A DNA stretch of 54,711 bases from Anaerolinea sp. GTDB lineage: Bacteria; Chloroflexota; Anaerolineae; JAAEKA01. This document shows, one piece after another, positions 1-54,711 of this stretch (positions within the stretch are counted from its first letter, which is position 1; each line of letters opens with the position of its first letter). Below the pieces are notes generated by a model. That model had not been told where the DNA came from. It worked only from the letters and a program-made list of their open reading frames with translations, and did not search any database. The stretch lies in contig JACSRL010000495.1 of NCBI GenBank assembly GCA_014879765.1, positions 1 through 54,711 on the forward strand. The letters run 5' to 3'. The translations under genes and the position numbers were made by a program.

Positions 1-109
1 GCGTCCAGTTCCTGCGCAGGTGGACGAAGAACTGGAGGGTATGTTCCGTGCGGATCGCCTCGGTGCTGATCCTTGGCCAGTGCTTGGGCAGCGCCAGGTG
101 GTTGGTCAT
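1..109 (-). CDS. hypothetical protein, N-terminal 36 codons only (gene continues past the left edge)
   Basis: ATG at 109-107 overlaps the TGA (108-106) of the upstream gene as ATGA. The frame stays open to base 1 (MTNHLALPKHWPRISTEAIRTEHTLQFFVHLRRNW...). No motif recognised. Confidence 0.4.
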   Translation of the reverse strand, partial: MTNHLALPKHWPRISTEAIRTEHTLQFFVHLRRNWT

Positions 110-930
110 GGGGAGATTGCCGCCAAGCGCAACAGGTCATAGGGGAGACCAGCGCGGTAGCAGTTGAGGAGGACGACGAACTTCTTGGGAGACCAGGCAG
201 CTTCGATGGGGATCACATCGTGGTAGCGGTTTCCTGGCACAACGCCGCGCCAGCAGACGGCCGTTTCATAGTCGATGGTAGCCAGGAGGTGCCAATCGAC
301 CGCGCGTTTTCCGCCGCCTGGATTGCCGTAGGCGCCATTCAGCCGTTGGCCGCTGACGTCGATCTTCCAGTCATGGCCACCGAAGACCAGGCGGAAGTCA
401 TGGTCGCACGGCTCAGTGTAGCTGTGGCTGTTGGCGGGTGCGCGGTAGAAGTCGGGCCAGTTTCTGCGGAAGTAGTCCTGGATGGTTGGTTCGATGATGG
501 TTGACCGTGCTCTTGCTTCTGCCACTCGATCGGCGGATGTGGCGTGTTTCTGCACCATGTGCGGCGCGCGCAACAGCATCTCTTTCACTGCGTCCGAGCC
601 GACGCGCGGCGTCATGACGATCTCGTCCTCCCACGGTGAGTTGACCAGGGAGGGGATGAACCACCACTGTTTGGCAGCCAGGCAATGGGGCGCGCCCAGG
701 TAGAAGCAGCCAAAGCGGCGTCTCGCCAGCATCTTCTCGCGCACGTCTTCGATCTGGCGGGGCCAATCGTAGCTCTGCTGTGCGTCTGGCTGGACGCCGA
801 GTCGGGCGAGGGCAGCGACAACCAACTGCCGGTGGCCAAGGCCGAAGCGAACTGGGACCAGCGCTTGCTCGAGCTCAAAGCTGATGCTCTCGAACAGGTC
901 GCCCATCGGCGTGTAGACCTTACCGGCCAT
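106..930 (-). CDS. hypothetical protein (274 aa), possible PD-(D/E)xK-like nuclease motif
   Basis: ORF track 106..1065 trimmed to ATG 930 (MAGKVYTPMGDL...), which overlaps the stop of the upstream methyltransferase gene by 11 nt. Contains EPCDHDFRLVFGGHDWKIDVSG (D ... DxK spacing). Function not established. Confidence 0.6.
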   Translation of the reverse strand: MAGKVYTPMGDLFESISFELEQALVPVRFGLGHRQLVVAALARLGVQPDAQQSYDWPRQIEDVREKMLARRRFGCFYLGAPHCLAAKQWWFIPSLVNSPWEDEIVMTPRVGSDAVKEMLLRAPHMVQKHATSADRVAEARARSTIIEPTIQDYFRRNWPDFYRAPANSHSYTEPCDHDFRLVFGGHDWKIDVSGQRLNGAYGNPGGGKRAVDWHLLATIDYETAVCWRGVVPGNRYHDVIPIEAAWSPKKFVVLLNCYRAGLPYDLLRLAAISP

Positions 931-2362
931 TGCGCGCCTCCTGGATGCGCTGGCGGGCTGTTTCAACGATGGTCGGATCGATGTCGGCGCCGATGAACTC
1001 ATGGCCCAACGAAACGGCCACAACCCCTGTGGTGCCGCCGCCGAGGAAGGGATCGAGGATGACATCGCCTTGGTTGGCGACGCGGTCGAACAGGTCGGCC
1101 ATGCCGCTTTCGGACTGGCCCCAGTGGTGGAACCGTTTGTCGTTGTCGTTGACGTTGCTTCTGGCCACGTCGCCCAGCCACTTGCCGTTGTACTCGCCTT
1201 TGACGTACCACAACACCGGTTTCCAGAAAGTGTTGACGTTGCGCTGCCAGAGTTGCACGGCCTGGCCGCCCGGCGTCAGATAGCACAAGGTCCAGTGATA
1301 GCGCATGTGCGGCGCCATCAACTCCATGATCTCCCCCAGGTACGACTGGCCAACCATGACCACCAGCGAACCGCCCGGCTTGAGGGCGTGCGCAGCGAGT
1401 TTGGCGAGATCTTCGTAGACCGGCAGGAACTCACGCTCGTAGGGCGGATCGGTCAGGATCACGTCGATGCTGTTGGGTTCCAGGATGTCGAGCAACTGCG
1501 CGACGCTGGCCGTGTGGAAGGTGAGCTTGATCATGTTGGCATAGTCCTTTTGCAGGTGCTGGATCAGCTTCTCGAAAGCCTCCGATGGCATCGTTTCCTT
1601 GTCGAACGCGCCCTTGTCGATCCTTTCATAGGCTCGTTGGAGGTACTCATCTGGCAAGTCCTTCAGCCGGCGTGCGGCCTCGGTCCGCCAGCCGTTGCGC
1701 GCCTTGGCTTTCTCGGCTGCGGCCTTGAACTGGGTTTTGTCCATCTTGCCGGCGGCCAGGCTCTTGACCAGCCAGAGCTGCTGCTCAGCGGTGAGACAGG
1801 TGATTGAGCGGAGGAGACCCTCGGTGAATGACACAACTGTGTCACGTGCTGACACAGGGCCATCAGGCTCGGTTGACACAAATGCCGCCTTAGTTGTGTC
1901 AACCACAATCCTCCAAGCATCCGCGCATATGCCACGCAACGCCAGATAGTTGTTGACACCGCTGCGGCTCCACCGCATGATTTCGGCGATCTCAGCTTGT
2001 GTCTTGCCCAGGCCGGCCAGGCTCCAGATGAACTCGGCGTTGTCGGTCCAGTCCTGGGGCACCACAGCGTCATGGCCGGCGTTGCTCTCGTAGGCGATGC
2101 GGTACTCGTCGTTGGGCGTCAGGTCTTCGTAGACTTGGGCCGGTATCCTGGCGATCTCCAATCGGCGCGCGGCTTCCACCCGGTGGTTGCCGTCGAGCAA
2201 CTTGAAGCCGTCCGCTGCCGGCGCAACGGCAATGGGGTAACGATCCAGATAGCCGCGTTCTTGCAGGCTGCGCATCATGCGCTGCACGCCCAGCTCGTTC
2301 GTCTTTCGGATCTGGATTGCTGCGGTGATCAGTCCAATGTCAATGGATGTCAGGGTGCTCAT
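920..2362 (-). CDS. ParB-like N-terminal domain fused to a beta-class DNA amino-methyltransferase
   Basis: ORF 920..2650 trimmed to ATG 2362, preceded by AGGAG. ParB/Srx-like block KLLDGNHRVEAARRLEIARIPAQVY. Motif IV ILTDPPYEREF lies upstream of the AdoMet motif VILDPFLGGGTTGVVA (order IV then I). Confidence 0.85.
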   Translation of the reverse strand: MSTLTSIDIGLITAAIQIRKTNELGVQRMMRSLQERGYLDRYPIAVAPAADGFKLLDGNHRVEAARRLEIARIPAQVYEDLTPNDEYRIAYESNAGHDAVVPQDWTDNAEFIWSLAGLGKTQAEIAEIMRWSRSGVNNYLALRGICADAWRIVVDTTKAAFVSTEPDGPVSARDTVVSFTEGLLRSITCLTAEQQLWLVKSLAAGKMDKTQFKAAAEKAKARNGWRTEAARRLKDLPDEYLQRAYERIDKGAFDKETMPSEAFEKLIQHLQKDYANMIKLTFHTASVAQLLDILEPNSIDVILTDPPYEREFLPVYEDLAKLAAHALKPGGSLVVMVGQSYLGEIMELMAPHMRYHWTLCYLTPGGQAVQLWQRNVNTFWKPVLWYVKGEYNGKWLGDVARSNVNDNDKRFHHWGQSESGMADLFDRVANQGDVILDPFLGGGTTGVVAVSLGHEFIGADIDPTIVETARQRIQEARNGR

Positions 2363-2441
2363 GCGGGGGGTCTCCTGAAGCACAGAGCTGGCGAAGAAGA
2401 GGTATGGAGCCCCACGCCAGCTCTGTGCTTTTGGTTTGAGT

Positions 2442-2786
2442 TTACAGCCATTCAGGAACCAAACTACGCCGTTCCTGTTCTCCGACAATGCGCAGTTGCG
2501 GGTTGGCCGGGCGACCGAACAGCCGGTGCAGCACCGCGCCGTCCACATGGGCCAGTGGAGCAACGATGAGCAGCGCGTACACGACTGCCAGGAAGAGCTG
2601 ATCAGGCGCAGTCCGGCCGGTGACCAGGTAGCCGCCGACCATGTAGCCAAGCGCCACGGTGAGCGCGAGCCAGGTGGGCTTCACCCCGCCAGCCGCGTAA
2701 CTGAGGACATTGACCGCGGCCACCACCGCTGCGGCCGCCACGGCGGGATTGAGCAGCAGCTCGTCGAGGCTAGGGAAGGTCTGCAT
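2442..2786 (-). CDS. small hydrophobic membrane protein (114 aa), phage-associated, function unknown
   Basis: ATG 2786 preceded by GAGGAGG. Three predicted hydrophobic stretches (AVAAAAVVAAVNVL, WLALTVALGYMVGGYLV, LFLAVVYALLIVAPL). Overlaps the stop of the upstream ORF. Confidence 0.55.
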   Translation of the reverse strand: MQTFPSLDELLLNPAVAAAAVVAAVNVLSYAAGGVKPTWLALTVALGYMVGGYLVTGRTAPDQLFLAVVYALLIVAPLAHVDGAVLHRLFGRPANPQLRIVGEQERRSLVPEWL

Positions 2787-3108
2787 CCGCAACCTCCTCA
2801 TCGTACAGCACGGCACCAATTTCCTCAATCAGGGTCTGCACGGCCTTGACCTTGCTCTCCCGATGCTCTTCGAGTATGTCGGCGATGGCGGTGAGTTGCG
2901 CAGCCATCACATCAGCACTGTTCACGTTGGTTTTCTGCTTGCGCTGGCCTGCGGCGATCTCGATCATGTCCAGGATGGGGGCCAGCCGGCTGAAGTTCTC
3001 CACGCCCAGCATGTCGCGGTGGGGGTAGCTCAGGTCGTCCCTGTTATCCAGGCCCAGCGCGCGGGCGATGGCGTCCATGTATTCGCTGCGGGTTTCGTAT
3101 TGCTTCAT
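2770..3108 (-). CDS. hypothetical protein (112 aa)
   Basis: ATG 3108 preceded by AAGGAGG. Acidic soluble protein with no recognised motif. Confidence 0.6.
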   Translation of the reverse strand: MKQYETRSEYMDAIARALGLDNRDDLSYPHRDMLGVENFSRLAPILDMIEIAAGQRKQKTNVNSADVMAAQLTAIADILEEHRESKVKAVQTLIEEIGAVLYDEEVADADLP

Positions 3109-3212
3109 CTATACCTCCTTGGAGTGATGGTGGTCCGGAACCGGGTTCCGAAGTCCAGGGCAAGCTCTTCGGAACTGGTTTCGACAAGCTCAACCTAAAG
3201 GTTCCGCGTTGG

Positions 3213-4295
3213 CTAGGCCAGCTCCAGCTGAAGCAGCCCAGTCCAGTCCTTCTGCTTGATCAGGCCCACCGCCTGCCTGGCCCACGGCTGATCGACGCCG
3301 GCCAGCGCGGCGGTGACGGTGGTGGAGCCGCTCATGTCGATGTCCATGGCCTCCAGCCTGGCCCGCAGCCGGCGCGCGGCCTGGGCCTGGGGATCGACTG
3401 GGGCTGTGCCGTTGCCGCCTCCACCACCTGTCCCATTGCCACCGGCTGTTCCATTGCCGCTGCTGCCCGTGCCGCTGCCGCCACCCGCTGGGTCGTGGCC
3501 CTGGCCCGACGGATCGGTAGGCGGCGGTTCCGGCGCCGGCTGGCCCTTCAGCCAGGCCGCAAGGATCTCGGCCACGTCGGCGCCAGGGCGAGGGAACACC
3601 TTGCCAGTCAAGGCCGGGCAGCGGGTCTTGGTCACGATGGCGTTGTTGTCGATGTCCATGTCGATGAAGACATCAAACTCGTACTCGAAGCCATCGCGCT
3701 GGATGGGCGCCATGCCCTGCTTGACGACCTTGGTGCGCTTGCGGCCATCCTCGATCACCTCGTCCATGGCGTAGCTGGTCTTGGAGCGCATGGTGGCGAT
3801 GACATGCAGGTCGCTGCGTAGGATGGCCTGCACCAGCCGGTTCTGCAGCTCGCCGGCCGGCCCCCAGGCGGTGTAGTCGTTGTACTCCCGGCGCTTGGCC
3901 AGCTGCTCCTTGATCTCCAGCACGCCGCCCGGTCCGCTCCAGGCGTGGGAGAGGCTGTCCAGGATGAGCACCTGGTAGCCGACGGCCTGCGCGGCGCGGA
4001 TGGCCTCAACGAAGCGGTCGGGGTGGAAGGGGGCGTCCAGGTTGAGGACGTCGAAGTCGAACAGGTCGGCGTACTTGGATGCGCTGCCGTGCTCGGTGTC
4101 CACCAGGGCGATGCGGCCGCCCAGGGCGGTGGCGATGGCCAGGGACGTGAAGGTCTTGCCCGAGCCGCTGGGACCGGCAATGGCAAGCCTCAGCATGGCC
4201 TCAAACTTCACTGCTCGTTGGAACATAGGGCGCACTCCTGCGGGCGTGACCGCCGCGCGGTTGGGTGTGGCCGTAGGGGCGGGGTAGGTTGGCAT
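3213..4295 (-). CDS. AAA_24/Sak4-like RecA-fold ATPase with Gly-rich tail
   Basis: ORF 3213..4385 trimmed to ATG 4295, preceded by GGAG. Walker A IAGPSGSGKTF and Walker B-like YQVLILDSLSH. Low-complexity GGGSGTGSSGNGTAGGNGTGGGGGNG segment. This architecture is typical of phage single-strand annealing helper ATPases. Confidence 0.75.
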   Translation of the reverse strand: MPTYPAPTATPNRAAVTPAGVRPMFQRAVKFEAMLRLAIAGPSGSGKTFTSLAIATALGGRIALVDTEHGSASKYADLFDFDVLNLDAPFHPDRFVEAIRAAQAVGYQVLILDSLSHAWSGPGGVLEIKEQLAKRREYNDYTAWGPAGELQNRLVQAILRSDLHVIATMRSKTSYAMDEVIEDGRKRTKVVKQGMAPIQRDGFEYEFDVFIDMDIDNNAIVTKTRCPALTGKVFPRPGADVAEILAAWLKGQPAPEPPPTDPSGQGHDPAGGGSGTGSSGNGTAGGNGTGGGGGNGTAPVDPQAQAARRLRARLEAMDIDMSGSTTVTAALAGVDQPWARQAVGLIKQKDWTGLLQLELA

Positions 4296-4323
4296 GGGTG
4301 TTTGTCTCCTTTCGATTATATTC

Positions 4324-4337
4324 AGAACGCATGTTCT
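4324..4337. promoter_or_regulatory. AGAAC-N4-GTTCT palindrome in a divergent promoter region (Cheo/LexA-box-like)
   Basis: AGAACGCATGTTCT lies in the 121-nt gap between the divergent ATPase (start 4295) and HNH/terminase genes. A TGTATAAT element follows at about 4358-4365. Confidence 0.3.
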
Positions 4338-4416
4338 TTCCAAATTTGAAAGCATCGTGTATAATGATGGCGTGTTTGAGGACACTTATGCTTACAACTG
4401 CAACATTTGTTCCACT

Positions 4417-4644
4417 ATGGTTCAACAGCGCGCCGCAGCCTTGGCCGACTTCTCGCCCGATGGCGGCCTGCCCGAACACGTGCATCACATCGATCGGCGC
4501 GGCATGGGCGGCCGCAGCCAGAACAGCCTGGCGGGTTTGCGCACTATGGGCGTGTCGGCCCAGCTGCACGCGCGCATCCATACCGAGGGCGACCACGTGC
4601 TGGACGAGTTGCCGCAGCGGCATACGCTGGAAGACCTGTGGTAG
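4417..4644 (+). CDS. small HNH-like endonuclease (75 aa), degenerate zinc ligands
   Basis: ORF 4294..4644 trimmed to ATG 4417. Contains EHVHHIDRRGMGGRSQNSLAGLRTMGVSAQLHARIH, resembling the H-H..GG..N..H pattern of phage HNH proteins. Sits immediately upstream of the large terminase, a common phage pairing. Confidence 0.5.
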   Translation: MVQQRAAALADFSPDGGLPEHVHHIDRRGMGGRSQNSLAGLRTMGVSAQLHARIHTEGDHVLDELPQRHTLEDLW

Positions 4645-4696
4645 CCCTGCGGCGTAGCCGCTACGTTGAGGCCCAGCGTGGCCAGAGAGAGGTTCG

Positions 4697-7600
4697 ATGC
4701 CAGGGAAACGAAGCAAGAACACCGGCTACATCGACCTGACGCGCGACGAATGGAACATCGTTACGGCGCAGAAGGTGGTGGAAGGCTTTTGGTTTCGCGA
4801 CCCTAAGGGCTGGTGGCAGGGGCCGGACGGCGTTGGGCCGCACCCGACGCTGGGCGTCGAAGTGCCTTACCTGTACTATCCGGGTATCCGGGACGCGATG
4901 ATCGCTGCGGGCGTGGACGAACCGTACCTCCCTGCGGGAGACTGGCTGCTCGCCGAGTACGTCCACGAGAGCCAGATGCCGCGCTGCACGCCCACCGCGA
5001 TCAACGGCTTCATCGAGCTGTATCTGGGTGCGCATAGCACGCTGTTCGGGCATCAGCTGGCGATGTACTACAGCCCCCAGCGCTACAACATCGTGGTCGG
5101 CGGAAGGGCGGCGGGGAAATGTAAATTGGGGTCCACCCTGGTAACGTTGGCCGATGGTTCCAGGAAGAAGATCAAGGACATCGAGCCTGGTGAGCGCGTC
5201 GCCTCGCTCGATCTGGACACGCTCAAGATGCGGACAGCGCGTGTCGCCCATGTGCTGCCGCAGCCCGAGAAGCCGCTGAACCGCATCACCACCCGGTCCG
5301 GCCGACGACTGACTGTGTCGTTCGATGATCCCATCCTGACGCCCTTCGGCTGGCGCAAGGCATGCGATCTGAAGCCGGGTGACAAGGTGGCGCACCCCAT
5401 CAGGCTAGAGCGCGAGCAGGTATCACAGACGCTGCCGGACCATGTGGCAGTCATTCTCGGCCTGCTCATTTCGGAGGGTGGTCTCAAGCAAAATCGATGC
5501 CAGTTCACCAACACAAGCGAGCAGCTCGTTGCTGATCTGCGGAAGGCATTGCATGAGATGGACCCGGATTTTGAGTTGAGACAGACCAAGAGCAACGCGA
5601 TCGACTACAGAATTGTTGACAATAGGCCGGGCAATCGCAGCCGTTTCTTGTCCTGGTTGCGCGAGATAGGGCTACTTGGGTGCAGCTCATACACCATGTT
5701 CGTGCCCGAAGAGGTGTTTCGGCAGCCAGATGCATGGATAGCCAGGTTCCTAGGCTACCTCTTCGCCGGGGATGGCTGCGCATATCTCAAGAAGAACGGA
5801 TGCCCAATAGCTCAGGGCAACATCAGCTATGCCTCGGCCAGTGAACGGCTCATCCGAGATGTTCAGGATCTGCTGCTCACTATCGGCATTCACAGTGCAT
5901 TGCGCCCAAAACCGGTGAAGTTCCACGGCAGGATATTCAACACCTGGGAGCTTGAGATCCCCTATGCCGACGACAGGCGGCGCTTCGCCAAGCTGATCCC
6001 GGTGCCGACCAAGCAGAAGGCGTTCGAGGTTGCAGGATACCAGTCAGGTGAAACCAACGGCAGCGACGATGTGGTGCCGCTCGAACTGATCCGCGACCAC
6101 TGCTACAATCGTGCACGTGCGATCGGCAAGCCCTTCGGCAAGCGCGTTGGCGATGAAAGGCCCTACAGCAACTTGCGGCCTCGATACAACCCCACCCGGC
6201 CCAAGCTGCGTCGGCTGGCCGAGTTCCTGGACGATGATCCGTTGCTGCTCAAGTATGCCGACTCCGATGTCTACTGGGGCACGGTGGTGTCCAACGAACA
6301 GCTTCCGCCAGAGCCGCTCTGGGACCTCACTGTCGAGAATGACCACAACTTCGTGGCCGATGGCATCGTGGTGCACAACACCGTCCCCCTGGCTATCGTC
6401 ATGCTCATCTGGACGGCGCTGCATCCTGGGGAACCGTGGTTGCACGTAGCCCTCTCCCTCGACCAGGCCAAGAAGGCGTACCAGGCCGCTCTGGACCTGG
6501 CCGGCCGCAAGCACTACAGGCACGACGGAACGCTGACGCCGCGCGCCTTCGCCGAGGTGTTCATCCAGGATCGCCGTGAGTTTCCGCAGCCCGACATCTA
6601 CTTTAAGCCCTGGGACGAGCACGACGGCGGTGAGGTGGCCGGCAAGCAGATGGCCGGCAATGTGATCATGTTCCGGCCGCTGGGCGACGAGGACCTGGAG
6701 CGGCTGCGCTCCACCGAGGCGGCCAACGCTTCCGGCGACGAGGTGCTGCGCGAGATCGCCGACGAGAAGACCATCCGCCATGTGCGTGGATGCTTACGCG
6801 GTCTCAACCCCTGGCTGCTGGCGCACCTGCCCAACAACCGGCGCCAGCGCATCGGCCAGTTGCAGCAGCTGATCGGCGTCGCCAATGTCAAGAACGACAA
6901 GGCTGCCATTGCGGCCTGCGAGGCTGAGTTGGCCAACATGGGCGTGGCGCGCGCCAAACGTTTCTTTGGCGTGGGCAATGCTGGCGAGCCGGAATGGGTG
7001 TGGGAAGTGATGGACCTGACTGAAGATGACCCGCATTACGGTTGGTTCATTCAGGTCACGCCTTACGACAACATCCGCCTCTCGCCCGAAGACCGGCAAG
7101 CCCTGGAGGAAGCCTGGGGCACCGACCCTGAGACGCGACAAGTCGAGTTGCTGGGACGCCGGCCGCTGGGGCTGGGCAACGAGATCGACCCGGATCTCCT
7201 GACCAGCGCGGTGCGCCACGACCTGGGCGGGCAGGTGGTGCAGGAGCACCGGGCCTACGGCGCGGTCCACTACGCCAAGCCGCCTGCGCCCGGCCACTAC
7301 CACATTATCGCGGGTGACCCGGGCAAGGGACGGCTGCCCAACCGCAACGCCTGGTGCGTGATGGCCCTGGACATCACTGCTAGCCCGGCCGAGATTGTCT
7401 TTTTTCAGATGGGCAACCTGGGCGCGCGGTCGAAAACCTACAAGCCCTACCTGGACGCCTACCGCCACGCGGTCAAGACCTACCCGGTGGTGTCGCCGGC
7501 CGATGTGATCTACGACAACGGCGGCCAGCAATCGGGCATGCACGAAGTCATCCTGGAAGAGTTGAGGCAGGACGCGGGCGGCGAGGCGATCTACGGCAGC

Positions 7601-7933
7601 CCCTACGACATGAGCAACAGCATGAAGTACACCGCGGCCAACTGGCTGATCGATCTTTTGCGCAAGGGCGCGCTGGTGATGCCGGAGCTGCGCATCCTCG
7701 TGCGCCAGGTGTCCAACTGGACCTTACCCGACAAGAAACTGGCCCAGGACGCGGCCATGGCGCTGTTCATGATTGTGCGCCGCGCCTACAACATCATCTC
7801 CGATCGCGGCATGGGCTATGGCGTGGAGCAGCAGACGCCGGAGTACCCCATGGACGGCGATGGGCATGCGGCCTGGGATTACCCTGAAGACATCCAGGTG
7901 CTGCACGACATCGAGGAGGTATCCTATGCGTAA
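4697..7933 (+). CDS. terL: phage terminase large subunit interrupted by an intein (1078 aa precursor, 658 aa after splicing)
   Basis: Walker A is split as GGRAAGK / TVPL by the insert. The C-terminal half has terminase-nuclease-like length. The HNH neighbour supports the call. Confidence 0.8.
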   Translation: MPGKRSKNTGYIDLTRDEWNIVTAQKVVEGFWFRDPKGWWQGPDGVGPHPTLGVEVPYLYYPGIRDAMIAAGVDEPYLPAGDWLLAEYVHESQMPRCTPTAINGFIELYLGAHSTLFGHQLAMYYSPQRYNIVVGGRAAGKCKLGSTLVTLADGSRKKIKDIEPGERVASLDLDTLKMRTARVAHVLPQPEKPLNRITTRSGRRLTVSFDDPILTPFGWRKACDLKPGDKVAHPIRLEREQVSQTLPDHVAVILGLLISEGGLKQNRCQFTNTSEQLVADLRKALHEMDPDFELRQTKSNAIDYRIVDNRPGNRSRFLSWLREIGLLGCSSYTMFVPEEVFRQPDAWIARFLGYLFAGDGCAYLKKNGCPIAQGNISYASASERLIRDVQDLLLTIGIHSALRPKPVKFHGRIFNTWELEIPYADDRRRFAKLIPVPTKQKAFEVAGYQSGETNGSDDVVPLELIRDHCYNRARAIGKPFGKRVGDERPYSNLRPRYNPTRPKLRRLAEFLDDDPLLLKYADSDVYWGTVVSNEQLPPEPLWDLTVENDHNFVADGIVVHNTVPLAIVMLIWTALHPGEPWLHVALSLDQAKKAYQAALDLAGRKHYRHDGTLTPRAFAEVFIQDRREFPQPDIYFKPWDEHDGGEVAGKQMAGNVIMFRPLGDEDLERLRSTEAANASGDEVLREIADEKTIRHVRGCLRGLNPWLLAHLPNNRRQRIGQLQQLIGVANVKNDKAAIAACEAELANMGVARAKRFFGVGNAGEPEWVWEVMDLTEDDPHYGWFIQVTPYDNIRLSPEDRQALEEAWGTDPETRQVELLGRRPLGLGNEIDPDLLTSAVRHDLGGQVVQEHRAYGAVHYAKPPAPGHYHIIAGDPGKGRLPNRNAWCVMALDITASPAEIVFFQMGNLGARSKTYKPYLDAYRHAVKTYPVVSPADVIYDNGGQQSGMHEVILEELRQDAGGEAIYGSPYDMSNSMKYTAANWLIDLLRKGALVMPELRILVRQVSNWTLPDKKLAQDAAMALFMIVRRAYNIISDRGMGYGVEQQTPEYPMDGDGHAAWDYPEDIQVLHDIEEVSYA
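5120..6379 (+). mobile_element. intein with LAGLIDADG homing-endonuclease domain (420 aa) inside the terminase P-loop
   Basis: Starts with Cys (CKLGSTLVTLADG). Ends VVHN and is followed by Thr(+1). Two LAGLIDADG-type motifs (VILGLLISEGG and FLGYLFAGDGCAY). Removing it recreates GRAAGKT. Confidence 0.85.
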
Positions 7934-8228
7934 CTTATTGGCACTTGCGCATGCACGCAGTGCAGGTGTCACCCTTCCCGACCGGCTGAGGCTGGCCTGG
8001 CGCGCGCTGCGCAGCTGGTGGCACGCGGCTATCCTGCGTTGGATCGACCGCTACCTCCAGCGACACGACCAGGAGCGCGCCTACACCTTGCTCGACTTCG
8101 AGGAGATGGATGTGCTCTATGACGAGGTCCACATCTCGGTGCTCTTCGACGAGGCGGGCGGTTGGGCTGGAAATCCGTGGCCCGAGCGGGCCGAAACCGT
8201 TGACTATGGATTTATGCAGGTGCTATGA
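7926..8228 (+). CDS. hypothetical protein (100 aa)
   Basis: ORF 7773..8228 trimmed to ATG 7926, preceded by GGAGG and overlapping the terminase stop (MRNLLALAHARSAG...). Confidence 0.5.
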   Translation: MRNLLALAHARSAGVTLPDRLRLAWRALRSWWHAAILRWIDRYLQRHDQERAYTLLDFEEMDVLYDEVHISVLFDEAGGWAGNPWPERAETVDYGFMQVL

Positions 8229-8401
8229 TGGAAATTAAGCCCACGATAGTCGAGGTGCCGCTGAGCCCGGTAATGGCCGAGCAGCTCAGACGGCTCCTCC
8301 ACAAGGCCACACGCGCCGGCTACGGCCAGATCGAGATCACCGTCAACCCCAGAGGCGTGAGGATCGTTGATACGACCGAATACCGGTTCGAGTGGAAGTA
8401 G
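8225..8401 (+). CDS. small protein (58 aa), YezD/DUF2292-like
   Basis: Not in the ORF track (under 60 aa). ATG 8225 overlaps the previous TGA as ATGA. Sequence is MMEIKPTIVEVPLSPVMAEQLRRLLHKATRAGYGQIEITVNPRGVRIVDTTEYRFEWK. The YGQIEITV..G.V.IVDTTE part resembles DUF2292. Confidence 0.4.
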   Translation: MMEIKPTIVEVPLSPVMAEQLRRLLHKATRAGYGQIEITVNPRGVRIVDTTEYRFEWK

Positions 8402-8417
8402 CGACAGCTCACCCGAC

Positions 8418-8467
8418 AAAAAGAAGCGGGATGCTGGACTGGAAGGTCAGCATCCCGCTTCTTTTTG
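8418..8467 (+). terminator. bidirectional rho-independent terminator
   Basis: AAAAAGAAGCGGGATGCTG, an 11-nt loop, then CAGCATCCCGCTTCTTTTT. This is a perfect 19-bp stem with an A-run before and a T-run after, 17 nt past the stop at 8401. Confidence 0.75.
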
Positions 8468-8557
8468 TTCCCCATGGCTCGTACACCCTTTGCCCTGCGC
8501 CATTGTCCCGCCGCCGAGCAATGCGGGCTTGGCGCGCCAACCTCAGTGTGGTGACCT

Positions 8558-8797
8558 ATGAACCGAATTGACGCCGGATATCGCAGCCTGATCTGCGCCA
8601 TCATCATTCGAGCGGTGCGCGATGTTCAAGAAGGGCGTGATGCTGATGAGGCGCGAGCGTTCCTTGTGTCGCCCGAGTGCAGGCGGTTGGCTCTGCTGGC
8701 CAACATCCGCTGGACGGTGGATGAGGGAGACATCGATCAAGCAGTCCAACGTTTGGGAAAGCGACGTACACGATTGCCGAGAAAGAGAACTCCGTGA
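8558..8797 (+). CDS. hypothetical small protein (79 aa)
   Basis: ATG ORF (MNRIDAGYRSLICAIIIRAVRDVQEGRDADEARAFLVSPE...). No clear RBS, so coding status is uncertain. Confidence 0.35.
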   Translation: MNRIDAGYRSLICAIIIRAVRDVQEGRDADEARAFLVSPECRRLALLANIRWTVDEGDIDQAVQRLGKRRTRLPRKRTP

Positions 8798-8883
8798 GTA
8801 TGAACCATATGTAGACATGGTGTTGGGGTCGCTGAACGCATAGTCGCAAAGCCAGGGTTGCAGATGGGACCCCAGATCCTCTG

Positions 8884-10125
8884 CTAGGATGCCTTTAGAA
8901 ATTCGCGTATCAACAAGGCGGCGGTCGCGCCTTCGCCCGTGGCGGAAGCAACCTGTTTGGTGCTGCCCGCGCGCACATCACCCGCAGCAAAGACACCAGG
9001 AAGACTGGTCTCCAGGATCCCCGGCTCGCGGTTTTCGAAGCCCCTTGGCCGCTCGCCGTCATGTACCAGGTCGTGGCCGGTGACGACAAAGCCCCAGGGG
9101 TCGAGGCGCAGTTGGCCTGGCTTGAGGAAACCTGTGTTAGGGGTCAACCCGATGAACACGAAGACGCCAGCCGGATTGATGACCTCAGTGCTGCCGGTAT
9201 GGTTGTCCCGGATGGTGACTGCCTTGAGCTTTCCGCCAGCGCCGTCGAAACGCTCTACCTCGGCGCCAAAACGCACGGTGATCTCAGGGCGGCGTAACAC
9301 CTGCTCCTGGATCACCTGGCTCGCCTTAAGTTGGTCGCCGCGCACCAGCAGCGTGACGTGCTGCGCCATGTTGGCCAGGAAGAGGCTCTCCTCGGCTGCG
9401 CTGTTGCCGCCGCCCACCACGGCCACCGGCAGTCCTTTGTAGAACGGTCCATCGCAGGTGGCGCAGAAGTGGATGCCCGCGCCGATGAAGTCGTTCTCGC
9501 CCGGCGCGCCCAGGCGGCGATAGCGGCTGCCTGTGGTCAGCAGCAGGGCGTGGGCGCTGTATTCGCTGCCATCAGCCGTGCCCACACAGTGGTAGTTGTC
9601 GTGGCTGCGCATGCCCAATACATCCTGCGCCTGCAGCATCTCCACGCCAAAGCGGGCAGCCTGCTGACGCAACTGGTCGGCGAAATGGGCGCCCTCGACG
9701 CCCGTCGCAAAGCCAGGCATGTTGTCCAGGCGTTCTGTGGCCGCAGCCTGGCCGCCAAGGGCCGCGCGCTCGATCACCAGGGTGTCGATCCCCTCACGCG
9801 CCGCATAGAGCGCGGCCGTCAGGCCGGCCGGCCCGCCGCCAACCACGATCAAGTCGTAGTGGCTGCGCTCGGCGACCATCTTCAGGCCGAGCTTGGCCGC
9901 CAAGGCAGCGTTTGAGGGCTCTACCAGAATTGAGTCATCATCGAATTCGATGGTGGGAATGATGCGTTTGCCGTCGTTCTTGGCCAGCACATAGGCTTCG
10001 CCGGCCTTATCCTGCTCAATGTCCACCCAGCGATAGGGAATCTGGTGCTCGCCCAGGAATTGTTTGCTGCGCCGGCAGTCGGGACACCAGTAGGCGCCGT
10101 AGACGGTGATATCAGGTTGGGTCAT
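8884..10125 (-). CDS. trxB: glutaredoxin/NrdH-like domain fused to thioredoxin-disulfide reductase (413 aa)
   Basis: ORF 8884..10506 trimmed to ATG 10125. N-terminal domain has ITVYGAYWCPDCRRSKQFL (CPDC). FAD motif DLIVVGGGPAGLTAALYAAR, redox centre HFCATCDGPFY and NADPH motif VAVVGGGNSAAEE. Confidence 0.85.
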   Translation of the reverse strand: MTQPDITVYGAYWCPDCRRSKQFLGEHQIPYRWVDIEQDKAGEAYVLAKNDGKRIIPTIEFDDDSILVEPSNAALAAKLGLKMVAERSHYDLIVVGGGPAGLTAALYAAREGIDTLVIERAALGGQAAATERLDNMPGFATGVEGAHFADQLRQQAARFGVEMLQAQDVLGMRSHDNYHCVGTADGSEYSAHALLLTTGSRYRRLGAPGENDFIGAGIHFCATCDGPFYKGLPVAVVGGGNSAAEESLFLANMAQHVTLLVRGDQLKASQVIQEQVLRRPEITVRFGAEVERFDGAGGKLKAVTIRDNHTGSTEVINPAGVFVFIGLTPNTGFLKPGQLRLDPWGFVVTGHDLVHDGERPRGFENREPGILETSLPGVFAAGDVRAGSTKQVASATGEGATAALLIREFLKAS

Positions 10126-10403
10126 TTGGTTACCTGCACGCCGCGCCAGAAGGCGACGTAGCCTGCGATCTGTTTGGCCGCATCCTTGGGGGCAGGATAA
10201 TACCAGGCCGCGTCGGCGTTGGTCTTGTCGTCCACCACCACGTTGTAGTAGCTGGCCACGCCTTTCCAGGGACACGTGGTGTGCGTACCGCTGTTCTTGA
10301 AGTACTCGCTGCGTAAGGCGTCGGGTGGGAAGTAGTGATTGCCTTCGACCACGATTGTCTGATCGCTCTCGGCCAAGATGGCTCCATTCCAGATAGCTTT
10401 CAT
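10122..10403 (-). CDS. DUF427 domain protein (93 aa)
   Basis: ORF trimmed to ATG 10403, preceded by GAGGAG. Motifs EGNHYFPPDAL and TTCPWKGVASYYNV. The stop overlaps the trxB start as ATGA. Confidence 0.8.
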   Translation of the reverse strand: MKAIWNGAILAESDQTIVVEGNHYFPPDALRSEYFKNSGTHTTCPWKGVASYYNVVVDDKTNADAAWYYPAPKDAAKQIAGYVAFWRGVQVTK

Positions 10404-10521
10404 TTCGAACTCCTCTGTGCAGGTGAAAGGTTTCTTGCAATAACCGAAAAGCGGGGTGCGCTGGTCGTTCAGCAGAGAGTCGTCCTGCGCGCCCGCTTTT
10501 CGACACGTCGGCGCAGGATTC

Positions 10522-11046
10522 TCACGACTGCTGGATGAATTCCGCCTCGATCTGGATGGTGATCTCCTTGCCAACCAACCATCCGCCGGTTTCCAATGCC
10601 ACGTTCCAGATCAAGCCCCAATCTTCACGGTTGATCTTGGTGCTGGCTTCAAAGCCCAAAGCTGTGGCGCCCCAGGGGGACTTAGACGTGCCGGCGTATT
10701 CCACGTCAAGAACCACCGTTTTCGTGACACCACGTATGGTCAGATCGCCATGGAGCTTGGCTGTCGCTTCTCCGGTGCGTTCGACCCGGTTGCTGTTGAA
10801 GATCAGCTCGGGAAATTGGTCTGCGTTCAGGAAATCCGGGGACTTCAGGTGGGTATCGCGCTGAGCTTCTCGTGTATTGATGCTACTGGCGTCGATGCGC
10901 GCTTCGACGACCGAATTCTCCGGGTTGTCGAAATTCAAGTCCAGGTCCACTGTGAATTTCTCGAACTCACCGCGTACCTTCGACAACATCATGTGGCGAG
11001 CCACAAATTGAATAGAACTGTGTGAGGGATCGAGTTGCCAAGCCAT
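10522..11046 (-). CDS. YceI-like polyisoprenoid-binding protein
   Basis: Motifs WQLDPSHSSIQFVARHMMLSKVRGEF, RDTHLKSPDFLNADQFPE and LHGDLTIRGVTK are typical of YceI. Confidence 0.85.
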   Translation of the reverse strand: MAWQLDPSHSSIQFVARHMMLSKVRGEFEKFTVDLDLNFDNPENSVVEARIDASSINTREAQRDTHLKSPDFLNADQFPELIFNSNRVERTGEATAKLHGDLTIRGVTKTVVLDVEYAGTSKSPWGATALGFEASTKINREDWGLIWNVALETGGWLVGKEITIQIEAEFIQQS

Positions 11047-11156
11047 TGTAAATTCTCCTATTGTCTGTCTGAGTTCTTCCGAAAAGATTGCACAGCCACT
11101 TCAAGCTTGCTGGCACCAAGATCGCTGACGCCTGAAGTAGAGCGAATCTTACCTCA

Positions 11157-11456
11157 TCACAGCTGATCTCCCGTCTCAAATCTCAGGGAGGCCAACAGCA
11201 ACTCGAATTCCTCGCGACAGTCGCCGCAGCGGTCCAGGTGGTCCTGCACCAGCGGCAGCGCCTCGGCTGCGCTCTTGCCGGCCAGGTGCAGATCGGCAAA
11301 GCGGTCCAGTTGCTCGAAGCACTCGTCACAGCCGATCTCGTCGGGCCGGGTGCCAGTCACCATGCGCACCATGCTGGCAACTTGGCCTGGCTGCATGGGG
11401 ATCATACGCGGGCTGGGCCCTGTTCTTGTGAATCTGGTCAATAGTTGTCGAAACAT
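11157..11456 (-). CDS. putative zinc-finger anti-sigma factor
   Basis: HLDRCGDC (Hx3Cx2C) plus CDECFEQL. Lies directly downstream of the ECF sigma gene. ATG 11456 is preferred, and TTG 11480 is an alternative start. Confidence 0.65.
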   Translation of the reverse strand: MFRQLLTRFTRTGPSPRMIPMQPGQVASMVRMVTGTRPDEIGCDECFEQLDRFADLHLAGKSAAEALPLVQDHLDRCGDCREEFELLLASLRFETGDQL

Positions 11457-11466
11457 CGTGGCCTGC

Positions 11467-12087
11467 CTAGTTGTCGGCAAACATCGCCAGCACTTCGTCT
11501 GGCGTCAGTCCTTCGCGCAGCATGCGCTTCTGTAAGCGCTGCCGTGCATCGTGCAACAGCTTGTACAGCGCGTTGCGGTTGGTACCCATGCGCTGGGCTG
11601 CCTCCTGCAACGGCATGCCGCCCTGCATCACCGCCATCATGGCCTGGCGCTGCTTGTCGGTCAGCTCCTCGGCGATCATGCGCTGGATCTTCTCCATCAT
11701 CAGGGTGCGCTGGGCGATCTGGGCCGGATCTGGCCCCTGGTCGGTCAAGACCGCCGGGGTGAAGCCAGAGTCCTCGTACTCAGCCATCAGGTCTTGCAGC
11801 GACACGTCGCGCCAGCGGCGGCGGCGCAGCTCGCTCAGCGCCACGCGGGCGGCCACTTTCTGCGCCCAGGTGGTGAAGCGCGCCTCGCCGCGAAAAGACG
11901 GCAAGTTGTCCAACACCTTGACCAACGCCTCCTGGACGAAGTCCTCCAGGTCGGCCTCGGTCACCCGATAGCTGGTCATGCCGTAGCGTAGGCCCCGCAG
12001 CAAGACCATGCGCAGGTCGGCGATGGCAGCATCGGCCTGCGCGCCCTGCAAGGCGGCGATCCACTCCTGGTTGGTCCTCTCTGTCAT
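11467..12087 (-). CDS. ECF-type RNA polymerase sigma-70 family factor (206 aa)
   Basis: ORF trimmed to ATG 12087. Region 2 DLEDFVQEALVKVLDNL. Region 4 HTH LQEAAQRMGTNRNALYKLLHDARQRL. Confidence 0.85.
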   Translation of the reverse strand: MTERTNQEWIAALQGAQADAAIADLRMVLLRGLRYGMTSYRVTEADLEDFVQEALVKVLDNLPSFRGEARFTTWAQKVAARVALSELRRRRWRDVSLQDLMAEYEDSGFTPAVLTDQGPDPAQIAQRTLMMEKIQRMIAEELTDKQRQAMMAVMQGGMPLQEAAQRMGTNRNALYKLLHDARQRLQKRMLREGLTPDEVLAMFADN

Positions 12088-12165
12088 CGGCTGATTCTCT
12101 TTCTTTCTGCGCCCGATGTAAGCTCCTTTTGTATCGATGTCATACCTGACACTCACGATAGATGC

Positions 12166-12194
12166 AGAATACCACAAGCTGCCGTCGATGACAA
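12166..12194 (-). promoter_or_regulatory. possible promoter of the sigma/anti-sigma operon
   Basis: On the minus strand, TTGTCA, 17 nt, TATTCT, about 80 nt upstream of ATG 12087. Confidence 0.3.
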
Positions 12195-12448
12195 AGGCTT
12201 GCCGCTGCGCTCGTTACAGTTCGAACGCCGCCTGTCCAGCTTTAGTGATGCCTAGTTTTGATGCAGGAAGCCTGCCGCATCTTACCCCTCTCGCCGAGCC
12301 GCCCTGGGCATCATTGGGACGGGCTGCCAGGCCCGGCCACACCGCTCAGGCAGTGTCAGCGGGTAAGATGTAACCGCCTTACTTCATCAATAGAAACGAA
12401 CGATTTCAGACCAACCACCAGGCAAAACTGCCTGGTTAGGAGGACCAA

Positions 12449-12952
12449 ATGACTGAGCTAGACAGATTTCGCGCGGACAAAGACCGCTTCTTCGCCGCCG
12501 ATGCCCACAGCCCCCTGACGGAGGACCAGAAGCGCAGCTTTAACAGCCTGCGCTACTTCCCAGAGAACCGTGCGCTGCGCCTGAAGGTGGCGATCGAAGA
12601 GTTCCCTACCAAGGAGGCAATCACGCTGCAGACGACAACGGGCGCCGCCCAAATCTACACGCGCTTCGGCCGGATCAAGTTCCGGGTAGAAAAGCAAGAT
12701 GTGGCCTTGACGATCTTCACCAGCGGTAATGGTTTCTTCCTACCCTTTGCCGATAGCCTGGCGGGCAGCGAAACCTACGGCGCCGGCCGCTATTTGGAGT
12801 TGGAGCCGCTGGGCAAAGGCAAGTTCCTGGTCGACTTCAACTATGCCTACAACCCCTACTGCGCCTACAATGAAGCCTGGTCTTGTCCGGTCACGCCAGC
12901 CGAAAACCGTCTGAAGGCGCCAATCCGCGCCGGAGAGAAGATCTTCCACTAG
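12449..12952 (+). CDS. DUF1684 domain protein (167 aa)
   Basis: Motifs GAGRYLELEP and VDFNYAYNPYCAYNEAWSCPVTPAENRL. RBS TAGGAGG. Confidence 0.85.
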   Translation: MTELDRFRADKDRFFAADAHSPLTEDQKRSFNSLRYFPENRALRLKVAIEEFPTKEAITLQTTTGAAQIYTRFGRIKFRVEKQDVALTIFTSGNGFFLPFADSLAGSETYGAGRYLELEPLGKGKFLVDFNYAYNPYCAYNEAWSCPVTPAENRLKAPIRAGEKIFH

Positions 12953-13626
12953 ACCGCGTGGGGAAAGCGTAGCTCGCCCGCACGGATCGGCGCTGGCAGC
13001 CAGTTCTCGGCCGGCGCCAGGGGACAGTGCCAGCGCGCGTTGTAGGCGCACGAGGGATTGTATGCGTAGTTGAAGTCGACCACCAGCAGACCGTCTTCCT
13101 GTCCCAAATCGGCATGCTTGATCGTGTCAAGCAGGTAGCGGCCGCCGCCATAGGTCTCTGCGCCATTGGTGCGGTCGCGGAAGGGCAGAAAAATGCCGCC
13201 GCCGTAGCCCTGTATCCAGTACAAGTAAAGAGTGACGGCTTGGCTCTGCACGGCGAAGCGAATGCGGCCGAAGCGTTTCAGACGCACAACGCCATCCTCG
13301 GGCAGGTCGACTTCGATGACATTGGGCTCGACATCGCGCTCCACGCGCACAGCAAATCTTAGGCCAGGATCGTACGGATAGTACGGAAGACCAGTGAACA
13401 CGGCCTTCTGCGCCTGGTCCAGCGCTCCTTGCGGATGGCTGGCGAAAAGCAAGTCGCGTGAGCGGCGAAAGCGCCGCCAGCGTGCTTTCAGCTCCCTCGT
13501 GTGCTCATCTTCAGCCTGCGCACTGGCCAACGGACGCCGGACCAGCGCGTACATTGCGGCGACCTTTCTACGGTAGTCGGTCAATTCTTCGTAAGCTGTC
13601 AGTTCGACCATGGCTGCTCCTGGCAT
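12949..13626 (-). CDS. DUF1684 domain protein (225 aa), paralog of the convergent neighbour
   Basis: Motifs GGGRYLLDT and VDFNYAYNPSCAYNARWHCPLAPAENWL. ATG 13626 preceded by AAGGAGGAG. Confidence 0.85.
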   Translation of the reverse strand: MPGAAMVELTAYEELTDYRRKVAAMYALVRRPLASAQAEDEHTRELKARWRRFRRSRDLLFASHPQGALDQAQKAVFTGLPYYPYDPGLRFAVRVERDVEPNVIEVDLPEDGVVRLKRFGRIRFAVQSQAVTLYLYWIQGYGGGIFLPFRDRTNGAETYGGGRYLLDTIKHADLGQEDGLLVVDFNYAYNPSCAYNARWHCPLAPAENWLPAPIRAGELRFPHAV

Positions 13627-13650
13627 GCGGGCTCCTCCTTGGAGGTCGTC

Positions 13651-14910
13651 TCAGGGCTGGTAGATGCGTGTTTCCGGTTTGAAGGCCGCCCACGAGAACC
13701 AGAAATGATTGATGCCGACGACGGGGGTCAGTTGCCGGCCGGTCAACTCGCCAGCCACGGCGCGGCCGAGCAGGTCCCACTGGCTGCCGGTCTCGACATC
13801 GACGATTTGCTCACCGTCGCTACGGAAGGTCAGCCGATGGCCGTCCAGATGTGGCGAAAACGCCGCCGCTGAGCCCACGTCCCGGCCCTGGGCTATCGAG
13901 CTGCTGTCCAGGGCCGAGGCCACGCCGCTCTGCCAGAAGACGGCTACCGGCTCCCCGCCGACCTCGTCGTTGATCACCTGCATCTGCGCCAGCACATCGT
14001 AGGGATAGGCCACCGCCTCGCCGTTCAAGTCCACCGTCAACACCCTCGCCATGGGTTGCAATGTCCCTGGAGTGGCCGGCCCCCGGTACAGGAAAGGCGA
14101 CTGGTTGACGTCGTCGTAGCCCGCGTAGGGATTGCGCCCGTAGTCGCGGCTGAAGCCGGTCTCGCGCGACAGAACCAGTCCGTCAGGATGCGCCGCCTTG
14201 AACTCCTCCCAGGCGATGATGGTGGCCGGATAGAAGACCAGACGCCGGCCGGCCAGCTCACCGGCGATGGCGTCGCCGCCGGCCTGCTGCCACCAACTCT
14301 CGGTCTGGCGGTCGTACATGATCAGGTTGCTGAAGCGCAGCCGCCCGGTCGTGCCGAAGTCCAGCACGCGGCCGTCCAGTGTGCGCTCGAAGGCGATGGC
14401 CGTGTTGCACAGCGGGCAGAAGGTGACAGTCAGCGGCAGGCCGCCTATGTTGTCATTGACGATCTCGTGCCAGGTCATGATCTGCAAGGGATAGGCGCGG
14501 GCCTCTTCGCCGGCTTGCACCAGCACGACCGGCTCCTGCGAAGCCAGCCAGGCGTCAGCTTCGGCCACCGTCACGAACTGTGGGGCGTCGATGGCGGGTA
14601 TGCCGTCCTTGGGCGGCCCACCGGAGAAGACCTCGCGGTAAGAGACGGTGTGGCGGCTGAAGTCGGTGCTGAACTCGCGCTCAGCGCCCGACGGCGGCGT
14701 CTCTGGCGACAACAAGGCAGGCGTGGGAGACGCGCCAGAGGATGCAGTCGGCTCCACAGCAGGGGATACCTCGGGCTGCGTGGTGGCAGGCGCCGCGGCA
14801 GCGCCGTCGCCGCCTGAGCTGGCTGGCGCGGCCGGCGCTACAGCCGTGGAGCAGGCGCTCAGAAGCAGCGCTGTCGAGATCAGGACAAACCAGAAAGTCG
14901 AACGCATCAT
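13651..14910 (-). CDS. DUF3179 domain lipoprotein (419 aa)
   Basis: ORF 13651..15150 trimmed to ATGATG at 14910, preceded by GGAGG. Signal peptide with lipobox (LLLSAC). Motifs DGIPAIDAPQF, YPLQIMTWHEIVND, TFCPLCNTAIAF and YDRQTESWWQQ. Confidence 0.8.
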   Translation of the reverse strand: MMRSTFWFVLISTALLLSACSTAVAPAAPASSGGDGAAAAPATTQPEVSPAVEPTASSGASPTPALLSPETPPSGAEREFSTDFSRHTVSYREVFSGGPPKDGIPAIDAPQFVTVAEADAWLASQEPVVLVQAGEEARAYPLQIMTWHEIVNDNIGGLPLTVTFCPLCNTAIAFERTLDGRVLDFGTTGRLRFSNLIMYDRQTESWWQQAGGDAIAGELAGRRLVFYPATIIAWEEFKAAHPDGLVLSRETGFSRDYGRNPYAGYDDVNQSPFLYRGPATPGTLQPMARVLTVDLNGEAVAYPYDVLAQMQVINDEVGGEPVAVFWQSGVASALDSSSIAQGRDVGSAAAFSPHLDGHRLTFRSDGEQIVDVETGSQWDLLGRAVAGELTGRQLTPVVGINHFWFSWAAFKPETRIYQP

Positions 14911-14933
14911 ACACCTCCAGTAATCACAGTTAC

Positions 14934-15485
14934 CTAACCTTCTTCGGCTGCCAGATTGCGCAGCGCGGCCAGCAGCTTCTCCACCGGCGGACGATCCACC
15001 GGATCCTTGCTGGCGTGGGCCAGGCGGACGACGCCATCTCCATCCACGATGAAGTCGCCGCCCAGTTGATGGGGGTCGCCCTGCACCGGCAGCAGTTTTT
15101 GGCCGCGCAGGACCAGCTTCAGATAGTGCCACATGACGTGGGGGCTCCACACCCGCACGAACGACGTGCCCAGCCCGTAGGCTTGATAGGTCGCACGCTC
15201 CGAGTCCAGCAGCAATGGATAGGGTGAGCCCGTGTCCTGCTGCCAGGCGCGCGCCCAGAATTCCGCGCCGAACGAGATGATCAACACCTGCACGTCCAGC
15301 GCGTCCAGGTCGTTCTTGAAATGGCGCAACTGCGCCACATGCTCACGGCAGGGCAGTCAGCCCAGGTGGCGCAGGAAGACCAGCAGCACCGGCCGGCCGC
15401 GGTAGTCGCGGAGGGCCACCGACTGGCCCTCCAGGGTAGTCAACGTGAGGTCAGGGGCGAGATCGCCCGGCTTGATTTTGGGCAT
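14934..15485 (-). CDS. peroxiredoxin-like (AhpC/TSA, PRX_like2-type) protein with in-frame TGA at the first redox Cys; candidate selenoprotein (183 codons)
   Basis: ORFs 15357..15581 and 14934..15338 are in the same frame, separated only by TGA at 15359-15357. The read-through sequence is VLLVFLRHLG-U-LPCREHVAQL, where homologs have G-C-x-x-C-R. A hairpin GUGGCGC-AGUU-GCGCCAU starts 18 nt downstream of the TGA. Confidence 0.6.
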
Positions 15486-15508
15486 GGGTTCTCTGTCCAG
15501 GCAACTTG

Positions 15509-16972
15509 CTAATGCGCGCAGCCGTGCAGCCAGGCCCGGCCATCGCGTGCCAGCAGCTCGTCGGCCTCGGCCGGGCCCCAACTGCCGGGCTCATAGCTGG
15601 CCAGAGGCGCTTTGCCGGCTCGCCAGGCATTCAGGATCGGGTCCAGCAGCCGCCAGGCCAGCTCGGCCCGGTCGCCGCGCGTGAAGAGCGATGCGTCGCC
15701 TTGCAGCGCATCCAGCAGCAAGCGCTCGTAGGCTTCGGGAATCGAATTGGCCTGGAAGGAATCCCGATAGTGGAAGGCCAGGTTGACGGTGTGCAGATCG
15801 GCCACGGTGTCGGGCACCTTGGCCTGCGTACGCAGGTGAATGCCCTCGTCCGGCTGCAGGCACAGCGTCAGCACGTTCGGCGCGATCTCGGCGCCGGCCG
15901 GCAGGGGGAACATCAGGTGGGGCGGCTGCTTGAACTGGATGGTGATCTCGCTGGCCTTGGCCGCCAGCTGTTTGCCGGAGCGCAGGTAGAAGGGCACGCC
16001 CTGCCAGCGCCAGTTGTCGATGTAGAAGCGGATGGCGGCGTAGGTCTCTGTCTGCGAGGCCGGATCAATGCCCGGCTCGTCCAGGTAGCCGCGGTACTGG
16101 GCTCGCACCGTGTGCGGCGCAACATCATCCTGGTGGATGGGGCGGATGGCCCGCAGCAGCTTGACCTTCTCCTCGCGCTGCGCCTCGGCGTCGAACGAGG
16201 CCGGCGGCTCCATTGCCACCAACGACAACAGTTGCAGGATGTGGTTCTGGAACATGTCGCGTAGTGCGCCGACGCCGTCGTAGTATTTGGCGCGGCTGCC
16301 CACGCCCACACTCTCGGCCACGGTGATCTGTACGTGATCGACGATGTTGCGGTTCCACAGCGGCTCGTAGATGGCGTTGGCGAAGCGGGTGACCAGGATG
16401 TTCTGCACCGTTTCCTTGCCCAGGTAGTGGTCGATGCGGTAGATCTGGCTTTCGTCCAGCACCTGGTGGATGGACTGGTTGAGCGCCCGCGCTGAGGCTT
16501 CGTCGTCGCCGAAGGGCTTCTCGATGATCACGCGCCGCCAGGGGCGGGATGACCCGGCCCCACCATCCTCGGCCACCAGGCCGGCCGCGCCCAGGTTGGT
16601 GACGATGTCGGCGTAGAAGCGAGGTGGCGTCGCCAGGTAGAAGAGGCGATCGGCCGGACCAGCCTCCAGCGCAGTCAGCGCTTCACCCAGCGCCGCGAAC
16701 GCGGCCGGGTCGGTGAAGTCACCGGACAGGTAGCTAAGGCGAGCGGCAAAGGCGTCCCACTCGGCGTCGTTGAAGGAGAAATCGGCGAACTGCTCGACGC
16801 CTGCGCGGCCGGCTCGGCGCAGGTCTTCGTCGCTCCATGACCGCGTGGCAAAGCCGATGATATGAAAGTCGTCGGGCAAACGGCCCTTGCGATACAAACT
16901 GAACAGTCCCGGGAGCAGCTTGCGCTGCGACAGATCGCCCGAGGCGCCAAAGATGATGACAGATGTTGACAT
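15509..16972 (-). CDS. zwf: glucose-6-phosphate 1-dehydrogenase
   Basis: Motifs [16 protein letters not shown] and [10 protein letters not shown]. Full length of 487 aa. Confidence 0.95.
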
Positions 16973-17007
16973 GGTTGTCTCTTGTTAGGGGTGATGCGTG
17001 AATGGTG

Positions 17008-17055
17008 ATCGGTAGACGGTGATCGGTGACTGTTCACTGATCACCGTCTACCGAT
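17008..17055. repeat. 22-bp-stem hairpin built from inverted heptad repeats (GGTGATC-type) in the gnd-zwf spacer
   Basis: ATCGGTAGACGGTGATCGGTGA, loop CTGT, then TCACTGATCACCGTCTACCGAT. The flanking sequence 16991-17060 continues the 7-nt periodicity. Confidence 0.85.
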
Positions 17056-17066
17056 TACCGGTTGCT

Positions 17067-17975
17067 TCATGCCGCTTTCTTGACGGCGTGTCCGCCGAAC
17101 TGGTTGCGCAGTGCGGCCAGCAGCTTGTCAGAGAAGGGGGCTTCGTCCCGGGAGCGCAGGCGCCGCTGCAAAGCCATGGTGATTACCGGCGCGGCTACGT
17201 CCAGATCCACCGCCTCGAAGACGGTCCAACGCCCCTCGCCCGAATCGGGCACCCAGGCCTTGATATCGGTCAAGTCTTCGTCCTCGGCCAACGCGTTGGC
17301 CGTCAGATCCAGCAGCCAGGAGCGCACCACGCTGCCGGTGCGCCAGATCTCGGCGATCTGGTGCAGGCTGAGATCGAACTCCTTCTTGGCCTTCATGATC
17401 TCGAAACCCTCAGCGTAGGCCTGCATCAAGCCATACTCGATGCCGTTGTGGATCATCTTGACAAAGTGACCGGAGCCGGCCGGTCCGACGCGACCCCAGC
17501 CCTGGTCGGCTGCAGGCGCCAATGTCTCGAGAATGGGCCACAGACGCTCGACAACCTGCTCGTTGCCACCCACCATCATACTATAGCCCTCGGTCAGGCC
17601 CCAGACGCCGCCGCTGGTGCCCACGTCCACAAAGTGCAGCCCGCGGTCTTCCAGGCCAGCCGCGCGGCGCATGGAGTCCTTGTAGTTGCTGTTGCCGCCG
17701 TCGATGATGGTGTCGCCGGGCGCGAAGCGGTCGGCCAGGGCGTTGACCGTCGCCTCGGTGGGGTTGCCGGAGGGTACCATCACCCAGGCGACGCGCGGGG
17801 CGGGCAGCCTGGCCGCTACCTCGTCCAGGGTACGGGCGCCCACAGCGCCGATGGCTTCTGCGGCCTGGATGGCCGTCTCGTTGAGATCATAGGCGACCAC
17901 TTCGTGGCCGCCGCGCAGCAAACGGGTCGCCATGTTGGCGCCCATCTTGCCTAAACCGATCATTGCAATTCTCAT
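17067..17975 (-). CDS. gnd: 6-phosphogluconate dehydrogenase (decarboxylating), short Gnd/YqeC-like form (302 aa)
   Basis: ORF trimmed to ATG 17975. Motifs IAMIGLGKMGANMATRL, IIDGGNSNYKDS, FVDVGTSGGVWG and GSGHFVKMIHNGIEYG. Confidence 0.9.
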   Translation of the reverse strand: MRIAMIGLGKMGANMATRLLRGGHEVVAYDLNETAIQAAEAIGAVGARTLDEVAARLPAPRVAWVMVPSGNPTEATVNALADRFAPGDTIIDGGNSNYKDSMRRAAGLEDRGLHFVDVGTSGGVWGLTEGYSMMVGGNEQVVERLWPILETLAPAADQGWGRVGPAGSGHFVKMIHNGIEYGLMQAYAEGFEIMKAKKEFDLSLHQIAEIWRTGSVVRSWLLDLTANALAEDEDLTDIKAWVPDSGEGRWTVFEAVDLDVAAPVITMALQRRLRSRDEAPFSDKLLAALRNQFGGHAVKKAA

Positions 17976-17979
17976 CTGT

Positions 17980-18321
17980 CTATGAAATCCTTTCGTCTTT
18001 GTAACGTCTGTAGTCTGGGTCGGTGACAACGACCGAGTTGTCGCTGCCGTAGGTATTGTGTACATGTGCATCGGCTTCCCGATCGTTCATCCACTCCTTG
18101 CCATCGGCCAGGTAGCGAAACTGGTACGTGCGGCGCGGCTCCAGATCGATCGTGATGCGCCAGATGCCCGATCCGTTGCGCCCAAAGGGATGCGACTGAA
18201 TGTTCCACTGGTTGAAGTCGCCCACCAAAGTGATGTGGTCGGCCCAGATCGCGTCGGGCAGCGAGAAGGTGATCCGGGCCACCGATTGCCCGTCGACCTC
18301 CAGGAATGTCTTCTGGATCAT
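17980..18321 (-). CDS. stand-alone CBM48/isoamylase N-terminal (early set) domain protein (113 aa)
   Basis: Motifs ITLVGDFNQWN and YQFRYLADGKEWMND, typical of AMPK-beta/glycogen-binding modules. Confidence 0.7.
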   Translation of the reverse strand: MIQKTFLEVDGQSVARITFSLPDAIWADHITLVGDFNQWNIQSHPFGRNGSGIWRITIDLEPRRTYQFRYLADGKEWMNDREADAHVHNTYGSDNSVVVTDPDYRRYKDERIS

Positions 18322-19073
18322 CCCTGATCCTCCTGTATATGCGCCGCCGCCATCAGGGTCTGCGCCAGGGCGGGCAGCGTGGCCGGGTCATCCACGATCC
18401 AGCGCTCGTCCAGCAGTCCGCCGGCGTGCAGCGCCTCGCGGGTGAAGGGCGTGCTGACTGCGATCACGTGCATGCCGGCAGCCAGGGCCGCTTTGACACC
18501 GCTGGGCGAGTCCTCGATCACCAGGCATTCGTCCGGCAGCACGTCCAGCTCCCGTGCGACCAACAAGTAGATCTGCGGATCTGGCTTGCCATGATCCACG
18601 TCATCACGACTGGCCACGAAGTCGAACTCTCGCTGCAGATCCAGAACGGTCAGCACGTGCTGCACCTGCTGGCAGTAGGACATGGTAGCCAGACCTACTT
18701 TGCAGCCAGCCTGTCGCGCCGCGTGCAGCAGGGCAACGGTGTGCGGCCACTGGTTGCGTCGCAGCATAGCGGGGTCAGCCAACAAAGCATCGTAGTGACG
18801 TAGGCGAAGCTGGATGTAAGCCTGCCAGGGGGTGCTGACCCCGAACTCGGCCATGCGGGCTTCAGCCGCGCCGGCCAGCCTGAAGCGCTCAACCAGGGCT
18901 GTGGCCACCTCGTTGCGGGAGAGGCCGACCACATCCTTGAAAGCGGCAATGACCGCATCCTCAGTCACGGCGTCGGGCCGTAGTTCCCGCGCGGCCTGGG
19001 CGTAAGAGATGGCTTTCAGGCGTTCGGTCTGCACCAGGGTGCCGTCCAGGTCGAAAATCATGGCTCTAATCAT
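18318..19073 (-). CDS. HAD-superfamily hydrolase (beta-phosphoglucomutase-like subfamily IA)
   Basis: Motifs MIFDLDGTLVQTE, GLATMS, KPDPQIYL and IEDSPSGVKAALAAGM. The stop overlaps the next start as ATGA. Confidence 0.85.
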   Translation of the reverse strand: MIRAMIFDLDGTLVQTERLKAISYAQAARELRPDAVTEDAVIAAFKDVVGLSRNEVATALVERFRLAGAAEARMAEFGVSTPWQAYIQLRLRHYDALLADPAMLRRNQWPHTVALLHAARQAGCKVGLATMSYCQQVQHVLTVLDLQREFDFVASRDDVDHGKPDPQIYLLVARELDVLPDECLVIEDSPSGVKAALAAGMHVIAVSTPFTREALHAGGLLDERWIVDDPATLPALAQTLMAAAHIQEDQG

Positions 19074-19187
19074 GGCTGTGCGTTGGTGTTTCTACTGGGC
19101 TTCTGGGGCACGCATGGTCTGTTGGCTGCCCGGACTTTCGTTGCCAAGTGCGCATCAGAAGTTCGGGCAGCCAGCGGGTGTGCGGCT

Positions 19188-20711
19188 TTAGGGCACGATG
19201 GGGAAGCCATCGACCTCGTCGTTGTGGAACCAGATGAACTCATTGGAAGCATGCATGGCGCCGGCCGAGTCGAAGCGGTTGTTGGTGACGCTCCACTGGC
19301 TGCCGTCCCATGTCACCTCGGTGGCAAAGACCGGGGCGACGCCATAGGCTCCACCGGCCATGGGCGGCATCGGCATGCCGGGATAGGCGTAGTAGATCGG
19401 CGGATCTTCCTGCTCGAAGGGATCCTTGAGCGCATCGATGGGCGGCGCGGACTGCTGCAGGCCGCTCATGTTCACGGCGCTCTCGAAGAAGTCGGTGAAG
19501 ATCGTCTCCACCTGGTTTTGATCGACGGCATCGCCAGCGAAGAGTTTGAGACTGTTGAGAGCGCCCATGATGATCGCCACGTCGTCGATGGTGTAGCTGT
19601 CCTGTCTGGTGAAGACGCCGTGCGACGGGTCATAGGCCGATTGCAGCCGATCGAAGGCCAGGCCGGCGATCGACAGATAACGCTGCTGTCCGGTGATGCG
19701 GTGAACTTCCAACAGGCCGCGGATGGCGTAGGCCCAATCCGAGGCGCTGAACTCGACCGCGGGCGTCGCGCCGGTCAGGGCAGTCTTGCTCACGATGGCC
19801 AGAGCGTTGCCGTGCCGGTGCAACTGCGCAACGGCCTGGGCTTGCCGACCGGCGTCATGTTGGGCGGCTGCGTACCAGGGCAACGCCTGCAAGGCCAGCG
19901 ACAGTTCCTCGACGCCAGCCGGGCGGTGGGTGCGCAAGGCGCCGAACAGCATGTCCGACGCCGAGCGGAACATGGCAGCCGCGGCCGGATCAGCGTAGCG
20001 ATTGGTCGTGCTGTGCAGCATCGTCGGAGCATCCAGGGCGCTGGCCAGGTCGCTGAGCGCCTCCAGCATAATCCACTGGCCGGCCCAATCCACCGCGCCA
20101 TTGCTGTTGTGGATCAGCCCCTGACCGTCAGTCAGCATCTGCAGGGCGTACTGGGCCTGCATCTTGGCCTCGGCCATGATCACCATGCCGACGAAGCGCC
20201 ACTGGGCACCGAAATCGTCGGTCGGCGTGCCGAAGTGGTCGTCCACGTGGAACTGCTTGGCCCACTCGATCTCCTTGATGATCGTCCAGCCCATGGCTGG
20301 GGTGGTGATAGTCGTGTCGAAGGTGGACGGATCCCAGCGCATGGTGCCGAAATCCCTCATAGTCATGTCGATTGGCTGGATGAAGTGTGGGTCGGCGCTG
20401 GCGAAGATGGTCTTGAGCAGGGCCGCGTTCATCGGCGGCATAGCCGTGTCGCCGTCGTTGGGATCGGCGTCCGCCATCTGGATCATCTGTTGGATCATGG
20501 CCATGTCGGGCATGAAGGTGTCGCCCAAGCCGGCCATCATGGTCAGGCTGCCCATGTTGTAGCGCGAATACCAGTAGCCCTCTTCCTCAGCCGCAGTGGC
20601 ATCGAAGTCAGGATAGCCGCCGATCAGGACCGGGCCCTGAGCGAAAGCCGCCGACGGAATGAGCAGGCTCATGACGATGAGCAGGCTCCAGAAAACAGTG
20701 AGTTTACGCAT
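19188..20711 (-). CDS. secreted protein of unknown function (507 aa)
   Basis: ORF trimmed to ATG 20711, preceded by GGAG. Signal peptide MRKLTVFWSLLIVMSLLIPSAAFAQG. No catalytic motif recognised. Confidence 0.7.
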   Translation of the reverse strand: MRKLTVFWSLLIVMSLLIPSAAFAQGPVLIGGYPDFDATAAEEEGYWYSRYNMGSLTMMAGLGDTFMPDMAMIQQMIQMADADPNDGDTAMPPMNAALLKTIFASADPHFIQPIDMTMRDFGTMRWDPSTFDTTITTPAMGWTIIKEIEWAKQFHVDDHFGTPTDDFGAQWRFVGMVIMAEAKMQAQYALQMLTDGQGLIHNSNGAVDWAGQWIMLEALSDLASALDAPTMLHSTTNRYADPAAAAMFRSASDMLFGALRTHRPAGVEELSLALQALPWYAAAQHDAGRQAQAVAQLHRHGNALAIVSKTALTGATPAVEFSASDWAYAIRGLLEVHRITGQQRYLSIAGLAFDRLQSAYDPSHGVFTRQDSYTIDDVAIIMGALNSLKLFAGDAVDQNQVETIFTDFFESAVNMSGLQQSAPPIDALKDPFEQEDPPIYYAYPGMPMPPMAGGAYGVAPVFATEVTWDGSQWSVTNNRFDSAGAMHASNEFIWFHNDEVDGFPIVP

Positions 20712-20871
20712 AACGAAGGTCTCCATTCCATACAGTGGTTGCGAAGTGTCAGTAGGGCCGCCGTGGCGGGTCTCCAGCCTTGCCACTATCGGTCAGTTTC
20801 ATGAACCAGCGCTGAATATTCTGTGACCGGTCTGTTGCTCCAGACGTGGCGAGGAAAGTAGCTCTTACCTG

Positions 20872-20910
20872 CAAAAGAAGTTGCCAACTCTTCGGAAGAG
20901 TTGGCAACTT
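20872..20910 (-). terminator. rho-independent terminator downstream of higA
   Basis: On the minus strand, AAGTTGCCAACTCTTC..GAAGAGTTGGCAACTT (about 14-16 bp stem around a UUCG/CGAA-type loop) followed by CTTTTG. Confidence 0.6.
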
Positions 20911-20942
20911 TCTGCGGGCTGCACGGTGCTGAAAGGGGAGCT

Positions 20943-21245
20943 TTACGTCGCTACAGCAACCAGTCGAAGCGGTTCGATGCTGCTGTAGGCCGCTTCGTCC
21001 AACCGGCTGAGCTCCCAGTCTTCTTGCAGATTGAGCCAGAACAAGGGGCTTTGTCCGAATAATCTACCCAGCCGCATGGCCATGTCAGGCGTCACGCCTC
21101 GCTTGCCGCGACAGATTTCGCTGATCTTGGATTGCGCCATGTTCAGTCGCTGGGCAACCAGGGATTGGGTGATTGCGTTCTGATCGAGGATTTCCTGCAG
21201 GATTTCCCCGGGATGGACTGCAATGGCTCGTCGTGGTTGATACAT
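20943..21245 (-). CDS. higA: HigA-family antitoxin (XRE HTH)
   Basis: Motifs VHPGEILQEILDQNAITQSLVAQRLNMAQSKISEICRGKRGVTPDMAMRLGRLFGQSPLFWLNLQ. Confidence 0.85.
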   Translation of the reverse strand: MYQPRRAIAVHPGEILQEILDQNAITQSLVAQRLNMAQSKISEICRGKRGVTPDMAMRLGRLFGQSPLFWLNLQEDWELSRLDEAAYSSIEPLRLVAVAT

Positions 21246-21355
21246 GGTGGTAGCCTCCGTTACCTTTGTCCCGGTAGGTATTGCATTGCCATGATCGCAT
21301 CATACCGCTATACGGTACAATCTGAAAATCGATCAGGTGTTTGGCGCTGGAACCA

Positions 21356-23047
21356 TCAACCGGCGCAGCAGGAAAGCTGCGCCACGTCCTTTTCGAAGGT
21401 CTGCGCGGCCAGCTTCAGTCCCTCCACCTGCGTCAGGTAGGGGAAGAGCATCTCGCGCAGGTCGTCGACGGTGAAGCCGTAGCGCAGGCCCATGCGCACG
21501 GCCAGCGCGGCCGTCTGGATGATCTCGCCGCCCTCGGCCGCCAGCACGTGCGCGCCCAACAGCCGGCCCGAGTTGCCGTCGGCCACCAGCTTGATCAGCC
21601 CGCGCGTGTCGCGCGCGGCCAGCGCCCGCGGCACGTAGGCCAGCGGCAGCGTGGTCGCCTTGATCTCGTAGCCGCGCTCGACGGCCTGGGCTTCGGTCAG
21701 CCCCACCGTGGCCACCTGCGGATCGGTGAAGATCACGTCGGGCAGCACGCTCAGGTCAAGGCGCTTGTGGTTGCCCTCCAGCGCGTTGGCCGCGGCGATG
21801 CCGCCGCCGACCGCGGCCACGTAGACCAGCTTGGGATGCTGCGTCACGTCGCCGATGGCGTATATGCGCGGGTTGCTGGTCTGCATGAAGTCGTCCACCA
21901 CGATGAAGCCGTCCTTGTCCAGCGTCACGCCGGCATCATCCAGACCCATGTTTGCCGTGTGCGGGACCCGGCCCACGGCCATCAGCACCTGCTCGGCGCG
22001 AAACTCGCGGCGCTGGCCGTCCACCTCGGCCGTGACCACCTTGTCGTCGCCCTCCTGGCGGATGGCCAGCGGGGTGACGCCGGTGTGGACGATCAATCCT
22101 TCGTCCCGCAGATAGCCGGCCAGGGCCTCGGCGATCTCCGGCTCGTGCTCGGGGATCAGCCGCGGGCTGCGCTGCAAGATCGTCACCTGTGTGCCGAAGC
22201 GGGCAAAGGTCTGCCCCAGTTCCAGAGCGATGGCCCGGCCGCCGATCACAAGGAGGGAACGCGGCTGCTGCGGCAGCGCCATGGCTGAGGTGCTGGTCAG
22301 CACGTCTATCTCCTCGATGCCGTCCAGAGGCAGGATGCGCGGCGCGGCGCCGCTGGCGATGACGACCAGGCCGGCCGTGAGCGTGCGGCCGTCGTCCAGG
22401 GCCACGCTGCCGTCGGGCTGCACGCGTCCCCGGCCCTGGATCAGCGTGATGCGGTCGCCGTAGGAGGCCAGCACGTCCTCATACTTGCCCTGACGCAGCT
22501 CGCCCACCAGGTCGTCCTTCTGGCCGACAACCGCGGGCCAGTCCAGGCCGAGCGCGGCCGTCTGCACGCCGGCGAAGGGGTGATGCCCCGCCCGGTGGTA
22601 GGCCTCTGCGGCCCGGATCAGCGCTTTGGAGGGCACGCAGCCGATGTTGACGCACGTGCCCCCGAGGACGCCGGCCTCGACGATGGCGACCCGCCTTCCC
22701 AGCTCGGCCGCCTTGATGGCCGCGGCCATGCCGCCGCCGCCCGTGCCGATGACTACCAGATCGAAGTCGAAGTCCTCCTTGGCCGCAGCCGGTGGCTCTG
22801 TCGCAGTGCTCGACCGCTGGCGCACGCTGGCATGGTAGCCCGCTTGCTGCACGGCGCTGAGCAACAGCGCCTCGTCCACGCCGGGTTGGGCCGACAAGAT
22901 CGCCTTCTTCGACGTCCAGCCGGGCACCTCCACCTGCACGACGCCCTCGACCCCTTGCAGGGCCTGGGTGACGTGGTGGGCGCAGGTGTCGCAAGTCATG
23001 CCCAGCACGGCTAGTTCAATTTCCTGGGTTGGTTCTTGGTTGCTCAT
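21356..23047 (-). CDS. merA: mercuric reductase with N-terminal HMA (NmerA) domain
   Basis: HMA motif GMTCDTCAHH. Redox centre GGTCVNIGCVPSK. C-terminal vicinal cysteines in QLSCCAG. Confidence 0.95.
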   Translation of the reverse strand: MSNQEPTQEIELAVLGMTCDTCAHHVTQALQGVEGVVQVEVPGWTSKKAILSAQPGVDEALLLSAVQQAGYHASVRQRSSTATEPPAAAKEDFDFDLVVIGTGGGGMAAAIKAAELGRRVAIVEAGVLGGTCVNIGCVPSKALIRAAEAYHRAGHHPFAGVQTAALGLDWPAVVGQKDDLVGELRQGKYEDVLASYGDRITLIQGRGRVQPDGSVALDDGRTLTAGLVVIASGAAPRILPLDGIEEIDVLTSTSAMALPQQPRSLLVIGGRAIALELGQTFARFGTQVTILQRSPRLIPEHEPEIAEALAGYLRDEGLIVHTGVTPLAIRQEGDDKVVTAEVDGQRREFRAEQVLMAVGRVPHTANMGLDDAGVTLDKDGFIVVDDFMQTSNPRIYAIGDVTQHPKLVYVAAVGGGIAAANALEGNHKRLDLSVLPDVIFTDPQVATVGLTEAQAVERGYEIKATTLPLAYVPRALAARDTRGLIKLVADGNSGRLLGAHVLAAEGGEIIQTAALAVRMGLRYGFTVDDLREMLFPYLTQVEGLKLAAQTFEKDVAQLSCCAG

Positions 23048-23472
23048 TGTTCAGTTTCCTTGACAATTGGTTGCTTTTCCAACGATGCGAGAAAGGGACA
23101 CTCGCCTTCAGGTCCGCCCAGCGCGCAGGCGGCGATCAGCTCCGCCAGCGCGCCCTGGATCGCCTGCAGCGAGCGAATCTTCTCGGCCACGTCGGCCATC
23201 TTGCGCTCGGCCCGCTGGCGCACCACATCACAGGAGGTCTCGGCGTCCACGCGCAGCGCCAGCAATTCACCGATCTCTTCCAAAGTGAAGCCCAGGGCCT
23301 GCGCCTGCTTGATGAAACGCAGCCGCGCCACGCTCTGGTCGCCATACAGCCGGTAGCTCGACACTGTGCGCGGCGGCGCAGGCAACAGCCCGCGGCGCTC
23401 GTAATAGCGGACTGTCTCAATATTCACCTCGGCCAATTTGGCGATGCGTCCTATGGTTAGCAGTGATGGCAT
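23044..23472 (-). CDS. merR: MerR-family Hg(II)-responsive transcriptional regulator
   Basis: HTH LTIGRIAKLAEVNIETVRYYERRGLL. Cys triad pattern (ETSCDVV and ACALGGPEGECPF). The stop overlaps the merA start as ATGA. Confidence 0.9.
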   Translation of the reverse strand: MPSLLTIGRIAKLAEVNIETVRYYERRGLLPAPPRTVSSYRLYGDQSVARLRFIKQAQALGFTLEEIGELLALRVDAETSCDVVRQRAERKMADVAEKIRSLQAIQGALAELIAACALGGPEGECPFLASLEKQPIVKETEQ

Positions 23473-23501
23473 TTCCAGGCCTTTCTCGTCATGATGGAAT
23501 C

Positions 23502-23533
23502 AGTATACACCCTGTACTATACTACAGAGTCAA
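23502..23533 (-). promoter_or_regulatory. mer promoter/operator (long-spacer MerR-type)
   Basis: The minus strand reads TTGACT-CTGTAGTATAGTACAGGGTG-TATACT. The -35 and -10 hexamers are separated by 19-20 nt. The spacer contains the 16-bp dyad CTGTAGTA/TAGTACAG (7 of 8 pairs). Confidence 0.7.
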
Positions 23534-23592
23534 GTACCAGTTTCTGTCCTTTTTCGGCAAAACTCGTGGAGTCGGCACGCGGAGCTACAAAT

Positions 23593-23666
23593 CCACGCGC
23601 AGTGAGCACCCCCTGAGGCGACCTGTTTGCGTACAAGCCGCACCTGGGGGTGCTCACTGCGCGTGG
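23593..23666. repeat. perfect 21-bp inverted repeat with 32-nt spacer between tal and the mer promoter
   Basis: CCACGCGCAGTGAGCACCCCC (23593-23613) and GGGGGTGCTCACTGCGCGTGG (23646-23666). Confidence 0.9.
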
Positions 23667-23778
23667 ACCAGTTAGGTTGGACGGGCGGGAGCGACGGACT
23701 CCATTGGCCGCCGCCCCGCCCCTGATAGTCAAGTGTTCACGTACCCCGGGGCCAGTCGCCAAACATACTGCTCACCGA

Positions 23779-24939
23779 TCAGACCGGCACGGCGTCGGCC
23801 CGAGGCTGAAAGACGCCCTGGCTGGCAGAGAGCGCTGGCCTGGCGGCCAGCAGCTTCGCCCGCTTGGCCGCAACGCTGGCCAGCAAGGTCTCAAAGGACT
23901 TAGCGAAGGCCGCCACGCCGTCGTCCAGCAACTGGCCGGCGATGGCATCCAGGTCGATGCCCAGCTCGGCCAGGCGGTCCAGGTCGGCCAGCGCCTCATC
24001 CAGGTCCTGCTCCAGGGTCGCCGCCACACGACCGTGATCCAGGAAGGCGTCGAGCGTGGCCGGCGGCACGGTGTTGACCGTGTCGGGGCCGATCAGGGCA
24101 TCCACGTAGAGAGTGTCGGGATAGGCCGGGTTCTTCGTTCCCGTGCTGGCCCACAGCGGGCGCTGCACACGCGCACCCTGCGCAACCAAGCGCGCCCAGC
24201 GCTGGCCGCCGAACAGCGCCTGGAAGCGGGCGTAAGCGGCTTTGGAGTTCGCAATGGCGATCTTGCCCTGCAACATTCGCTCGCCAAGTCTGTCCAGTTC
24301 GGCATCCACGGCTGTGTCCACGCGGCTGACGAAGAAAGATGCCACCGAGGCCACTCGGCTCAGATCGCCGCCTCTATCAGCCAACCGCTCCAGCCCGGCC
24401 AAATAGGCTTCGGCCACGGTTTCGTACTGCGCGGCTGAGAAGATTAGGGTGACGTTGACGCTGATGCCATCGCCGATCAGGGCGGTGACGGCCGGCAGGC
24501 CCGCGGCCGTGGCCGGCACCTTGATCATCACGTTGGGCCGGCCCAGCGCAGCGTGCAGCCGCCGGGCCTCGCTGATCGTGTTGGCGGTGTCGTGGGCCAG
24601 GGTGGGGCTGACCTCCAGGCTGACGAAGCCGTCGCGCCCAGCGCTCTGGTCGAACAACGGTCGAAGAATGTCGGCGGCCGCCTGGATGTCGGCCAGGGCC
24701 AGGGCCTCGTAGATTTCGTCCACGTCCTTGCCTGCCTCCACCAACGGGCGAAGGGCGGCGTCGTAGTCCGCGCTGCCGGCGATGGCCTTCTCGAAGATCG
24801 AGGGGTTCGAGGTGACGCCCCGTACGCCCTGATCGACCAGGTCCTGCAACTCGCCGTTCTGGATGAAGGCCCGGCGAATGAAGTCGAACCAGATGGACTG
24901 GCCGAGGTCGTGAAGTTGAGCCAAACGTTTGTCTGTCAT
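23779..24939 (-). CDS. tal: transaldolase (long actinobacterial-type form, 386 aa)
   Basis: ORF trimmed to ATG 24939, preceded by GAGAGGA. Motifs [33 protein letters not shown] and FFVSRVD. Confidence 0.9.
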
Positions 24940-24969
24940 GAGTGTTGTCCTCTCAAATACTCGTATGGA

Positions 24970-25001
24970 GTTGCCCGGCACTTTCCGTAGTGCCGGGCAA
25001 C
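24970..25001. repeat. REP-like hairpin GCCCGGCACT..AGTGCCGGGC in the tkt-tal spacer
   Basis: GTTGCCCGGCACT, loop TTCCGT, then AGTGCCGGGCAAC. The same core recurs at 33661-33697. Confidence 0.8.
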
Positions 25002-25011
25002 TGTCCTGCGC

Positions 25012-27027
<2,016 letters not shown>

Positions 27028-27288
27028 AAAAGTCTCCTTGTCTTGATAGCTTGTCTCGTTCACCCACCTGGACGCGATCCGAGGTTGTGGTCTTACTTGG
27101 CGTTGTCTACACGGTTGAACAGCTGGCGCGTGAGTTGGCGAGGCCCGACGCTGGCCGAGCCTCGCATTTCTCGGTAATTTGTGGTGAGTAGCTACAGAAA
27201 CGCCTGGCTGTGACGTCAGGCTTACCTGTTGGTTGGCTAAGGTGAAGACAGGTGCTCTGGATGATGCTTCCCCCTCTTCTGCCGAGGA

Positions 27289-27876
27289 TCACCCCCGATG
27301 GTGATCGATGCCCCGGTAAGCTTTGATGAAACGCTCGATGCGTTCCTGGTCGAAGGCGTCGAAGGTGTCGATGCGGCCCCAGGCCGTCAGGGCAATGGTG
27401 GAGTCCATGTCGGGATAAGGCGCCAGGATCACTTGTTCGCTGTAGCGCGCAACGATCTCGCTGAGCTGAGCCACCAGATCGTCGCAGCCGTCGGGGCAGT
27501 TGTATTGCACCATGACGCCGCCGTCCTCCAGGTTGTGAAGCTGGAGTTCGTTGGGTACCGGTTCCGTATGGATGCCCCAGCGAGCGATGCTGCCCAGGTG
27601 CGGCCCGGAGGTGGGTGGCGTGGTGTTGTAGACAAACTGGCCCATCTGAGCTTCCGTGATGTGAGCGTTGCCTTGGGTGCGGACAGCCTCGCCGGGCGCG
27701 GGCGTGGCCAACGCCCGAATAACGAAAAAGGCCAGGATCGCAGCCAGAGCAATGCCGGCGGTGGTGTACACCAGCCGCTGACGGCGTTGCTTTTTGCGCC
27801 GCTCCTCCTGCGCGATTGCACGGCGGTTGCCTGTGCTAGACGAAGGTTCTTTGGGCGTTTTAGTTTTGGTTGTCAT
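27289..27876 (-). CDS. DUF3105 domain protein with N-terminal membrane anchor
   Basis: Motifs TPPTSGPHLG and LHNLEDGGVMVQYNCPDGC. One TM helix (VYTTAGIALAAILAFFVI). Confidence 0.75.
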   Translation of the reverse strand: MTTKTKTPKEPSSSTGNRRAIAQEERRKKQRRQRLVYTTAGIALAAILAFFVIRALATPAPGEAVRTQGNAHITEAQMGQFVYNTTPPTSGPHLGSIARWGIHTEPVPNELQLHNLEDGGVMVQYNCPDGCDDLVAQLSEIVARYSEQVILAPYPDMDSTIALTAWGRIDTFDAFDQERIERFIKAYRGIDHHRG

Positions 27877-27891
27877 CAGTGTCCTCTCGAA

Positions 27892-28656
27892 TCAGGGGAT
27901 ATCAGGTTGATGTATTGAGGCATTCTCGTTATCGGACCGCGACATCCGATCTTCTGTCACCAGGTTGTTGATCGTTTCCCGGCCAGGCTGATAGATGCCA
28001 TCGAGTAAGGGCAAGGCCCAGAATATCAACGCGAAGCTGCCCAGTAAACCGGTGACCAAGCGCAGGATAGCGTTGAAGGAACTCCAGGCGTCCCCGGCGT
28101 AGAAGGTGGCCGGCAACGCGTTGCCGGTCAGCGCGGCCAGCCAGGCGTTGGTCTCCCGGAAGCCCACGCCGATGCCGGCCAGATCGCTGACCATGTGTGT
28201 CATGCCGTCCAAAGCAAGGGGCAGAAGCAACACCAGCAGCCAACGCCAGCTCAAGCGCCAACTGCTCCGCCTGATCGGGCCGCGCAACAGGACATAGAAC
28301 AGACTGAAGAGGAAGAGACCACCGTAGAAGCTGACCATGCGGTCGGACCAGGCCAGTTTCCAGCCCATGTCGGCCGTGCCGACGAAGCCGCGCAGCCCCC
28401 AGACCGTCGCGGGTTCCGGCCAAACAGCCTGGACCTCGGCCAGGGAATAGCTCAGCTTGGGGCCGAAGAAGAACCAGGAGCGCTGCGGCATCTGGTGGCA
28501 GAAGGCGGCATAGAGCGTATAGATCAGCCGGCCGGGGCCGGTCCAGCCCCAATGCATGAAGAGCGGGGCCAGCCAGGGCGTCAGCGTCCAAACGCCCAGC
28601 GCCAGGATGAGAAGGGCTAGCCAACGGCGTCGGATAGTTTCATCGAGTCGAGCCAT
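27892..28656 (-). CDS. DUF2085 family membrane protein (254 aa)
   Basis: ORF 27892..28986 trimmed to ATG 28656. Motif AFCHQMPQRSWFFFG. Multiple TM segments. Confidence 0.75.
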   Translation of the reverse strand: MARLDETIRRRWLALLILALGVWTLTPWLAPLFMHWGWTGPGRLIYTLYAAFCHQMPQRSWFFFGPKLSYSLAEVQAVWPEPATVWGLRGFVGTADMGWKLAWSDRMVSFYGGLFLFSLFYVLLRGPIRRSSWRLSWRWLLVLLLPLALDGMTHMVSDLAGIGVGFRETNAWLAALTGNALPATFYAGDAWSSFNAILRLVTGLLGSFALIFWALPLLDGIYQPGRETINNLVTEDRMSRSDNENASIHQPDIP

Positions 28657-28660
28657 GATG

Positions 28661-29068
28661 TCAGGGGCTTTGCAGCGGATCGAACGCGCTGCTGGCCTGC
28701 TGGCGTTCGAGCTGTACAGGTGTCCACAGCGTGTGCAGGTAGGTGATGACCGCGACGATTTCCTTCGGGCTGAGCTGGTCGCCCAGGGCCGGCATGACCG
28801 CGCCGCCGTCGCGGATGAGGCGCTGGATCTGGCCATCCGGGTGATGCCAGGCGTGTTCCGTAGGGTCCAGCGCCGGCGCTTTGTATTGGTTGGCGTACCC
28901 CTCGCCGTCAGGGCCATGGCAGGCTGCGCAGGTGCGCAGGTAGACGTCGCGGCCAAGGGAGTTTCCGGCAACAGGTTGCTGCGCATTGGCGCCCGTTGCC
29001 GGCAGTTCTTGTCCGCGAGCGCAGCCAGCCAGGACCAGCAACGACAGCAGCACGATGGCTCTTCTCAC
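28661..29068 (-). CDS. c-type cytochrome lipoprotein (135 aa)
   Basis: Lipobox LLVLAGC. Heme motif CAACHGPDGEG. Distal Met region GGAVMPALG. Confidence 0.8.
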   Translation of the reverse strand: MRRAIVLLSLLVLAGCARGQELPATGANAQQPVAGNSLGRDVYLRTCAACHGPDGEGYANQYKAPALDPTEHAWHHPDGQIQRLIRDGGAVMPALGDQLSPKEIVAVITYLHTLWTPVQLERQQASSAFDPLQSP

Positions 29069-29092
29069 TATCTCAGACCTCCAGACACCAAA

Positions 29093-31225
29093 TCACGCCG
29101 CCGTCACGCCCAGTTTGACACGGCGCAAAAGCTGGGCATTGACGGCGACAATGATGGTGCTCAACGACATGAACAGCGCACCCACTGCCGGGGAGAGCAG
29201 GATGCCGAAGGCCGGATAGAGCACGCCGGCCGCCAGCGGGATGGCGATCACATTGTAGCCTGTGGCCCAGACCAGGTTCTCGATCATCTTGCGGTAGCTG
29301 GCCCGGCTTAGCTCGAAGATCTTGACCACGTCCAGCGGGTTGCTCTGCACCAGGATGATGCCCGCCGACTCCACGGCCACGTCGGTGCCGCTGCCGATGG
29401 CGATCCCAACATTGGCCCGCGTCAGGGCTGGCGCATCGTTGACGCCGTCGCCGACCATAGCCACCCGCCTGCCCTGGGCCTGCAACTCCGCCACCTTCTG
29501 GTCCTTGTGCTCCGGCAGCACTTCGGCGAAGACCTGGTCGATGCCCAGTTCGTCGGCCACGGCTTGGGCCACGGCCTGGCTGTCGCCAGTGAGCATGGCC
29601 ACCTGCACGCCCAGCTCGTGCAGCCGCTGCACAGCTTGCCGGCTTTCGGGCCGGATAACATCGGCCAGGGCGAAGGCGGCGGCGATCTGGCCATCATGCA
29701 CCAGGTAGATCACGCTCTGGCCTTTGCGCCCGGCTTCCTGCGTGAAGGCAGCGATGGGACCGGCAAGGCGCAGTTCCAGCATCTCCAACAGGCGGGGGCC
29801 GCCGGCGTAAGCGGTTTGACCATTCACGCTGGCTCGGACGCCACGGCCTTTGAGCGCCTCGAAGCTGCTTACCGCGGGCAGGGCCAGCTCGCGCTCGGCC
29901 GCGGTCTGGCGGATGGCTTTGGCTACCATGTGCTCAGAGTCGCCTTCGATGGCTGCCGCCAGCGCCAGGGCATCCTGTTCCGTCCAATTGTCAGCGGCCT
30001 TGACGCCCACCACACCGAACTCGCCCTTGGTCAGCGTGCCGGTCTTGTCGAAGATCACCACGTCCAGATTGCGAGCCTCTTCCAGAGCCAGACGGTCCCG
30101 GACCAGGATGCCGTTGTTGGCGGCCAGGCCGGTGCTGATGGCCACCACCAGCGGGATCGCCAGACCCAGCGCGTGGGGGCAGGCGATGACCAGCACAGTA
30201 GCCACGCGTGTGACCACTTCTACGTTGAAGCCAGCGCCGATGGTCCAGGCGATGGCCGTCAGGAAGGCGGCGGCCAGCGCGATGTAAAACAGCCAGCCAG
30301 CGGCCCTGTCAGCCAGGATCTGGGTGCGGGATTTGCTCTGCTGAGCCTGTTCCACCAGGCGCATGATCCCGGCCAGGGTTGTCTGATCGCCGGTAGCGCC
30401 GACCCGGATGCGCAGGCTGCCGTCGCCATTGATCGTTCCTGCAATCGCTTTGTCCCCAGGCCGCTTCTTGACCGGCTTAGACTCGCCGGTGATCATGGCC
30501 TGGTTGACGTCGGACTCGCCCTCTTCCACCAGGCCATCGACCGGAATGCTGGCGCCGGGCCGCACCAGTACCAGATCGTCCGTGCCCAGGTCGCCGGTGG
30601 AGATGGTCTCGACGCGGCCATCCGGGCCGATGCGCTCGGCTTCGTCGGGCATCAGCCGGGCCAGTTCCTGCAAGGCGCCGGAGGCCTGGCGCACGCTGCG
30701 CATCTCCAGCCAGTGGCCCAGCAGCATGATGTCGATCAGCGTGACCAGCTCCCAGAAGAAGCCCCCCTGAGGATCGACCAACAGCGCGATCAGGCTATAG
30801 GCGTAGGCGACGATGATGGCCAGGGAAATCAGGGTCATCATCCCCGGCTGGCGGTTGCGCAGCTCGGGCCGGGCCATCTGCAGGAAAGGCAGGCCGCCGT
30901 AGAAGAACACGATCGTGGCGAACACCGGTCCAATCCACCGGCTGCCGGGGAACTCTGGCATGGTGAAACCAAACCAGCCCTGCAGCATGGGGCTGTAGAG
31001 CAACACCGGGATGCTCAAGAGCAGCGAGACCCAGAAGCGGTTGCGGAACATGAGCTCGTGGCCGCTGTGGTCGACCCCGTGGCCATCGTGGCCATCGTGG
31101 CCGGCCCCGCTCGTGGGCGCGCCGTGATCCATGGCATGGCCGGCGTGGGGATCGCTGTGGCCAGCGTGGATATCGTGGCTCTGTGTGTGACCGGTGTGGT
31201 TCACCGGCCTGTGATCGTGATCCAT
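29093..31225 (-). CDS. copB: copper-translocating P1B-type ATPase, CopB-like (His-rich N-terminus, CPH motif)
   Basis: ORF trimmed to ATG 31225, preceded by AAAGGAA. His-rich start [35 protein letters not shown]. Motifs [26 protein letters not shown] and [12 protein letters not shown]. Confidence 0.9.
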
Positions 31226-31230
31226 TTCCT

Positions 31231-31629
31231 TTACTGCACCGGCAAGATGACATCCTGGCGGAGGAGCAGGCCGTCTTCGTTGCGCACCTCCACTGTTACT
31301 TTCCATTCGCCGCTCATGGAGAAGGGCGCAAAAGTTGCGTAGCGTCCTTCTCCCTGTTCGATGGCCTCGCCCTGCATTACACCCATGCTGTGGCCGACCA
31401 TGTCGGCGAGGATGTTGACGGTGGCCCCGGTCAGCGGCTGGCCGCCCGCGTCCAGGGCGTCGATAATTAGTTCAGTCTGCACGTTGCTGGTGGGTGGACT
31501 AGGGTTGGTGCTGAGGCTGATCTGCGGCTGGCCAGAGCCGGCCGGGGTCGGTGTGGCTGCCGGCGCGCAGGCGCTGATCAGGAGGACGGCAACCATCAGC
31601 ACAGTGAAGATGAGAGACTTGAGTTGCAT
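31231..31629 (-). CDS. YtkA/FixH-like lipoprotein (132 aa)
   Basis: ORF trimmed to ATG 31629, preceded by GAAGGAAA. Lipobox LLISAC. C-terminal beta-rich region [21 protein letters not shown]. Immediately upstream of copB. Confidence 0.6.
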
Positions 31630-31681
31630 CACATTTCCTTCTATAGGCATTAGGTCTACCACGAGACGTAAGGTTGATTCC

Positions 31682-31726
31682 CAGCAAGCGCTGCAAAGCC
31701 CCTCTGAGGCGTTGCAGCGCTTGCTG
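31682..31726. repeat. 15-bp-stem intercistronic hairpin
   Basis: CAGCAAGCGCTGCAA, a 15-nt loop, then TTGCAGCGCTTGCTG. Confidence 0.8.
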
Positions 31727-31767
31727 CGGGCGAAGGGTGACCCTTCAACAGCAAGGCGAGCGCCAGC

Positions 31768-32136
31768 CTAACTTGCCAGAGCCATGATGACCATCTGGGC
31801 GTGCATGATCATGTGTTCGGCGTGCATGGGGTCGATATGCACACCCGCCTGTGCCTGTACCTGATTGACAAAAGCATTCAGCAGGTTGATCGCCACATCC
31901 GGTTGGCCGCGATCCAGGGCAGCTTGCGCGCCGTCGAGCTTTGCCTGCAACGCATTGGCAATGTCAGCGTTGGTGATATGTCCCATCTCCAGCGCGTGGT
32001 GGACGCAGTGCTGGAGCGACTCGACGGTGTTCATCTCATGAGCACACATGTGTTCTTCGCTGGCAAAGGCCGGCGCCGCCAAGGCGGCGGTGAGCAAGGC
32101 AAGAAGAAGAAAGACAGACAACATCCGATTACGCAC
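31768..32136 (-). CDS. secreted His/Met-rich helical protein (FIMAH-like segment)
   Basis: Signal peptide MRNRMLSVFLLLALLTAALAAPAFA. Segments EEHMCAHEM, HCVHHALEMGH, LQAKLDGAQAALDRGQPDVAINLLNAFVNQVQAQAG and HIDPMHAEHMIMHAQM. Confidence 0.6.
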   Translation of the reverse strand: MRNRMLSVFLLLALLTAALAAPAFASEEHMCAHEMNTVESLQHCVHHALEMGHITNADIANALQAKLDGAQAALDRGQPDVAINLLNAFVNQVQAQAGVHIDPMHAEHMIMHAQMVIMALAS

Positions 32137-32190
32137 AATAGACCTCCTTGTTGGTCCAGGTTTGATTGGGGTCGCAAGGTTGCGACCTAT

Positions 32191-33291
32191 TTACGCTTCT
32201 ACCTCGATCATCATCATCAGACCGCCTGGCTCCTCGCCGTCGTTGGTGGTGTGATGCGAGATGTGGCAGTGTAGCATCCATACGCCTGGCTCGGTGGCGA
32301 CGAACTCGATGTCGTAGCGTTCGCCGGGAGCCACCGACACCGTATCCTTGGTCAGTTGTGCCCCCTCCGGCACAGGGTGGCCGTCGGTCGCCACAATCTT
32401 AAACGGCACACCGTGCAGGTGCATGGGATGGATGAACTGGCCTACGGCGACAAAGCGCAGCCTCACCTTGTCGCCTACCTTGACCTTAAGGGTCTCGGTG
32501 GCCGGAAACGCTTTGCCGTTGATGGTGAAGTAGTTCGGGTCCATGCCGCCCATGGGCATGGCGCCGAAGGTTTGGTTGTTGACAAAGCGCCACTCGTTGA
32601 GCACCAGCACCTGGTCCACGTCGGGCGGGTCCGCTTCAGGCGTCGCCGGGTCGATGATGAACGCCCCGTGCAGCCCAGCGCCGATCTGGATGTCTGGCTC
32701 GACGTGGCTGTGATACCAGTAGGTGCCAGCCGGCTTGGCCTCGAACTCGTAAACGAAGGTCTCACCGGGCGCAATCGGCGGCTGGGTCACATCCGGCACG
32801 CCGTCCATGGCGTTGGGCACCGCGATGCCGTGCCAGTGGATCGTGGTATCATCGGGTAGGTCGTTGCGCACGATGAAACGCACGCGGTCGCCCTCGGTGA
32901 CGCGGATCAGCGGGCCGGGCACCATGCCGTTGTAGGTCCAGGCCACCTGTTCGACGCCATCCAGAAAGGTCCAGCGCACAGGCTGGGCAGTGATCTCGAA
33001 AACCTTAACGCCGTCTTCCTCACGATAGGGCAGAGGCTGGTTGCCTTGGCTCACCGTCGCTGCCGGAACGTCCTTGTCAGGCAGGGCAGCCATCATATGG
33101 GCCATGCCTGGTGAGATGGTGGGTGCAGTCATCATGCTGGGCATCGGCGTCGGGGCTGCCGCAAGAGCAGATTCTGCCTGCGGCGAGGATCCCGCCGCGC
33201 AGCCCGCCAAGGCCACTACCGTCACCACCAGCAAACCAAGCCACAGAAAATGTCGATTGATTTTTACCACCGTCGTTTCGCCTCCTACCAT
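32191..33291 (-). CDS. small (two-domain-size) multicopper oxidase lipoprotein
   Basis: Copper ligand motifs HWHG, WYHSH, HPMHLHG and HCHISHH. Lipobox ALAGC. An alternative GTG start at 33270 follows GGAGG. Confidence 0.85.
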   Translation of the reverse strand: MVGGETTVVKINRHFLWLGLLVVTVVALAGCAAGSSPQAESALAAAPTPMPSMMTAPTISPGMAHMMAALPDKDVPAATVSQGNQPLPYREEDGVKVFEITAQPVRWTFLDGVEQVAWTYNGMVPGPLIRVTEGDRVRFIVRNDLPDDTTIHWHGIAVPNAMDGVPDVTQPPIAPGETFVYEFEAKPAGTYWYHSHVEPDIQIGAGLHGAFIIDPATPEADPPDVDQVLVLNEWRFVNNQTFGAMPMGGMDPNYFTINGKAFPATETLKVKVGDKVRLRFVAVGQFIHPMHLHGVPFKIVATDGHPVPEGAQLTKDTVSVAPGERYDIEFVATEPGVWMLHCHISHHTTNDGEEPGGLMMMIEVEA

Positions 33292-33537
33292 CTATCTCAG
33301 TTGCTCGCGCATCTCTTGGAACTCAGTTGTGGAAATTTCGCCCTGGGCATAGCGTCGCTTGAGGATCTCCTCGGGCGACGCCGGGACCTCGCTGCGGTCG
33401 CTGCCGTCCGGCGGCGACCAAGCTCGGGTCGTCTGCGGGAAAAGACGGCTGATCAGCCAGACGGCGCCGGCAATGATCAGCACCCAGAACAGAATCATGA
33501 AAATCAGGCCGAAGCCTCCAAAACCCATACCCATCAT
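33292..33537 (-). CDS. SHOCT-domain membrane protein (81 aa)
   Basis: N-terminal TM helix. C-terminal ILKRRYAQGEISTTEFQEMREQL. Confidence 0.75.
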   Translation of the reverse strand: MMGMGFGGFGLIFMILFWVLIIAGAVWLISRLFPQTTRAWSPPDGSDRSEVPASPEEILKRRYAQGEISTTEFQEMREQLR

Positions 33538-33660
33538 GGCCGGTTACCTCCTTTCGCACGAAACTGCGTGCTGCGGACGACTTGTTGACAGGCCCCAGTA
33601 TAGTCCCCGATGTTGACAGATCAATGAAGCGAATATGACAGTTGTGTGAAGGCGTCGTAG

Positions 33661-33697
33661 AGGCGCCCGGCACTTGACCCCAAAGTGCCGGGCGCCT
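33661..33697. repeat. REP-like hairpin with GCCCGGCACT core downstream of the kinase gene
   Basis: AGGCGCCCGGCACT, loop TGACCCCAA, then AGTGCCGGGCGCCT. Confidence 0.8.
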
Positions 33698-33704
33698 GTC
33701 AACG

Positions 33705-34816
33705 CTAGGACGTGAGAGGCAAGGTGAAGAAAAAGCTGCTGCCCTGGCCAGGGCCGGGGCTCTCTGCCCAAATGCGGCCGCCGTGAGCTTCCACCAGGTG
33801 TTTGCTGATGGTCAGGCCGATGCCGCTGCCGCCGCCGGCCCTTGAGCGCGATTTGTCCACCCGATAAAAGCGCTCGAAGACGTGGGGCAAATCGCCCCTG
33901 GCGATGCCGATGCCGTTGTCTGTGATGGCGACCAACACATGGTCATGCTGGCGGCTGGCCCGGACGACGACTGCGCCGCCCGGCGGCGTGTACTGCAAGG
34001 CGTTGCCCAGCAGGTTGAGCAGCACCTGCATGATGCGGCCTGGATCGACGAACACGGCGGGCAAGTCTGCACCCGCGGCGCTTGTCAAGCTGACGTCCTT
34101 GTCCTCGAACTGAGGCCCTAGCCGTTCGACCGCGGCGTCGATCAATGCAGAGATCGCGCTTCCTTGGCATTTGATCGGGATCTGGCCGGCTTCGGCCCGG
34201 CTCAGTTCCTCCAGGTCTTGCACCAGGCGCTGCAAACGCGCCGTCTCGCGCTGGGCGCTCAAAAAGGTAGCCGCTTCAGGCGCCACAACGCCATCGGTCA
34301 GGGCTTCCAGGGTGCTGCGGATGCTGCTTAACGGCGTGCGCAACTCGTGGGCGACGTTGCCGATCAGCTCCAGGCGGCGCTGCTCGGTCTGTTCCAGGGC
34401 CTCGGCCATGCGGTTGAAAGACATAGCCAGATCACCCAGTTCATCAGGGCTGATCGCCTGGACGCGTTGATGATAATCCCCGCCGGCGATGCGCCGGCTG
34501 GCCTGCGTCATGGCTTGCAGCGGCCCAATGATACGCCGGGTGGTGATAGCGCTGACAATCACGGCGGCAGCAATGCCGGCCAGCGTCGCCACCAGGATGA
34601 CCTCGTTGACCGCAGCGTGGAAGCTGGCGTTCAGATCGGACGCCTGTTGCGGCCCGCCGCGCAACGCTGCCTCCATATCAGCGATGTGGTGTTGGATGGC
34701 GGTTACCGCGTGGAAGTTGGCTGTCGCCGCCAGCACGACAAAAGCAACCGCAATGATCAGCAAATAGGAGATGAGAAGCTTCCATCCCAGGCTGCGGCGC
34801 AGCGCGTCCAGTAGCT

Positions 34817-34820
<4 letters not shown>
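33705..34820 (-). CDS. sensor histidine kinase (TM-HAMP-HisKA-HATPase)
   Basis: H-box VAHELRTPLSSI. N-box LLNLLGNALQYTP. G-boxes DNGIGI and GGSGIGL. Confidence 0.9.
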
Positions 34821-35506
<686 letters not shown>

Positions 35507-35658
35507 AGGGAGCAGTATAGCATGATGCAGAGAACTTGGGAAGCGATTGAGCGCTGAAGCGCCGGGCGCTTGATCGATCAAACACCCGGCGCTTTTGACT
35601 GGGCAGCCGCAAGCCAGCGACTTCACCCAATCATGCAGTTACCCAGTCACCCAGTCCC

Positions 35659-36513
35659 TCACTCATGTTCGCCGGTCATCTCGACAAAGTCGCCATGCCA
35701 GCTGTGATACCAAACCTGGCCCGTGGAACCGTTGACGCTGAGCATTCCGCTGATCTCGCCATCGGTCAGCGTGTGAATGGTGTAGTAGCCGTAGAAAGGC
35801 TCGGCCTCGTCGCCGGCCATCACGCCCGTCAGGTTTGCGTCCAGCCAATCCTGGGCCGCGACGATGGCTTCCCCAGAGCTGACAGCTACGTCGCCGCTGG
35901 GGAGACGGAAGCCGCCCATCATACCCCGACCCATCATGCCCATGCCGCCCTGGACCATGTGGCCATACTTTGCGTTCCACATCATGTTCGGGCCGGGCTC
36001 TGGATGGACGGCGCCGCTAACGGGATCGATCAGCAGTTCCATGGCCCCAATGCCGGTGCTCGTTTCGTGAACTTCGACGTAGAAGTTGTTGCTGAACTGC
36101 ATGATCTCAGCGATCTCCAGATCGGGGTTGCCGTAATCGCTCAGGTATTGCTCGGCAACCGCCTGGGCGTCATCCAGAGTCAACGACTGGCCCGTGGGAT
36201 TGGCCTGACCCCACAGCGGGCACTGCGAGGGATCCATCGCGCCTGGACCCCAGCCATGGCCACCCATCATGCCCATGCCGAAACGACCCATCATACCTCT
36301 GACACCATTCCAGAAGCCGCCGCCCATCATGTCAGAACCACAGTCAGTCGGAGCAGACTGGCTCCAGTTGCCGTTGCCCATCATGCCTTGGCCCCAATTG
36401 CTGCCGGAGCGCCAGGGCATCTGCCCCTGAGCCAGCGCAGCGCCGGCCAGCAAACCCACCAACAACAGCGCGGCCAGGCTGGCGCTGAACAGGGTTTTTG
36501 TTTTCTTGCTCAT
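35659..36513 (-). CDS. secreted Met/Gly-rich protein with two PepSY-like modules
   Basis: Start at ATG 36513 or 36516, after GGAGG. Signal peptide KTLFSASLAALLLVGLLAGAALAQG. Repeated MMG/GMG blocks (GQGMMGNGNW, GMMGRFGMGMMGGHGWG, GGMGMMGRGMMGG). Confidence 0.65.
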   Translation of the reverse strand: MSKKTKTLFSASLAALLLVGLLAGAALAQGQMPWRSGSNWGQGMMGNGNWSQSAPTDCGSDMMGGGFWNGVRGMMGRFGMGMMGGHGWGPGAMDPSQCPLWGQANPTGQSLTLDDAQAVAEQYLSDYGNPDLEIAEIMQFSNNFYVEVHETSTGIGAMELLIDPVSGAVHPEPGPNMMWNAKYGHMVQGGMGMMGRGMMGGFRLPSGDVAVSSGEAIVAAQDWLDANLTGVMAGDEAEPFYGYYTIHTLTDGEISGMLSVNGSTGQVWYHSWHGDFVEMTGEHE

Positions 36514-36880
36514 CATTACCTCCATCGGTGTGTCGGCCGGCTGCTCTAGCGGAGCAAGCCGGTGTTGATGCGTCAGTGTCCTCATTCTATGCCCGCATTA
36601 TGACAGAAATGTGAAGGCCCAATGGACGTTGCGTAACAAAAAAGCCAGAATCTGTTGTGGTCAGAGACATTGTGCATTGAATGATCGCGAGGCGTCCCGC
36701 CGGGTTGGCTGCGAGTCAGCCGCCAGAGCCGGGCGGGGCGCCCTGGAGATCGTGGAATCGCTGCATCATCTATCTGACCACAACAAAAGACGGGAAATCA
36801 AGGGACCGGGGGAGCTTAGGGAGCTGGTGGCACGGAGCCGTTCAAGTTCCACCGAGCTCCCCTGGGTTCCTCTCCGCTCC

Positions 36881-37213
36881 TCACAGCGCCGGCGGCAAGA
36901 TACCCACCGCGTACAAAATAGCCTCGACCTGCCAGGTGGCCAGGCGATAGCACACCCGCTGCCCTTTGGGATCGCCGGTCACCAGACCAGCCTGGCGCAG
37001 GACGGCCAGTTGCTGCGAGACGTAGGGCTGCGGCCGGCCGCACAGGCTGACCAAGGTGTTGACGTCGCAGACCTGCCCGCCGGCCAACGCCACTAGCAAG
37101 CGCAGCCGGCAGGGATGGGACAGCGTATGAAAGATGGATGCCGCCTGCTGCAGCGCAGCTTCCTCGATGGAGGGGGCTACCAGTTCCGTCGCAGTGTCGG
37201 CAATGCACGCCAT
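36881..37213 (-). CDS. ArsR/SmtB-family transcriptional regulator (110 aa)
   Basis: ORF trimmed to ATG 37213, preceded by GAGGAGGA. Motifs FHTLSHPCRLRLLVAL and PQPYVSQQLAVLRQAGLV. Confidence 0.85.
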   Translation of the reverse strand: MACIADTATELVAPSIEEAALQQAASIFHTLSHPCRLRLLVALAGGQVCDVNTLVSLCGRPQPYVSQQLAVLRQAGLVTGDPKGQRVCYRLATWQVEAILYAVGILPPAL

Positions 37214-37262
37214 CTCAGAAGTCCTCCTCGTCGTTTCAGGAGAAGCCAGGCAGCACGTCAGG

Positions 37263-38315
37263 TTATTCATCGTCGTCAGTCGCCGCAATGGCCTGCACGG
37301 CTGGTTCGATGCTCAGCAACAGCAAGAGCGTGATGATCACAGCCGAGGTCAGGCACCAGATGCAGACCGCCCGGATCACGAAGGGCTCCAGGTAGGTCAG
37401 GTAGAGCGAGAAGAGCACGCCGAACAGAGTGAAGACGAACAGGGCGATGGACGCCAGCTGGGCCAGGGCCTCGCTGCCGCGCCGGCTGACCAGCCAGGCC
37501 ACCAGGATGATCACGTAGCCCACGGCGCCCACCACGCCCACCGGTAGCACGCCGAAAAGGCGGGAGTAGGGGCTGCTCTGCACCGTGTTGCAGTCGCCCA
37601 CCGGTCCACAGACGGCCTCGACCATCTGGGTCTCGACGTAGGACAGGTACAGCGCCACGCCCAGCCCCAGCACAATCAGCAGTGGATAGAGCCAGGGCGC
37701 GCGCTGGGCCACCGCTCCGGCTACGCCGGATGCGCCGCGTGTCAGGCTGACCCCTGTGTAGATCAGCGACGCGACCATGCCAACCATGATGGCGATGGCG
37801 AGGCCAAAGCCGTTGGGCCGCACGGGCGCGATCGCCCCCAACTCCGCAGCGAAGTCAGCATCAAGCTGCAGCAGGCTGGGTTGCTCAGCGCCGCCAGCCG
37901 CCAGGGTTTGAGCCACCAGCGCCGGCATCTGCTGCGGGATCTGCTGCGAGCCGACCAGCACCTGCTCGTTCATGATCAACAAGGGCACGCCGACTTGCTC
38001 CTTGGGCACGCCGTGGGCCGCCGCTGTCGCGTAGAGTTGGTCGGTATCCTCCAGCGTCACGACTTCGATCAACTTGATCTCCAGTTGGCTGCCGTACTGC
38101 GCCTGCAAGGCGGGCAGCACGCCGTTCAACACATCCTCGCAGTGGCCGCAACCCTCCATCCAGTACATCACGCCGCGCGCCACCGGCGGCTGCGGCGCAG
38201 TCTCGCGTGCATCGATGGCGATCGGCGCGGCATACACAGGCAGCGGCGTTGCCGCCGCCATCGCCAGTGTCGCCACGCAGGCTAAAGCAATGCTCAAGAT
38301 CGTCCAGTTGCGCAA
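37263..38315 (-). CDS. thioredoxin-like domain fused to a VKOR (vitamin K epoxide reductase) family membrane domain
   Basis: Signal peptide. WMEGCGHCEDVL (CxxC). VKOR loop cysteines CGPVGDC and active-site CIWC within 4-5 TM helices. Confidence 0.8.
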   Translation of the reverse strand: MRNWTILSIALACVATLAMAAATPLPVYAAPIAIDARETAPQPPVARGVMYWMEGCGHCEDVLNGVLPALQAQYGSQLEIKLIEVVTLEDTDQLYATAAAHGVPKEQVGVPLLIMNEQVLVGSQQIPQQMPALVAQTLAAGGAEQPSLLQLDADFAAELGAIAPVRPNGFGLAIAIMVGMVASLIYTGVSLTRGASGVAGAVAQRAPWLYPLLIVLGLGVALYLSYVETQMVEAVCGPVGDCNTVQSSPYSRLFGVLPVGVVGAVGYVIILVAWLVSRRGSEALAQLASIALFVFTLFGVLFSLYLTYLEPFVIRAVCIWCLTSAVIITLLLLLSIEPAVQAIAATDDDE

Positions 38316-38316
38316 C

Positions 38317-38592
38317 TCAGCTTTCTCCTTGTTTTGGCTGTACGAACAGCGCTGCGGCCGCAGCCTCGTTCACCCGGCACTGCGGCTGGATCAACAGGTC
38401 GAAGGGATTGATCGCCTGGCCGTCGACCAGGATGCCGGGCGAGGATCGCAACTGGTAGCGCTCGGCCAGCGCCTGGCCCTCGTCACTCTCCAGGTCGATG
38501 CGGGTGAAGGGAATGGCGTGCTGTTCCAGGTAGCCCAGGATCTTACGGCTGCGCCGGCAGCCCTGGGCGGGAAGAATCGTGACTTCAGGCAT
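38317..38592 (-). CDS. glutaredoxin-like small protein with CxxS motif (91 aa)
   Basis: ORF trimmed to ATG 38592, preceded by AGGAAG. Motifs VTILPAQGCRRSRKILGYLEQHAIPFTRIDL and SSPGILVDGQ. Confidence 0.65.
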   Translation of the reverse strand: MPEVTILPAQGCRRSRKILGYLEQHAIPFTRIDLESDEGQALAERYQLRSSPGILVDGQAINPFDLLIQPQCRVNEAAAAALFVQPKQGES

Positions 38593-38600
38593 AAGTCTTC

Positions 38601-39065
38601 CTATCGAAACGCCGGCATGTCGCCCAGCATCGCCTGCAGCTCGGCCAACTGGCCGGCATAGGCCGGCTCCAGCAGCGGCGGGCACTCGGCCGGCTTCTGC
38701 TGGCCGGCGATCAGCTTCAGAGCGAAGGTGAAGCAGGTCGGCTGGCCGCAGAGGCGGCAATTGGTGCCGGGCAGGAGCTTGAAGGCAGCCATGGGCGCCG
38801 GCCGTTGGCGCGCCTCGAAGTCGGGCTCGATCTCGTTGCGGCGCTCCCAGGCGCGGTTGACCAGCTTGACCAGACCATCGACCTCATCGACCGCGGCCTG
38901 CCGGTCCTCCACGTTGCTGACGGCGATGCGATCGGCCTGGAAGACGACGAAGTGGCCGGCCTTGCGCCAACTCAGGGCCGGCACAGCCGGGTTGTAGAGC
39001 GCGCCGCGCAGGGTGGCGTTGAGGTAGGGCAACGCCTCGCGGATGTCGACCGGCACAAAGGCCAT
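38601..39065 (-). CDS. Fe-S-cluster-domain (PF04060-like) protein, 5' end apparently severed by the IS
   Basis: C-terminal LPGTNCRLCGQPTCFTFALKLIAGQQKPAECP resembles the corrinoid-protein/RACo-type Fe-S domain. ATG 39065 lies 1-8 nt from the IS end. Confidence 0.65.
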   Translation of the reverse strand: MAFVPVDIREALPYLNATLRGALYNPAVPALSWRKAGHFVVFQADRIAVSNVEDRQAAVDEVDGLVKLVNRAWERRNEIEPDFEARQRPAPMAAFKLLPGTNCRLCGQPTCFTFALKLIAGQQKPAECPPLLEPAYAGQLAELQAMLGDMPAFR

Positions 39066-39141
39066 GGCGCTGATGAACCTTAAGAATTTATTTCGGTAAT
39101 TGTGATTTTTGTGGCATAATGGCCATCAGGAGGTGGCTGCT

Positions 39142-39465
39142 ATGCCCAAACGTCGCTATGTTGACCTGAAACCTGCCAATGTGCAGGAGCTGGAGGCCAT
39201 CAGGGATCGCCATCCCAAGGCCTACATGCGTGAGCGAGCCACGGCCTTGTTGAAGATCAACGCTGGGACTTCACCGCATCAGGTGGCGCGGCATGGTCTT
39301 CTGAAGTCAAGAGATCCGGACACGATCTACCAGTGGATCGACCGCTTTGAAGATGAAGGCGTTGCAGGTCTGGTGATCCGGCAGGGTCGTGGGCGCAAGC
39401 CCGCTTTTTCCCCCTCAGCACGAGAAAGCCGAGGAGGCGAAGCAAGCGATCTTACTGATCCTTAG
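39142..39465 (+). CDS. IS630 transposase, N-terminal HTH part (orfA)
   Basis: ATG 39142 preceded by AGGAGG (MPKRRYVDLKPANVQELEAIRDRHPKAYMRERA..GRGRKPAF). Confidence 0.75.
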   Translation: MPKRRYVDLKPANVQELEAIRDRHPKAYMRERATALLKINAGTSPHQVARHGLLKSRDPDTIYQWIDRFEDEGVAGLVIRQGRGRKPAFSPSARESRGGEASDLTDP

Positions 39466-40300
39466 ACGGTGTCCCAGCCAATTCAACCATCAGCGTAGTC
39501 GTTGGACGTTGTCCATGCTGATGCAGAGCTGTGAGTGGTTGGATGTCACCACCGAGGGTGGCATGAGCCAGATCTTGAAGCGTCTGCACATCAGTTACAA
39601 ACGTGGTCGCGACTACGTGCACAGTCCGGACCCAGATTATGAGCAGAAACGCAAGCTGATCAAGCAGGTGCAAGAACGTTGTCAGGCTGATCCAGAACGT
39701 TTTGTGTTCCTCTATCAGGATGAGCTGACCTACTATCGCCAGCCCACCCTAGCTTGTGCCTACGAAGCTGCAGGCCACCAACAACCTCTGGCTCAACGCA
39801 GCCATAGGTCCAACACTGCACATCGCATTGTGGCAGCGATGAATGGTGTGACCGGCCAGGTGACCTATCGCCAACGTTCTCATACCGACACCAAGTGCTT
39901 GTCTGCCTTCTGGTACGACCTGCGTCAGGCCTATGCGGATGCCGAGATCATCTATGTGGTGCTCGACAACTGGCCTGTCCACTTCCATCCCGATGTGTTG
40001 GCGCCGTTCCAAGCGCAAGATTTGCCCTGGCCACCCAAGTTGCCAGCGAATTGGCCTAAAGAACCCTGTGCAAAAGTCACTCAGGACAACCTGCCGATCC
40101 AGTTGCTCTGTCTGCCAACCTATGCCTCTTGGCTCAATCCCATTGAGAAGCTCTGGCGCTGGCTCAAACAGGACATTCTCCATCTTCATCGGCTCAGCGA
40201 CGATTGGCCAGTTCTGAACCAACAGGTAGCCCAATTTCTGAACAAATTCGGACAGGGCTCTCCTGAGCTTCTCCGCTACACCGGCCTATTACCGCCTTAA
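39389..40300 (+). CDS. IS630 transposase, DDE catalytic part (orfB, +1 frame relative to orfA)
   Basis: Motifs RSRWTLSML, FLYQDE, VVLDNWPVH and SWLNPIEKLW (DDE triad pattern). No independent ATG or RBS. Overlaps orfA across a T5C5 tract. Confidence 0.75.
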   Translation: MGASPLFPPQHEKAEEAKQAILLILRRCPSQFNHQRSRWTLSMLMQSCEWLDVTTEGGMSQILKRLHISYKRGRDYVHSPDPDYEQKRKLIKQVQERCQADPERFVFLYQDELTYYRQPTLACAYEAAGHQQPLAQRSHRSNTAHRIVAAMNGVTGQVTYRQRSHTDTKCLSAFWYDLRQAYADAEIIYVVLDNWPVHFHPDVLAPFQAQDLPWPPKLPANWPKEPCAKVTQDNLPIQLLCLPTYASWLNPIEKLWRWLKQDILHLHRLSDDWPVLNQQVAQFLNKFGQGSPELLRYTGLLPP

Positions 40301-40311
40301 ATTCTTAAGGT

Positions 40312-40380
40312 TCATAAGCGCTCAGCGCCCGGCTCGCAGGGCGGCGTGAAGACGTCGAGTTCATAGCTAGGTATCAACAT
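40312..40380 (-). pseudogene. displaced 5' fragment (22 codons) of the Fe-S-domain gene; stop codon supplied by the IS terminus
   Basis: AGGAGG-CAGC-ATG at 40380, 12 nt after the FmdE stop. Reads MLIPSYELDVFTPPCEPGAERL, then TGA inside the IS end. Confidence 0.5.
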
Positions 40381-40394
40381 GCTGCCTCCTATGT

Positions 40395-40997
40395 TTAGCG
40401 ATCGTAGCCCGAACACGGAATGCACATGATCTTGTCGCCCACGACGCGGCGGTAGGCGTGAGCCACCAGCTCGCCGCACTGGTCACACTTGGCGAAGCCC
40501 ATTACCTCGGGCAGCCAGTTGTAGGGATAGTCGAAGACCGGGCCGACGGTCAGGATTTCGCTCTCCGGCGCGTTCCAGACCAGGTCCACCAGCTCCATCT
40601 GGTCCTCTTCAGAGATCTCGTCGGGCGAGACGCCAGCCGCGCGCTGCTGCATGAAGGCCGACGCGGCGATCTGCTTCTGCAAGGTTGGCTTGTAGGAGAC
40701 GCGCACGGCCCGCTCGCCATCCTTGTCGATCACGGTCACAGCCAGCTTGCCCAGCGGGTTCTTGCGCAGATTGCCCTTGCCGAAGGTGCAGCCGGTGGTG
40801 TATTGCACGCCGTCGCCGAAGCACATGCCGCCGTGCTCCTGGCCGGTCTCGATGATGGCGTAGAGCTGTGTGCCGCCGCTGCGCTTGACGTCCAGCGCCC
40901 GCAGCGCGGCCAAACCCACGCGCACGCCGGCCACGCTGGCCCAGCAGCGGTGGCCGTGAAACTTTAACGTGTCGGTCAAGATCTGAGTGTCGTTCAT
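40395..40997 (-). CDS. FmdE-domain protein with C-terminal zinc-ribbon (200 aa)
   Basis: ORF trimmed to ATG 40997, preceded by AAAGGA. Motifs FHGHRCWASVAGVRVG and CDQCGELV...CIPC. Confidence 0.8.
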   Translation of the reverse strand: MNDTQILTDTLKFHGHRCWASVAGVRVGLAALRALDVKRSGGTQLYAIIETGQEHGGMCFGDGVQYTTGCTFGKGNLRKNPLGKLAVTVIDKDGERAVRVSYKPTLQKQIAASAFMQQRAAGVSPDEISEEDQMELVDLVWNAPESEILTVGPVFDYPYNWLPEVMGFAKCDQCGELVAHAYRRVVGDKIMCIPCSGYDR

Positions 40998-41029
40998 GAT
41001 AGGTCCTTTCAAGCGACGGGATGTGCGCG

Positions 41030-41275
41030 CTATTGGGCAGCGACGGGCTCGAGCAGCGCGCAGATTTGCTTCACGGTCAACACGCGACCGGCGCTGACGA
41101 GCTTGCCGTCGATAGCCAAGCCGGGCGTCAAGAAAATGCCATAGGCCATGATCGCTTTGTAATCGTGAATGTGCCGGACAGTAGCATCGAGACCGATTTG
41201 CTCCACAGCCAGCTCGGCGCGCGTCAGCAGTACCTCGCAGGTAAAGCAGCCAGGTCCCAAGATGTTGATCTCCAT
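41030..41275 (-). CDS. thioredoxin-family small protein (redox-active disulfide protein 2 / Thioredoxin_3-like)
   Basis: ORF trimmed to ATG 41275, preceded by AAAGGAG. Motifs MEINILGPGCFTCEVLL and TPGLAIDGKLV. Confidence 0.8.
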   Translation of the reverse strand: MEINILGPGCFTCEVLLTRAELAVEQIGLDATVRHIHDYKAIMAYGIFLTPGLAIDGKLVSAGRVLTVKQICALLEPVAAQ

Positions 41276-41295
41276 CTTATGCTCCTTTGGGCAGT

Positions 41296-42054
41296 TCACA
41301 TCACACCCAACAAGATCAAGGCGCGCTGCACGGCCAGCAGCACCAGGAATCCAGCGAAGATGCGGCTGAGAGTCAACGACTTGACCCGCTTAGCCATGAA
41401 GCGCGCGCCTAGCCAGGCGCCGATCACGGCCGTGATCGAGGTCAGGATCAGCATCAGCCAGTCGAACTGCGCGTCGCCCATGTGTGCCGCGAACGCCGTG
41501 AATGAGGGCACCGTCACGATCACCGAGTTGGTGGCAGCGGCGATGCGCGCTGTGTAGCCTACCATCACCAGCGTGGGCATCATCAGGAAGCCGGGGCCAA
41601 CGCCCAGAAAGCCGGCGAAGATGCCGATCAGCCCCGAGAAGAAGCCGGCCTTGACCCGCGTGCGGTCGCTGATCTCCAGGGCTTTGCTGTCGTCCATCTT
41701 GGGCGGGAAGGCCATACGGAAGGCCAGGAAGACCAGGACGCCGACGTACATCCACCAGACGATCTCAACGCTGACGAACTGCAACAGCCAGACGCCGATG
41801 GGCGCGACGATGGCGGTGATGATCACCAGCGGGAGGGCCGTGCGCCAGTCCACCATGCCGGCGCGGGCAAAGGTGATCGCCCCAGCGATGGCGGTCAGGC
41901 CATTGAGCCACAGCGACCAGGGCATGATGACGTGTTTGAGGTCGAAGCCGAACAGACCCAGCACGGGTGTAGCGATGAAAGCCACGCCCAGGCCCAACAT
42001 GCCGGCCAGAAACGAAAGGACAAAAAGCAGTGCGCTGAGAATGACGTAGAGCAT
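41296..42054 (-). CDS. TauE/SafE (DUF81) family anion-export permease
   Basis: ORF trimmed to ATG 42054, preceded by AAGGAGA. About 8 TM helices. Duplicated G-rich motifs LAGMLGLGVAFIATPVL and FAGFLGVGPGFLMMPTL. Confidence 0.85.
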   Translation of the reverse strand: MLYVILSALLFVLSFLAGMLGLGVAFIATPVLGLFGFDLKHVIMPWSLWLNGLTAIAGAITFARAGMVDWRTALPLVIITAIVAPIGVWLLQFVSVEIVWWMYVGVLVFLAFRMAFPPKMDDSKALEISDRTRVKAGFFSGLIGIFAGFLGVGPGFLMMPTLVMVGYTARIAAATNSVIVTVPSFTAFAAHMGDAQFDWLMLILTSITAVIGAWLGARFMAKRVKSLTLSRIFAGFLVLLAVQRALILLGVM

Positions 42055-42077
42055 GGAGATCTCCTTGCTCGTAAGCC

Positions 42078-42428
42078 TCAACTGGAGGCAGGCAGGAATT
42101 GGTCGATGGCGTCCATGGCGTGGGCAGCGTAGATCGAAGCCGGGCCGCCGCCCATCATCAGGGCGACGCCGATGGTCTCCAGCAGCTCGGCGCGGCTGGC
42201 GCCGGCCGCCACCGCGTCGTGGGTGTGATAGGCGATGCAGCCGTCGCAGTGAACGGCGATGCCGATGGCCAGGGCCATCAGCTCTTTGGTCTTGGCGTCC
42301 AGCGCGCCGGCCTCGACTGCCTTTTTGTGCAGGCGGGCAAAGCCGGTCATGGGGCCGGGAAGCTCCCGTCCCAGTTGCGCCAGGCGCTGTTCCAGGTGTT
42401 GGTGGTAAGCAACGTAGTCAGTGGTCAT
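42078..42428 (-). CDS. carboxymuconolactone decarboxylase/AhpD-like family protein with CxxC
   Basis: ORF trimmed to ATG 42428, preceded by GAGGA. Motif LDAKTKELMALAIGIAVHCDGCIAYH. Confidence 0.85.
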   Translation of the reverse strand: MTTDYVAYHQHLEQRLAQLGRELPGPMTGFARLHKKAVEAGALDAKTKELMALAIGIAVHCDGCIAYHTHDAVAAGASRAELLETIGVALMMGGGPASIYAAHAMDAIDQFLPASS

Positions 42429-42448
42429 GATGTCCTCAATTCTGTGTT

Positions 42449-42519
42449 CGCAGACTTCGGAAGTCGCCGGTCTTAACCCAGCAAAGCCAGTTTGCATCCG
42501 GTGACTTCCGAAGTCTCGG
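42449..42519. repeat. inverted pair of GACTTCGGAAGTC-containing 22-mers
   Basis: CGCAGACTTCGGAAGTCGCCGG (42449-42470) and CCGGTGACTTCCGAAGTCTCGG (42498-42519). Each core is itself palindromic. Confidence 0.8.
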
Positions 42520-42522
42520 GTC

Positions 42523-43242
42523 CTAGGCCGCCAGCGCCGGCTCGAACAGGTCCGTCCAGCCTGTGCCGTTGGCAGATATGGGCCGGGCCAGGGTGAAGTA
42601 TTCGTGACAGGCGAGGCGCTCGGCTTCGGCCTCAGGCGGCCCGGAGAAGGGCGGATTCTGGCTGGCGTGGCACTGCATCGCGCGCACCTTGGCCAGCAGG
42701 TGGTCGGCGATGTCGATAGCCGCCACCGGGCCGCCGGCCAGCTCGCGGCCGGGAACCACGCCGCAGCCCTGCAAGGTCGCCTCGGAGGGCGCCAGATAGT
42801 AGAGCCGTGCGGACAGCCCGGCTTGGTCGAAGGCGGCTGTGGTGAAACGGTGGATGGCCAGGTGATCCGGGTGGCCGGAGATGCCGTCGGGGCCGAAAGT
42901 GATCACGGCCTCCGGCTGCAAGGCCCTTATTATATCGACCAGTTGGCCAACAATCGTGGCAGGGTCGGCGGCTGCCAACTGGCCGTCAAGATAGCCCAGA
43001 AAGCGCACGCCGGCCAGCCCCAGCGCAGTGCCTGCAGCCTGTAGCTCCTGACTGCGCACCTGCGCCGTCTCCTCGGCAGACAGCTGGGGGATGCCGGCTT
43101 CGCCGCGTGTGGCGCAGACCAGCGTCACCCGCGCGCCCTGCGCTGCGTACTTAGCCAGCGTGCCGCCCATGGGAAAGCTCTCATCGTCAGGGTGGGCCAG
43201 CACGACCAATACGGTTGGCGTGTTCGATGTAGCGTCCATCAC
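42523..43242 (-). CDS. PIG-L/LmbE-family N-acetylglucosaminyl deacetylase (BshB/MshB-like)
   Basis: Motifs VLAHPDDESFPMGGTL, GEAG and HPDH. The start is GTG 43242 or ATG 43239. Confidence 0.85.
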   Translation of the reverse strand: MMDATSNTPTVLVVLAHPDDESFPMGGTLAKYAAQGARVTLVCATRGEAGIPQLSAEETAQVRSQELQAAGTALGLAGVRFLGYLDGQLAAADPATIVGQLVDIIRALQPEAVITFGPDGISGHPDHLAIHRFTTAAFDQAGLSARLYYLAPSEATLQGCGVVPGRELAGGPVAAIDIADHLLAKVRAMQCHASQNPPFSGPPEAEAERLACHEYFTLARPISANGTGWTDLFEPALAA

Positions 43243-43346
43243 TCATTTCCAGTTGGCTTTGTACGACCAAATCACTCAATATGCGGTTTATTGCATGTAA
43301 AAAGACCTGCGAAAACCCTGCGACACCAGGTCGCAAGGTGTTGCCC

Positions 43347-43601
43347 TTAATTAACCGCAGCAGCGCTGGCCAGCCAGCCGCTGATATCGGCCACGCTGGG
43401 AATGCGACCGCCGGCGACCAGCTTGCCTTCGATCACCAGGCCGGGCGTGAAGAGCAGGCCGTATTTGGGGTACTCGGCACGGTCGGTGACGTGTTCGATC
43501 TCGGCTTCCAGGCCCAACTGGGCCACGGCCTCCCTGGCGTGCTCCTCGACCAGATGGCAGTTGTTGCAGCCAGGGCCGAGGACTTTGATGTTGATGGGCA
43601 T
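43347..43601 (-). CDS. thioredoxin-family small protein (Thioredoxin_3-like), second copy
   Basis: ORF trimmed to ATG 43601, preceded by AAGGAGA. Motifs MPINIKVLGPGCNNCHL and TPGLVIEGKLV. Confidence 0.8.
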   Translation of the reverse strand: MPINIKVLGPGCNNCHLVEEHAREAVAQLGLEAEIEHVTDRAEYPKYGLLFTPGLVIEGKLVAGGRIPSVADISGWLASAAAVN

Positions 43602-43636
43602 GGGGATGTCTCCTTGACGAACGGCATGTGAGGAGG

Positions 43637-43729
43637 CGTAACCCGTAATGCGTATTCCGTAATCGGAATGGAGCAACCTGGCTGCTTCATCCGGGTTACG
43701 AGTTACGTGTTACGCATTACTCGCTACGC
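43637..43729. repeat. two opposed arrays of heptad repeats (CGTAAYN / NGTTACG) filling an intercistronic spacer
   Basis: The left array is CGTAACC CGTAATG CGTATTC CGTAATC. The right array is GGTTACG AGTTACG TGTTACG CATTACT CGCTACG. The OsmC stop codon (43726-43724) lies in the last unit. Confidence 0.8.
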
Positions 43730-44194
43730 ACCCTGCTGATCGATAAGCACGATAATCTTCGGTTCGACAACAATCTCGCTCTTGACCGAGTTCGCCACCA
43801 GGCTGTACTTCTGGGCCGAAGCCAGGGCGCGGTGGATGCGCTTTTCGGTGGCGGCAGCGTCTTCGCCGGTCGCGGGGCGCACGGTGATCTCCGGGTAGAA
43901 ATAGAGGTGGGTGAAGATCTCGGTGCGGTCCAGCTCGATCTTCTTGACGCCGTCGGTGCGGCAGGTGAAGCTGACCAGGTCGATCTTGAAGCGCTCCACG
44001 GCCCAGAGGAACATCATCATCACGCAGGTGTTGGCCGCAGCGACGAAGGCGTCCTCCGGCGTCAGCACCCCTTCGTGGCCGTAGGCGTCGGGCGGCGCGG
44101 AGAACATCATCTGCGGGCCGTTGCCCATGACGATGTGGCCCCAGTGGTCGCCCTTCCATTGGACGGAGGTGGTATAGGTGGCGGTCTTAGCCAT
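43724..44194 (-). CDS. OsmC/Ohr-family peroxiredoxin-like protein (156 aa)
   Basis: ORF 43724..44416 trimmed to ATG 44194. Motifs GVLTPEDAFVAAANTCVMMMF and SFTCRTDG (two conserved Cys). Confidence 0.85.
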   Translation of the reverse strand: MAKTATYTTSVQWKGDHWGHIVMGNGPQMMFSAPPDAYGHEGVLTPEDAFVAAANTCVMMMFLWAVERFKIDLVSFTCRTDGVKKIELDRTEIFTHLYFYPEITVRPATGEDAAATEKRIHRALASAQKYSLVANSVKSEIVVEPKIIVLIDQQGA

Positions 44195-44939
44195 GAGCCT
44201 GCTCCTTGGCCGCGCAGAAGCTCTGCCAGGCGATGGCGACGGCCTCGACGTAAGCGACGTCGTCCTCGGTCGGGATGGTGTTGTAGAGGCGCACGGTGTC
44301 CATGAGTTGGGCGGGAACGGTGGACGCTCCAGCGGCCTGGCTGTTAACCGGCACGTGCAGCCCTTGTCCATAGGCCATCTCCAGGATCGGGTCCAGGGCC
44401 ATGATCTCCAGCGCACGGCCGTTGACCTGGACGCGGGTGACGGGGATGCCCGAGCCGCAGGCGCAGCCGGCGCTGCTGACCCTGGCCGGCTCGCTGGCCT
44501 CCAGCACCTTGCCCTCGGCCCGGCTCCAACGGGAGGCCATCAGGTGATCGACCTCGGCTGCGATGGCCTCAGCCAGGGCATCCACGACGGGCTGGCTCTC
44601 GGGCGTCAGACGGCGCAGCCCCTGCGGCCGCGGCAGGCCGCGCTCGGCCAGCACGTCATCCAGCAGGATGCTGGCGGCCGGTTTGTTGCTGTACAGCTCG
44701 GTGGCGCGGGCCGCGCAGCGCTTCTCGCAGCCATCCACGGCGATGGTGGGGTAGAACTTGGCGAAGGCACGGTCGCCCTCGCCGCCGGCCAGGAAGAGCG
44801 GCAGGCAGATGGTCACGGTGTCGGCTGGCCGCAGCTCCTCCAGCACCCGGAGCGCGGCCAGCCGCGTCACGGTGCCTTCGGCCATCTCCTCGCCGGAGCA
44901 GGCCACGATACCGACTTTGCGTTGGGGTAGACTGGGCAT
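44187..44939 (-). CDS. DGC-domain (putative zinc-binding) protein with C-terminal extension (250 aa)
   Basis: Motifs VGIVACSGEEMAEGTVTR and TIAVDGCEKRCA (DGC motif). Extension contains SSAGCACGSG. RBS GAAAGGA. Confidence 0.7.
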   Translation of the reverse strand: MPSLPQRKVGIVACSGEEMAEGTVTRLAALRVLEELRPADTVTICLPLFLAGGEGDRAFAKFYPTIAVDGCEKRCAARATELYSNKPAASILLDDVLAERGLPRPQGLRRLTPESQPVVDALAEAIAAEVDHLMASRWSRAEGKVLEASEPARVSSAGCACGSGIPVTRVQVNGRALEIMALDPILEMAYGQGLHVPVNSQAAGASTVPAQLMDTVRLYNTIPTEDDVAYVEAVAIAWQSFCAAKEQAHG

Positions 44940-44952
44940 GGTAGATCCTTTC

Positions 44953-45055
44953 AGAAGGGAACTGAGGGGAACTGGAGGAGCTGGGGGAGCTCAGATAGTT
45001 CCTTCGAGTTCCTCTCAGTTCCTCTCAGTTCCTCTCAGTTCCTGTGAGTTCTTCC
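44953..45055. repeat. long imperfect hairpin made of inverted 10-mer tandem repeats between the two DGC genes
   Basis: The right arm has CCTCTCAGTT three times perfectly (45011-45040) plus variants. The left arm has GGGAACTGAG, GGGAACTGGA, GGAGCTGGG and GGAGCTCAGA. The last 6 codons and stop of the upstream DGC gene lie inside the array. Confidence 0.85.
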
Positions 45056-45426
45056 GCCGCCTGCGCGACTTCCTCTGCCAGGGCGCGGGCCAGGGCGAGG
45101 CCGCCTTCGTTCAGCTCGGCGATGCCCTGGGGCTTGAACTGCTTGTTGCGGCGGTAGCAGTCCAGCACAGTGAACTCGCGCGCGGCCGCGCCGCCGGCCT
45201 GGCTGACGTTGACCGTCGCGCAGGCCAGCTTGCAGCCGTCCAGCGTGATCACCTGTGCGTCCCGCACGGCAGCCTGCGCGTCCTCGTCGCCCAGCACCAG
45301 CAGGGACAACGGCACGATCTGGGTGTCGTCCGGCCGGAGTTCCTCGGCAACCAGGTAGGCGGCCTCGCGCGTTACGGTGCCATAGCTCTTGCCGATGCCG
45401 CTGCACGGCACGATGATCACGTTCAT
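45025..45426 (-). CDS. DGC-domain (putative zinc-binding) protein (133 aa)
   Basis: Motifs IIVPCSGIGKSYGTVTR and ITLDGCKLACA. The start overlaps the gcvH-like stop as ATGA. Confidence 0.75.
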   Translation of the reverse strand: MNVIIVPCSGIGKSYGTVTREAAYLVAEELRPDDTQIVPLSLLVLGDEDAQAAVRDAQVITLDGCKLACATVNVSQAGGAAAREFTVLDCYRRNKQFKPQGIAELNEGGLALARALAEEVAQAAEELTGTERN

Positions 45427-45872
45427 TTGGCGGCCTCCGCTTCAGCCTGGGCCGTCATGACCACCAAGTATTGCTCGGCGTCCAACAGACCGGGCACGGG
45501 CCACTGCGCCGGACGCACCTCCACCAGCCAGCCGCGGCCGTAGGGGTCCTGATTGATCAGCTCCGGCGCGTCCTCCAGCGCCTCGTTGACGGCCACGATC
45601 TCGCCGTCGAAGGGCGCTTGCACCTCCAGGTCGACCTTGATGGTCTCGACGGTGGCCAGTTCCTTGCCGGCGGCCACAGACTGTCCCGGCTCAGGCAGGC
45701 TGACGAAGGCCACATCGCCGCTGGACTGCTGGGTAAAATCGCTCAGACCCAGACGGGCGACGCCGCCGGCTTCGTTCATATCCGCCCAAATGCCGTTCTC
45801 GTTGTAGAGATTGCCCATCTTCACCCGGAAGATGAACTTGTCGACGGTGGTCTCGAGATAGTCTTGGCTCAT
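45423..45872 (-). CDS. glycine-cleavage H-protein-like lipoyl-carrier protein
   Basis: Motifs GLSDFTQQSSGDVAFVSLPEPG, ATVETIKVDLEVQAPFDGEIVAVN (conserved Lys position) and NQDPYGRGWL. Confidence 0.8.
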   Translation of the reverse strand: MSQDYLETTVDKFIFRVKMGNLYNENGIWADMNEAGGVARLGLSDFTQQSSGDVAFVSLPEPGQSVAAGKELATVETIKVDLEVQAPFDGEIVAVNEALEDAPELINQDPYGRGWLVEVRPAQWPVPGLLDAEQYLVVMTAQAEAEAAK

Positions 45873-46093
45873 AGCTCCGTTCCTTTACACCCATCACGAT
45901 TTGTGCATATTTGGCAAATCGCATATGATACCGGTTGTAGCGCGTTGTTGTGTTCGACACAGCAGCTACGCTGAAAAATATCACGATTTAGGCTAATCAT
46001 GCATCTCCAAGGTCTATAATCACGCCAGGCCGGCGTGAACAGCGTCTCAGTAGCAACCGCATCGATGCGTGCATGATAGCACAAAGCAAGGCC

Positions 46094-46113
46094 CTATGCA
46101 AATTTCTGCATAG
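46094..46113. promoter_or_regulatory. 20-bp palindrome, candidate ArsR operator
   Basis: CTATGCA-AATTTC-TGCATAG lies 31 nt upstream of the arsR-type ATG (46144). It sits in the 271-nt divergent region shared with the gcvH-like operon. Confidence 0.4.
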
Positions 46114-46143
46114 AGCATAACAAGATATTTCCCGGCAAGACTC

Positions 46144-46521
46144 ATGACAAACCCCGCTGACTTCTACACTCCCTACGCCGATCGCTTCAAATTGCTCGGC
46201 CATCCCGTGCGCCTGCAGATTCTGGATGACTTGCGCCGTAACCCTGAGTGCGTCTGCCATCTGGAGGCCGCCCTGCGACGTCCCCAGCCGTATATCTCGC
46301 AGCAACTGCGTGTTCTGCGTGAGGCTGGCGTTGTGGCCGATCGTAAGGATGGCCTGAACGTCTACTATCATCTGGTCGATCCTCAAACGGCGACCCTGCT
46401 CAATGCCGCGCTTGGCCCGGTGCTGCCCGAAACGAGAAACCTGCGGGAAAAGCTCCCTGACTGCACATGCCCCAAATGTGCGCCTCCCCTGGTAGCAGAG
46501 ATTACTCTGGTTGAGAGCTGA
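46144..46521 (+). CDS. ArsR/SmtB-family metal(loid)-responsive regulator with CVC site and Cys-rich tail
   Basis: Motifs LGHPVRLQILDDL, ECVCHLEAAL, PQPYISQQLRVLREAGVV and a C-terminal PDCTCPKCAPP. Confidence 0.85.
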   Translation: MTNPADFYTPYADRFKLLGHPVRLQILDDLRRNPECVCHLEAALRRPQPYISQQLRVLREAGVVADRKDGLNVYYHLVDPQTATLLNAALGPVLPETRNLREKLPDCTCPKCAPPLVAEITLVES

Positions 46522-46750
46522 CTGAGCTCTTTGCGTCGTCCCGTGTGACACTGCAAACGGCCAGCAGAAATTCGCGTTGCCGAGACTGGGGCTTGATCTG
46601 ATGTTGTCGGCACAGATCGGCCTCATCATGCTGACCGCTGACACTTGCGCATGCATGCATTGGAAGTGTGACTTCGATCACCTGTTGGCTCTTGAACTGA
46701 GGGGTGAATGATCGTCGTCCAAACATGGTTGCGATCCTTTTCGCGTACAT
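46502..46750 (-). pseudogene. remnant of an IS3-type transposase OrfA
   Basis: MYAKRIATMFGRRSFTPQFKSQQVIEV...EADLCRQHQIKPQSRQREF resembles the RRxFTxEFKxxAV HTH_Tnp_1 N-terminus. No orfB and no terminal repeats seen. Confidence 0.35.
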
Positions 46751-47019
46751 AGTGATTCAGTTAGCTGTGTGGCCAAAACTTGAAGCGCATCACTCTAGAA
46801 CCTCGCCTGTTCCTCCCACACCGGCAGCGCGCTGAAGTCCACCAGCACCGGCCGGCCGCGCTGAAAGCAGCGCTAGGCGGTTGCCACGCCCCAGGTGCCC
46901 GTGGCGCGCCAGCTGCTCGCTGAGCCCCTGGGGCAGGTGGTTCAGGACCAATAGCACCGGCCCCTACCGGCCGCCCGTCACCGAGAAGCATTGAAGTTGC
47001 ACAGTGAGGGTCAGTGGGG

Positions 47020-47650
47020 TCGAGCTACCTGGGGCCGACGGTGGGCAACTATGTCTGATCGGAGCTGGACGCCTACGTGGCCGACCGAGCGGGGTATAGC
47101 CTGCACATCGGCCTGGGCTTCAACACCGTAGACTACTCGCCCTATACCTGAGCGGCCGCGGGCGGCACGCAGTGTTGGAGCGCAGGCAACCGGGAAGACC
47201 TGATCCTGCTGCCGGCCGACATGGTGACGCCCGAAAACCAGAACGTGACCTACGTGGTCTGCTCGCTGGACAGCACGCAGCCCAACTACCGCCTGCCCAA
47301 GTATTGGAGCGACCAGTACCGGGGGGCATATTCGGACTATGTTTATGCCCTGGCTGCGCATATCAATGGCACGCCTGCGCTCAGAACAACATCGACTGGA
47401 TCGAGCTACCCATCGGCGTCTACGGCGAGCTCAACCCGGGCGTGTCAGCATCTGCATCTTCTGCCTGCTTACAAGAGTTGGGGGGTTAACACAAGTGAAG
47501 TGGGAGGCTACTGTCATCGAGATGATCGACATTTGGGTGGACGCCTTTGCCGGTTCAGGCATCGACCTGAGCTTCGAGGGCACCAACTGCTACATCGACA
47601 AGGGCAACCGCCAGCGCATGAACGACTACGCGGCCGGCCATCTGGTGAGC
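47020..47650 (+). pseudogene. decayed gene of unknown function (in-frame stops and frameshifts)
   Basis: The protein-like reading LDAYVADRAGYSLHIGLGFNTVDYSPYT*AAAGGTQCWSAGNREDLILLPADMVTPENQNVTYVVCSLDSTQPNYRLPKYWSDQYRGAYSDYVYALAAHINGTP is broken by TGA at 47056 and 47149. It continues in other frames (NNIDWIELPIGVYGELNPG, and IDLSFEGTNCYIDKGNRQRMNDYAAGH). Confidence 0.4.
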
Positions 47651-48171
47651 GGCAGCCAGGTGAAGCCAGGCTACAGAGCGCACGACGTACCAGGCGCTTG
47701 GGGTGGTTGCGAGTGCCCGTCGGGCGAGCGTAATCACGGCTTCGGGATATTTGGCCGCTTCGAAGGCCACAGCGCTGCGCAAACTGTCGATCTCGCCCCG
47801 CAAGTGCGCAATGCGTTCCAGCCGATCCGGCAGCGGCGCGAGAAGGCTTTCGGCCCGGTCCAGCAGTTCATCAGCGGGTGATCCAAGCCGTCGTTCAGCG
47901 CTTGCGTCAGGCGCGGGCGGTCAACCAGGAACCAGGTCGGCGATTACGCGCGGCCGCTGAAGCTTCGTTTGCAGCAAGGCCTGTTGGCCAATACGAGTGA
48001 TCACGGAGTTCTTGGTCAACCTGGCACAGCGTGCCTTACCACAATGGAACGTATAACATGCGCGCGCAGAAACCAGCGCACGCATCGCACAAGAGCGTTA
48101 TGGCGAGCCTGAAGCAAGATGCAACTTACAAGCGATTGTGGCAGTGCGGCAGTGCTTATCATTGGTTCATC

Positions 48172-49881
48172 TCAAAGTCCATCTTGCGTATGATATGCCG
48201 TCACCGCAGCGCGCACCGACGGATAGATGTGCTCTGTGCCAAGGCGTTTGGTCAATCCCGTCGATGTCAGGAGTTCACGCAGCGGCCCGTTCGCGCGTGC
48301 GATCCAGAGTTCAACGTTCAGGCGGTCCAGGTCCGCATCCAGGCTTTCCAGCGCCTCGGCGGCCGTCGAATCGAAATCGCTGATCGCCTCGGCGTCGAGT
48401 ATGACACACTGCAAGCCCGGCCCGGCGTTGGCGACTAACTCCGCCAGGCGCTCCGAGAAGAAGGCCGCGTTGGCAAAGACCAGCGGCGCATCGAAGCGAT
48501 AGACGATCAAGCCCGGCTCGGTCAGCGCCGTCTCTTTGTCCGCGACCTCGCGGTAGATCGTGCCGCCGGCCGCGTCCACATCATCCAGCAGAGCATCGTG
48601 CGGCCGTGAGATGTGAAAGATGACGTTGATCAGCGACAGCATGACGGCCACAAGAATGCCCTGCAGGATGCCCACGGTCAGCACGCCCAGGGCTGTCACT
48701 ATCGCCAGCCAGAACTCGGCGGGACGCACCTGTCGCAAGAAGCGAAACGCCGCCACGTCCAGCAACCCCAGCGAGGCGACAATGATCACGGCGCCCAGCA
48801 CCACGGTGGGCAGCGGCGCGAGCAGCGGTGTGAAGAAGAGCAGGAAAACGACGGTCAGCGCGGCCGCGATCAGTCCGACCCACTGCGATTTGCCGCCCAT
48901 CTGGTCGGAGACGGCCGTGCGCGAGCCGCTGGTGGCAGCAGGAAATCCGGTCAAGATCCCTGCACCAATATTGGCCATGCCGATTGCGACAAACTCCTGG
49001 TTGGCGTCGATCTTCTGGCCGTGTTTGGCCGCAAAGACGCGCGCGGTCAGGACCTCATCGGCATAGATCAGGATCGTGAGGGCCAGGGCCGCGGGCAACA
49101 GCGTAAAGACGTCCTGTACTTTGACCGCGGGGATCGCCAGGCTCGGCAGGCCGGCCGGCACGGCGCCGACGATCGCAACGCCCTTGGCCTGCAAATCGAA
49201 GACTGCTGAGACGATGATGGCGACCACCACGACGATCAGCGAGCCGGGCAAGGCGCGATTCACCCGGCGCATGATCAACAACGCCGCCATGCTAACGACG
49301 CCAATGGCGACGGTGAGCACGTGCGCTTCGTCCAGGCGGCTGATCAGCTCCGCAACCTGGCGGAAAAACTCGTCGCTCTCGAGCTTGATGCCAAACATCT
49401 TGCCCAATTGGCTGCCGATCACGATCAGGGTGGTGCCAAAGATGTAGCCCACGAGGATCGGCTTGGACAGGAAGTCGGTGATGAAACCCAGCCGCGCCGC
49501 GCGGGCCAGCAGCGCCAGCGCGCCGACGAGCAGCGCAGTCAGCGCGGCGAGCGCCGCATAGCGCACGGGATCACCGCCGGCCAATGGTGCAACTGCGGCC
49601 GCAGTCATGATCGCGGTCGTCGCTTCGGGTCCCATGATGAGCTGTTTGGACGTGCCGAAGAGCGCGTACATCACCATCGCGCCGAGCGCGACGTACAGTC
49701 CCGCGACCGGTGTGACCCCGGCCAGATCGCCGTAAGCCATGGCCGAGGGCACGAGCACCGCAAACACTGTGACGGCCACGACGAGCTCCGAGCGCAGCAG
49801 CGCGGGGTTGAACCCTCTGATCAGGGCCAGACCGGGAATGAAGCGGGCAATGCCCGTGGAGGTTGGTTGTGGTGGATTCAT
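48172..49881 (-). CDS. SulP-family anion (sulfate) permease with C-terminal STAS domain
   Basis: About 11 TM segments, with AMAYGDLAGV and AIGMANIGAGILTGFPA. STAS-like tail (VILDAEAISDFDSTAAEAL). RBS AAGGAG. Confidence 0.9.
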   Translation of the reverse strand: MNPPQPTSTGIARFIPGLALIRGFNPALLRSELVVAVTVFAVLVPSAMAYGDLAGVTPVAGLYVALGAMVMYALFGTSKQLIMGPEATTAIMTAAAVAPLAGGDPVRYAALAALTALLVGALALLARAARLGFITDFLSKPILVGYIFGTTLIVIGSQLGKMFGIKLESDEFFRQVAELISRLDEAHVLTVAIGVVSMAALLIMRRVNRALPGSLIVVVVAIIVSAVFDLQAKGVAIVGAVPAGLPSLAIPAVKVQDVFTLLPAALALTILIYADEVLTARVFAAKHGQKIDANQEFVAIGMANIGAGILTGFPAATSGSRTAVSDQMGGKSQWVGLIAAALTVVFLLFFTPLLAPLPTVVLGAVIIVASLGLLDVAAFRFLRQVRPAEFWLAIVTALGVLTVGILQGILVAVMLSLINVIFHISRPHDALLDDVDAAGGTIYREVADKETALTEPGLIVYRFDAPLVFANAAFFSERLAELVANAGPGLQCVILDAEAISDFDSTAAEALESLDADLDRLNVELWIARANGPLRELLTSTGLTKRLGTEHIYPSVRAAVTAYHTQDGL

Positions 49882-49889
49882 GGGACTCC

Positions 49890-51269
49890 TTAGGCGCCAG
49901 CCAGTTTTATCTGAAAGGCTTCACAGCTTCGTGCGATGAGCTGCCGGTCCTGCTCGATCAGGCCGCCTGCCTGGCTTTCCGCCTGGATGAGGCTGACGTG
50001 ACGAAGCAATTGCCGCCGCGCCTCAGGCGCTTTCGTCTCCTGACCCATCACGTCGATTGTTTCCAGCATGTGCAGCAGGACGCTGGCGTTGTCGCAACTG
50101 GCATGGCGGAGCATATCGAAGGCGGCGCTGAGCAGCTCGTCCAAGGTAACCGGTTCCAGAGCAAAGTCAAGCCGGTCATCCATGTCGAAGGAGAGGGCAG
50201 TGCGCTCACCCTGGCGGATGAACAGCGCCATGCCTTCGCCGATGTAATCCAGGCAGGTCATGGCCGTGAACGGGTCATTGATGGCCGGAGACATGGCGCG
50301 CACGGCCATTTCGGTGAGCTGGTTGACCGCGTACTTGACATCCTGGGTGGGAGTGCGCACGTTGCCGATCTGGAAGGCGTGACGAATCTCGCGCTCCAAT
50401 GGCTCGTCGATCTGGCTCGCGGGCCAAACCAGCGCAACCAGGCCGCCGCGCCGGACAAAATGCCCTGGCTTACGCAGCAGATGGACGACCAGATTCTTTT
50501 CCCGGGCCACGGCAGACAAGATATCCGGATCGATGTACTGAATGTAACCTGCCCTGCGAGCGCGGACCGGATAGCCTTCTGTCTCCAGCGCGCTGTTCTT
50601 GACTGTCGGGGTAGCCGGCGAGCCCTGGACATCGGTGCGCTGTTGCAGCCCGCCCCGATCGTCATCGCCACTGGTGACTTCATCCGGGATATCTGCGCTG
50701 ACAGCATCCAGCAACTCCGCGCCTGCCGCGGCTGCAATGTTGGGGGCTTGCAGCATGGTGCTGATGTGCTGGACCAGCACGATCAGCGAGGCGAAGGTCG
50801 CCAGCATCAGGTACAATCCCACCGTGGCCGTCAACTGCGGGCCTTGGGGCTGTACCTCGACCGGAGGAATGGAAAGGGCACCTGCGACGCAGTACACAAA
50901 GGCGCCCACGAACATGCCCAGAACCGATTGGGTGGTGCGATCGCCCAGGAATAGGCGCAGCAAGCGCGAGCCATACTGGGCCGCCACCGTCGACAGCGGC
51001 AGGGTGAGCAGCGTGAAGACCACACCGGCGGTGGCCAGGACGGTGCCGGCCATGTTCAACAGGGCGCTACGCAGCTCAGCTACGGTGCCGGACAGGACAA
51101 AACGGCTATTCTGTAGGGCTTCATTGGGGATACGGCTGTCCACCCAATACATGGTCCATGCCAACAGCACCGCTACCAGCGCCATGAGCGCCGGCGCGAA
51201 CCAGAAACTCACCTTCAGACGGTCCCAACGGTAACGGGCTGCGACTCTTCTCTCAGCGCGGGTTCCCAC
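49890..51269 (-). CDS. DUF2254 family membrane protein
   Basis: GTG 51269 preceded by AGGAG. N-terminal TM helices with TVAAQYGSRLLRLFLGD and a large soluble C-terminal domain. Confidence 0.75.
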   Translation of the reverse strand: MGTRAERRVAARYRWDRLKVSFWFAPALMALVAVLLAWTMYWVDSRIPNEALQNSRFVLSGTVAELRSALLNMAGTVLATAGVVFTLLTLPLSTVAAQYGSRLLRLFLGDRTTQSVLGMFVGAFVYCVAGALSIPPVEVQPQGPQLTATVGLYLMLATFASLIVLVQHISTMLQAPNIAAAAGAELLDAVSADIPDEVTSGDDDRGGLQQRTDVQGSPATPTVKNSALETEGYPVRARRAGYIQYIDPDILSAVAREKNLVVHLLRKPGHFVRRGGLVALVWPASQIDEPLEREIRHAFQIGNVRTPTQDVKYAVNQLTEMAVRAMSPAINDPFTAMTCLDYIGEGMALFIRQGERTALSFDMDDRLDFALEPVTLDELLSAAFDMLRHASCDNASVLLHMLETIDVMGQETKAPEARRQLLRHVSLIQAESQAGGLIEQDRQLIARSCEAFQIKLAGA

Positions 51270-51291
51270 GGGACACTCCTGAGCTTACGTG

Positions 51292-52578
51292 CTAGGCCGG
51301 CGTCTCAGGCGGGAGGGACTGGGCCTGAGCGGCGGCGCGGCGGGCGGCGCGCAAGGCCAGCAGCGCGGTCAGCAGGGCGCTAACAACCACGGCCACGGCG
51401 ATTACGGCCGCGGTTTCCTTCTGCACCAGGACCATCGCAAAGAGCGCTGCGAACAGCGGCGCCTTCAAAGCCGCGACCAACGCGCCCGCCATCGTCGCCG
51501 CGACGGTGACCGCCACCGGGATGCCAGGAATTACCAGGTTCACCGCCAGGCCCAACGCGACGCTGGCAAACATGATGGGGAAGATGTAGCCGCCTTTCCA
51601 GCCGGTGGCGAGCAGCAGGGAGGTAGCGAGCAGCTTGGCCAACCCTAACACGATCAGCATCAGGACGCCGATCTCAGCGGCATGGACGATCAAGTCAGCC
51701 GTCTCTGCCTCGCCCGAGAACAGCGTCAGCGGCAGCAGCGCGCCAATGATGCCCATACCCAGGCCGCCGAGCAGCCCGCGCAGCACCAGGTGCGTCCTCA
51801 TGGGCTGGAAGAGCTGTTGCAGGCGTCGGAGTGAAGCCATGAACAGCAGGCCGACCACCGCACCGATCAGGCCCAGCGGCGCGGCGTAGAGCAGATCCCG
51901 CAGACGAGGCGTATAGGCCGGAAACTGGTACAACGTCTCGAAGAAAGTCCCGCTCAGCAAGACGAACACCACCGTGGCCACGGCTGAGGCCAGCAGGCTG
52001 GGAAACAGCACCCAAAAGTAGGTCTGCTTGCCGCCTGTACCGCCCTGCGCCGATTCCAAACCCAGCAGCGCCCCGCCGATCGGATTGGTGATGAAAGCGG
52101 CGAGCATGCCGCTGACGCCGGAATAGCCCAGCGTGCGCGTCTCTTGCTCGTTGAGCTTGAGCCGGTCGGAGAGCAATGTGCCGGCGCCGCCGCAGGCGTC
52201 CGCCAGCGGCGCTTCGGGACCCAGGCTCGCGCCGGAGACGAGCGACACGAAGGCGGTAAGGACGATGCCGGGCGCGTTGCGATACTCGAAACGGCCGGTC
52301 TTGCCAAACTCGAGCATCAGGTCGGCAAAGATGGCGTTGTGGTCGCCAAAGCGCTTGACCAGCAGCCCGACGAGCAGGCCGCCCAGGGCGCAGACGAGCA
52401 GGGTGAAAAGGCGCGTATCCAGCCCCAGCGCTGATGCCGCTCGCTCCCAGACCAGCGCCGTGCCCTGATGCACCAGGGCGACAAACACAAAGGTGACCAG
52501 GGCGCTGATCAGGCCCAGCACGACGACGAGCGCCATGAGCTTGATATAGGCTGCTGGTCGGGCTTGGGGATCGATCAT
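51292..52578 (-). CDS. ClC-family voltage-gated chloride channel/antiporter
   Basis: Motifs GASLGPEAP (GxEGP-like), GGALLGLE and GGYIFPIMF. About 10 TM helices. Confidence 0.9.
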   Translation of the reverse strand: MIDPQARPAAYIKLMALVVVLGLISALVTFVFVALVHQGTALVWERAASALGLDTRLFTLLVCALGGLLVGLLVKRFGDHNAIFADLMLEFGKTGRFEYRNAPGIVLTAFVSLVSGASLGPEAPLADACGGAGTLLSDRLKLNEQETRTLGYSGVSGMLAAFITNPIGGALLGLESAQGGTGGKQTYFWVLFPSLLASAVATVVFVLLSGTFFETLYQFPAYTPRLRDLLYAAPLGLIGAVVGLLFMASLRRLQQLFQPMRTHLVLRGLLGGLGMGIIGALLPLTLFSGEAETADLIVHAAEIGVLMLIVLGLAKLLATSLLLATGWKGGYIFPIMFASVALGLAVNLVIPGIPVAVTVAATMAGALVAALKAPLFAALFAMVLVQKETAAVIAVAVVVSALLTALLALRAARRAAAQAQSLPPETPA

Positions 52579-52714
52579 AGTGGGGCCTTCCTCATGATCT
52601 TGCCATTGAACTTGAACGGAGTCTTGTCATGCCGCAGGCGCAATTGCGCCGTTGGTCAGGCGTGGCCGCCGGCAGGACAGAAGCGCTGTTGCCGGCAGCC
52701 ACGCCGTGTACCTG

Positions 52715-52951
52715 CTAGCGCAACAGTCCGACGCCATTGCGGCGTCCGCCGACCCCGCCGACAGGACCGGGGGGATTCGGTCCACGGCCGACTCCGCCAA
52801 CTGGGCCTGGAGGATTCGGTCCGCGGCCGACTCCGCCGACAGGTCCCGGTGGATTGGGCCCCCGCCCGACTCCGCCTACAGGCCCCGGAGGGTTACCGGC
52901 GCCAACTCCGCCAACAGGTCCCGGTGGATTAGGTCCTCTTCTACCTGGCAT
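52715..52951 (-). CDS. 78-aa Gly/Pro-rich tandem-repeat peptide (5 x GPNPPGPVGGVGR)
   Basis: ATG 52951 preceded by AAAGGAGAA. Sequence is MPGRRGPNPPGPVGGVGAGNPPGPVGGVGRGPNPPGPVGGVGRGPNPPGPVGGVGRGPNPPGPVGGVGGRRNGVGLLR. DNA differences among repeats fall on third codon positions of this frame. Confidence 0.6.
   Translation of the reverse strand: MPGRRGPNPPGPVGGVGAGNPPGPVGGVGRGPNPPGPVGGVGRGPNPPGPVGGVGRGPNPPGPVGGVGGRRNGVGLLR
52751..52942. repeat. five tandem 36-39-nt DNA repeats underlying the Gly/Pro peptide
   Basis: Units start at 52751, 52790, 52829, 52868 (36 nt) and 52904, each beginning GACYCCGCC or AACTCCGCC on the plus strand. Confidence 0.9.
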
Positions 52952-53001
52952 AATGGGTTCTCCTTTGTGACTATACGGCCTTAGGTGCTGGATGGTGTGC
53001 G

Positions 53002-53427
53002 CTAATCCGCGCTCATTGCCTGTACGAACTCTTCGACGATTTCGGGCGCGATCTGGGCGCGCTCCACCAGGAAGCCGCCGGCATCTACAACGGCCTGGCG
53101 GAGATGGGCTACCCACAGATTCTCCCACAAGATGAGCATGGCCGCCGACTTGTTGGGCAGCTTGCGCGCAGCGATTTCCAGGTCGTCGTTCGTGAAGAGG
53201 CTGGAAACGTGCTCGCCCATCGGGACGAACATCTCATACGATTTGGGGTCGAGATCGTTGAGCTCGACGGTGCGGATGGCGCCGTCCTCCTCCTTGTGGA
53301 TGAAGACGATGTCCACAAAGCGCACGATGCCGCGTTCCGCCAGGTCCAGCAGCTCGGGAACGATCTTGCCGGTAGGCTCGGCGTTCTCGAAGGCGATCAA
53401 GGCATATTCCAGGGGAAGGTCGAACAT
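53002..53427 (-). CDS. DUF6325/DUF1269-like stress-associated protein (141 aa)
   Basis: Motifs EYALIAFENAEPTGKIVPELLDLAERGIVRFVDIVFIHKEEDGAIRTVELNDLD and AAMLILWENLWVAHL. RBS AAGGAG. Family assignment is from memory. Confidence 0.6.
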   Translation of the reverse strand: MFDLPLEYALIAFENAEPTGKIVPELLDLAERGIVRFVDIVFIHKEEDGAIRTVELNDLDPKSYEMFVPMGEHVSSLFTNDDLEIAARKLPNKSAAMLILWENLWVAHLRQAVVDAGGFLVERAQIAPEIVEEFVQAMSAD

Positions 53428-53448
53428 TGGCTGGCTCCTTGGGTTGGC

Positions 53449-53479
53449 GCCCGCAGGGTTCTTTATGAACCCTGCGGGC
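53449..53479. repeat. 12-bp-stem hairpin after the arylsulfatase gene
   Basis: GCCCGCAGGGTT, loop CTTTATG, then AACCCTGCGGGC. No clear U-run on the minus strand. Confidence 0.7.
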
Positions 53480-53513
53480 TTCGAATGTTGCTTGCGACAA
53501 GTCGCACCCGGCG

Positions 53514-54711
53514 CTACTGCCGCGCCATGATGATCTTCATATCAGCTTCGCTATCCGGAATCAGCTCGCCGGACAGATCCAAAGCGACACGCTTGATGGT
53601 TCCGGTGAAGCGGAACTCATCGCTGTATTCCTCCCTTGCCACGAGGTCGCCGGCGTCATAGCCGCAGCTTAGTCCCTCCGTGCCCCACATGTTGAGCATC
53701 GAATGAGGCATGTCGATGCTGGCGACCAGCTTGCGGTTGATGTAAAGCTGGCCGCGCGCCGGCACACCTTTGCCCTGAGCAGGATCGGGTTTGCCGGTTG
53801 GCTCGAACTCATAACGCAGCTCGACTTCACCCTCCGGCACCACCTCACTAGACTTCAACCAGAACTTGTCGCGGGCGAGCCAGTTGTACAGGAAGTACAG
53901 CTTGTGGTCTTTGACAAAGAAGGTGAAGCCGCTGGTGCCGCCGCCTTGCGCCAACAGCACGCCCTCAGCGCCGCCTTGTGGGATCAAGACCTCGGCCGTG
54001 ATGCTCCAGGGCCGATTGTAAGTCTTGGGCGTCGCGGCAAACGGCACCGGCGACCCACCAGGGTAGAAGACGACCTTGTTGCGCGGCTTGGCGATGGTGG
54101 GGCGTTCGACATTGATACGCTGGAGCGCGCTGCCGTCGATGGGCAAGACGTCGTACTTGCCCGCCTCGGCCCACCAGCGGCCGATCATTTCGATCAGCTT
54201 GTCGCGCCGTTCAGCGGCCAGATTGTGGCACTCGGAGTAGTCCTCGTCTACGTGATACAACTCCCAGTCGTGCGTTTCGATGTCCAGAAGCACGGTGTTG
54301 TCGATGGGCGTGCCAAAGCGGCGACCCTTCTGGGCGGCCTCCGTGAAGTTTGGCCCCGGCCAGGGGCAGACCGCCCGCCAGCCGTCGTGGTAGATCGCCC
54401 GGTGACCGAACATCTCGAAATACTGAGTGTGGCGATTGCTGGACGCAGTGGCTTCGTTGAAAGAGTGGGCGAAACTCACCCCGTCGATAGGCGCCTGGGC
54501 CACACCGCGGATGTTCTCCGGCGCTTCGATGCCAAGGCTATCCAAGACCGTCGGGACAAGATCGATGATGTGCCCATACTGCGGCCGGATCTCGCTGTGT
54601 GCCTGAATCGCTTTTGGCCACGACACGATGCACGGGTCGGTGGTGCCGCCGCGGTAGGTCTCGCGCTTCCAGCGGCGGAAGGGCGTGTTGCCGGCGTTGG
54701 TCCAGCCCCAG
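53514..54711 (-). CDS. arylsulfatase, C-terminal approx 400 aa (gene continues past the right edge)
   Basis: The frame is open to the window end (…NAGNTPFRRWKRETYRGGTTDPCIVSWPKAI…). Motifs LVPTVLDSLGIEAP and PIDGVSFAHSF are typical of large AtsA-type sulfatases. The catalytic N-terminus is not in the window. Confidence 0.85.
   Translation of the reverse strand, partial: WGWTNAGNTPFRRWKRETYRGGTTDPCIVSWPKAIQAHSEIRPQYGHIIDLVPTVLDSLGIEAPENIRGVAQAPIDGVSFAHSFNEATASSNRHTQYFEMFGHRAIYHDGWRAVCPWPGPNFTEAAQKGRRFGTPIDNTVLLDIETHDWELYHVDEDYSECHNLAAERRDKLIEMIGRWWAEAGKYDVLPIDGSALQRINVERPTIAKPRNKVVFYPGGSPVPFAATPKTYNRPWSITAEVLIPQGGAEGVLLAQGGGTSGFTFFVKDHKLYFLYNWLARDKFWLKSSEVVPEGEVELRYEFEPTGKPDPAQGKGVPARGQLYINRKLVASIDMPHSMLNMWGTEGLSCGYDAGDLVAREEYSDEFRFTGTIKRVALDLSGELIPDSEADMKIIMARQ

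Follow-up and report, generated by a model that had tools for sequence, protein, structure and literature searches.

In a 54,711-nt stretch of Anaerolinea sp. DNA (hereafter the window), nucleotides 5120-6379 very probably encode a class-1-type intein, made of a HINT splicing domain and a nested LAGLIDADG endonuclease, which lies in frame between the Walker A lysine and threonine (GGRAAGK/T) of a divergent phage large terminase subunit (TerL), the whole being carried by a truncated phage element. Because an aspartate (Asp70) replaces the conserved histidine of block B, we describe the insert as an intein by descent with a non-canonical catalytic set, and its splicing is doubtful for the same reason.

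An intein in the Walker A motif

The positions of the features discussed below are collected in Table 1. At the 5' junction (5119/5120) the DNA reads ...GGC GGA AGG GCG GCG GGG AAA / TGT AAA TTG GGG..., which translates to ...GGRAAGK / CKLGSTLVTLADG..., and at the 3' junction (6379/6380) it reads ...GTG GTG CAC AAC / ACC GTC CCC..., which translates to ...GIVVHN / TVPLAIVM.... In-silico deletion of 5120-6379 (420 codons) yields a 658-aa product in which GGRAAGK runs directly into T. An earlier note, made from the sequence of the window, had proposed an intein with these junctions; on checking both DNA and translation we found the ORF, the junction coordinates and the residues to be correct, and Cys1, the terminal His-Asn, Thr+1 and the two LAGLIDADG motifs all to be present.

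Table 1. Features of the terminase region and its surroundings (positions counted from the first nucleotide of the window)
Feature	Position	Strand	Remarks
ParB-N / N6_N4 DNA methyltransferase fusion, prophage left arm	920..2650	-	
AAA_24 ATPase (phrog_1366), divergent from the TerL module	3213..4385	-	same neighbour at all related phage loci
Small ORF directly upstream of TerL	4294..4644	+	75-116 aa, conserved at all related loci
TerL precursor ORF (N-extein + intein + C-extein)	4697..7933	+	1078 aa, 121 kDa
N-extein	4697..5119	+	141 aa; C-terminal end is the Walker A segment GGRAAGK (5099-5119)
Full-length intein	5120..6379	+	420 aa, 47.6 kDa; Cys1 is TGT 5120-5122; His-Asn end at 6374-6379
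Intein block B, S-F-D-D	5318..5329	+	GAT 5327-5329 is intein Asp70 / protein Asp211, at the conserved His B:10
LAGLIDADG motif 1, LGLLISEGG	5456..5482	+	acidic Glu kept
LAGLIDADG motif 2, LGYLFAGDG	5750..5776	+	acidic Asp kept
C-terminal splicing blocks F and G, DHNFVADGIVVHN	6341..6379	+	conserved across all related inteins
C-extein	6380..7933	+	517 aa; first residue Thr+1 (ACC 6380-6382) is the Walker A Thr
C-extein GDE	6734-6742	+	invariant; Walker B / catalytic Glu candidate
C-extein nuclease motifs	GDPG 7313-7324; YDNGG 7511-7525; QDAAM 7745-7759	+	
Two small conserved ORFs	7926..8401	+	100 aa at 7926-8228, 58 aa at 8225-8401; TerL-portal interval in relatives
Perfect hairpin, 21-nt stem	8416..8468	.	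conserved in relatives, after the 58-aa ORF and before the portal start
Portal gene start remnant and deletion junction	8474..8557	+	
79-aa ORF, last phage-derived gene	8558..8797	+	

The profile-HMM check that the earlier note had proposed for the 420-aa insert came out in its favour. The insert matches the Pfam profile Intein_splicing (PF14890) with an E-value of 3.9e-21 (75.9 bits against a cutoff of 35.8), which as a sequence match is far beyond chance; all 155 profile positions (1-155) are covered, by a match split across insert residues 8-420. LAGLIDADG_3 (PF14528) is matched in two stretches, above the curated cutoff (E-value 7.6e-18). When searched with phmmer against solved structures, the insert retrieved DnaB and RecA inteins, the best PDB matches being the DnaB mini-inteins 4o1r (Npu) and 1mi8 (Ssp), at ~1e-13. 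Residues ~4-100 and ~375-420 match these mini-inteins as separate segments that flank the nested domain, and the middle part matches the full-length VMA-type intein 7qss. With the intein alone as query, a homologue search brought up DnaB and Pol inteins whose local identity was 27-63%; P0009 and P0013, which are 65% identical to the insert, were missed, and we ascribe this to the word-index limit of the search and not to absence. These matches, together with the allelic series at a single site described below, identify the insert as a LAGLIDADG intein.

The splicing motifs tell the same story with one exception, the block B residue treated below. The N-terminal nucleophile of a class 1 intein is there (Cys1), and blocks F and G followed by the first extein residue read LWDLTVENDHNFVADGIVVHN/T, comprising the block F Asp, the block F His, the penultimate His, the terminal Asn and the +1 Thr. 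In the nested domain both LAGLIDADG motifs retain their terminal acidic residue in addition to the profile match, and the endonuclease has no obvious lesion in its sequence. Its GC content at third codon positions (GC3), 0.71, is lower than that of the exteins (0.83-0.86), consistent with a mobile origin and less amelioration.

The interrupted protein is a large terminase subunit

We assign the host protein to TerL on the basis of profile, fold and synteny, because the extein has no direct terminase match in Pfam (Terminase_1 included) and a tblastn search of 50,697 phage genomes with the spliced extein came back empty. These two negative results, along with a PDB sequence search in which a shallow 12-sequence profile (A2) returned noise only, could be read as pointing to some other P-loop ATPase, a reading that we consider exceedingly improbable in the light of the following results. 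In PHROGs the protein matches phrog_2, 'terminase large subunit' (1.4e-11). A profile search of 1.84 billion representatives recovered 208 relatives; when 60 aligned relatives were scanned against Pfam, Terminase_6N was found in 6/60 and Terminase_3 in 5/60, so that Pfam terminases do occur among the distant relatives. Invariant across the 60 are the Walker A lysine (K141), the nuclease aspartates D454 and D598 (P0001 numbering) and a few Gly and Asn residues.

A deeper profile built from these 60 sequences (A3) was needed for the PDB search to succeed: it matched the ATPase domain of P74-26 TerL (4zni) at 3.9e-8, aligning GGrGsGKT on GRQSGKS and DE on LDEA, and gave weaker matches to the nuclease domains of G20c and P74-26, to D6E, to T4 gp17 and to Sf6 gp2. 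AlphaFold2 modelling of the uninterrupted homologue P0001 from the 12-sequence alignment was poor (pLDDT 49.5). With the better-modelled C-terminal part of this low-confidence model, the top seven Foldseek matches were all terminase nuclease domains, led by RB49 gp17 (E-value 1.2e-4, probability 1.00, TM 0.54), with the T4 gp17, T7 and HCMV nucleases also at the top. Both halves of a TerL are thus recognizable: after in-silico splicing the ATPase has the GGRAAGKT motif and an aligned Walker B / catalytic Glu, and the nuclease has its conserved Asp residues and RNase H-like fold matches, the latter from a model of low confidence.

Gene order agrees with this assignment. In six related loci (L001-L003, L011, L012, L018) the AAA_24 ATPase on the reverse strand is followed by the small ORF, TerL, two small ORFs, an SPP1-type portal gene and a dozen genes on the same strand. 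TerL thus has a conserved place upstream of the portal gene, and it adjoins portal and head genes in L001, L005, L011, L012 and L018; in the window this neighbourhood is lost, the portal gene being deleted. The claim that a large terminase carries an intein in its Walker A motif was upheld by the phrog_2 match, the 4zni profile match, the terminase nuclease folds and the TerL-portal synteny of the relatives. The small ORF directly upstream of TerL showed no family match, and by its position it is a candidate small terminase subunit.

One insertion site, three states

We searched for homologues with the in-silico spliced extein and found 18. Twelve of them lack the insert; they are 604-689 aa long and up to 97% identical to the extein, the closest being P0001 (97%), P0002 (95%) and P0003 (91%). 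A GK/T junction that is not contiguous in uninterrupted homologues was the observation that the earlier note had named as one that would tell against the intein; the motif GGRxxGK-T is unbroken in 12 of 12, which places the insertion exactly between the Walker A Lys and Thr. A 136-aa mini-intein is found in four of the 18 (P0004, P0005, P0012 and the fragment P0014), and a full LAGLIDADG intein, 65% identical to that of the window, in two (P0009 and P0013). All inserts lie at one identical codon (alignment A1).

Scans of genomes, metagenomes and viral contigs yielded few additional loci, and L013 and L014 proved to be the L001 locus itself. An uninterrupted TerL with 68% identity occurs on three IMG/VR viral contigs, and the sole genome match for the TerL family is an Anaerolineae MAG. 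This TerL family belongs to a small group of siphovirus-like prophages in which this one site is either vacant or occupied by a mini-intein or a full intein. What gives the case its value is this clean natural series, from a host phylum that has been little studied, in which one codon is found with no insert, with a mini-intein and with a full LAGLIDADG intein.

An aspartate at the block B histidine position

Whether the intein still functions was a question raised in the earlier note, and block B bears on it: Ser67 (B:7) is present and the His of the TxxH motif (B:10) is not, Asp70 standing in its place. Every other catalytic position is intact, and the extein residue at -1 is Lys. All nine aligned comparator inteins have the His: the five others at the same site, which read S-F-D-H, a related TerL mini-intein (P0024) and three DnaB inteins (P0020, P0022 and P0025). 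It is found also in the solved DnaB inteins 1mi8 (Ssp) and 4o1r (Npu). Viral contigs were searched for exact copies of the block B DNA in which the base that distinguishes His from Asp was left free, and there were none.

The histidine at B:10 is described as the single most conserved intein residue, essential in Ssp DnaB and only 'important' in some others (PMC6333167). Two natural inteins without it were known in 2014, one a phage-derived pseudogene that does not splice, the other provided with a compensating Lys (PMC4031507, PMC3196547). We lean, on the strength of the sequence, towards the view that splicing here would be abolished or badly slowed, in which case TerL would be locked as its precursor. 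The conservation of the His in the nine comparators and the two solved DnaB inteins argues in this direction, as does the abolition of splicing by H73A in wild-type Ssp DnaB (PMC6333167), among solved inteins the closest relative; in addition, the charge of Asp is opposite to that of His.

It is a serious possibility, to which we give rather less than even credence, that the intein splices at a useful rate in spite of the Asp, helped for instance by the bulky Lys at -1 or by another compensating residue, so that TerL matures normally. Bulky -1 residues can partly make up for a missing block B His, and a mutant of that His can be rescued by them (PMC6333167). A small natural group, the Tko CDC21-1 orthologues, splices without the His (PMC6333167, PMC4031507). 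Both LAGLIDADG acids are in place, as are the remaining splicing residues: Cys1, Ser B:7, Asp and His of block F, His-Asn and Thr+1. The extein has a dN/dS of 0.055-0.056 against its nearest alleles and, at columns that are otherwise invariant, carries no private change; the intein's N-terminal splicing domain carries 11, the H-to-D change included, a count that is weak as there is no close sister of this intein. The low dN/dS is, however, an average over history, by which one recent substitution cannot be dated.

The codon for Asp70, GAT, is one base away from CAT/CAC, and His is encoded in all relatives. It might then be a sequencing or assembly error (a single C-to-G change) in an intein that is really canonical, but we think this improbable: the window shows no sign of poor sequence quality, its 3.2-kb ORF is intact, and ten more private but conservative substitutions are found in the same N-terminal splicing domain. 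If real, the natural His B:10 to Asp variant would be either an inactive intein left behind in a remnant or a new mechanism in which the change is compensated.

A prophage without its portal gene

The phage-derived part of the window extends from position 1 to ~8800 and consists of the ParB/methyltransferase gene, AAA_24, the small ORF, TerL and three small ORFs. To the right of ~8800 the genes are cellular, among them those for a thioredoxin-reductase-like protein, YceI, an ECF sigma factor, pentose-phosphate enzymes and a MerA-like protein, and also a P-type ATPase, a multicopper oxidase, a two-component system and transporters. Relative to the complete prophage L001, window positions 1-5364 are 96.6% identical and 6311-8516 are 82.8% identical, after which the match jumps from the first few portal codons (L001 12939) to L001 14816. 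The ~1.87 kb missing in comparison with L001 and L005 comprise the remaining portal gene and a 118-aa ORF. Homology to the related prophages stops at ~8742-8800, and the portal, capsid and tail genes, indeed all morphogenesis genes of the relatives, are absent from the window. We therefore regard the element as a truncated prophage. Since no tRNA, integrase or att site was found in the window, its borders were set by homology; the left one is undefinable in this way, as the window begins roughly where the L001 prophage starts.

The description of this element as a 'decayed prophage' in the earlier note holds insofar as the portal and structural module is gone and cellular genes begin at ~8800. 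'Decayed' is nevertheless too simple, as the deletion is common to the window and an intein-free relative and yet TerL has a dN/dS of 0.056. This relative, L010, has a TerL that is 95% identical at the amino acid level and shares the portal deletion junction; the value of 0.056 was obtained between the two at a dS of 0.47 and is no higher than in portal-bearing pairs (0.07-0.09), the extein dN/dS against relatives being 0.05-0.13 overall. The deletion is flanked by small ORFs that are intact and have omega values of 0.12-0.28. Further, independent truncations just after TerL are seen in the mini-intein locus L019, which lacks the portal gene with another junction, and in L004, where transposases cut the element.

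These observations would fit a portal-less derivative that is maintained in a helper-dependent, satellite-like manner, or a remnant whose alleles are continually renewed through recombination with complete phages, as would a left arm 96.6% identical to L001 beside a C-extein ~83% identical. We nonetheless consider such alternatives to passive decay rather unlikely. The junction is common to two loci only, with four truncated loci known in all; no integrase, att sites or packaging evidence was seen; on its left side the element is cut short where the window begins; and gene flow alone can give a low omega without selection in place. As judged from so few loci, the portal-less units might be maintained, or recombination with complete phages might keep renewing their alleles.

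A more specific combination, in which the portal-less element is selected as a satellite-like unit and its TerL depends for maturation on an intein able to function with no His at the canonical block B position, seems to us a long shot. If true, it would represent a second natural solution to the loss of His B:10 and an intein-gated packaging enzyme in a parasitic element, and inteins would come and go (none, mini, full) within such elements by homing from phages that superinfect the host. The recurrence of portal-less elements with an intact TerL is a separate small puzzle concerning the persistence of prophage remnants.

Predicted splicing and homing

By analogy with established intein chemistry, the P-loop would be unable to form in the 121-kDa precursor. 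An N-S acyl shift at Cys1 would be followed by attack of Thr+1 on the thioester and by cyclisation of Asn420, and ligation of the exteins would then produce the 73.6-kDa packaging ATPase-nuclease, provided that all four steps succeed. The released 47.6-kDa intein could act as a homing nuclease against intein-free alleles, with those of L009 and L010 as candidate cleavage substrates.

The near-identity of the window to L001 ends ~20-40 codons 5' of the insertion site, and directly 3' of it, over codons 562-620, the window is 98-100% identical in nucleotide sequence to the intein-free allele of L009. As these shifts in identity (L001 on the 5' side, L009 on the 3' side) flank the site, recombination breakpoints bracket the insertion point. 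Such a pattern is consistent with homing or double-strand-break repair, from which it would be expected, and proves neither. Precise loss of the intein by way of a shared ATCGTGGT repeat (NIVV / GIVV) was also considered and set aside, since recombination there would delete the P-loop.

Comparison with known terminases and inteins

The terminases of P74-26 and G20c and the gp17 proteins of T4 and RB49 share with the window TerL the Walker A motif GxxxxGK[ST], the DE of Walker B and a C-terminal RNase H-like nuclease fold, all of which align. They differ in that identity is only ~11-16% in structural alignments (made with a low-confidence model), and in that the window TerL has ~100 N-terminal residues and a ~100-residue insert without counterpart in them.

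TerL is the most intein-rich protein of mycobacteriophages (Kelley et al. 2016, mBio, PMC5050341). The GK/T intein of mycobacteriophage TerL, TerL1-a, is the published "classic" P-loop site, and related prophage copies have been reported too (PMC5050341), so the statement in the earlier note that inteins at phage terminase P-loops are already known is accurate. The window intein has the same architecture at the same GK/T site. It differs from TerL1-a in that its TerL is very divergent, has no Terminase_1 match in Pfam and belongs to Chloroflexota-type prophages, and in that the intein itself is closer in sequence to DnaB inteins and has Asp at the block B His position.

The Ssp and Npu DnaB mini-inteins (1mi8, 4o1r, 6frh) are the best solved matches to both splicing halves and resemble the window intein in blocks A, B, F and G, including ...HNFVA(N/D)xI(I/V)VHN. 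They occupy the DnaB-b site (RESG/C ... HN/S), which is not a P-loop, have His73 where the window has Asp70, and lack a LAGLIDADG domain.

For the missing histidine there are two natural parallels. The Arsp-FB24 pseudogene Arth_1007 (Tori & Perler 2011, PMC3196547) is likewise a phage-derived intein that sits in a bacterial chromosome and lacks His B:10, and it was shown not to splice; unlike the window intein it is of class 3, lacks the block F Cys as well and retains 66 aa of extein only (PMC3196547), whereas the window has complete exteins and one deviating catalytic position. The Tko CDC21-1 intein and its orthologues share with the window intein the natural loss of the block B His and a bulky -1 residue; in contrast, they are archaeal, have a compensating Lys58 and have been shown to be active (cited in PMC4031507 and PMC6333167).

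Because GK/T inteins of P-loop ATPases, those of phage TerL included, are well documented, our finding leaves the general picture unchanged. What is added is a known architecture in a divergent TerL lineage and a host phylum that are both new; the significance is modest, and a little greater on account of the block B Asp and the allelic series.

Mosaic structure around the homing site

By sequence identity to its relatives, the element is a mosaic, with window positions 1-5100 contrasting with 6380-8516. Across the left arm and into TerL, the phage large terminase, as far as codon ~100, identity with the complete related prophage L001 is ~97%; it falls to ~68-70% at TerL codons 121-141, and is ~83% past the intein. 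At TerL codons 562-620, the window is 98-100% identical to L009, a related locus whose TerL is intein-free. Recombination breakpoints thus flank the homing site on both sides.

Loss of the portal with retention of TerL

The window (8474-8557) and the related locus L010 (3170-3262) share one portal deletion junction, the window having a full intein in its TerL and L010 none. Despite the portal deletion, TerL and the flanking small ORFs are intact in both, with omega (dN/dS) values of 0.056-0.28, a pattern that does not match free decay. Two more relatives end directly after TerL: in L019 (5636-6560), which carries a mini-intein, the portal gene is absent and cellular genes follow a junction unlike that of the window and L010, and in L004 (11974-14844) two transposase genes interrupt the element just past TerL. 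Loss of the morphogenesis module while TerL stays intact appears to be a recurrent event.

An inverted repeat lies between the conserved 58-aa ORF and the portal start, and is kept in L001, L010, L019 and the portal-bearing locus L005. In form it resembles a bidirectional terminator or a regulatory hairpin.

Features flanking the terminase region

Features of the prophage remnant and the adjoining cellular DNA
Feature	Coordinates	Strand	Details
ParB-N domain + N6/N4 DNA methyltransferase fusion	920-2650	-	prophage left arm
Perfect 21-nt inverted repeat	8416-8468		11-nt loop; arms ACAAAAAGAAGCGGGATGCTG / CAGCATCCCGCTTCTTTTTGT
Two neighbouring DUF1684 genes	12449-13626	convergent	DUF3179 gene adjoins
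MerA-like gene with HMA domain	21356-23047
P-type ATPase	29093-31306
Multicopper oxidase	32191-33291

The true start of the methyltransferase fusion is probably internal to the listed ORF, because the latter overlaps the adjoining 319-aa ORF (106-1065); the counterpart in relatives is called at 480 aa. To the right of the DUF1684 pair, the MerA-like, P-type ATPase and multicopper oxidase genes form a metal/redox cluster, which could be a metal-resistance island adjoining the prophage remnant.

Intein composition and a related intein elsewhere

GC3 is 0.71 in the endonuclease domain (5402-6241), 0.80-0.83 in the splicing halves and 0.83-0.86 in the exteins. A homologue search with the intein alone returned P0024, a TerL that is unrelated to the window's, has a Terminase_6C domain and bears a related mini-intein. 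This mini-intein is inserted at the same position, Walker A GK|T (VVAGRRWGK|C...VVHN|T), which is consistent with inteins moving between P-loops.

Follow-up and report, generated by a model that had tools for sequence, protein, structure and literature searches.

Selenoproteins with a peroxiredoxin-like (Prx-like) domain and a UxxC motif were already abundant in the Sargasso Sea survey of 2005 (PMC1088965), and the Prx-like UxxC/UxxU class of thiol:disulfide oxidoreductases (PF00578) is placed among the high-confidence selenoprotein families in reviews from 2022 and 2026 (PMC9312934; PMC13188914). Later papers describe SelL, which occurs in fish, invertebrates, and marine bacteria, as Prx-like, with a UxxU motif that forms a diselenide (Shchedrina et al., 2007, cited in PMC2397514 and PMC2398784). 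Two other groups are of interest for comparison: PrxU, which has its selenocysteine (Sec, U) in a TxxU motif, and the canonical peroxiredoxins such as AhpE and Bcp/PrxQ.

The DNA analysed here, below called the window, is a stretch of 54,711 nt from Anaerolinea sp. What it contains is very probably a real, mis-annotated selenoprotein gene of a known family, and not a new kind of system. The product is very probably a Sec-containing redox protein with a thioredoxin fold, belonging to the catalogued SelL-related/Prx-like UxxC family. That 15485..14934(-) is a single gene encoding a redox protein of 183 residues, where the UGA is recoded to Sec by means of a hairpin acting as SECIS element, is held with high confidence, and the role as an oxidoreductase is predicted.

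The window protein shares the AhpC-TSA domain with the Prx-like UxxC/UxxU class, and its motif, U-L-P-C, is the thioredoxin-like UxxC and not TxxU; an AhpC-TSA domain combined with U-x-x-C is what characterises members of the class. Also in common are the existence of Cys homologues, a SECIS hairpin a short distance past the UGA, and UxxU forms in some members. The class members found in this study are nearly all from Chloroflexota. The reviews use WP_010940744.1 as the reference protein, and the window protein is assigned to the class by domain and motif. As far as SelL is described in the papers that cite the original study, the window protein has in common with it the Prx-like thioredoxin fold and a Sec at the position equivalent to the CxxC motif. 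The U-x-x-U motif of SelL proper contains two Sec residues. With a single Sec, in U-L-P-C, the window protein would form a selenenylsulfide and not a diselenide. Five of its Chloroflexota relatives do have UxxU, as in SelL, with a single hairpin downstream of both UGAs. The putative kinship between the window protein and fish SelL rests on the NCBIfam name. Unlike the bacteria known to have SelL, the organisms represented by the source metagenome-assembled genomes (MAGs) are not clearly marine, since the names of these MAGs derive from groundwater, sludge, and sediment projects. Compared with PrxU, the Sec of the window protein is positioned three residues upstream of the PrxU-type Sec. The canonical peroxiredoxins give the best sequence and fold matches among solved structures, but the window protein does not have their peroxidatic triad.

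Gene structure and protein family

The complete predicted gene (14934..15485, reverse strand) starts with ATG at 15485-15483, 24 nt past the stop codon of zwf, and ends with TAG at 14936-14934. It comprises 183 sense codons, including one UGA. The two ORFs 15357..15581(-) and 14934..15338(-) are in one frame, and the only stop codon between them is the TGA at 15359-15357, which is codon 43 (15357..15359, reverse strand). A first, sequence-only reading of this DNA had described these ORFs as parted by the TGA and nothing else, and translation confirmed the coordinates. It had also anticipated that standard gene callers would split the gene, and this is what is found in the public record of the source MAG, one contig of which corresponds exactly to the window. 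There two CDSs have been deposited, MBE2234722.1 (42 aa) and MBE2234721.1 (131 aa), neither of them with Sec. The C-terminal fragment from another MAG, belonging to the same 90% cluster, has already been named 'SelL-related redox protein' (MEI2691778.1). When the TGA is read through, the product is MPKIKPGDLAPDLTLTTLEGQSVALRDYRGRPVLLVFLRHLG-[TGA]-LPCREHVAQLRHF...AAEEG, and the motif surrounding the TGA becomes ...VFLRHLG-U-LPC-R.... The predicted Sec is thus the first residue of the U-L-P-C redox motif, and the Cys of U-x-x-C is encoded by TGC at codon 46 (15348..15350, reverse strand). TGA terminates 10 of the 28 other confidently identified genes in the window; since it is a normal stop codon for these genes, UGA has not been reassigned genome-wide.

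A search of 5.8 billion protein sequences returned 195 relatives, of which the best 120 were examined. As many as 100 of these 120 are C-terminal fragments of 118-161 aa which cover only the C-terminal 63-75% of the query, and this is the signature expected from genes cut at the TGA. The remaining 20 are full-length homologues that align with the query from end to end, and 19 of them have a Cys exactly at the TGA column, within a near-invariant VFLRHLG-C-LPCR. The proposal that the TGA replaces the first Cys of a CxxC motif is therefore borne out, the column being the first Cys of G-C-L-P-C-R. A TGA outside the CxxC column had been named as an observation that would speak against a selenoprotein, and the alignment of homologues shows that it is not the case. 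Sec and Cys thus form a pair at a redox site, as is typical of bacterial selenoprotein genes.

A scan using one genome per species gave 295 relatives, and the best 80 of these were retrieved with their flanking sequences. In all 80 loci the Cys column holds a TGA, with FLRHLG or FLRHLA before it and LPC after it, and the identical loci L001-L006 likewise carry the TGA. Nearly all of the best 80 relatives are MAGs from Chloroflexota, the groups represented being Anaerolineae, Ardenticatenales, Caldilineaceae, and Promineifilaceae, plus a few Dehalococcoidia and Chthonomonadales. In 5 of the 80 (L034, L036, L079, L083, and L086) a second TGA replaces the Cys codon to give U-x-x-U. The tblastn matches in the relatives cross the TGA and span residues 1-179 (approximately 1-180), so coding in the same frame is conserved across species on both sides of the UGA, as in other selenoprotein genes. 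When the window is compared with its nearest species-level relative, L007, 34 of the 126 nt upstream of the TGA differ. Third codon positions account for 19 of these differences, and 31 of the 42 N-terminal residues are identical. This bias toward third positions, together with the retained residues, indicates that the 42 N-terminal codons are under purifying selection in frame. A sequencing error is excluded, because the identical split gene also occurs on 24 or more contigs of independent assemblies.

All domain and family scoring was performed with Cys substituted at the TGA. In agreement with the peroxiredoxin-like identity originally suggested, the AhpC-TSA (PF00578; 3e-22, 79 bits against a cutoff of 26), Redoxin, and AhpC-TSA_2 domains of Pfam all match. 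The protein passes the NCBIfam model NF040769, 'SelL-related redox protein' (SelL_rel_redox), end to end with 171 bits against a cutoff of 120 (E = 1.8e-50). Residues 10-174 align to profile positions 3-172 of 173, and there is no difference at the family level. None of the other redoxin and peroxiredoxin models comes near its cutoff, the model for the Sec-containing peroxiredoxin PrxU (NF040737) reaching 32 bits. The nearest solved relatives by sequence are AhpE from M. tuberculosis (E = 4e-9), other peroxiredoxins, and ResA-type oxidoreductases, and these matches, with E about 1e-9, cover only the 105 N-terminal residues.

The fold was modelled with AlphaFold using P0007, which among the full-length Cys homologues is closest to the window protein (61% identity). 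The model is a confident one (pLDDT 91.7, pTM 0.88) and has a thioredoxin/peroxiredoxin fold with the CxxC motif directly before a helix comprising residues 44-54. Its best structural matches are Bcp4 and AhpE (TM about 0.7-0.87) and ResA. Both the model and the alignment with AhpE display a family-specific helical insertion of approximately 35 residues (around 106-141). The active site of a peroxiredoxin contains a Thr three residues before the peroxidatic Cys and an Arg preceding a strand with the pattern R-x-x-F-x-x-D. When FLRHLGCLPC is aligned with FFPLAFTGIC of AhpE (phmmer), Cys46 matches the Cys of TGIC, which we take to be the peroxidatic one. The Thr position of T-x-x-C is then occupied by Sec (or Cys in the homologues), and the equivalent of Arg116 is Leu141, located before the strand G-G-D-F-I-V-D. 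Since Thr is replaced by Sec and Arg by Leu, the canonical peroxidatic triad is missing, and the window protein does not have the active site of an AhpC/TSA peroxidase.

The hairpin downstream of the UGA

The sequence-only reading had also pointed to a hairpin located at SECIS distance from the TGA and having GU in its loop. This hairpin, GUGGCGC-AGUU-GCGCCAU (15321..15338, reverse strand), begins 18 nt after the TGA and is found within the coding sequence at codons 50-55 (V-A-Q-L-R-H), with the 5' arm at 15338-15332, the AGUU loop at 15331-15328, and the 3' arm at 15327-15321. The proposal stands, as the element is conserved, covaries, and fits the published consensus for bacterial SECIS elements (bSECIS). 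In the bSECIS model the loop has 3-9 nt with a G in one of its first two positions, the stem has 4-16 bp, the distance from the UGA to the loop is 16-37 nt, and the minimum free energy (MFE) is at or below -7.5 kcal/mol (PMC13188914). The window hairpin agrees on every point, with its 4-nt AGUU loop, 7-bp stem, spacing of 25 nt, and -11.4 kcal/mol.

As an isolated 18-nt sequence, the hairpin has a z-score of -3.7 at this energy, and none of 200 shuffled sequences were as stable. The MFE fold of the 68 nt following the TGA is not unusually stable (z = 0.35), and the hairpin is absent from that fold. In a custom scan of the window, 40 TGA sites passed a loose SECIS-like rule; the hairpin, which is short, is therefore not beyond chance when taken by itself, and the evidence from a single sequence is weak. 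The comparative evidence, consisting of the TGA at the Cys column in 80 of 80 loci and the covariation of the hairpin, is far beyond chance.

Covariation was analysed in 54 Sec-form sequences, which were aligned without gaps from the TGA onward. Pairing between columns 22-28 and 33-39 is present in 86% of the cells, compared to 17-69% for shifted partners. Changes on both sides are seen at five of the seven pairs, and compensatory changes at four of the five core pairs. Double changes were observed in 39 cells against 11.3 +/- 7.7 after shuffling, and none of 500 shuffles reached 39. At pair 27-34, 26 of the 54 sequences have G-C and another 26 have A-U. RNAalifold independently yields the core of 5 bp and the loop, and both this core and AGUU are kept in all 54 sequences. 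The loop with its closing pair, C-AGUU-G, corresponds to the codons CAG-UUG and is invariant in 54 of 54 despite the existence of six Leu codons. Moreover, the helix is retained when the encoded peptide differs, as in GCGAUGC/GCAUCGC, GUGUCGC/GCGACAC, and GUCGCGC/GCGCGAC. In the clade with FLRHLA a hairpin occupies this position too, with AGGUU as its loop and with weaker covariation. In four homologues encoding Cys only 2-4 of the 7 pairs can form, and one of the Cys homologues, L089, likewise encodes Q-L-C, but with CTA as the Leu codon. Most of the positions involved are under amino acid constraint (V-A-Q-L-R/C-H/Q), so part of the apparent covariation is a synonymous site coupled to an Arg/Cys exchange.

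In the five relatives with UxxU a single hairpin is found downstream of both UGAs, and the spacing to its loop is 25 nt for the first UGA and 16 nt for the second. These distances are both within 16-37 nt, and one element could thus serve both codons. Bacterial SelL reportedly has the same arrangement, one hairpin following both UGAs, according to the 2007 study. Rfam gave nothing relevant, neither for the whole window at gathering thresholds nor for 15200-15500 at E <= 10, and the bulged U of the E. coli type is absent from the hairpin.

Decoding of the UGA and competing explanations

Neither selA, selB, selD, nor a tRNA-Sec was found in the 54.7-kb window using ARAGORN, which gave no tRNA, Rfam, and NCBIfam models on 30 ORFs. 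No tRNA-Sec was present among the 16 tRNAs that ARAGORN identified in 86 related loci (1.2 Mb), and tblastn with approximate E. coli probe sequences gave no match to SelD or SelA in the related loci. The ability of the source organism to decode Sec is assumed from literature at the phylum level. Chloroflexi possess tRNA-Sec (PMC5389517) and are known to have selenoproteins (PMC1794560), and some Chloroflexota (Dehalococcoidia) have 46-49 selenoprotein genes, which is among the largest selenoproteomes listed for bacteria (PMC13326102). A search for further selenoprotein genes in the window, using GC3-filtered in-frame TGAs and a scan for bSECIS elements in redox context, gave no credible candidate. 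The remaining matches from the scan proved to be Arg/Pro/Ala-rich out-of-frame translations, and a small ORF with a CdhE-like N-terminal domain (38601-39065) was discarded as it has no in-frame TGA near a Cys motif.

Other readings of the UGA have to be weighed against Sec insertion. If it were a true stop, the locus would be a pseudogene, a sequencing error, or two genes, encoding a peptide of 42 aa and a protein of 131-134 aa starting from GTG at 15338. This is how the gene callers and the NCBI record treat it, splitting the locus into MBE2234722.1 and MBE2234721.1, and such a reading would be in line with the in-frame GTG 18 nt after the TGA and with the use of UGA as a normal stop in the source genome. 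It is nevertheless extremely improbable. No fewer than 24 independent assemblies have the TGA, as do 80 of 80 related species, and purifying selection acts on both of its flanks in a single frame. The two halves belong to one domain, as is evident from the full-length Cys homologues, and according to the modelled fold a fragment of 134 aa would be without strands beta1-beta3 and the entire CxxC active site. There is also no conserved internal start, since the in-frame start varies among the database fragments (118-161 aa). The UGA might alternatively be recoded to Cys or another standard residue, either by an opal-suppressing tRNA-Cys of the selC* type with a SelB-type factor or by near-cognate read-through. 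Some bacteria do have a selC* tRNA-Cys(UCA) with dedicated SelB* and CysRS*, and in a reporter a Sec-UGA was translated as Cys (PMC5389517). Nothing in the window tells which tRNA decodes the UGA, and one homologue, P0032, has been translated with Trp at the TGA column, probably by a gene caller using another code, yet the codon looks ambiguous. We consider such recoding very unlikely. The selC* genes have been reported in Firmicutes, Thermodesulfobacteria, Nitrospirae, and Proteobacteria, not in Chloroflexi, and every genome with selC* also had a complete Sec system (PMC5389517). The UGA is found at a classic Sec/Cys redox position, and if the product contained Cys there would be no reason to keep a TGA and a hairpin in 80 of 80 species, as TGC works without them in the Cys homologues.

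A different objection concerns the hairpin, which could be a by-product of the peptide V-A-Q-L-R/C-H/Q or have another role in the RNA, such as in mRNA stability or pausing, with Sec being inserted in response to some other signal. Stem and loop do lie over strongly conserved residues, chance alone readily produces sites that pass loose SECIS criteria, and the element has neither an Rfam match nor the bulged U known from E. coli. Against this, the pairing is kept with other peptides, for instance in GCG-AUG-CAG-UUG-CAU-CGC (A-M-Q-L-H-R), GUG-UCG..CGA-CAC, and GUC-GCG..CGC-GAC, and synonymous choices are fixed in a manner that follows the pairing: UUG is used in 54 of 54 sequences, GCG pairs with CGC, and GCA with UGC. 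The Cys forms lose the pairing even with a similar peptide, and in the five UxxU relatives the loop is positioned 25 and 16 nt from the UGAs, both within the 16-37 nt allowed. The probability that the hairpin is something other than a SECIS element is accordingly judged to be very small. The preferred reading is therefore still that the UGA is recoded to Sec and that the hairpin directs this recoding.

Gene neighbourhood and predicted role

The genes tkt, tal, gnd, and zwf are followed by the selenoprotein gene and then by a gene encoding a DUF3179 protein. The zwf gene (15509..16972, reverse strand), located immediately upstream, encodes glucose-6-phosphate dehydrogenase, with Pfam G6PD_N and G6PD_C identified on the identical locus L001, and it is probably co-transcribed with the selenoprotein gene. 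The downstream DUF3179 protein (13651..14907, reverse strand; Pfam on L001) has a lipoprotein-type signal (…LLSAC) and a CPLC motif. The selenoprotein families given in PMC9312934 include DUF3179, with a UxxC/T motif. Unlike those forms, the protein encoded in the window has Cys. At a distance of 5 kb downstream of the selenoprotein gene (8884..10125, reverse strand) a fusion is encoded between a glutaredoxin/mycoredoxin-like domain and a flavoprotein resembling thioredoxin reductase (Grx-TrxR); the latter part scores 289.7 bits with the NCBIfam model TRX_reduct, below its cutoff of 343. In L087 and L088 the fusion adjoins the Cys orthologues, the genes being arranged as SelL-like gene, Grx-TrxR, and DUF3179. 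Within 6 kb of the SelL-like gene DUF3179 is found at 12 loci, DUF1684 at 7, and Grx-TrxR at 6; the linkage, although real, thus concerns a minority of the loci in each case. Many metal and redox genes are found in the wider window, encoding MerR/MerA, a Cu-ATPase, a multicopper oxidase, a VKOR-domain protein, and an OsmC-like protein.

The gene product would be a cytoplasmic protein with a thioredoxin fold and the redox motif Sec43-Leu-Pro-Cys46. During translation the UGA at codon 43 would be read as Sec, with the AGUU hairpin inside the gene serving as a bacterial SECIS element that would recruit SelB carrying Sec-tRNA(Sec) to the ribosome, and ribosomes failing to recode would stop after 42 residues. 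The mature protein is most likely a thiol/selenol-disulfide oxidoreductase. Because U-x-x-C is a thioredoxin-like motif, we infer that the enzyme cycles through a selenenylsulfide. Sec43, positioned just before the first helix after the motif, would act as the attacking nucleophile, and Cys46 would resolve the intermediate as a selenenylsulfide. Re-reduction might be carried out by the nearby Grx-TrxR fusion using NADPH from the adjacent pentose-phosphate genes; the gene neighbourhood at a minority of the loci makes this fusion a candidate reductant and a lead. A more far-reaching scheme may be imagined, with a dedicated NADPH relay from the pentose-phosphate genes through the Grx-TrxR fusion to Sec-x-x-Cys as the terminal acceptor, and with the Sec form fixed throughout Anaerolineae and Ardenticatenales. 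The protein would then have a particular task under stress, such as repair or detoxification in connection with the DUF3179 lipoprotein and the surrounding genes for Hg and Cu resistance, and the UxxU relatives would be non-marine bacterial diselenide proteins. Such a scheme is speculative and, taken as a whole, rather improbable.

The finding is of practical use for annotation and leaves the current understanding of Sec biology unchanged. Of modest interest are the apparently near-universal Sec form in this clade of Chloroflexota and its clean covarying SECIS element, the UxxU variants in MAGs from various environments, and the recurrent neighbourhood of Grx-TrxR and DUF3179. As a SECIS element located within a coding region, the hairpin with its invariant loop of AGUU (or AGGUU) offers a clean example from Chloroflexota and could be used to train selenoprotein finders. 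Mis-splitting affects most of the family, as seen from the 100 C-terminal fragments among the best 120 relatives and the TGA in 80 of 80 loci, and joining the fragments restores a redox protein where Sec is the predicted active-site nucleophile. This suggests that many Chloroflexota of the Anaerolineae/Ardenticatenales type may depend on selenium for at least this protein.

Relatives with two in-frame TGA codons and predicted Sec-containing paralogues

Paired in-frame TGA codons are found in five Chloroflexota relatives, at L034:4746-4757, L036:10127-10138, L079:1367-1378, L083:312-323 and L086:10130-10141. The two codons are spaced 9 nt apart and read as U-L-P-U, except that the locus L083 reads U-L-H-U. 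One and the same single hairpin lies downstream of both TGAs in these UxxU relatives, and the distance from UGA to loop is 25 nt for the first UGA and 16 nt for the second. The products of the five loci are candidate diselenide proteins of the SelL-type UxxU form.

Several genomes encode two Sec-containing SelL-related paralogues, sometimes spaced only 6 kb apart. Such pairs are found at L040:10127 and L040:16316, at L039 and L071, both on contig JACRBQ010000036.1, and at L052 and L054, which share one MAG. In the database homologue P0032 the Sec column is translated as tryptophan (LGWLPC), and the C-terminal tail is long and odd; presumably a gene caller applied a UGA=Trp code to a contig that carries the TGA.

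Other genes of the window

A 1078-aa ORF on the plus strand (4697-7933) encodes an intein within a replicative-helicase-like protein, with the intein C-terminal splicing region TIGR01443; its score against NF005852 is 220 bits, which is under the model cutoff. An IS630-family transposase is found mid-contig (39389-40300, plus strand); it scores 107 bits, just above the model cutoff of 100. Four minus-strand blocks (21356-23475, 29093-35626, 37263-38315, and 42523-44416) form a metal and redox stress neighbourhood. It holds a MerR regulator and an HMA-domain MerA-like reductase, a copper P-type ATPase, a multicopper oxidase, and a heavy-metal-type histidine kinase and response regulator, as well as a VKOR-domain protein, a BshB/MshB-like deacetylase and an OsmC-like protein.

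Genes near the predicted selenoprotein gene and its homologues

Directly downstream of the selenoprotein gene, on the minus strand, lies a DUF3179 gene (13651-14907). Its product is a Cys form, with a CPLC motif and a signal of the lipoprotein type (…LLSAC). The UxxC/T selenoprotein families include DUF3179 (PMC9312934), and 12 loci have a DUF3179 gene no more than 6 kb from the SelL-like gene. Four loci with Cys-form homologues were examined, and three of them have a gene for a VTT/DedA-domain membrane protein next to the homologue (L087:1978-2757, L088:1965-2723, and L089:259-951).

The window also encodes a 413-aa fusion of a glutaredoxin/mycoredoxin domain and a thioredoxin-reductase-like flavoprotein (8884-10125, minus strand). 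Here and in L007, the nearest species-level relative, 4-5 kb separate this gene from the selenoprotein gene. At L087:3618-4856 and L088:3563-4813 such a fusion adjoins the Cys orthologues. The fusion is possibly a dedicated reductase.

Follow-up and report, generated by a model that had tools for sequence, protein, structure and literature searches.

Two ArsR-family regulator genes enclose a run of minus-strand genes in the 54,711-nt stretch of an Anaerolinea sp. contig that was analysed here and is called the window. All 15 genes named in an earlier sequence-only reading were found where it had placed them or close by, and every domain call was reproduced with Pfam (family and E-value in brackets below). 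As it had also described, starts and stops overlap or lie close together: leaving aside an IS630-type element, neighbouring genes are separated by -8 to 122 nt, and stop and start codons overlap between core genes. The list of what lies between the regulators was right in positions and domains, although it had overlooked this element, which splits the Fe-S gene.

46144-46521, + strand: ArsR_A, divergent ArsR/SmtB repressor (HTH_5, 2e-12)
46096-46111: operator-like palindrome O1, ATGCAgaaattTGCAT; the -35 of the promoter predicted for the gcvH operon overlaps it
46073-46102, - strand: promoter-like site TTTGCA-18-TATCAT, TG before the -10, directed towards gcvH (consensus scan; prediction only)
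45903-45927: second imperfect site, ATATGC...ATATGCA, near gcvH and upstream of it
45423-45872, - strand: GcvH-like lipoyl carrier, core (GCV_H, 1e-30)
45025-45426, - strand: short DGC protein, 133 aa, core (DGC, 2e-13)
44187-44939, - strand: long DGC protein, 250 aa, core (DGC, 1e-14)
43724-44194, - strand: OsmC-like thiol protein, core (OsmC, 2e-9)
43347-43601, - strand: Trx3a, near-core (Thioredoxin_3, 7e-23)
43281-43296: operator-like palindrome O2, ATGCAataaacCGCAT, with one mismatch, in the Trx3a/PIG-L gap
42523-43242, - strand: PIG-L/LmbE-family deacetylase, accessory (PIG-L, 3e-35)
42078-42497, - strand: AhpD-like protein, CDGC motif, accessory (CMD, 8e-20)
41296-42081, - strand: TauE/SafE-family anion exporter, accessory (TauE, 2e-41)
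41030-41275, - strand: Trx3b, CFTC motif, accessory (Thioredoxin_3, 7e-21)
40395-41012, - strand: FmdE domain with C-terminal zinc ribbon, accessory (FmdE, 3e-32; zf-dskA_traR, 2e-5)
40315-40380, - strand: Fe-S gene, 5' fragment of 22 codons, separated from the rest by the IS
39074-40314, + strand: IS630-type element (HTH_29/HTH_32 and DDE_3)
38601-39073, - strand: Fe-S domain protein gene, 3' part, with the gene call at 38601-39065, accessory, disrupted (PF04060, 2e-12)
38317-38592, - strand: small Grx-like CxxS protein, GCRRS, accessory (Glutaredoxin, 4e-4; 21.1 bits, below the Pfam cut-off of 22.9)
37263-38315, - strand: Trx-VKOR membrane protein with N-terminal CGHC thioredoxin-like domain, accessory (VKOR, 3e-24, residues 210-336)
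36881-37213, - strand: ArsR_B at the operon end, 110 aa counted from a start with a ribosome-binding site, the start also called in the near-identical contig L001 (HTH_5, 1.5e-7)

The layout is best explained by two units, each with an operator-like palindrome ahead of it: unit 1 (gcvH-like, DGC, DGC, osmC-like, trx3a) and unit 2 (PIG-L, ahpD-like, tauE, trx3b, fmdE, the IS-split Fe-S gene, grx, vkor, arsR_B). The earlier remark that almost every product carries a Cys motif is limited to about 10 of 13, because the GcvH-like and TauE proteins have none.

The 1.24-kb insertion, between the FmdE and Fe-S genes, carries an HTH reading frame (39109-39465) and a DDE_3 frame (39389-40300) and ends in perfect 17-bp terminal inverted repeats (39074-39090 and 40298-40314), with no other copies in the window. 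It breaks the Fe-S gene after codon 22; at the matching site of L001 the element is absent and the gene intact (178 aa), the 5' fragment being 95% identical to residues 1-22 of this orthologue. About 18 Chloroflexota loci have an intact orthologue, as do L084 and L086-L090.

A conserved core and its variable accessories

The core (GcvH-like, short DGC, long DGC and OsmC-like) is syntenic in all 58 Chloroflexota loci with enough flank to test, with Trx3 at most 1.5 kb away in 50 of the 58 and an ArsR no further than 4 kb off in 39 of 46; genomes of the Deltaproteobacteria type have the core too. The genes have not come together by chance. Nevertheless, the 14-gene system that had been proposed shrinks to an ArsR-controlled, co-conserved unit of only five genes, namely the GcvH-like gene, the two DGC genes, the OsmC-like gene and usually Thioredoxin_3; the eight others (PIG-L, AhpD-like, TauE, Trx3b, FmdE, Fe-S, Grx and VKOR) are variable accessories.

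The GcvH-like protein falls just under the NCBIfam GcvH cut-offs (115.2 against 117; 103.7 against 115.85), and all 70 sequences compared keep its lipoyl-lysine, K79. In three loci of the deltaproteobacterial type (L084, L089, L090) the core runs on into Lpd (481 bits, cut-off 409), LipA (351 bits, cut-off 310) and an LplA-like ligase, and in five Chloroflexota loci Lpd lies directly upstream of gcvH (497 bits, TIGR01350 cut-off 409). The invariance of K79, together with this linkage, suggests that lipoyl chemistry would be central to the module.

The short DGC protein, whose reading frame opens within the last 4 nt of gcvH, has invariant C8, C65 and C69 and a CSG...GTVTR loop, common to the long DGC, and its AF2 model (pLDDT 94) adopts a flavodoxin/SIS-like fold for which a search for a close PDB match returned none. 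In the long DGC an N-terminal DGC domain is followed by a C-terminal extension that contains the motif CACGSG, and cysteines 14, 45, 71, 75, 159, 161 and 242 are invariant; the protein collection contains over 5,700 relatives, and there are at least 353 confirmed matches in matched stretches of species-representative genomes, the best 80 of which are all from Chloroflexota, and tandem DGC-DGC fusion proteins occur elsewhere. In the OsmC-like protein, whose reading frame opens within the last 8 nt of the long-DGC gene, C57 is invariant (77/77) and in alignments takes the place of the peroxidatic Cys in Ohr, Ta0195 and VCA0330; all but one of the 77 sequences also have C78. Trx3a (CNNC) is a mini-thioredoxin of the MTH895/ArsE family (TIGR00412, 80 bits, cut-off 62).

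Among the accessories, the AhpD-like protein is the commonest (24 loci, usually right behind the core), having an AhpD core domain and weak matches to arsenosugar-associated peroxidase-like and ArsM/AhpD models. PIG-L recurs in about 8 loci, its best NCBIfam matches, BshB2 and MshB, being both under cut-off; TauE-FmdE pairs are found again in L010, L020, L021, L037 and L069.

Regulators and operator-like sites

ArsR_A exceeds the cut-off of the NCBIfam metalloregulator NF033788 (83 bits, cut-off 55) and has, as had been read, a CVC site (ECVCHLE), which aligns to Cys32/Cys34 of R773 ArsR, and a Cys-rich C-terminal tail (CxCPxC). Almost every one of the 39 ArsRs upstream of gcvH has both, and the CVC site is kept in deltaproteobacterial loci too; ArsR_B (69.6 bits, same model) lacks the CVC pair.

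The palindrome ATGCA-N6-TGCAT, which is conserved, stands ahead of gcvH and again ahead of PIG-L. O1 is its sole exact match within the window and is kept in L004, L005, L006 and L013, the -10 block of the predicted promoter being kept in L004 and L005; L005 and L019 have exact counterparts of O2 at the equivalent position, immediately ahead of PIG-L. In 1.05 Mb of related loci there are nine exact matches, seven of them at most 500 bp upstream of gcvH, and all nine occupy one of these two positions. Intergenic alignments with L005, L006 and L013 point weakly to 45903-45927 as a possible conserved second site.

The arsenic link

Of the 51 long loci (at least 12 kb), 29 have a classical ars gene (ArsC, Acr3, ArsA, ArsD, ArsP or a fusion of ArsR with ArsC) no more than 9 kb from the core, often in one same-strand operon. 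In L066 this operon reads ArsR-GcvH-DGC-DGC-OsmC-Trx3-ArsC-Acr3, with similar ones in L053, L072, L073 and L081, and L088 also has ArsM (285 bits, cut-off 263). The arsenic link of the module is thus well supported, and unit 1 is best explained as a conserved accessory module of ars operons. The R773-type CVC site and the ars-operon context elsewhere suggest that the stress would be specifically of the arsenic type, although CVC-type ArsR/SmtB proteins can respond to Sb, Cd, Pb or Bi as well. The thiol- or metalloid-stress system proposed earlier would accordingly stand as largely uncharacterised and ArsR-controlled, narrowed to arsenic.

The analogy with the BigR-type response to reactive sulfur or sulfite, drawn from an ArsR-family regulator accompanied by a TauE permease, is not supported: ArsR_A reaches 54.8 bits with the BigR equivalog model, whose cut-off is 155, TauE is an accessory present in just about 10 of the 51 long loci, and no persulfide dioxygenase, DsrE/TusA or sHdr genes recur beside the core.

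For the region itself, the best explanation is an arsenite-type ArsR regulon within a Chloroflexota (Anaerolineae-like) metal-resistance island. Against this, the neighbours of the cluster in this genome are mer and cop genes rather than ars. As had been noted of classical arsenic genes, a tblastn search of the window with representatives of ArsC, Acr3, ArsA, ArsD and ArsP from related loci gave none at E <= 1e-3.

A possible lipoamide relay

An arsenite-inducible thiol relay, in which Lpd and NADH would reduce protein-bound lipoamide, appears to be the best explanation of the module, and we would give it somewhat better than an even chance. As(III) would bind the CVC site of ArsR_A, which would then leave the ATGCA-N6-TGCAT operators, and the induced GcvH paralogue would bear lipoamide on K79, to be reduced with NADH by a dihydrolipoyl dehydrogenase, presumably the housekeeping enzyme here and the operon-encoded one in other genomes. 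From the protein-bound dithiol, electrons could pass to the DGC pair, each with three cysteines and together probably forming a heteromer, to the OsmC-like protein with its peroxidatic-type Cys57, and to the ArsE-type mini-thioredoxin and, if present, the AhpD-like CxxC protein. The outcome would be a reducing relay driven by lipoamide and independent of thioredoxin reductase, which under arsenic stress could remove hydroperoxides and re-reduce thiol proteins or strip arsenic from them, including ArsC or ArsM where encoded. In this genome export may fall to TauE, the window being without Acr3, ArsB and ArsP; Acr3 is absent from all of the roughly 10 TauE-bearing long loci, which are too few for a conclusion.

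Several observations weigh against such a relay: the cluster in the window is without Lpd, lipoylation genes or a known arsenite pump, no informative structural neighbours of the DGC fold were found, and profile comparison of DGC with ArsC, ArsD, Trx3 and CMD found no similarity. Moreover, dihydrolipoamide is poisoned by arsenite, and therefore a lipoamide relay looks paradoxical as an arsenic defence; the paradox would be eased if the lipoyl protein were made in excess or also acted as a chelator.

In summary, hundreds of bacterial species have a five-gene lipoyl-protein module inside their ars operons, a hint that arsenic may be dealt with in a manner not yet studied; in the literature no published description of it or of a matching pathway was found, in keeping with the earlier view that the lipoyl-carrier, DGC, FmdE and Fe-S proteins match no known pathway.

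Comparison with known systems

Compared with Ohr, the OsmC-like protein matches the peroxidatic Cys at C57, but has Ser (KYS) where the canonical resolving Cys would be, and therefore peroxidase activity is not assured. As cited in two papers (PMC12440151, PMC10332631), Ohr is a lipoyl-dependent peroxidase and the reductant of the Trichomonas OsmC is H-protein plus L-protein; a lipoylated E2 likewise reduces mycobacterial AhpD (PMC12440151). In P. mercurii ND132, arsenic induces an operon of ArsR5, ArsP, ArsE (PF13192) and DGC (PF08859) (bioRxiv 10.1101/2022.10.17.512643).

Genes of the cluster and the inserted element

The gene list of the sequence-only reading was reproduced by six-frame ORFs and Pfam scans of the window, and the distances between neighbouring genes range from -8 to 122 nt when the insertion sequence is left out. 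That account had omitted this insertion sequence, an IS630-type element found as one copy only in the window, in which an HTH and a DDE_3 transposase lie in two overlapping frames together with terminal inverted repeats, the features that define the family.

Genes of the cluster, from the divergent regulator (ArsR_A) to the regulator at the far end of the operon (ArsR_B). Minus-strand genes were identified by Pfam on six-frame ORFs except where stated.
46144-46521, +, ArsR_A, divergent from the rest
45423-45872, -, GcvH-like carrier
45025-45426, -, short DGC protein
44187-44939, -, long DGC protein
43724-44194, -, OsmC-like protein
43347-43601, -, first Thioredoxin_3 protein
42523-43242, -, PIG-L deacetylase
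42078-42497, -, AhpD-like CMD protein
41296-42081, -, TauE exporter
41030-41275, -, second Thioredoxin_3 protein
40395-41012, -, FmdE protein with zinc ribbon
39074-40314, +, IS630-type element (HTH ORF and DDE_3 ORF, perfect 17-bp terminal inverted repeats)
38601-39065, -, PF04060 Fe-S domain protein
38317-38592, -, small CxxS glutaredoxin-like protein (score under the Pfam cut-off)
37263-38315, -, CGHC-thioredoxin/VKOR membrane protein
36881-37213, -, ArsR_B

The element sits inside the Fe-S gene and strands its first 22 codons, cut off at 40315-40380, so that this gene is broken, and because L001, a metagenome contig with 99.5% identity to the window, has no element and carries an intact Fe-S gene of 178 aa, the insertion is recent. 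Unoccupied, as in L001, the site is GCTGAAGCGC; occupied, it is GCTGA-[IS]-TAAGCGC, for a net insertion of 1,242 bp from which a clean TA duplication is not readable. The element cuts grx, vkor and arsR_B off from any upstream promoter and probably has polar effects on all three. A scan of the window for tRNA genes and Rfam families found none.

A conserved five-gene core

Relatives of the long DGC protein number more than 5,700 in the protein collection, and a scan of one genome per species gave at least 353 confirmed matches, the best 80 of these at least 353 being all from Chloroflexota. The proteins of the window were searched by tblastn against these 80 best loci, and synteny was counted in the 58 that have at least 1.5 kb of flank: the GcvH-like, short DGC and OsmC-like genes each adjoin the long DGC gene, in the same order, in 58/58, a Thioredoxin_3 gene lies no more than 1.5 kb from it in 50 of the 58, and an ArsR gene is present within 4 kb in 39 of the 46 loci testable for it. 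The AhpD-like, Fe-S, TauE, PIG-L, FmdE, VKOR and Grx genes are variably present among core loci. The cluster is no chance juxtaposition, and the co-conservation that had been proposed for all of it stands for these five genes and ArsR and falls away for the remainder; in other words, the true unit is a five-gene core with its ArsR, around which the remaining genes form an accessory pool.

Searched exhaustively with phmmer, the short DGC protein gave 358 clusters at the 50% identity level, with bins of Deltaproteobacteria, Lokiarchaeia and Actinomycetota among the named sources of their members. Four loci of such distant members are set out below; the short DGC proteins of L084 and L090 are 76% and 67% identical, respectively, to the L089-type protein.

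Gene order in four loci carrying the core.
L089, Deltaproteobacteria MAG GCA_016219185.1: ArsR-FeS-Usp-GcvH-DGC-DGC-OsmC-Lpd-LipA-LplA-like
L090, metagenome contig: ArsR-ArsR-Acr3-...-GcvH-DGC-DGC-OsmC-Lpd-LipA-LplA-Trx3-Trx3-ArsC-FeS
L084, metagenome contig: ArsR-Trx3-ArsP-Trx3-DGC-FeS-ArsC-Acr3-...-GcvH-DGC-DGC-OsmC-Lpd-LipA-LplA-rhodanese
L088, metagenome contig: ArsR-ArsM-FeS-GcvH-DGC-DGC-OsmC-Trx3-ArsC-Acr3

The arsenic-gene neighbourhood

The core belongs to arsenic operons. When the ORFs within about 9 kb of it in 80 loci were clustered, and the cluster representatives scanned with Pfam and NCBIfam, LMW-PTP-type ArsC and Acr3 were each found as neighbours in 12 loci, ArsD in 9, ArsA and ArsR-ArsC fusions in 7 each, and the ArsP permease in 6; a bona fide dihydrolipoyl dehydrogenase (Lpd) stands immediately 5′ of gcvH in 5, and the survey also returned a radical SAM/SPASM protein (14 loci), CcdA (10) and a membrane thioredoxin (8). 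Of the 51 loci of at least 12 kb, 29 have one or more classical ars genes within 9 kb and 22 have none; the expectation for a random 18-kb window is about 1-2%, as a rough estimate and not a computed control. Single operons on one strand are formed in many loci: that of L066 reads ArsR-GcvH-DGC-DGC-OsmC-Trx3-ArsC-Acr3, L053, L072, L073 and L081 are similar, and the ArsM of L088 scores 285 bits against an equivalog cut-off of 263. The window itself, as the sequence-only reading had noted, is free of classical ars genes, no arsenite pump, arsenate reductase or ars structural gene being found there; the regulated operon with an efflux pump or arsenate reductase is a property of those 29 homologous loci and not of the window. 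Acr3 and TauE, present in 10 loci each among the 51, never occur together, which is a hint only, since chance alone would give this in about 9% of cases (hand estimate; the loci are related).

Other genes recur around the core. The radical SAM/SPASM protein, of 420 aa, directly follows OsmC in 14 Chloroflexota loci (L012, L027, L031, L036, L058, L073, L074 and others) and is absent from the window; it was rejected as ArsS or LipA, its best models, TIGR04317 and TIGR04311 ('tungsten cofactor oxidoreductase radical SAM maturase' and 'putative metalloenzyme maturase'), both being under cut-off, and it could mature a Cys-rich core protein. In L024, L036, L037, L048 and L058 a recurrent trio stands 3′ of ArsD-ArsA, led by a Zn_ribbon_8 protein with a CGCGSGGCGCG tail and followed through by a 110-aa thioredoxin-like protein with no family match (c48) and a DUF59-like protein, assigned by eye from its sequence; these may be further uncharacterised ars accessories. 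Upstream (5′) of the core, L086 and L087 (JGI 3300076002) carry VKOR, CobW, a cysteine-desulfurase-like aminotransferase and a Zip transporter, with a molybdopterin oxidoreductase in L087 in addition, and their accessory set re-uses PIG-L, Fe-S and VKOR.

Regulators and candidate operators

ArsR_A is a winged-helix protein of the ArsR/SmtB family (HTH_5 2e-12; NF033788 83.4 bits against a cut-off of 55) whose ECVCHLE aligns with LCVCDLC of R773 ArsR, so that its CVC pair, in helix alpha-3, lines up with the arsenite-binding Cys32/Cys34 of that protein. Among the 39 ArsRs 5′ of the core, nearly all have ECVCHLE and a C-terminal CxCPxC. The CVC is also conserved in L084, L089 and L090, and the deltaproteobacterial regulators keep it and not the tail.

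A perfect palindrome, ATGCA-N6-TGCAT, lies at 46096-46111, over the -35 of the predicted promoter towards gcvH. Its exact form has 9 matches in 1.05 Mb of related loci, 7 within 500 bp 5′ of gcvH and 2 directly 5′ of PIG-L (L005, L019), and the window has a one-mismatch copy at this second position, 5′ of PIG-L, at 43281-43296. This is predicted to be an operator overlapping the promoter, and since palindromes stand at both positions the cluster looks like two ArsR-operated units, the core and an accessory run that starts from PIG-L.

The lipoyl carrier and its machinery

The GcvH-like protein has the GCV_H fold and the lipoyl-lysine motif (Pfam GCV_H 1e-30), with the lipoyl-lysine K79 of its ETIK motif invariant in 70/70 sequences. 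It falls under the curated GcvH cut-offs (TIGR00527, 103.7 vs 115.85; NF002270, 115.2 vs 117), gcvT and gcvP were not found among the recurrent neighbours of the core, and it is a paralogue, not the housekeeping H protein. Besides the 5 Chloroflexota loci, Lpd adjoins the core in L084, L089 and L090; it is absent from the cluster of the window, where an Lpd-like tblastn match (21389-22765) was rejected as Lpd and is MerA. In L089 both Lpd (481 vs 409 bits) and LipA (351 vs 310 bits) exceed their equivalog cut-offs. The Lpd-LipA-LplA contexts of L084, L089 and L090 are the strongest evidence that the module centres on a lipoyl cofactor carried by the GcvH paralogue and cycled by Lpd. Two single ORFs that join GCV_H and DGC (P0266, P0351) may be frameshift or gene-calling artefacts, as the two genes overlap by 4 nt, and we have not relied on them.

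The OsmC-like, thioredoxin and DGC proteins

The OsmC-like protein matches Pfam OsmC with 38.4 bits (cut-off 27.5), and its nearest solved relatives are Ta0195 and VCA0330. Its C57, on the central helix, is invariant in 77/77 sequences and matches in alignment the peroxidatic Cys found in Ohr 6mjn, Ta0195 and VCA0330; at the usual resolving site on the C-terminal helix (KYC/ENC in Ta0195/VCA0330) both phyla have Ser (KYS), and another Cys, C78, is present in 76/77. As to a lipoylated reductant, a GcvH-like gene always adjoins the OsmC-bearing core, and Lpd does so in some loci, the window not being among them. The first thioredoxin (Trx3a) belongs to the MTH895/ArsE thioredoxin-like family (TIGR00412, 80 bits vs a cut-off of 62), and the CxxC motif is found in 87 of 91 sequences.

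Both types of DGC protein share C8, C65 (of the DGC motif) and C69, which is to say three Cys and not four, as well as a CSG...GTVTR loop that follows strand 1. Proteins with two DGC domains fused in tandem occur elsewhere, and together with the overlapping stop and start codons they suggest that the short and long DGC work as a pair. Modelled by AF2 with pLDDT 94, the short DGC is a four-stranded flavodoxin/SIS-like alpha/beta domain with no solved structure close to it, Foldseek matching only generic flavodoxin, SIS and LMW-PTP-like alpha/beta folds (E >= 0.025, TM < ~0.5). A profile search of the PDB with the long DGC brought up no sequence relative, and the AF2 model of this protein, built from 20 close sequences, is poor (pLDDT 71), its Foldseek matches being meaningless. 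The possibility that DGC is a divergent ArsC (of LMW-PTP type) or ArsD was rejected, as hhalign gave the DGC profile a probability below 1% against the ArsC, ArsD, Trx3 and CMD profiles; any analogy is loosely topological. The long DGC also has a C-terminal extension (residues ~150-250) with a CACGSGIP motif and invariant C159, C161 and C242, for which no family or fold match was found; it is confined to the Chloroflexota type, the second deltaproteobacterial DGC being without it. To our knowledge the DGC domain family (PF08859), with thousands of members, has no known role, and literature searches for it retrieved only diguanylate-cyclase papers.

The metal-resistance island

The window is a metal-resistance island, whose other components are as follows.

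Other genes of the island.
21356-23472, MerR-MerA pair
29093-31306, CopA-type P-type ATPase
32191-33291, multicopper oxidase
33705-35626, histidine kinase and response regulator (two-component system)
35659-36585, 308-aa Met/Gly-rich, secreted-looking protein with no family match

MerA, with an HMA domain at its N terminus, scores 544 bits (cut-off 454), MerR (134.7 bits) is under its cut-off of 150.85, and the block 29093-36585 looks like copper resistance. No convincing ORF was found in the ~1.6 kb (46522-48171) from ArsR_A to a SulP/STAS transporter gene at 48172-49881, a region that may be the boundary of the island. L001 aligns with the window on the ArsR_A side only to 47640, beyond which its genes differ, those for a HicB antitoxin, a DNA methylase and an HATPase protein among them, so that what lies beyond 47640 is not tied to the cluster.

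Possible functions of the module

The best-supported reading, and one that we think a little likelier to be right than wrong, is an arsenite-induced lipoyl relay whose likely end uses are peroxide removal and the re-reduction or de-arsenylation of thiol proteins. Arsenite would induce the relay, NADH would reduce Lpd, which would then reduce lipoyl-GcvH, and the GcvH dithiol would feed the DGC pair, the OsmC-like protein, the ArsE-type thioredoxin and the AhpD-like protein. The objection to be made is that arsenite poisons dihydrolipoamide. Lipoamide has precedents as a reductant of thiol proteins: Ohr is a lipoyl-dependent peroxidase and the OsmC of Trichomonas is reduced by H-protein and L-protein (both cited in PMC12440151 and PMC10332631), and mycobacterial AhpD is reduced by lipoylated E2 (cited in PMC12440151). 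In Pseudodesulfovibrio mercurii ND132 an ArsR-ArsP-ArsE(PF13192)-DGC(PF08859) operon is reported to be arsenic-induced, its DGC being described as 'of unknown function' (bioRxiv 10.1101/2022.10.17.512643).

A broader proposition, possible rather than probable and put forward tentatively, is that the GcvH-like, DGC, DGC and OsmC-like proteins, joined in some genomes by Lpd, LipA and an LplA-like ligase, form an unrecognised arsenic-detoxification pathway in which a lipoylated protein would be the working arsenic ligand or reductant, which would shield or repair lipoyl enzymes or reduce pentavalent (organo)arsenicals, and that DGC would be a new three-cysteine class of arsenic-handling protein.

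The chief rival to the relay, which we think unlikely, is a lipoyl-protein chelator or carrier, where the induced dihydrolipoyl-GcvH would itself be the ligand of arsenic (or the reductant of arsenicals) and the DGC proteins its arsenic-handling partners. The carrier would be a protein-bound analogue of dimercaprol that shields the lipoyl arms of the 2-oxoacid dehydrogenases, and the three-Cys DGCs would take As(III) or methyl-As(III) off the carrier and hand them to an exporter, as ArsD serves ArsA; in a variant, the relay would reduce pentavalent organoarsenicals. Vicinal dithiols such as lipoamide are the classical target of arsenite, the dedicated LipA, LplA-like and Lpd genes that adjoin the core suggest production of reduced lipoyl protein in bulk, the invariant Cys of both DGC types are exactly three, the usual coordination number of As(III), and lone DGC genes stand with ArsP and ArsE, no GcvH alongside, in L084 and P. 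mercurii. However, this leaves the invariant OsmC-like protein without a role, the DGC has no structural or profile likeness to ArsD or ArsC, and many operons with the core have an ArsC already.

The known trio of OsmC, H-protein and Lpd as a peroxidase (cited in PMC12440151), the frequent AhpD-like neighbour and the 22 core loci in which the survey met no ars gene would all fit a general response to peroxide or oxidative stress, made up of a lipoyl-dependent OsmC and AhpD peroxidase under an oxidant-sensing ArsR and linked to arsenic by co-location only. This seems improbable to us, since the As(III)-type CVC pair of the regulator is retained in two phyla, many genomes place the core on one strand with ArsC, Acr3 or ArsM and with little space between them, the OsmC-like protein lacks the usual resolving Cys, and no other oxidative-stress genes recur beside the core.

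The sequence-only reading had drawn an analogy with BigR-type sulfur and sulfite responses, in which ArsR would be a persulfide sensor over TauE and sulfur trafficking and the GcvH-like protein would act as the LbpA of sHdr. The window does have a TauE gene, both ArsR proteins match the BigR model weakly, rhodanese or cysteine desulfurase genes lie near the core in L084 and L086/L087, and LbpA-type lipoate-binding proteins function in sulfur oxidation (PMC6067878). Nevertheless, the BigR equivalog NF040642 is failed widely, by ArsR_A with 54.8 bits and ArsR_B with 43 against a cut-off of 155, the CVC site differs from the BigR Cys pair, TauE is merely an occasional accessory, and the recurrent neighbours are ars genes, among which Blh, persulfide dioxygenase, sHdr (CCG/Fer4), DsrE3 and TusA were not found, save for one CCG-domain gene about 7 kb off in L084; the analogy is thus very hard to sustain.

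Just as remote is a response to another soft metal (Hg, Cd, Cu) in this genome, for which there are the MerA, MerR, Cu-ATPase and multicopper oxidase genes of the island and a CVC and CxCPxC tail that could bind Cd, Pb or Hg, given that mer, cad and cop families each turn up as neighbours in fewer than 5 of the 51 long loci, where ars genes recur, and that L001 continues past 47640 with other genes.

Significance

Lipoamide is a textbook cellular target of arsenite, and no ars gene dealing with it is described in the literature searched; an ArsR-controlled operon around a dedicated lipoyl carrier, to which some genomes add Lpd, lipoyl synthase and ligase, would connect this target with the defence against it. 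The module would give the DGC domain family (PF08859) its first functional context, it is found in at least 353 species-representative genomes among the matches listed and is small enough for direct testing, and the core genes could be annotated as arsenic-associated in Chloroflexota and in Desulfobacterota-type metagenome bins.

Comparison with known systems

With the BigR-Blh-TauE operon the cluster shares an ArsR-family regulator and a TauE-family exporter, but differs in a regulator that fails the BigR model, in having no Blh or persulfide dioxygenase, and in a TauE that is dispensable for the module. The sHdr-LbpA system (PMC6067878, PMC10332631) likewise employs a GcvH-like lipoate-binding protein beyond glycine cleavage, close to which some genomes carry dedicated lipoylation genes; here, in contrast, there are no sHdr, DsrE3 or TusA genes, the neighbours are arsenic genes, and lipoylation is by ordinary LipA and an LplA-like ligase rather than LipS1/LipS2.

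The lipoyl-dependent peroxidases (Trichomonas OsmC with H-/L-protein, Xylella Ohr, mycobacterial Lpd-DlaT-AhpD-AhpC) have in common with the module an OsmC/Ohr-fold protein with a Cys at the peroxidatic position and a lipoylated carrier, with Lpd alongside in several genomes and an AhpD-like CxxC protein as a frequent neighbour, although in the module the resolving Cys is Ser, two DGCs always stand between carrier and OsmC, the control is by an arsenite-type ArsR, and AhpC is absent. The P. mercurii ND132 ArsR5-ArsP-ArsE-DGC operon also places a PF13192 ArsE-type thioredoxin and a PF08859 DGC under ArsR, but with one DGC, an ArsP permease and neither lipoyl carrier nor OsmC-like gene. The ArsEFG of Shewanella putrefaciens is reportedly a related ars system (Chen, Zhang and Rosen, 2019).

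Finally, canonical ars operons have the same ArsR/SmtB repressor with CVC and a palindromic operator over the promoter (here a candidate one), and in other genomes the core is co-operonic with ArsC, Acr3, ArsA/D, ArsP and ArsM, whereas the cluster of the window is without a known arsenite pump, arsenate reductase or methyltransferase. No literature was found that names the GcvH-like, DGC, DGC and OsmC-like genes as ars genes, or that describes GcvH, OsmC or lipoyl genes in ars operons. The novel element is an undescribed lipoyl-based GcvH/DGC/OsmC module within an ars regulon.

What the first reader, a model, noticed from the sequence alone, without database searches (positions are those of the whole stretch)
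52715..52951. 78-aa Gly/Pro tandem-repeat peptide whose repeats differ almost only at synonymous sites
A strong RBS (AAAGGAGAA) and an ATG open MPGRR-(GPNPPGPVGGVGR)x5-RNGVGLLR. I aligned the five 36-39-nt DNA units. Most differences fall on the first base of the plus-strand triplets, which is the third codon position on the minus strand. For example, ACC/GCC/TCC/CCC/TCC on the plus strand corresponds to GGT/GGC/GGA/GGG/GGA, all Gly. CCA/CCT/CCC/CCG are all Pro and GTT/GTA/GTC are all Val. The minus-frame peptide stays nearly identical while the two plus-strand ORFs across the region become unrelated sequences. That is the signature of purifying selection on this peptide. It holds even though the frame has unusually low GC3 and the antisense frame has the higher GC3. 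The sequence is elastin-like or disordered and basic, and it has no signal peptide. It sits directly after a DUF6325-like stress protein. I know of no described family like it.
Basis: seen in the sequence. Interest (0 to 1): 0.62.

Follow-up and report, generated by a model that had tools for sequence, protein, structure and literature searches.

The report
Conserved Gly/Pro-repeat microprotein paired with DUF6325
This is a real, strongly conserved gene for a tiny, basic protein made of 3-6 copies of GPNPPGPVGGVGR; it almost always follows a gene of unknown function (DUF6325) beside ion-channel genes, belongs to no described family, and has no known function.

Summary
Window 52715-52951 (-) encodes MPGRR-(GPNPPGPVGGVGR)x5-RNGVGLLR behind a GGAG Shine-Dalgarno. 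All 52 pairwise differences among the five 30-nt unit cores lie at codon position 3.

A third plus-strand ORF (52737-52970, PRPTPPTGPGGFG repeats) shares its wobble positions with the minus ORF and looks almost as conserved. Other evidence still picks the minus frame:
- In 60 distinct orthologous genes, Asn before PPG is always AAY (252 AAT, 28 AAC, 0 AAR).
- A Shine-Dalgarno plus ATG is present in 58 of 59.
- The RRNGVGLLR-stop end is conserved.
- The antisense frame has no conserved start.

The family has 3-6 repeats and occurs in Chloroflexota and some Actinomycetota MAGs and in sediment and wetland metagenomes. It matches nothing in Pfam, NCBIfam, PDB or the searched literature. A specific acidic DUF6325 gene sits directly upstream in all but one locus, and ClC or K-channel genes usually follow.

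New here: DUF6325 is a DUF1269-type domain that lacks the embedded glycine zipper. Its paralogues pair with Gly-rich SHOCT proteins. My best reading is inferred: the peptide is the multivalent, separately encoded Gly-rich partner of DUF6325. Function is untested.

The parts
52715..52951 (-). Microprotein gene (PEP), 78 aa: MPGRR, then five units of 13, 12, 13, 13 and 13 residues (GPNPPGPVGGVGR; unit 2 is AG-NPPGPVGGVG), then RNGVGLLR and a TAG stop
   Evidence: Orthologs. dN/dS about 0.035.
52958..52966 (-). Shine-Dalgarno AAAGGAGAA. The GGAG core lies at 52963-52960, 8 nt before the ATG.
   Evidence: An SD-like motif is present in 58 of 59 orthologs with upstream sequence.
53002..53427 (-). 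DUF6325 gene (141 aa, net charge -15), first gene of the pair. The gap to the PEP ATG is 50 nt.
   Evidence: Pfam PF19850. Upstream of PEP in every locus with enough upstream sequence except G004. AF2 alpha/beta model with pLDDT 75.6 and pTM 0.74. Homologous to DUF1269-type proteins but without the Gly-zipper insert.
52659..52705 (-). G+C-rich hairpin (16-bp arms, one G-U pair) starting 10 nt after the stop. Probably the 3' end of the DUF6325-PEP transcript; it has no U tract.
   Evidence: Strong hairpins occur at a similar place in most orthologs, but their sequence is not conserved. The consensus terminator scan did not call it.
52737..52970 (+). Antisense ORF (77 aa, TTG start, PRPTPPTGPGGFG repeats) that shares wobble positions with PEP. 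Judged not to be a gene.
   Evidence: It cannot contain stops in the repeat region by construction. It has no SD or ATG, variable ends, and in L030 no start codon before the repeats.
51292..52578 (-). ClC-type chloride channel gene, 136 nt downstream of PEP
   Evidence: Pfam Voltage_CLC, 3e-42. ClC or an Ion_trans channel follows PEP in most loci. The intergenic region is not conserved.
49890..51269 (-). DUF2254 membrane protein gene, part of the recurrent neighbourhood
   Evidence: Cluster c5 recurs in 5 loci.
48172..49881 (-). SulP/STAS-type permease gene (569 aa), part of the recurrent neighbourhood
   Evidence: It clusters by BLASTP with the c2 proteins. SulP genes in the related locus L039 carry Sulfate_transp+STAS. 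I did not run this window gene through Pfam.
53514..54711 (-). 3' part of an arylsulfatase gene (it runs off the window), upstream of DUF6325
   Evidence: Pfam Sulfatase/SGSH_C. Cluster c3 lies upstream of the pair in 8 of 16 loci.

Best explanation
The ORF is a translated gene for a 50-88-residue basic microprotein built from 3-6 tandem GPNPPGPVGGVGR units. It is the second gene of a two-gene unit whose first gene is one specific, acidic subfamily of DUF6325.

DUF6325 is the soluble ferredoxin-like domain of DUF1269-type proteins without their embedded glycine-zipper hairpin. DUF6325 genes are typically followed by a small protein with a basic N-terminus and a Gly/Ala-rich segment plus a SHOCT domain.

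I propose that the repeat microprotein takes that partner's place. Each unit would be one docking site (it contains G-xxx-G-xxx-G and one Arg) for an acidic DUF6325 domain. One flexible chain would then gather several DUF6325 copies, probably under the membrane next to the ion channels and transporters encoded around it.

Shown: the gene is real and under strong purifying selection; the gene pair and neighbourhood are conserved; DUF6325 is homologous to DUF1269-type proteins; the paralogues have SHOCT partners. Inferred: physical binding, multivalency, membrane or channel connection.
For: Coding:
- All within-window differences are at position 3.
- 258 units have 221 DNA sequences and one peptide. 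Asn is AAY in 280 of 280 cases. SD is present in 58 of 59.
- dN/dS is about 0.035.
- The antisense frame lacks a start.

Pairing:
- DUF6325 lies directly upstream in all genome loci and in every metagenome locus with at least 120 nt of upstream sequence.
- In the 17-genome order, DUF6325 at 79% identity or more occurs only in genomes that have the peptide.
- G007 lost most of DUF6325 and the peptide in a single deletion.
- Hairpins after the stop, and a non-conserved spacer of about 110-275 nt before ClC (longer before some Ion_trans genes), point to a bicistronic unit.

Partner analogy:
- The two other DUF6325 genes of this genome are each followed by a SHOCT protein that starts MPGLVRGMARTAAVVGTATA or similar.
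- Tandem DUF6325-SHOCT and DUF6325-PEP modules occur in L023 and L039.

DUF1269 link:
- The window DUF6325 aligns over residues 5-129 with a G015 protein at E 5e-18. That protein carries a roughly 25-residue insert at the low-confidence loop of DUF6325.
- The insert plus the C-terminal half hit Pfam DUF1269 (6e-8) and, weakly and below its cut-off, Gly-zipper_YMGG.
- DUF1269 is described as a Gly zipper embedded in a ferredoxin fold (bioRxiv 10.1101/2024.07.07.602159).

Charge: the peptide is +8 and DUF6325 is -15.
Against: - No binding was tested, and no complex could be modelled with these tools.
- G004 carries an intact peptide gene without an adjacent DUF6325. It differs from the window copy by about 24 substitutions, nearly all synonymous. 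The peptide may therefore work alone. Caveat: this is a 1.2-kb contig from a 72%-complete MAG.
- The NPPGPxGGxG motif also occurs in unrelated secreted proteins. It may have an intrinsic structural role rather than be a DUF6325-specific ligand.
- The unit contains Pro and Arg and is not a membrane glycine zipper. No Pfam Gly-zipper model hits it.
- Similarity between the peptide and the N-terminus of the SHOCT partners is limited to MPG/RR and is not significant.
- SHOCT's own function is unsettled (PMC3581485, PMC11237479).
Confidence: 0.45

Rival explanations
1. The peptide is a stand-alone structural microprotein whose activity does not depend on DUF6325. The NPPGPxGGxG unit would have an intrinsic physical property: a polyproline-II or beta-turn spring, an elastomer-like or salt- and temperature-responsive chain, or a small PPII-helix bundle. 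Linkage to DUF6325 would reflect co-regulation only.
For: - G004 keeps an intact peptide gene, still under selection, with no DUF6325 beside it.
- The same 10-residue motif recurs in secreted proteobacterial proteins, in an OmpA-like protein with 11 repeats, and in a protein with an uncharacterised C-terminal region (P0203).
- Each unit is three X-Y-Gly triplets (PPG-PVG-GVG) plus a 4-residue linker. From my own knowledge, that is the length of one PPII helix plus turn in the 81-residue snow flea antifreeze protein.
Against: - Co-location with one DUF6325 subfamily is near-perfect.
- AF2 gives no fold (pLDDT 52.6, pTM 0.11), though the alignment was shallow.
- The other motif-bearing proteins have signal peptides and this one has none.
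Confidence: 0.25
2. The ORF is a cis-acting regulatory leader. Its 3-6 Pro-Pro-Gly motifs are strong EF-P-dependent stall sites (my own knowledge). Stalling would delay the ribosome so that the hairpin just after the stop forms and terminates transcription before the downstream channel gene. Smooth translation would mask the hairpin and allow read-through.
For: - Each unit has a PPG motif.
- Rare codons are enriched: GGA is 11 of 29 Gly codons against 4 of 111 in the neighbours, plus AGA, and GC3 is 0.51.
- A strong hairpin begins 10 nt after the stop in the window and lies nearby in most orthologs.
- Co-directional ClC or Ion_trans genes usually follow.
- G004 retains the peptide plus channel without DUF6325.
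Against: - Every residue of the unit is conserved, not just PPG, and so is the C-terminal RRNGVGLLR.
- The downstream gene varies (ClC, Ion_trans, a 227-aa membrane protein, others) and is on the opposite strand in L024.
- The spacer before ClC is about 110-275 nt, and longer before some Ion_trans genes, with no conserved sequence or alternative structure.
- There is no Rfam hit.
- The ORF is the second cistron, not the start of a transcript.
Confidence: 0.12
3. The ORF is a multi-core precursor of a ribosomally made, post-translationally modified or processed peptide. The repeated unit would be the core, released by cleavage after Arg.
For: Tandem identical cores with variable copy number (3-6), with Arg at each junction. 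From my own knowledge this is reminiscent of multi-core RiPP precursors.
Against: - No leader or recognition sequence, since the N-terminus is only 3-5 residues.
- No Cys, Ser, Thr or other commonly modified residue.
- No modifying enzyme, protease or exporter is conserved in the neighbourhood.
- DUF6325 shows no enzyme-like fold match.
Confidence: 0.03
4. The minus ORF is not the gene. The conserved element would be the plus-strand ORF 52737-52970, or a non-coding DNA or RNA repeat.
For: The wobble-sharing antisense frame is also strongly conserved (pN 0.059 against 0.042) and open in all orthologs.
Against: - It is open by construction, because no stop is possible opposite Gly, Pro, Val, Arg and Asn codons in that register.
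- It has no SD or ATG, and in L030 no start before the repeats.
- Asn is AAY only in 280 of 280 cases.
- SD plus ATG and the stop are conserved on the minus frame.
- All neighbouring genes are on the minus strand.
- 221 different DNA sequences for one peptide argue against a nucleic-acid element.
Confidence: 0.02

Closest known systems
DUF6325 + SHOCT-domain small-protein gene pairs (PF19850 followed by PF09851)
   Same: Same first gene family and the same order and spacing. The second gene is small, starts with a basic N-terminus (MPG..R / MRRR) and carries a Gly-rich segment. Two such pairs exist in this genome, and tandem SHOCT-type and PEP-type pairs occur in L023 and L039.
   Different: The peptide has no SHOCT domain and no Q/A/P linker. 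Instead it has 3-6 Gly/Pro units. Sequence similarity to the SHOCT partners is not significant. Neither module has a known function.
DUF1269 proteins (PF06897): ferredoxin-like domain with an embedded glycine-zipper hairpin
   Same: DUF6325 aligns end to end with a DUF1269-type protein. The Gly zipper sits exactly at the loop of DUF6325 that is poorly modelled (bioRxiv 10.1101/2024.07.07.602159). This genome family carries many DUF1269 genes.
   Different: In DUF1269 the Gly-rich element is hydrophobic and lies in the same chain. Here it is absent from DUF6325, and a separate, soluble, Pro/Arg-containing repeat protein is encoded next door. Functional equivalence is my inference.
Elastin-like and silk-like Gly/Pro repeat polypeptides (VPGXG, GPGGX)
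   Same: Composition (Gly 37%, Pro 26%, Val 14%), PG and GG turns, predicted lack of a stable fold, and short tandem units.
   Different: No VPGXG or GPGGX unit. The chain is only 50-88 residues, is cationic, is a bacterial protein without a signal peptide, and is conserved almost residue for residue.
Unnamed secreted NPPGPxGGxG-repeat proteins of Proteobacteria and others (e.g. DRDDNPPGPxGGPGTNWENPPGPxGGPGASPDR proteins; OmpA-like L094)
   Same: They share the 10-residue core NPPGPxGGxG. P0205 even contains GPNPPGPVGGVGVGRRRGLQ, which resembles the peptide's C-terminus.
   Different: They have signal peptides, other flanking motifs (TNWE, Trp/Tyr-rich regions) or extra domains, no DUF6325 neighbour was checked, and E-values to the peptide are weak. 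They also match no Pfam or NCBIfam family.

Membership tests
DUF6325 (PF19850), for the upstream gene | Score above Pfam's gathering threshold over the full-length model | tested here: met
   26.7 bits against 23.4, model positions 7-135 of 141. Paralogues score 42-51 bits.
Any curated protein family, for the peptide | A hit in Pfam-A, NCBIfam, PADLOC, PHROGs or PDB sequences | tested here: not met
   No hits.
SHOCT-type DUF6325 partner | C-terminal SHOCT domain (PF09851) | tested here: not met
   The peptide has no SHOCT hit. The partners of the two paralogues do, at 5e-10 and 8e-9.
Glycine zipper (Pfam Gly-zipper families, DUF1269 insert) | GxxxGxxxG within a hydrophobic helical hairpin, recognised by the models | tested here: not met
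   The pattern G-PVG-G-VGR-G is present in each unit, but it is flanked by Pro and contains Arg. No Gly-zipper model hits the peptide.
Elastin-like polypeptide | Tandem VPGXG pentapeptides | tested here: not met
   The sequence has none. Only the composition is similar.
Collagen-like triple helix | Uninterrupted Gly-X-Y triplets over tens of residues | tested here: not met
   Each unit has only three consecutive X-Y-Gly triplets (PPG-PVG-GVG), then a 3-4-residue break.
PPII-helix bundle (snow flea antifreeze type) | Compact bundle of Gly-every-third-residue PPII helices | tested here: inconclusive
   The periodicity fits, with a 13-residue unit holding 3 triplets. AF2 gives pLDDT 52.6, pTM 0.11 and no compact fold, from a 7-sequence alignment.
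Leader peptide / transcription attenuator | First ORF of the transcript, fixed downstream gene, conserved alternative RNA structures overlapping the ORF end | tested here: not met
   It is the second cistron. Downstream genes vary, and in L024 they are on the opposite strand. The spacer is not conserved. No Rfam hit. Hairpins are present.
RiPP precursor | Leader or recognition sequence plus a co-located modifying enzyme, protease or exporter | tested here: not met
   The N-terminus is 3-5 residues, and no such genes are conserved nearby.

The most novel reading that the evidence does not exclude
The DUF6325-PEP pair is a 'split DUF1269'. The glycine-rich element that DUF1269 carries inside its ferredoxin-like domain has been moved to a separate gene and multiplied into 3-6 tandem docking units. 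One flexible cationic chain would then cluster several DUF6325 domains beneath the membrane. That would make an undescribed small-protein scaffold that regulates or organises the adjacent anion and cation channels (ClC, K channel, SulP). As a variant, the units could fold on binding into polyproline-II helices.
Probability: 0.15. Interest if true: 0.75.

Novelty: new variant of a known kind. Interest (0 to 1): 0.55.

Why it matters
Small proteins are systematically missed by annotation. This one is conserved almost residue for residue across two phyla, which implies a precise molecular role. It also gives a foothold on three large families with no known function: DUF6325, DUF1269 and SHOCT. 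If the repeat peptide is the separately encoded counterpart of the DUF1269 glycine zipper, its binding and stoichiometry are easy to test in vitro, and the result would say what this widespread domain does. Its constant placement next to ClC, K-channel and SulP genes suggests a link to ion homeostasis. Each unit is released by trypsin as the same peptide, GPNPPGPVGGVGR, so the protein can be sought directly in existing metaproteomes.

Tried and rejected
- Rfam scan of 51000-54711 at E up to 1 found nothing. No riboswitch, including fluoride, precedes the ClC gene.
- The consensus promoter/terminator scan found nothing relevant.
- AF2 of the peptide gave no fold.
- Foldseek of the DUF6325 model against PDB gave no match below E 0.1. 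The best were weak alpha/beta hits with TM below 0.41. phmmer against PDB found nothing.
- hhalign of the DUF6325 alignment against a single DUF1269 sequence was weak (E 0.012, N-terminal half only). The link was established through a bridging protein instead.
- I tested whether codons are chosen to keep the DNA repeats dissimilar, and rejected it. Wobble identity is higher within genes (0.57) than between genes (0.42), and exact repeats of 51-59 nt exist in three orthologs (longest exact repeat 17 nt in the window gene). Units therefore duplicate recently and then drift.
- I considered a frameshift or read-through fusion of DUF6325 to the peptide, and rejected it. The frames differ, and the long open frame upstream of the ATG is absent in several orthologs.
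- The frameshifted database variants (P0009, P0015 and others) are most simply indel errors in long-read MAGs. I did not test this.
- PADLOC and PHROGs gave no hit for either gene.
- Paper searches for DUF6325 and for the motif found nothing relevant.

Full report
**What is there**

On the minus strand, an ATG at 52951 lies 8 nt after a GGAG core (AAAGGAGAA, 52966-52958). It opens a 78-codon frame ending at TAG 52717-52715: MPGRR GPNPPGPVGGVG A GNPPGPVGGVG R GPNPPGPVGGVG R GPNPPGPVGGVG R GPNPPGPVGGVG GRRNGVGLLR. Tandem Repeats Finder reports a 39-nt period. In the five 30-nt cores, all 52 pairwise differences and all nine variable columns fall on codon position 3. GC3 is 0.51, against 0.76-0.84 in the four neighbouring genes. 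Rare codons are used heavily: GGA is 11 of 29 Gly codons here and 4 of 111 in the neighbours, and AGA also appears.

There is a third, 52737-52970. Its third codon positions coincide with those of the minus ORF. Opposite Gly, Pro, Val and Arg codons in that register lie Pro, Gly, Thr and Arg codons, which are also fourfold degenerate. That frame therefore encodes an equally regular PRPTPPTGPGGFG repeat and cannot contain stops.

Nei-Gojobori counts on 54 thirteen-codon units from 15 orthologs give pS 0.60 / pN 0.042 for the sense frame and pS 0.57 / pN 0.059 for this antisense frame. The other four frames give pN of about 0.3. Synonymous divergence alone does not choose the strand.

Four other observations do.
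- In 60 distinct orthologous genes, the Asn codon before PPG is AAT 252 times, AAC 28 times and never AAA or AAG. That site is free in the antisense frame.
- An SD-like motif precedes the ATG in 58 of 59 genes.
- The non-repeat end RRNG(V/P/R)GLLR plus stop is conserved.
- The antisense frame offers only an SD-less TTG with variable ends, and in L030 it has no start before the repeats.

All flanking genes are on the minus strand. The minus ORF is the gene.

**The family**

The protein database returned 74 hits at E up to 1, and the top ~25 are relatives of the same design. One species-representative scan found 12 loci in MAGs labelled Chloroflexia, Anaerolineae, Chloroflexota, Gaiellales, Actinomycetes and Actinomycetota. 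A metagenome scan added 51 loci, mostly from freshwater sediment and wetland samples.

Pooled, there are 60 distinct coding sequences and 53 distinct proteins. Genes with 3, 4, 5 and 6 units number 4, 13, 42 and 1. The 258 canonical units have 221 different DNA sequences.

Units within a gene are more alike at wobble sites (0.57) than units of different genes (0.42), and some genes hold exact repeats of 51-59 nt. Copy number therefore changes by recent unit duplication and loss, followed by synonymous drift under near-absolute amino-acid constraint.

The family is rare in genomes. It occurs in 1 of 401 evenly sampled genomes of the phylum and in 4 of the 17 genomes of the order. Within the genus it is present, reduced or deleted (see below). 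It is an accessory gene whose spread across two phyla at 95-100% peptide identity suggests horizontal transfer.

Pfam, NCBIfam, PADLOC, PHROGs, PDB sequences and two paper searches contain nothing like it.

**Surroundings**

The gene 50 nt upstream (53002-53427) is DUF6325 (PF19850). The same subfamily is 64-94% identical to the window copy in aligned loci (57-93% in the metagenome fragments), and the database holds 1,444 clusters related to it. It lies directly upstream of the peptide gene in every genome locus and in every metagenome locus that has at least 120 nt of upstream sequence. Within the order, DUF6325 copies of at least 79% identity exist only in G000, G009 and G011, all of which carry the peptide. 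All other DUF6325 copies are at most 37% identical.

There are two informative exceptions.
- In G007, a same-genus genome, a single deletion removed DUF6325 from codon 23 onward together with the peptide gene and the spacer, so the stub joins the ClC upstream region.
- In G004, the peptide gene follows a META-domain-like gene (by sequence; not scanned against Pfam) with no DUF6325 in between. It is still intact and differs from the window copy by about 24 substitutions, nearly all synonymous. That contig is only 1.2 kb.

Downstream, the peptide gene is usually followed by a ClC channel (as here, 51292-52578) or an Ion_trans K-channel-like gene. Sometimes a 227-residue or roughly 100-residue membrane protein follows, and in L024 the next genes are on the opposite strand.

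The wider island recurrently holds an arylsulfatase, DUF2254, SulP/STAS permeases, a BASS-type transporter (named by sequence only), a pentameric ligand-gated channel and LAL-type regulators.

A strong G+C-rich hairpin follows the stop codon in most orthologs (window 52659-52705). Neither it nor the spacer before ClC (about 110-275 nt; longer before some Ion_trans genes) is conserved in sequence, and Rfam finds nothing. I read DUF6325-PEP as a bicistronic unit.

**What DUF6325 is**

AF2 gives an alpha/beta domain (pLDDT 75.6, pTM 0.74) with a poorly modelled but sequence-conserved loop at about residues 57-79. Foldseek finds no significant PDB match.

The window protein aligns over residues 5-129 (E 5e-18) with a 439-residue protein of a related genome. 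That protein has a roughly 25-residue Gly-rich insertion exactly at this loop. Pfam recognises the insertion plus the C-terminal half as DUF1269 (6e-8), and Gly-zipper_YMGG matches it only weakly, below its cut-off. A canonical DUF1269 protein of this genome shows the same layout: N-terminal half, hydrophobic Gly zipper, C-terminal half. A preprint independently describes DUF1269 as a glycine zipper embedded in a ferredoxin-fold domain (10.1101/2024.07.07.602159).

DUF6325 is therefore the DUF1269-type domain without its Gly zipper.

The two other DUF6325 genes of this genome are each followed by a small protein that has a basic N-terminus, a Gly/Ala/Val/Thr segment (MPGLVRGMARTAAVVGTATA...), a low-complexity linker and a SHOCT domain. 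SHOCT-type and PEP-type pairs stand side by side in L023 and L039. SHOCT has been proposed to anchor domains to the inner face of the membrane (PMC11237479), and an initial test did not support self-oligomerisation (PMC3581485).

**Mechanism proposed**

The peptide occupies the position of the Gly-rich partner of DUF6325. It is cationic (+8) while DUF6325 is strongly acidic (-15). Each unit carries one Arg and a G-xxx-G-xxx-G pattern.

The simplest model that explains identical selection on every unit, tolerance of 3-6 units and strict linkage to one DUF6325 subfamily is as follows. Each unit is a docking site, and the chain is a flexible multivalent scaffold for DUF6325. The neighbourhood suggests it acts near membrane channels and transporters. 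Binding, valency and location are all inferences.

Rivals that remain open:
- A self-sufficient structural or elastomeric peptide. This is supported by G004 and by the recurrence of NPPGPxGGxG in unrelated secreted proteins, including an OmpA-like protein with 11 units.
- A PPG-stalling leader that controls read-through into the channel gene. This is weakened by whole-unit conservation, variable downstream genes and the unconserved spacer.

RiPP-precursor and antisense or non-coding readings are unlikely.

**Limits**

No complex modelling was possible. MAG taxonomy and the short G004 contig are taken at face value. The frameshifted database variants were not examined at read level.

Earlier notes of this scan on other genomes reached the same descriptive conclusion. 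I re-derived the pairing and the SHOCT analogy independently here. I added the wobble-sharing antisense caveat, the DUF1269 link, the two natural deletions and the wider motif distribution.

Noticed in passing
window 52715-52717 and orthologs: The stop codon is TAG in 51 of 60 distinct orthologous genes, TAA in 9 and never TGA. Synonymous sites elsewhere are saturated and the genomes are G+C-rich. Unexplained.
   Followed up: no
window 52715-52951 and orthologs: Codon-level constraints go beyond the amino acid. Asn is AAT in 90% of cases, whereas the neighbours prefer AAC. The first Gly of GG was GGC or GGT in all 63 units of the first 14 orthologs (a third allele appears in the pooled set). 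GC3 is 0.51, and recoding with the neighbours' preferred codons would give 88% G+C. Possible reasons are avoidance of G or C runs, internal SD-like GGAGG, or extreme mRNA structure.
   Followed up: partly
P0022, P0026, P0029, P0044, P0054, P0065, P0204, P0215; L095: A widespread family of small secreted proteins, mostly proteobacterial, is built on DRDDNPPGPxGGPGTNWENPPGPxGGPGASPDR modules. It shares the NPPGPxGGxG core and has no Pfam or NCBIfam family.
   Followed up: partly
L094:2869-4008; P0203; P0205: The same motif appears as 11 tandem VRVNPPGPxGGxGTG units between a signal peptide and an OmpA-like C-terminal region (judged by eye). It also appears as repeats in a secreted protein with an uncharacterised C-terminal region, and in a secreted acidic protein that contains GPNPPGPVGGVGVGRRRGLQ.
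   Followed up: no
L103:1026-2345 (G015:C8): A 439-residue protein bridges DUF6325 and DUF1269. It has a DUF6325-like N-terminal half and an EHHW motif, a Gly-rich insert recognised by DUF1269 (and weakly, below cut-off, by Gly-zipper_YMGG), and then a long acidic Ala/Glu-rich tail. A canonical DUF1269 gene lies next to it.
   Followed up: partly
L042:2146-2214 (G007:C17): A natural deletion in a same-genus genome leaves the first 22 codons of DUF6325 joined to the ClC upstream region, removing the rest of DUF6325 and the whole peptide gene. In the same locus, an ORF joins a ClC-like N-terminus to a sulfatase C-terminus. That could be a rearrangement or a misassembly.
   Followed up: partly
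L007:577-810 (G004:C628): This is the only locus with the peptide gene but no DUF6325. It follows a META-domain-like gene and precedes an Ion_trans gene, on a 1.2-kb contig.
   Followed up: partly
L023:3014-3334; L039:6879-7184; L032:1585-2022; L033:1580-1915: A family of small membrane proteins of about 100-145 residues, with a conserved WDWLW-type motif and no Pfam hit, recurs next to DUF6325 modules.
   Followed up: no
L060 and L084, spacer between the peptide gene and ClC: The spacers hold several short palindromes of similar design, with G+C stems around TTGAAA or TTTCAA loops. They look like a dispersed REP-type repeat.
   Followed up: no
window 48172-54711: Six co-directional genes form an ion-handling string: SulP/STAS, DUF2254, ClC, PEP, DUF6325 and arylsulfatase. 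Related loci add LAL regulators, a BASS-type transporter (by sequence only), a second SulP and a pentameric ligand-gated channel.
   Followed up: partly
G000 and relatives: DUF1269 genes are unusually numerous in this bacterial family, with 6 in G000 and up to 10 per genome.
   Followed up: no
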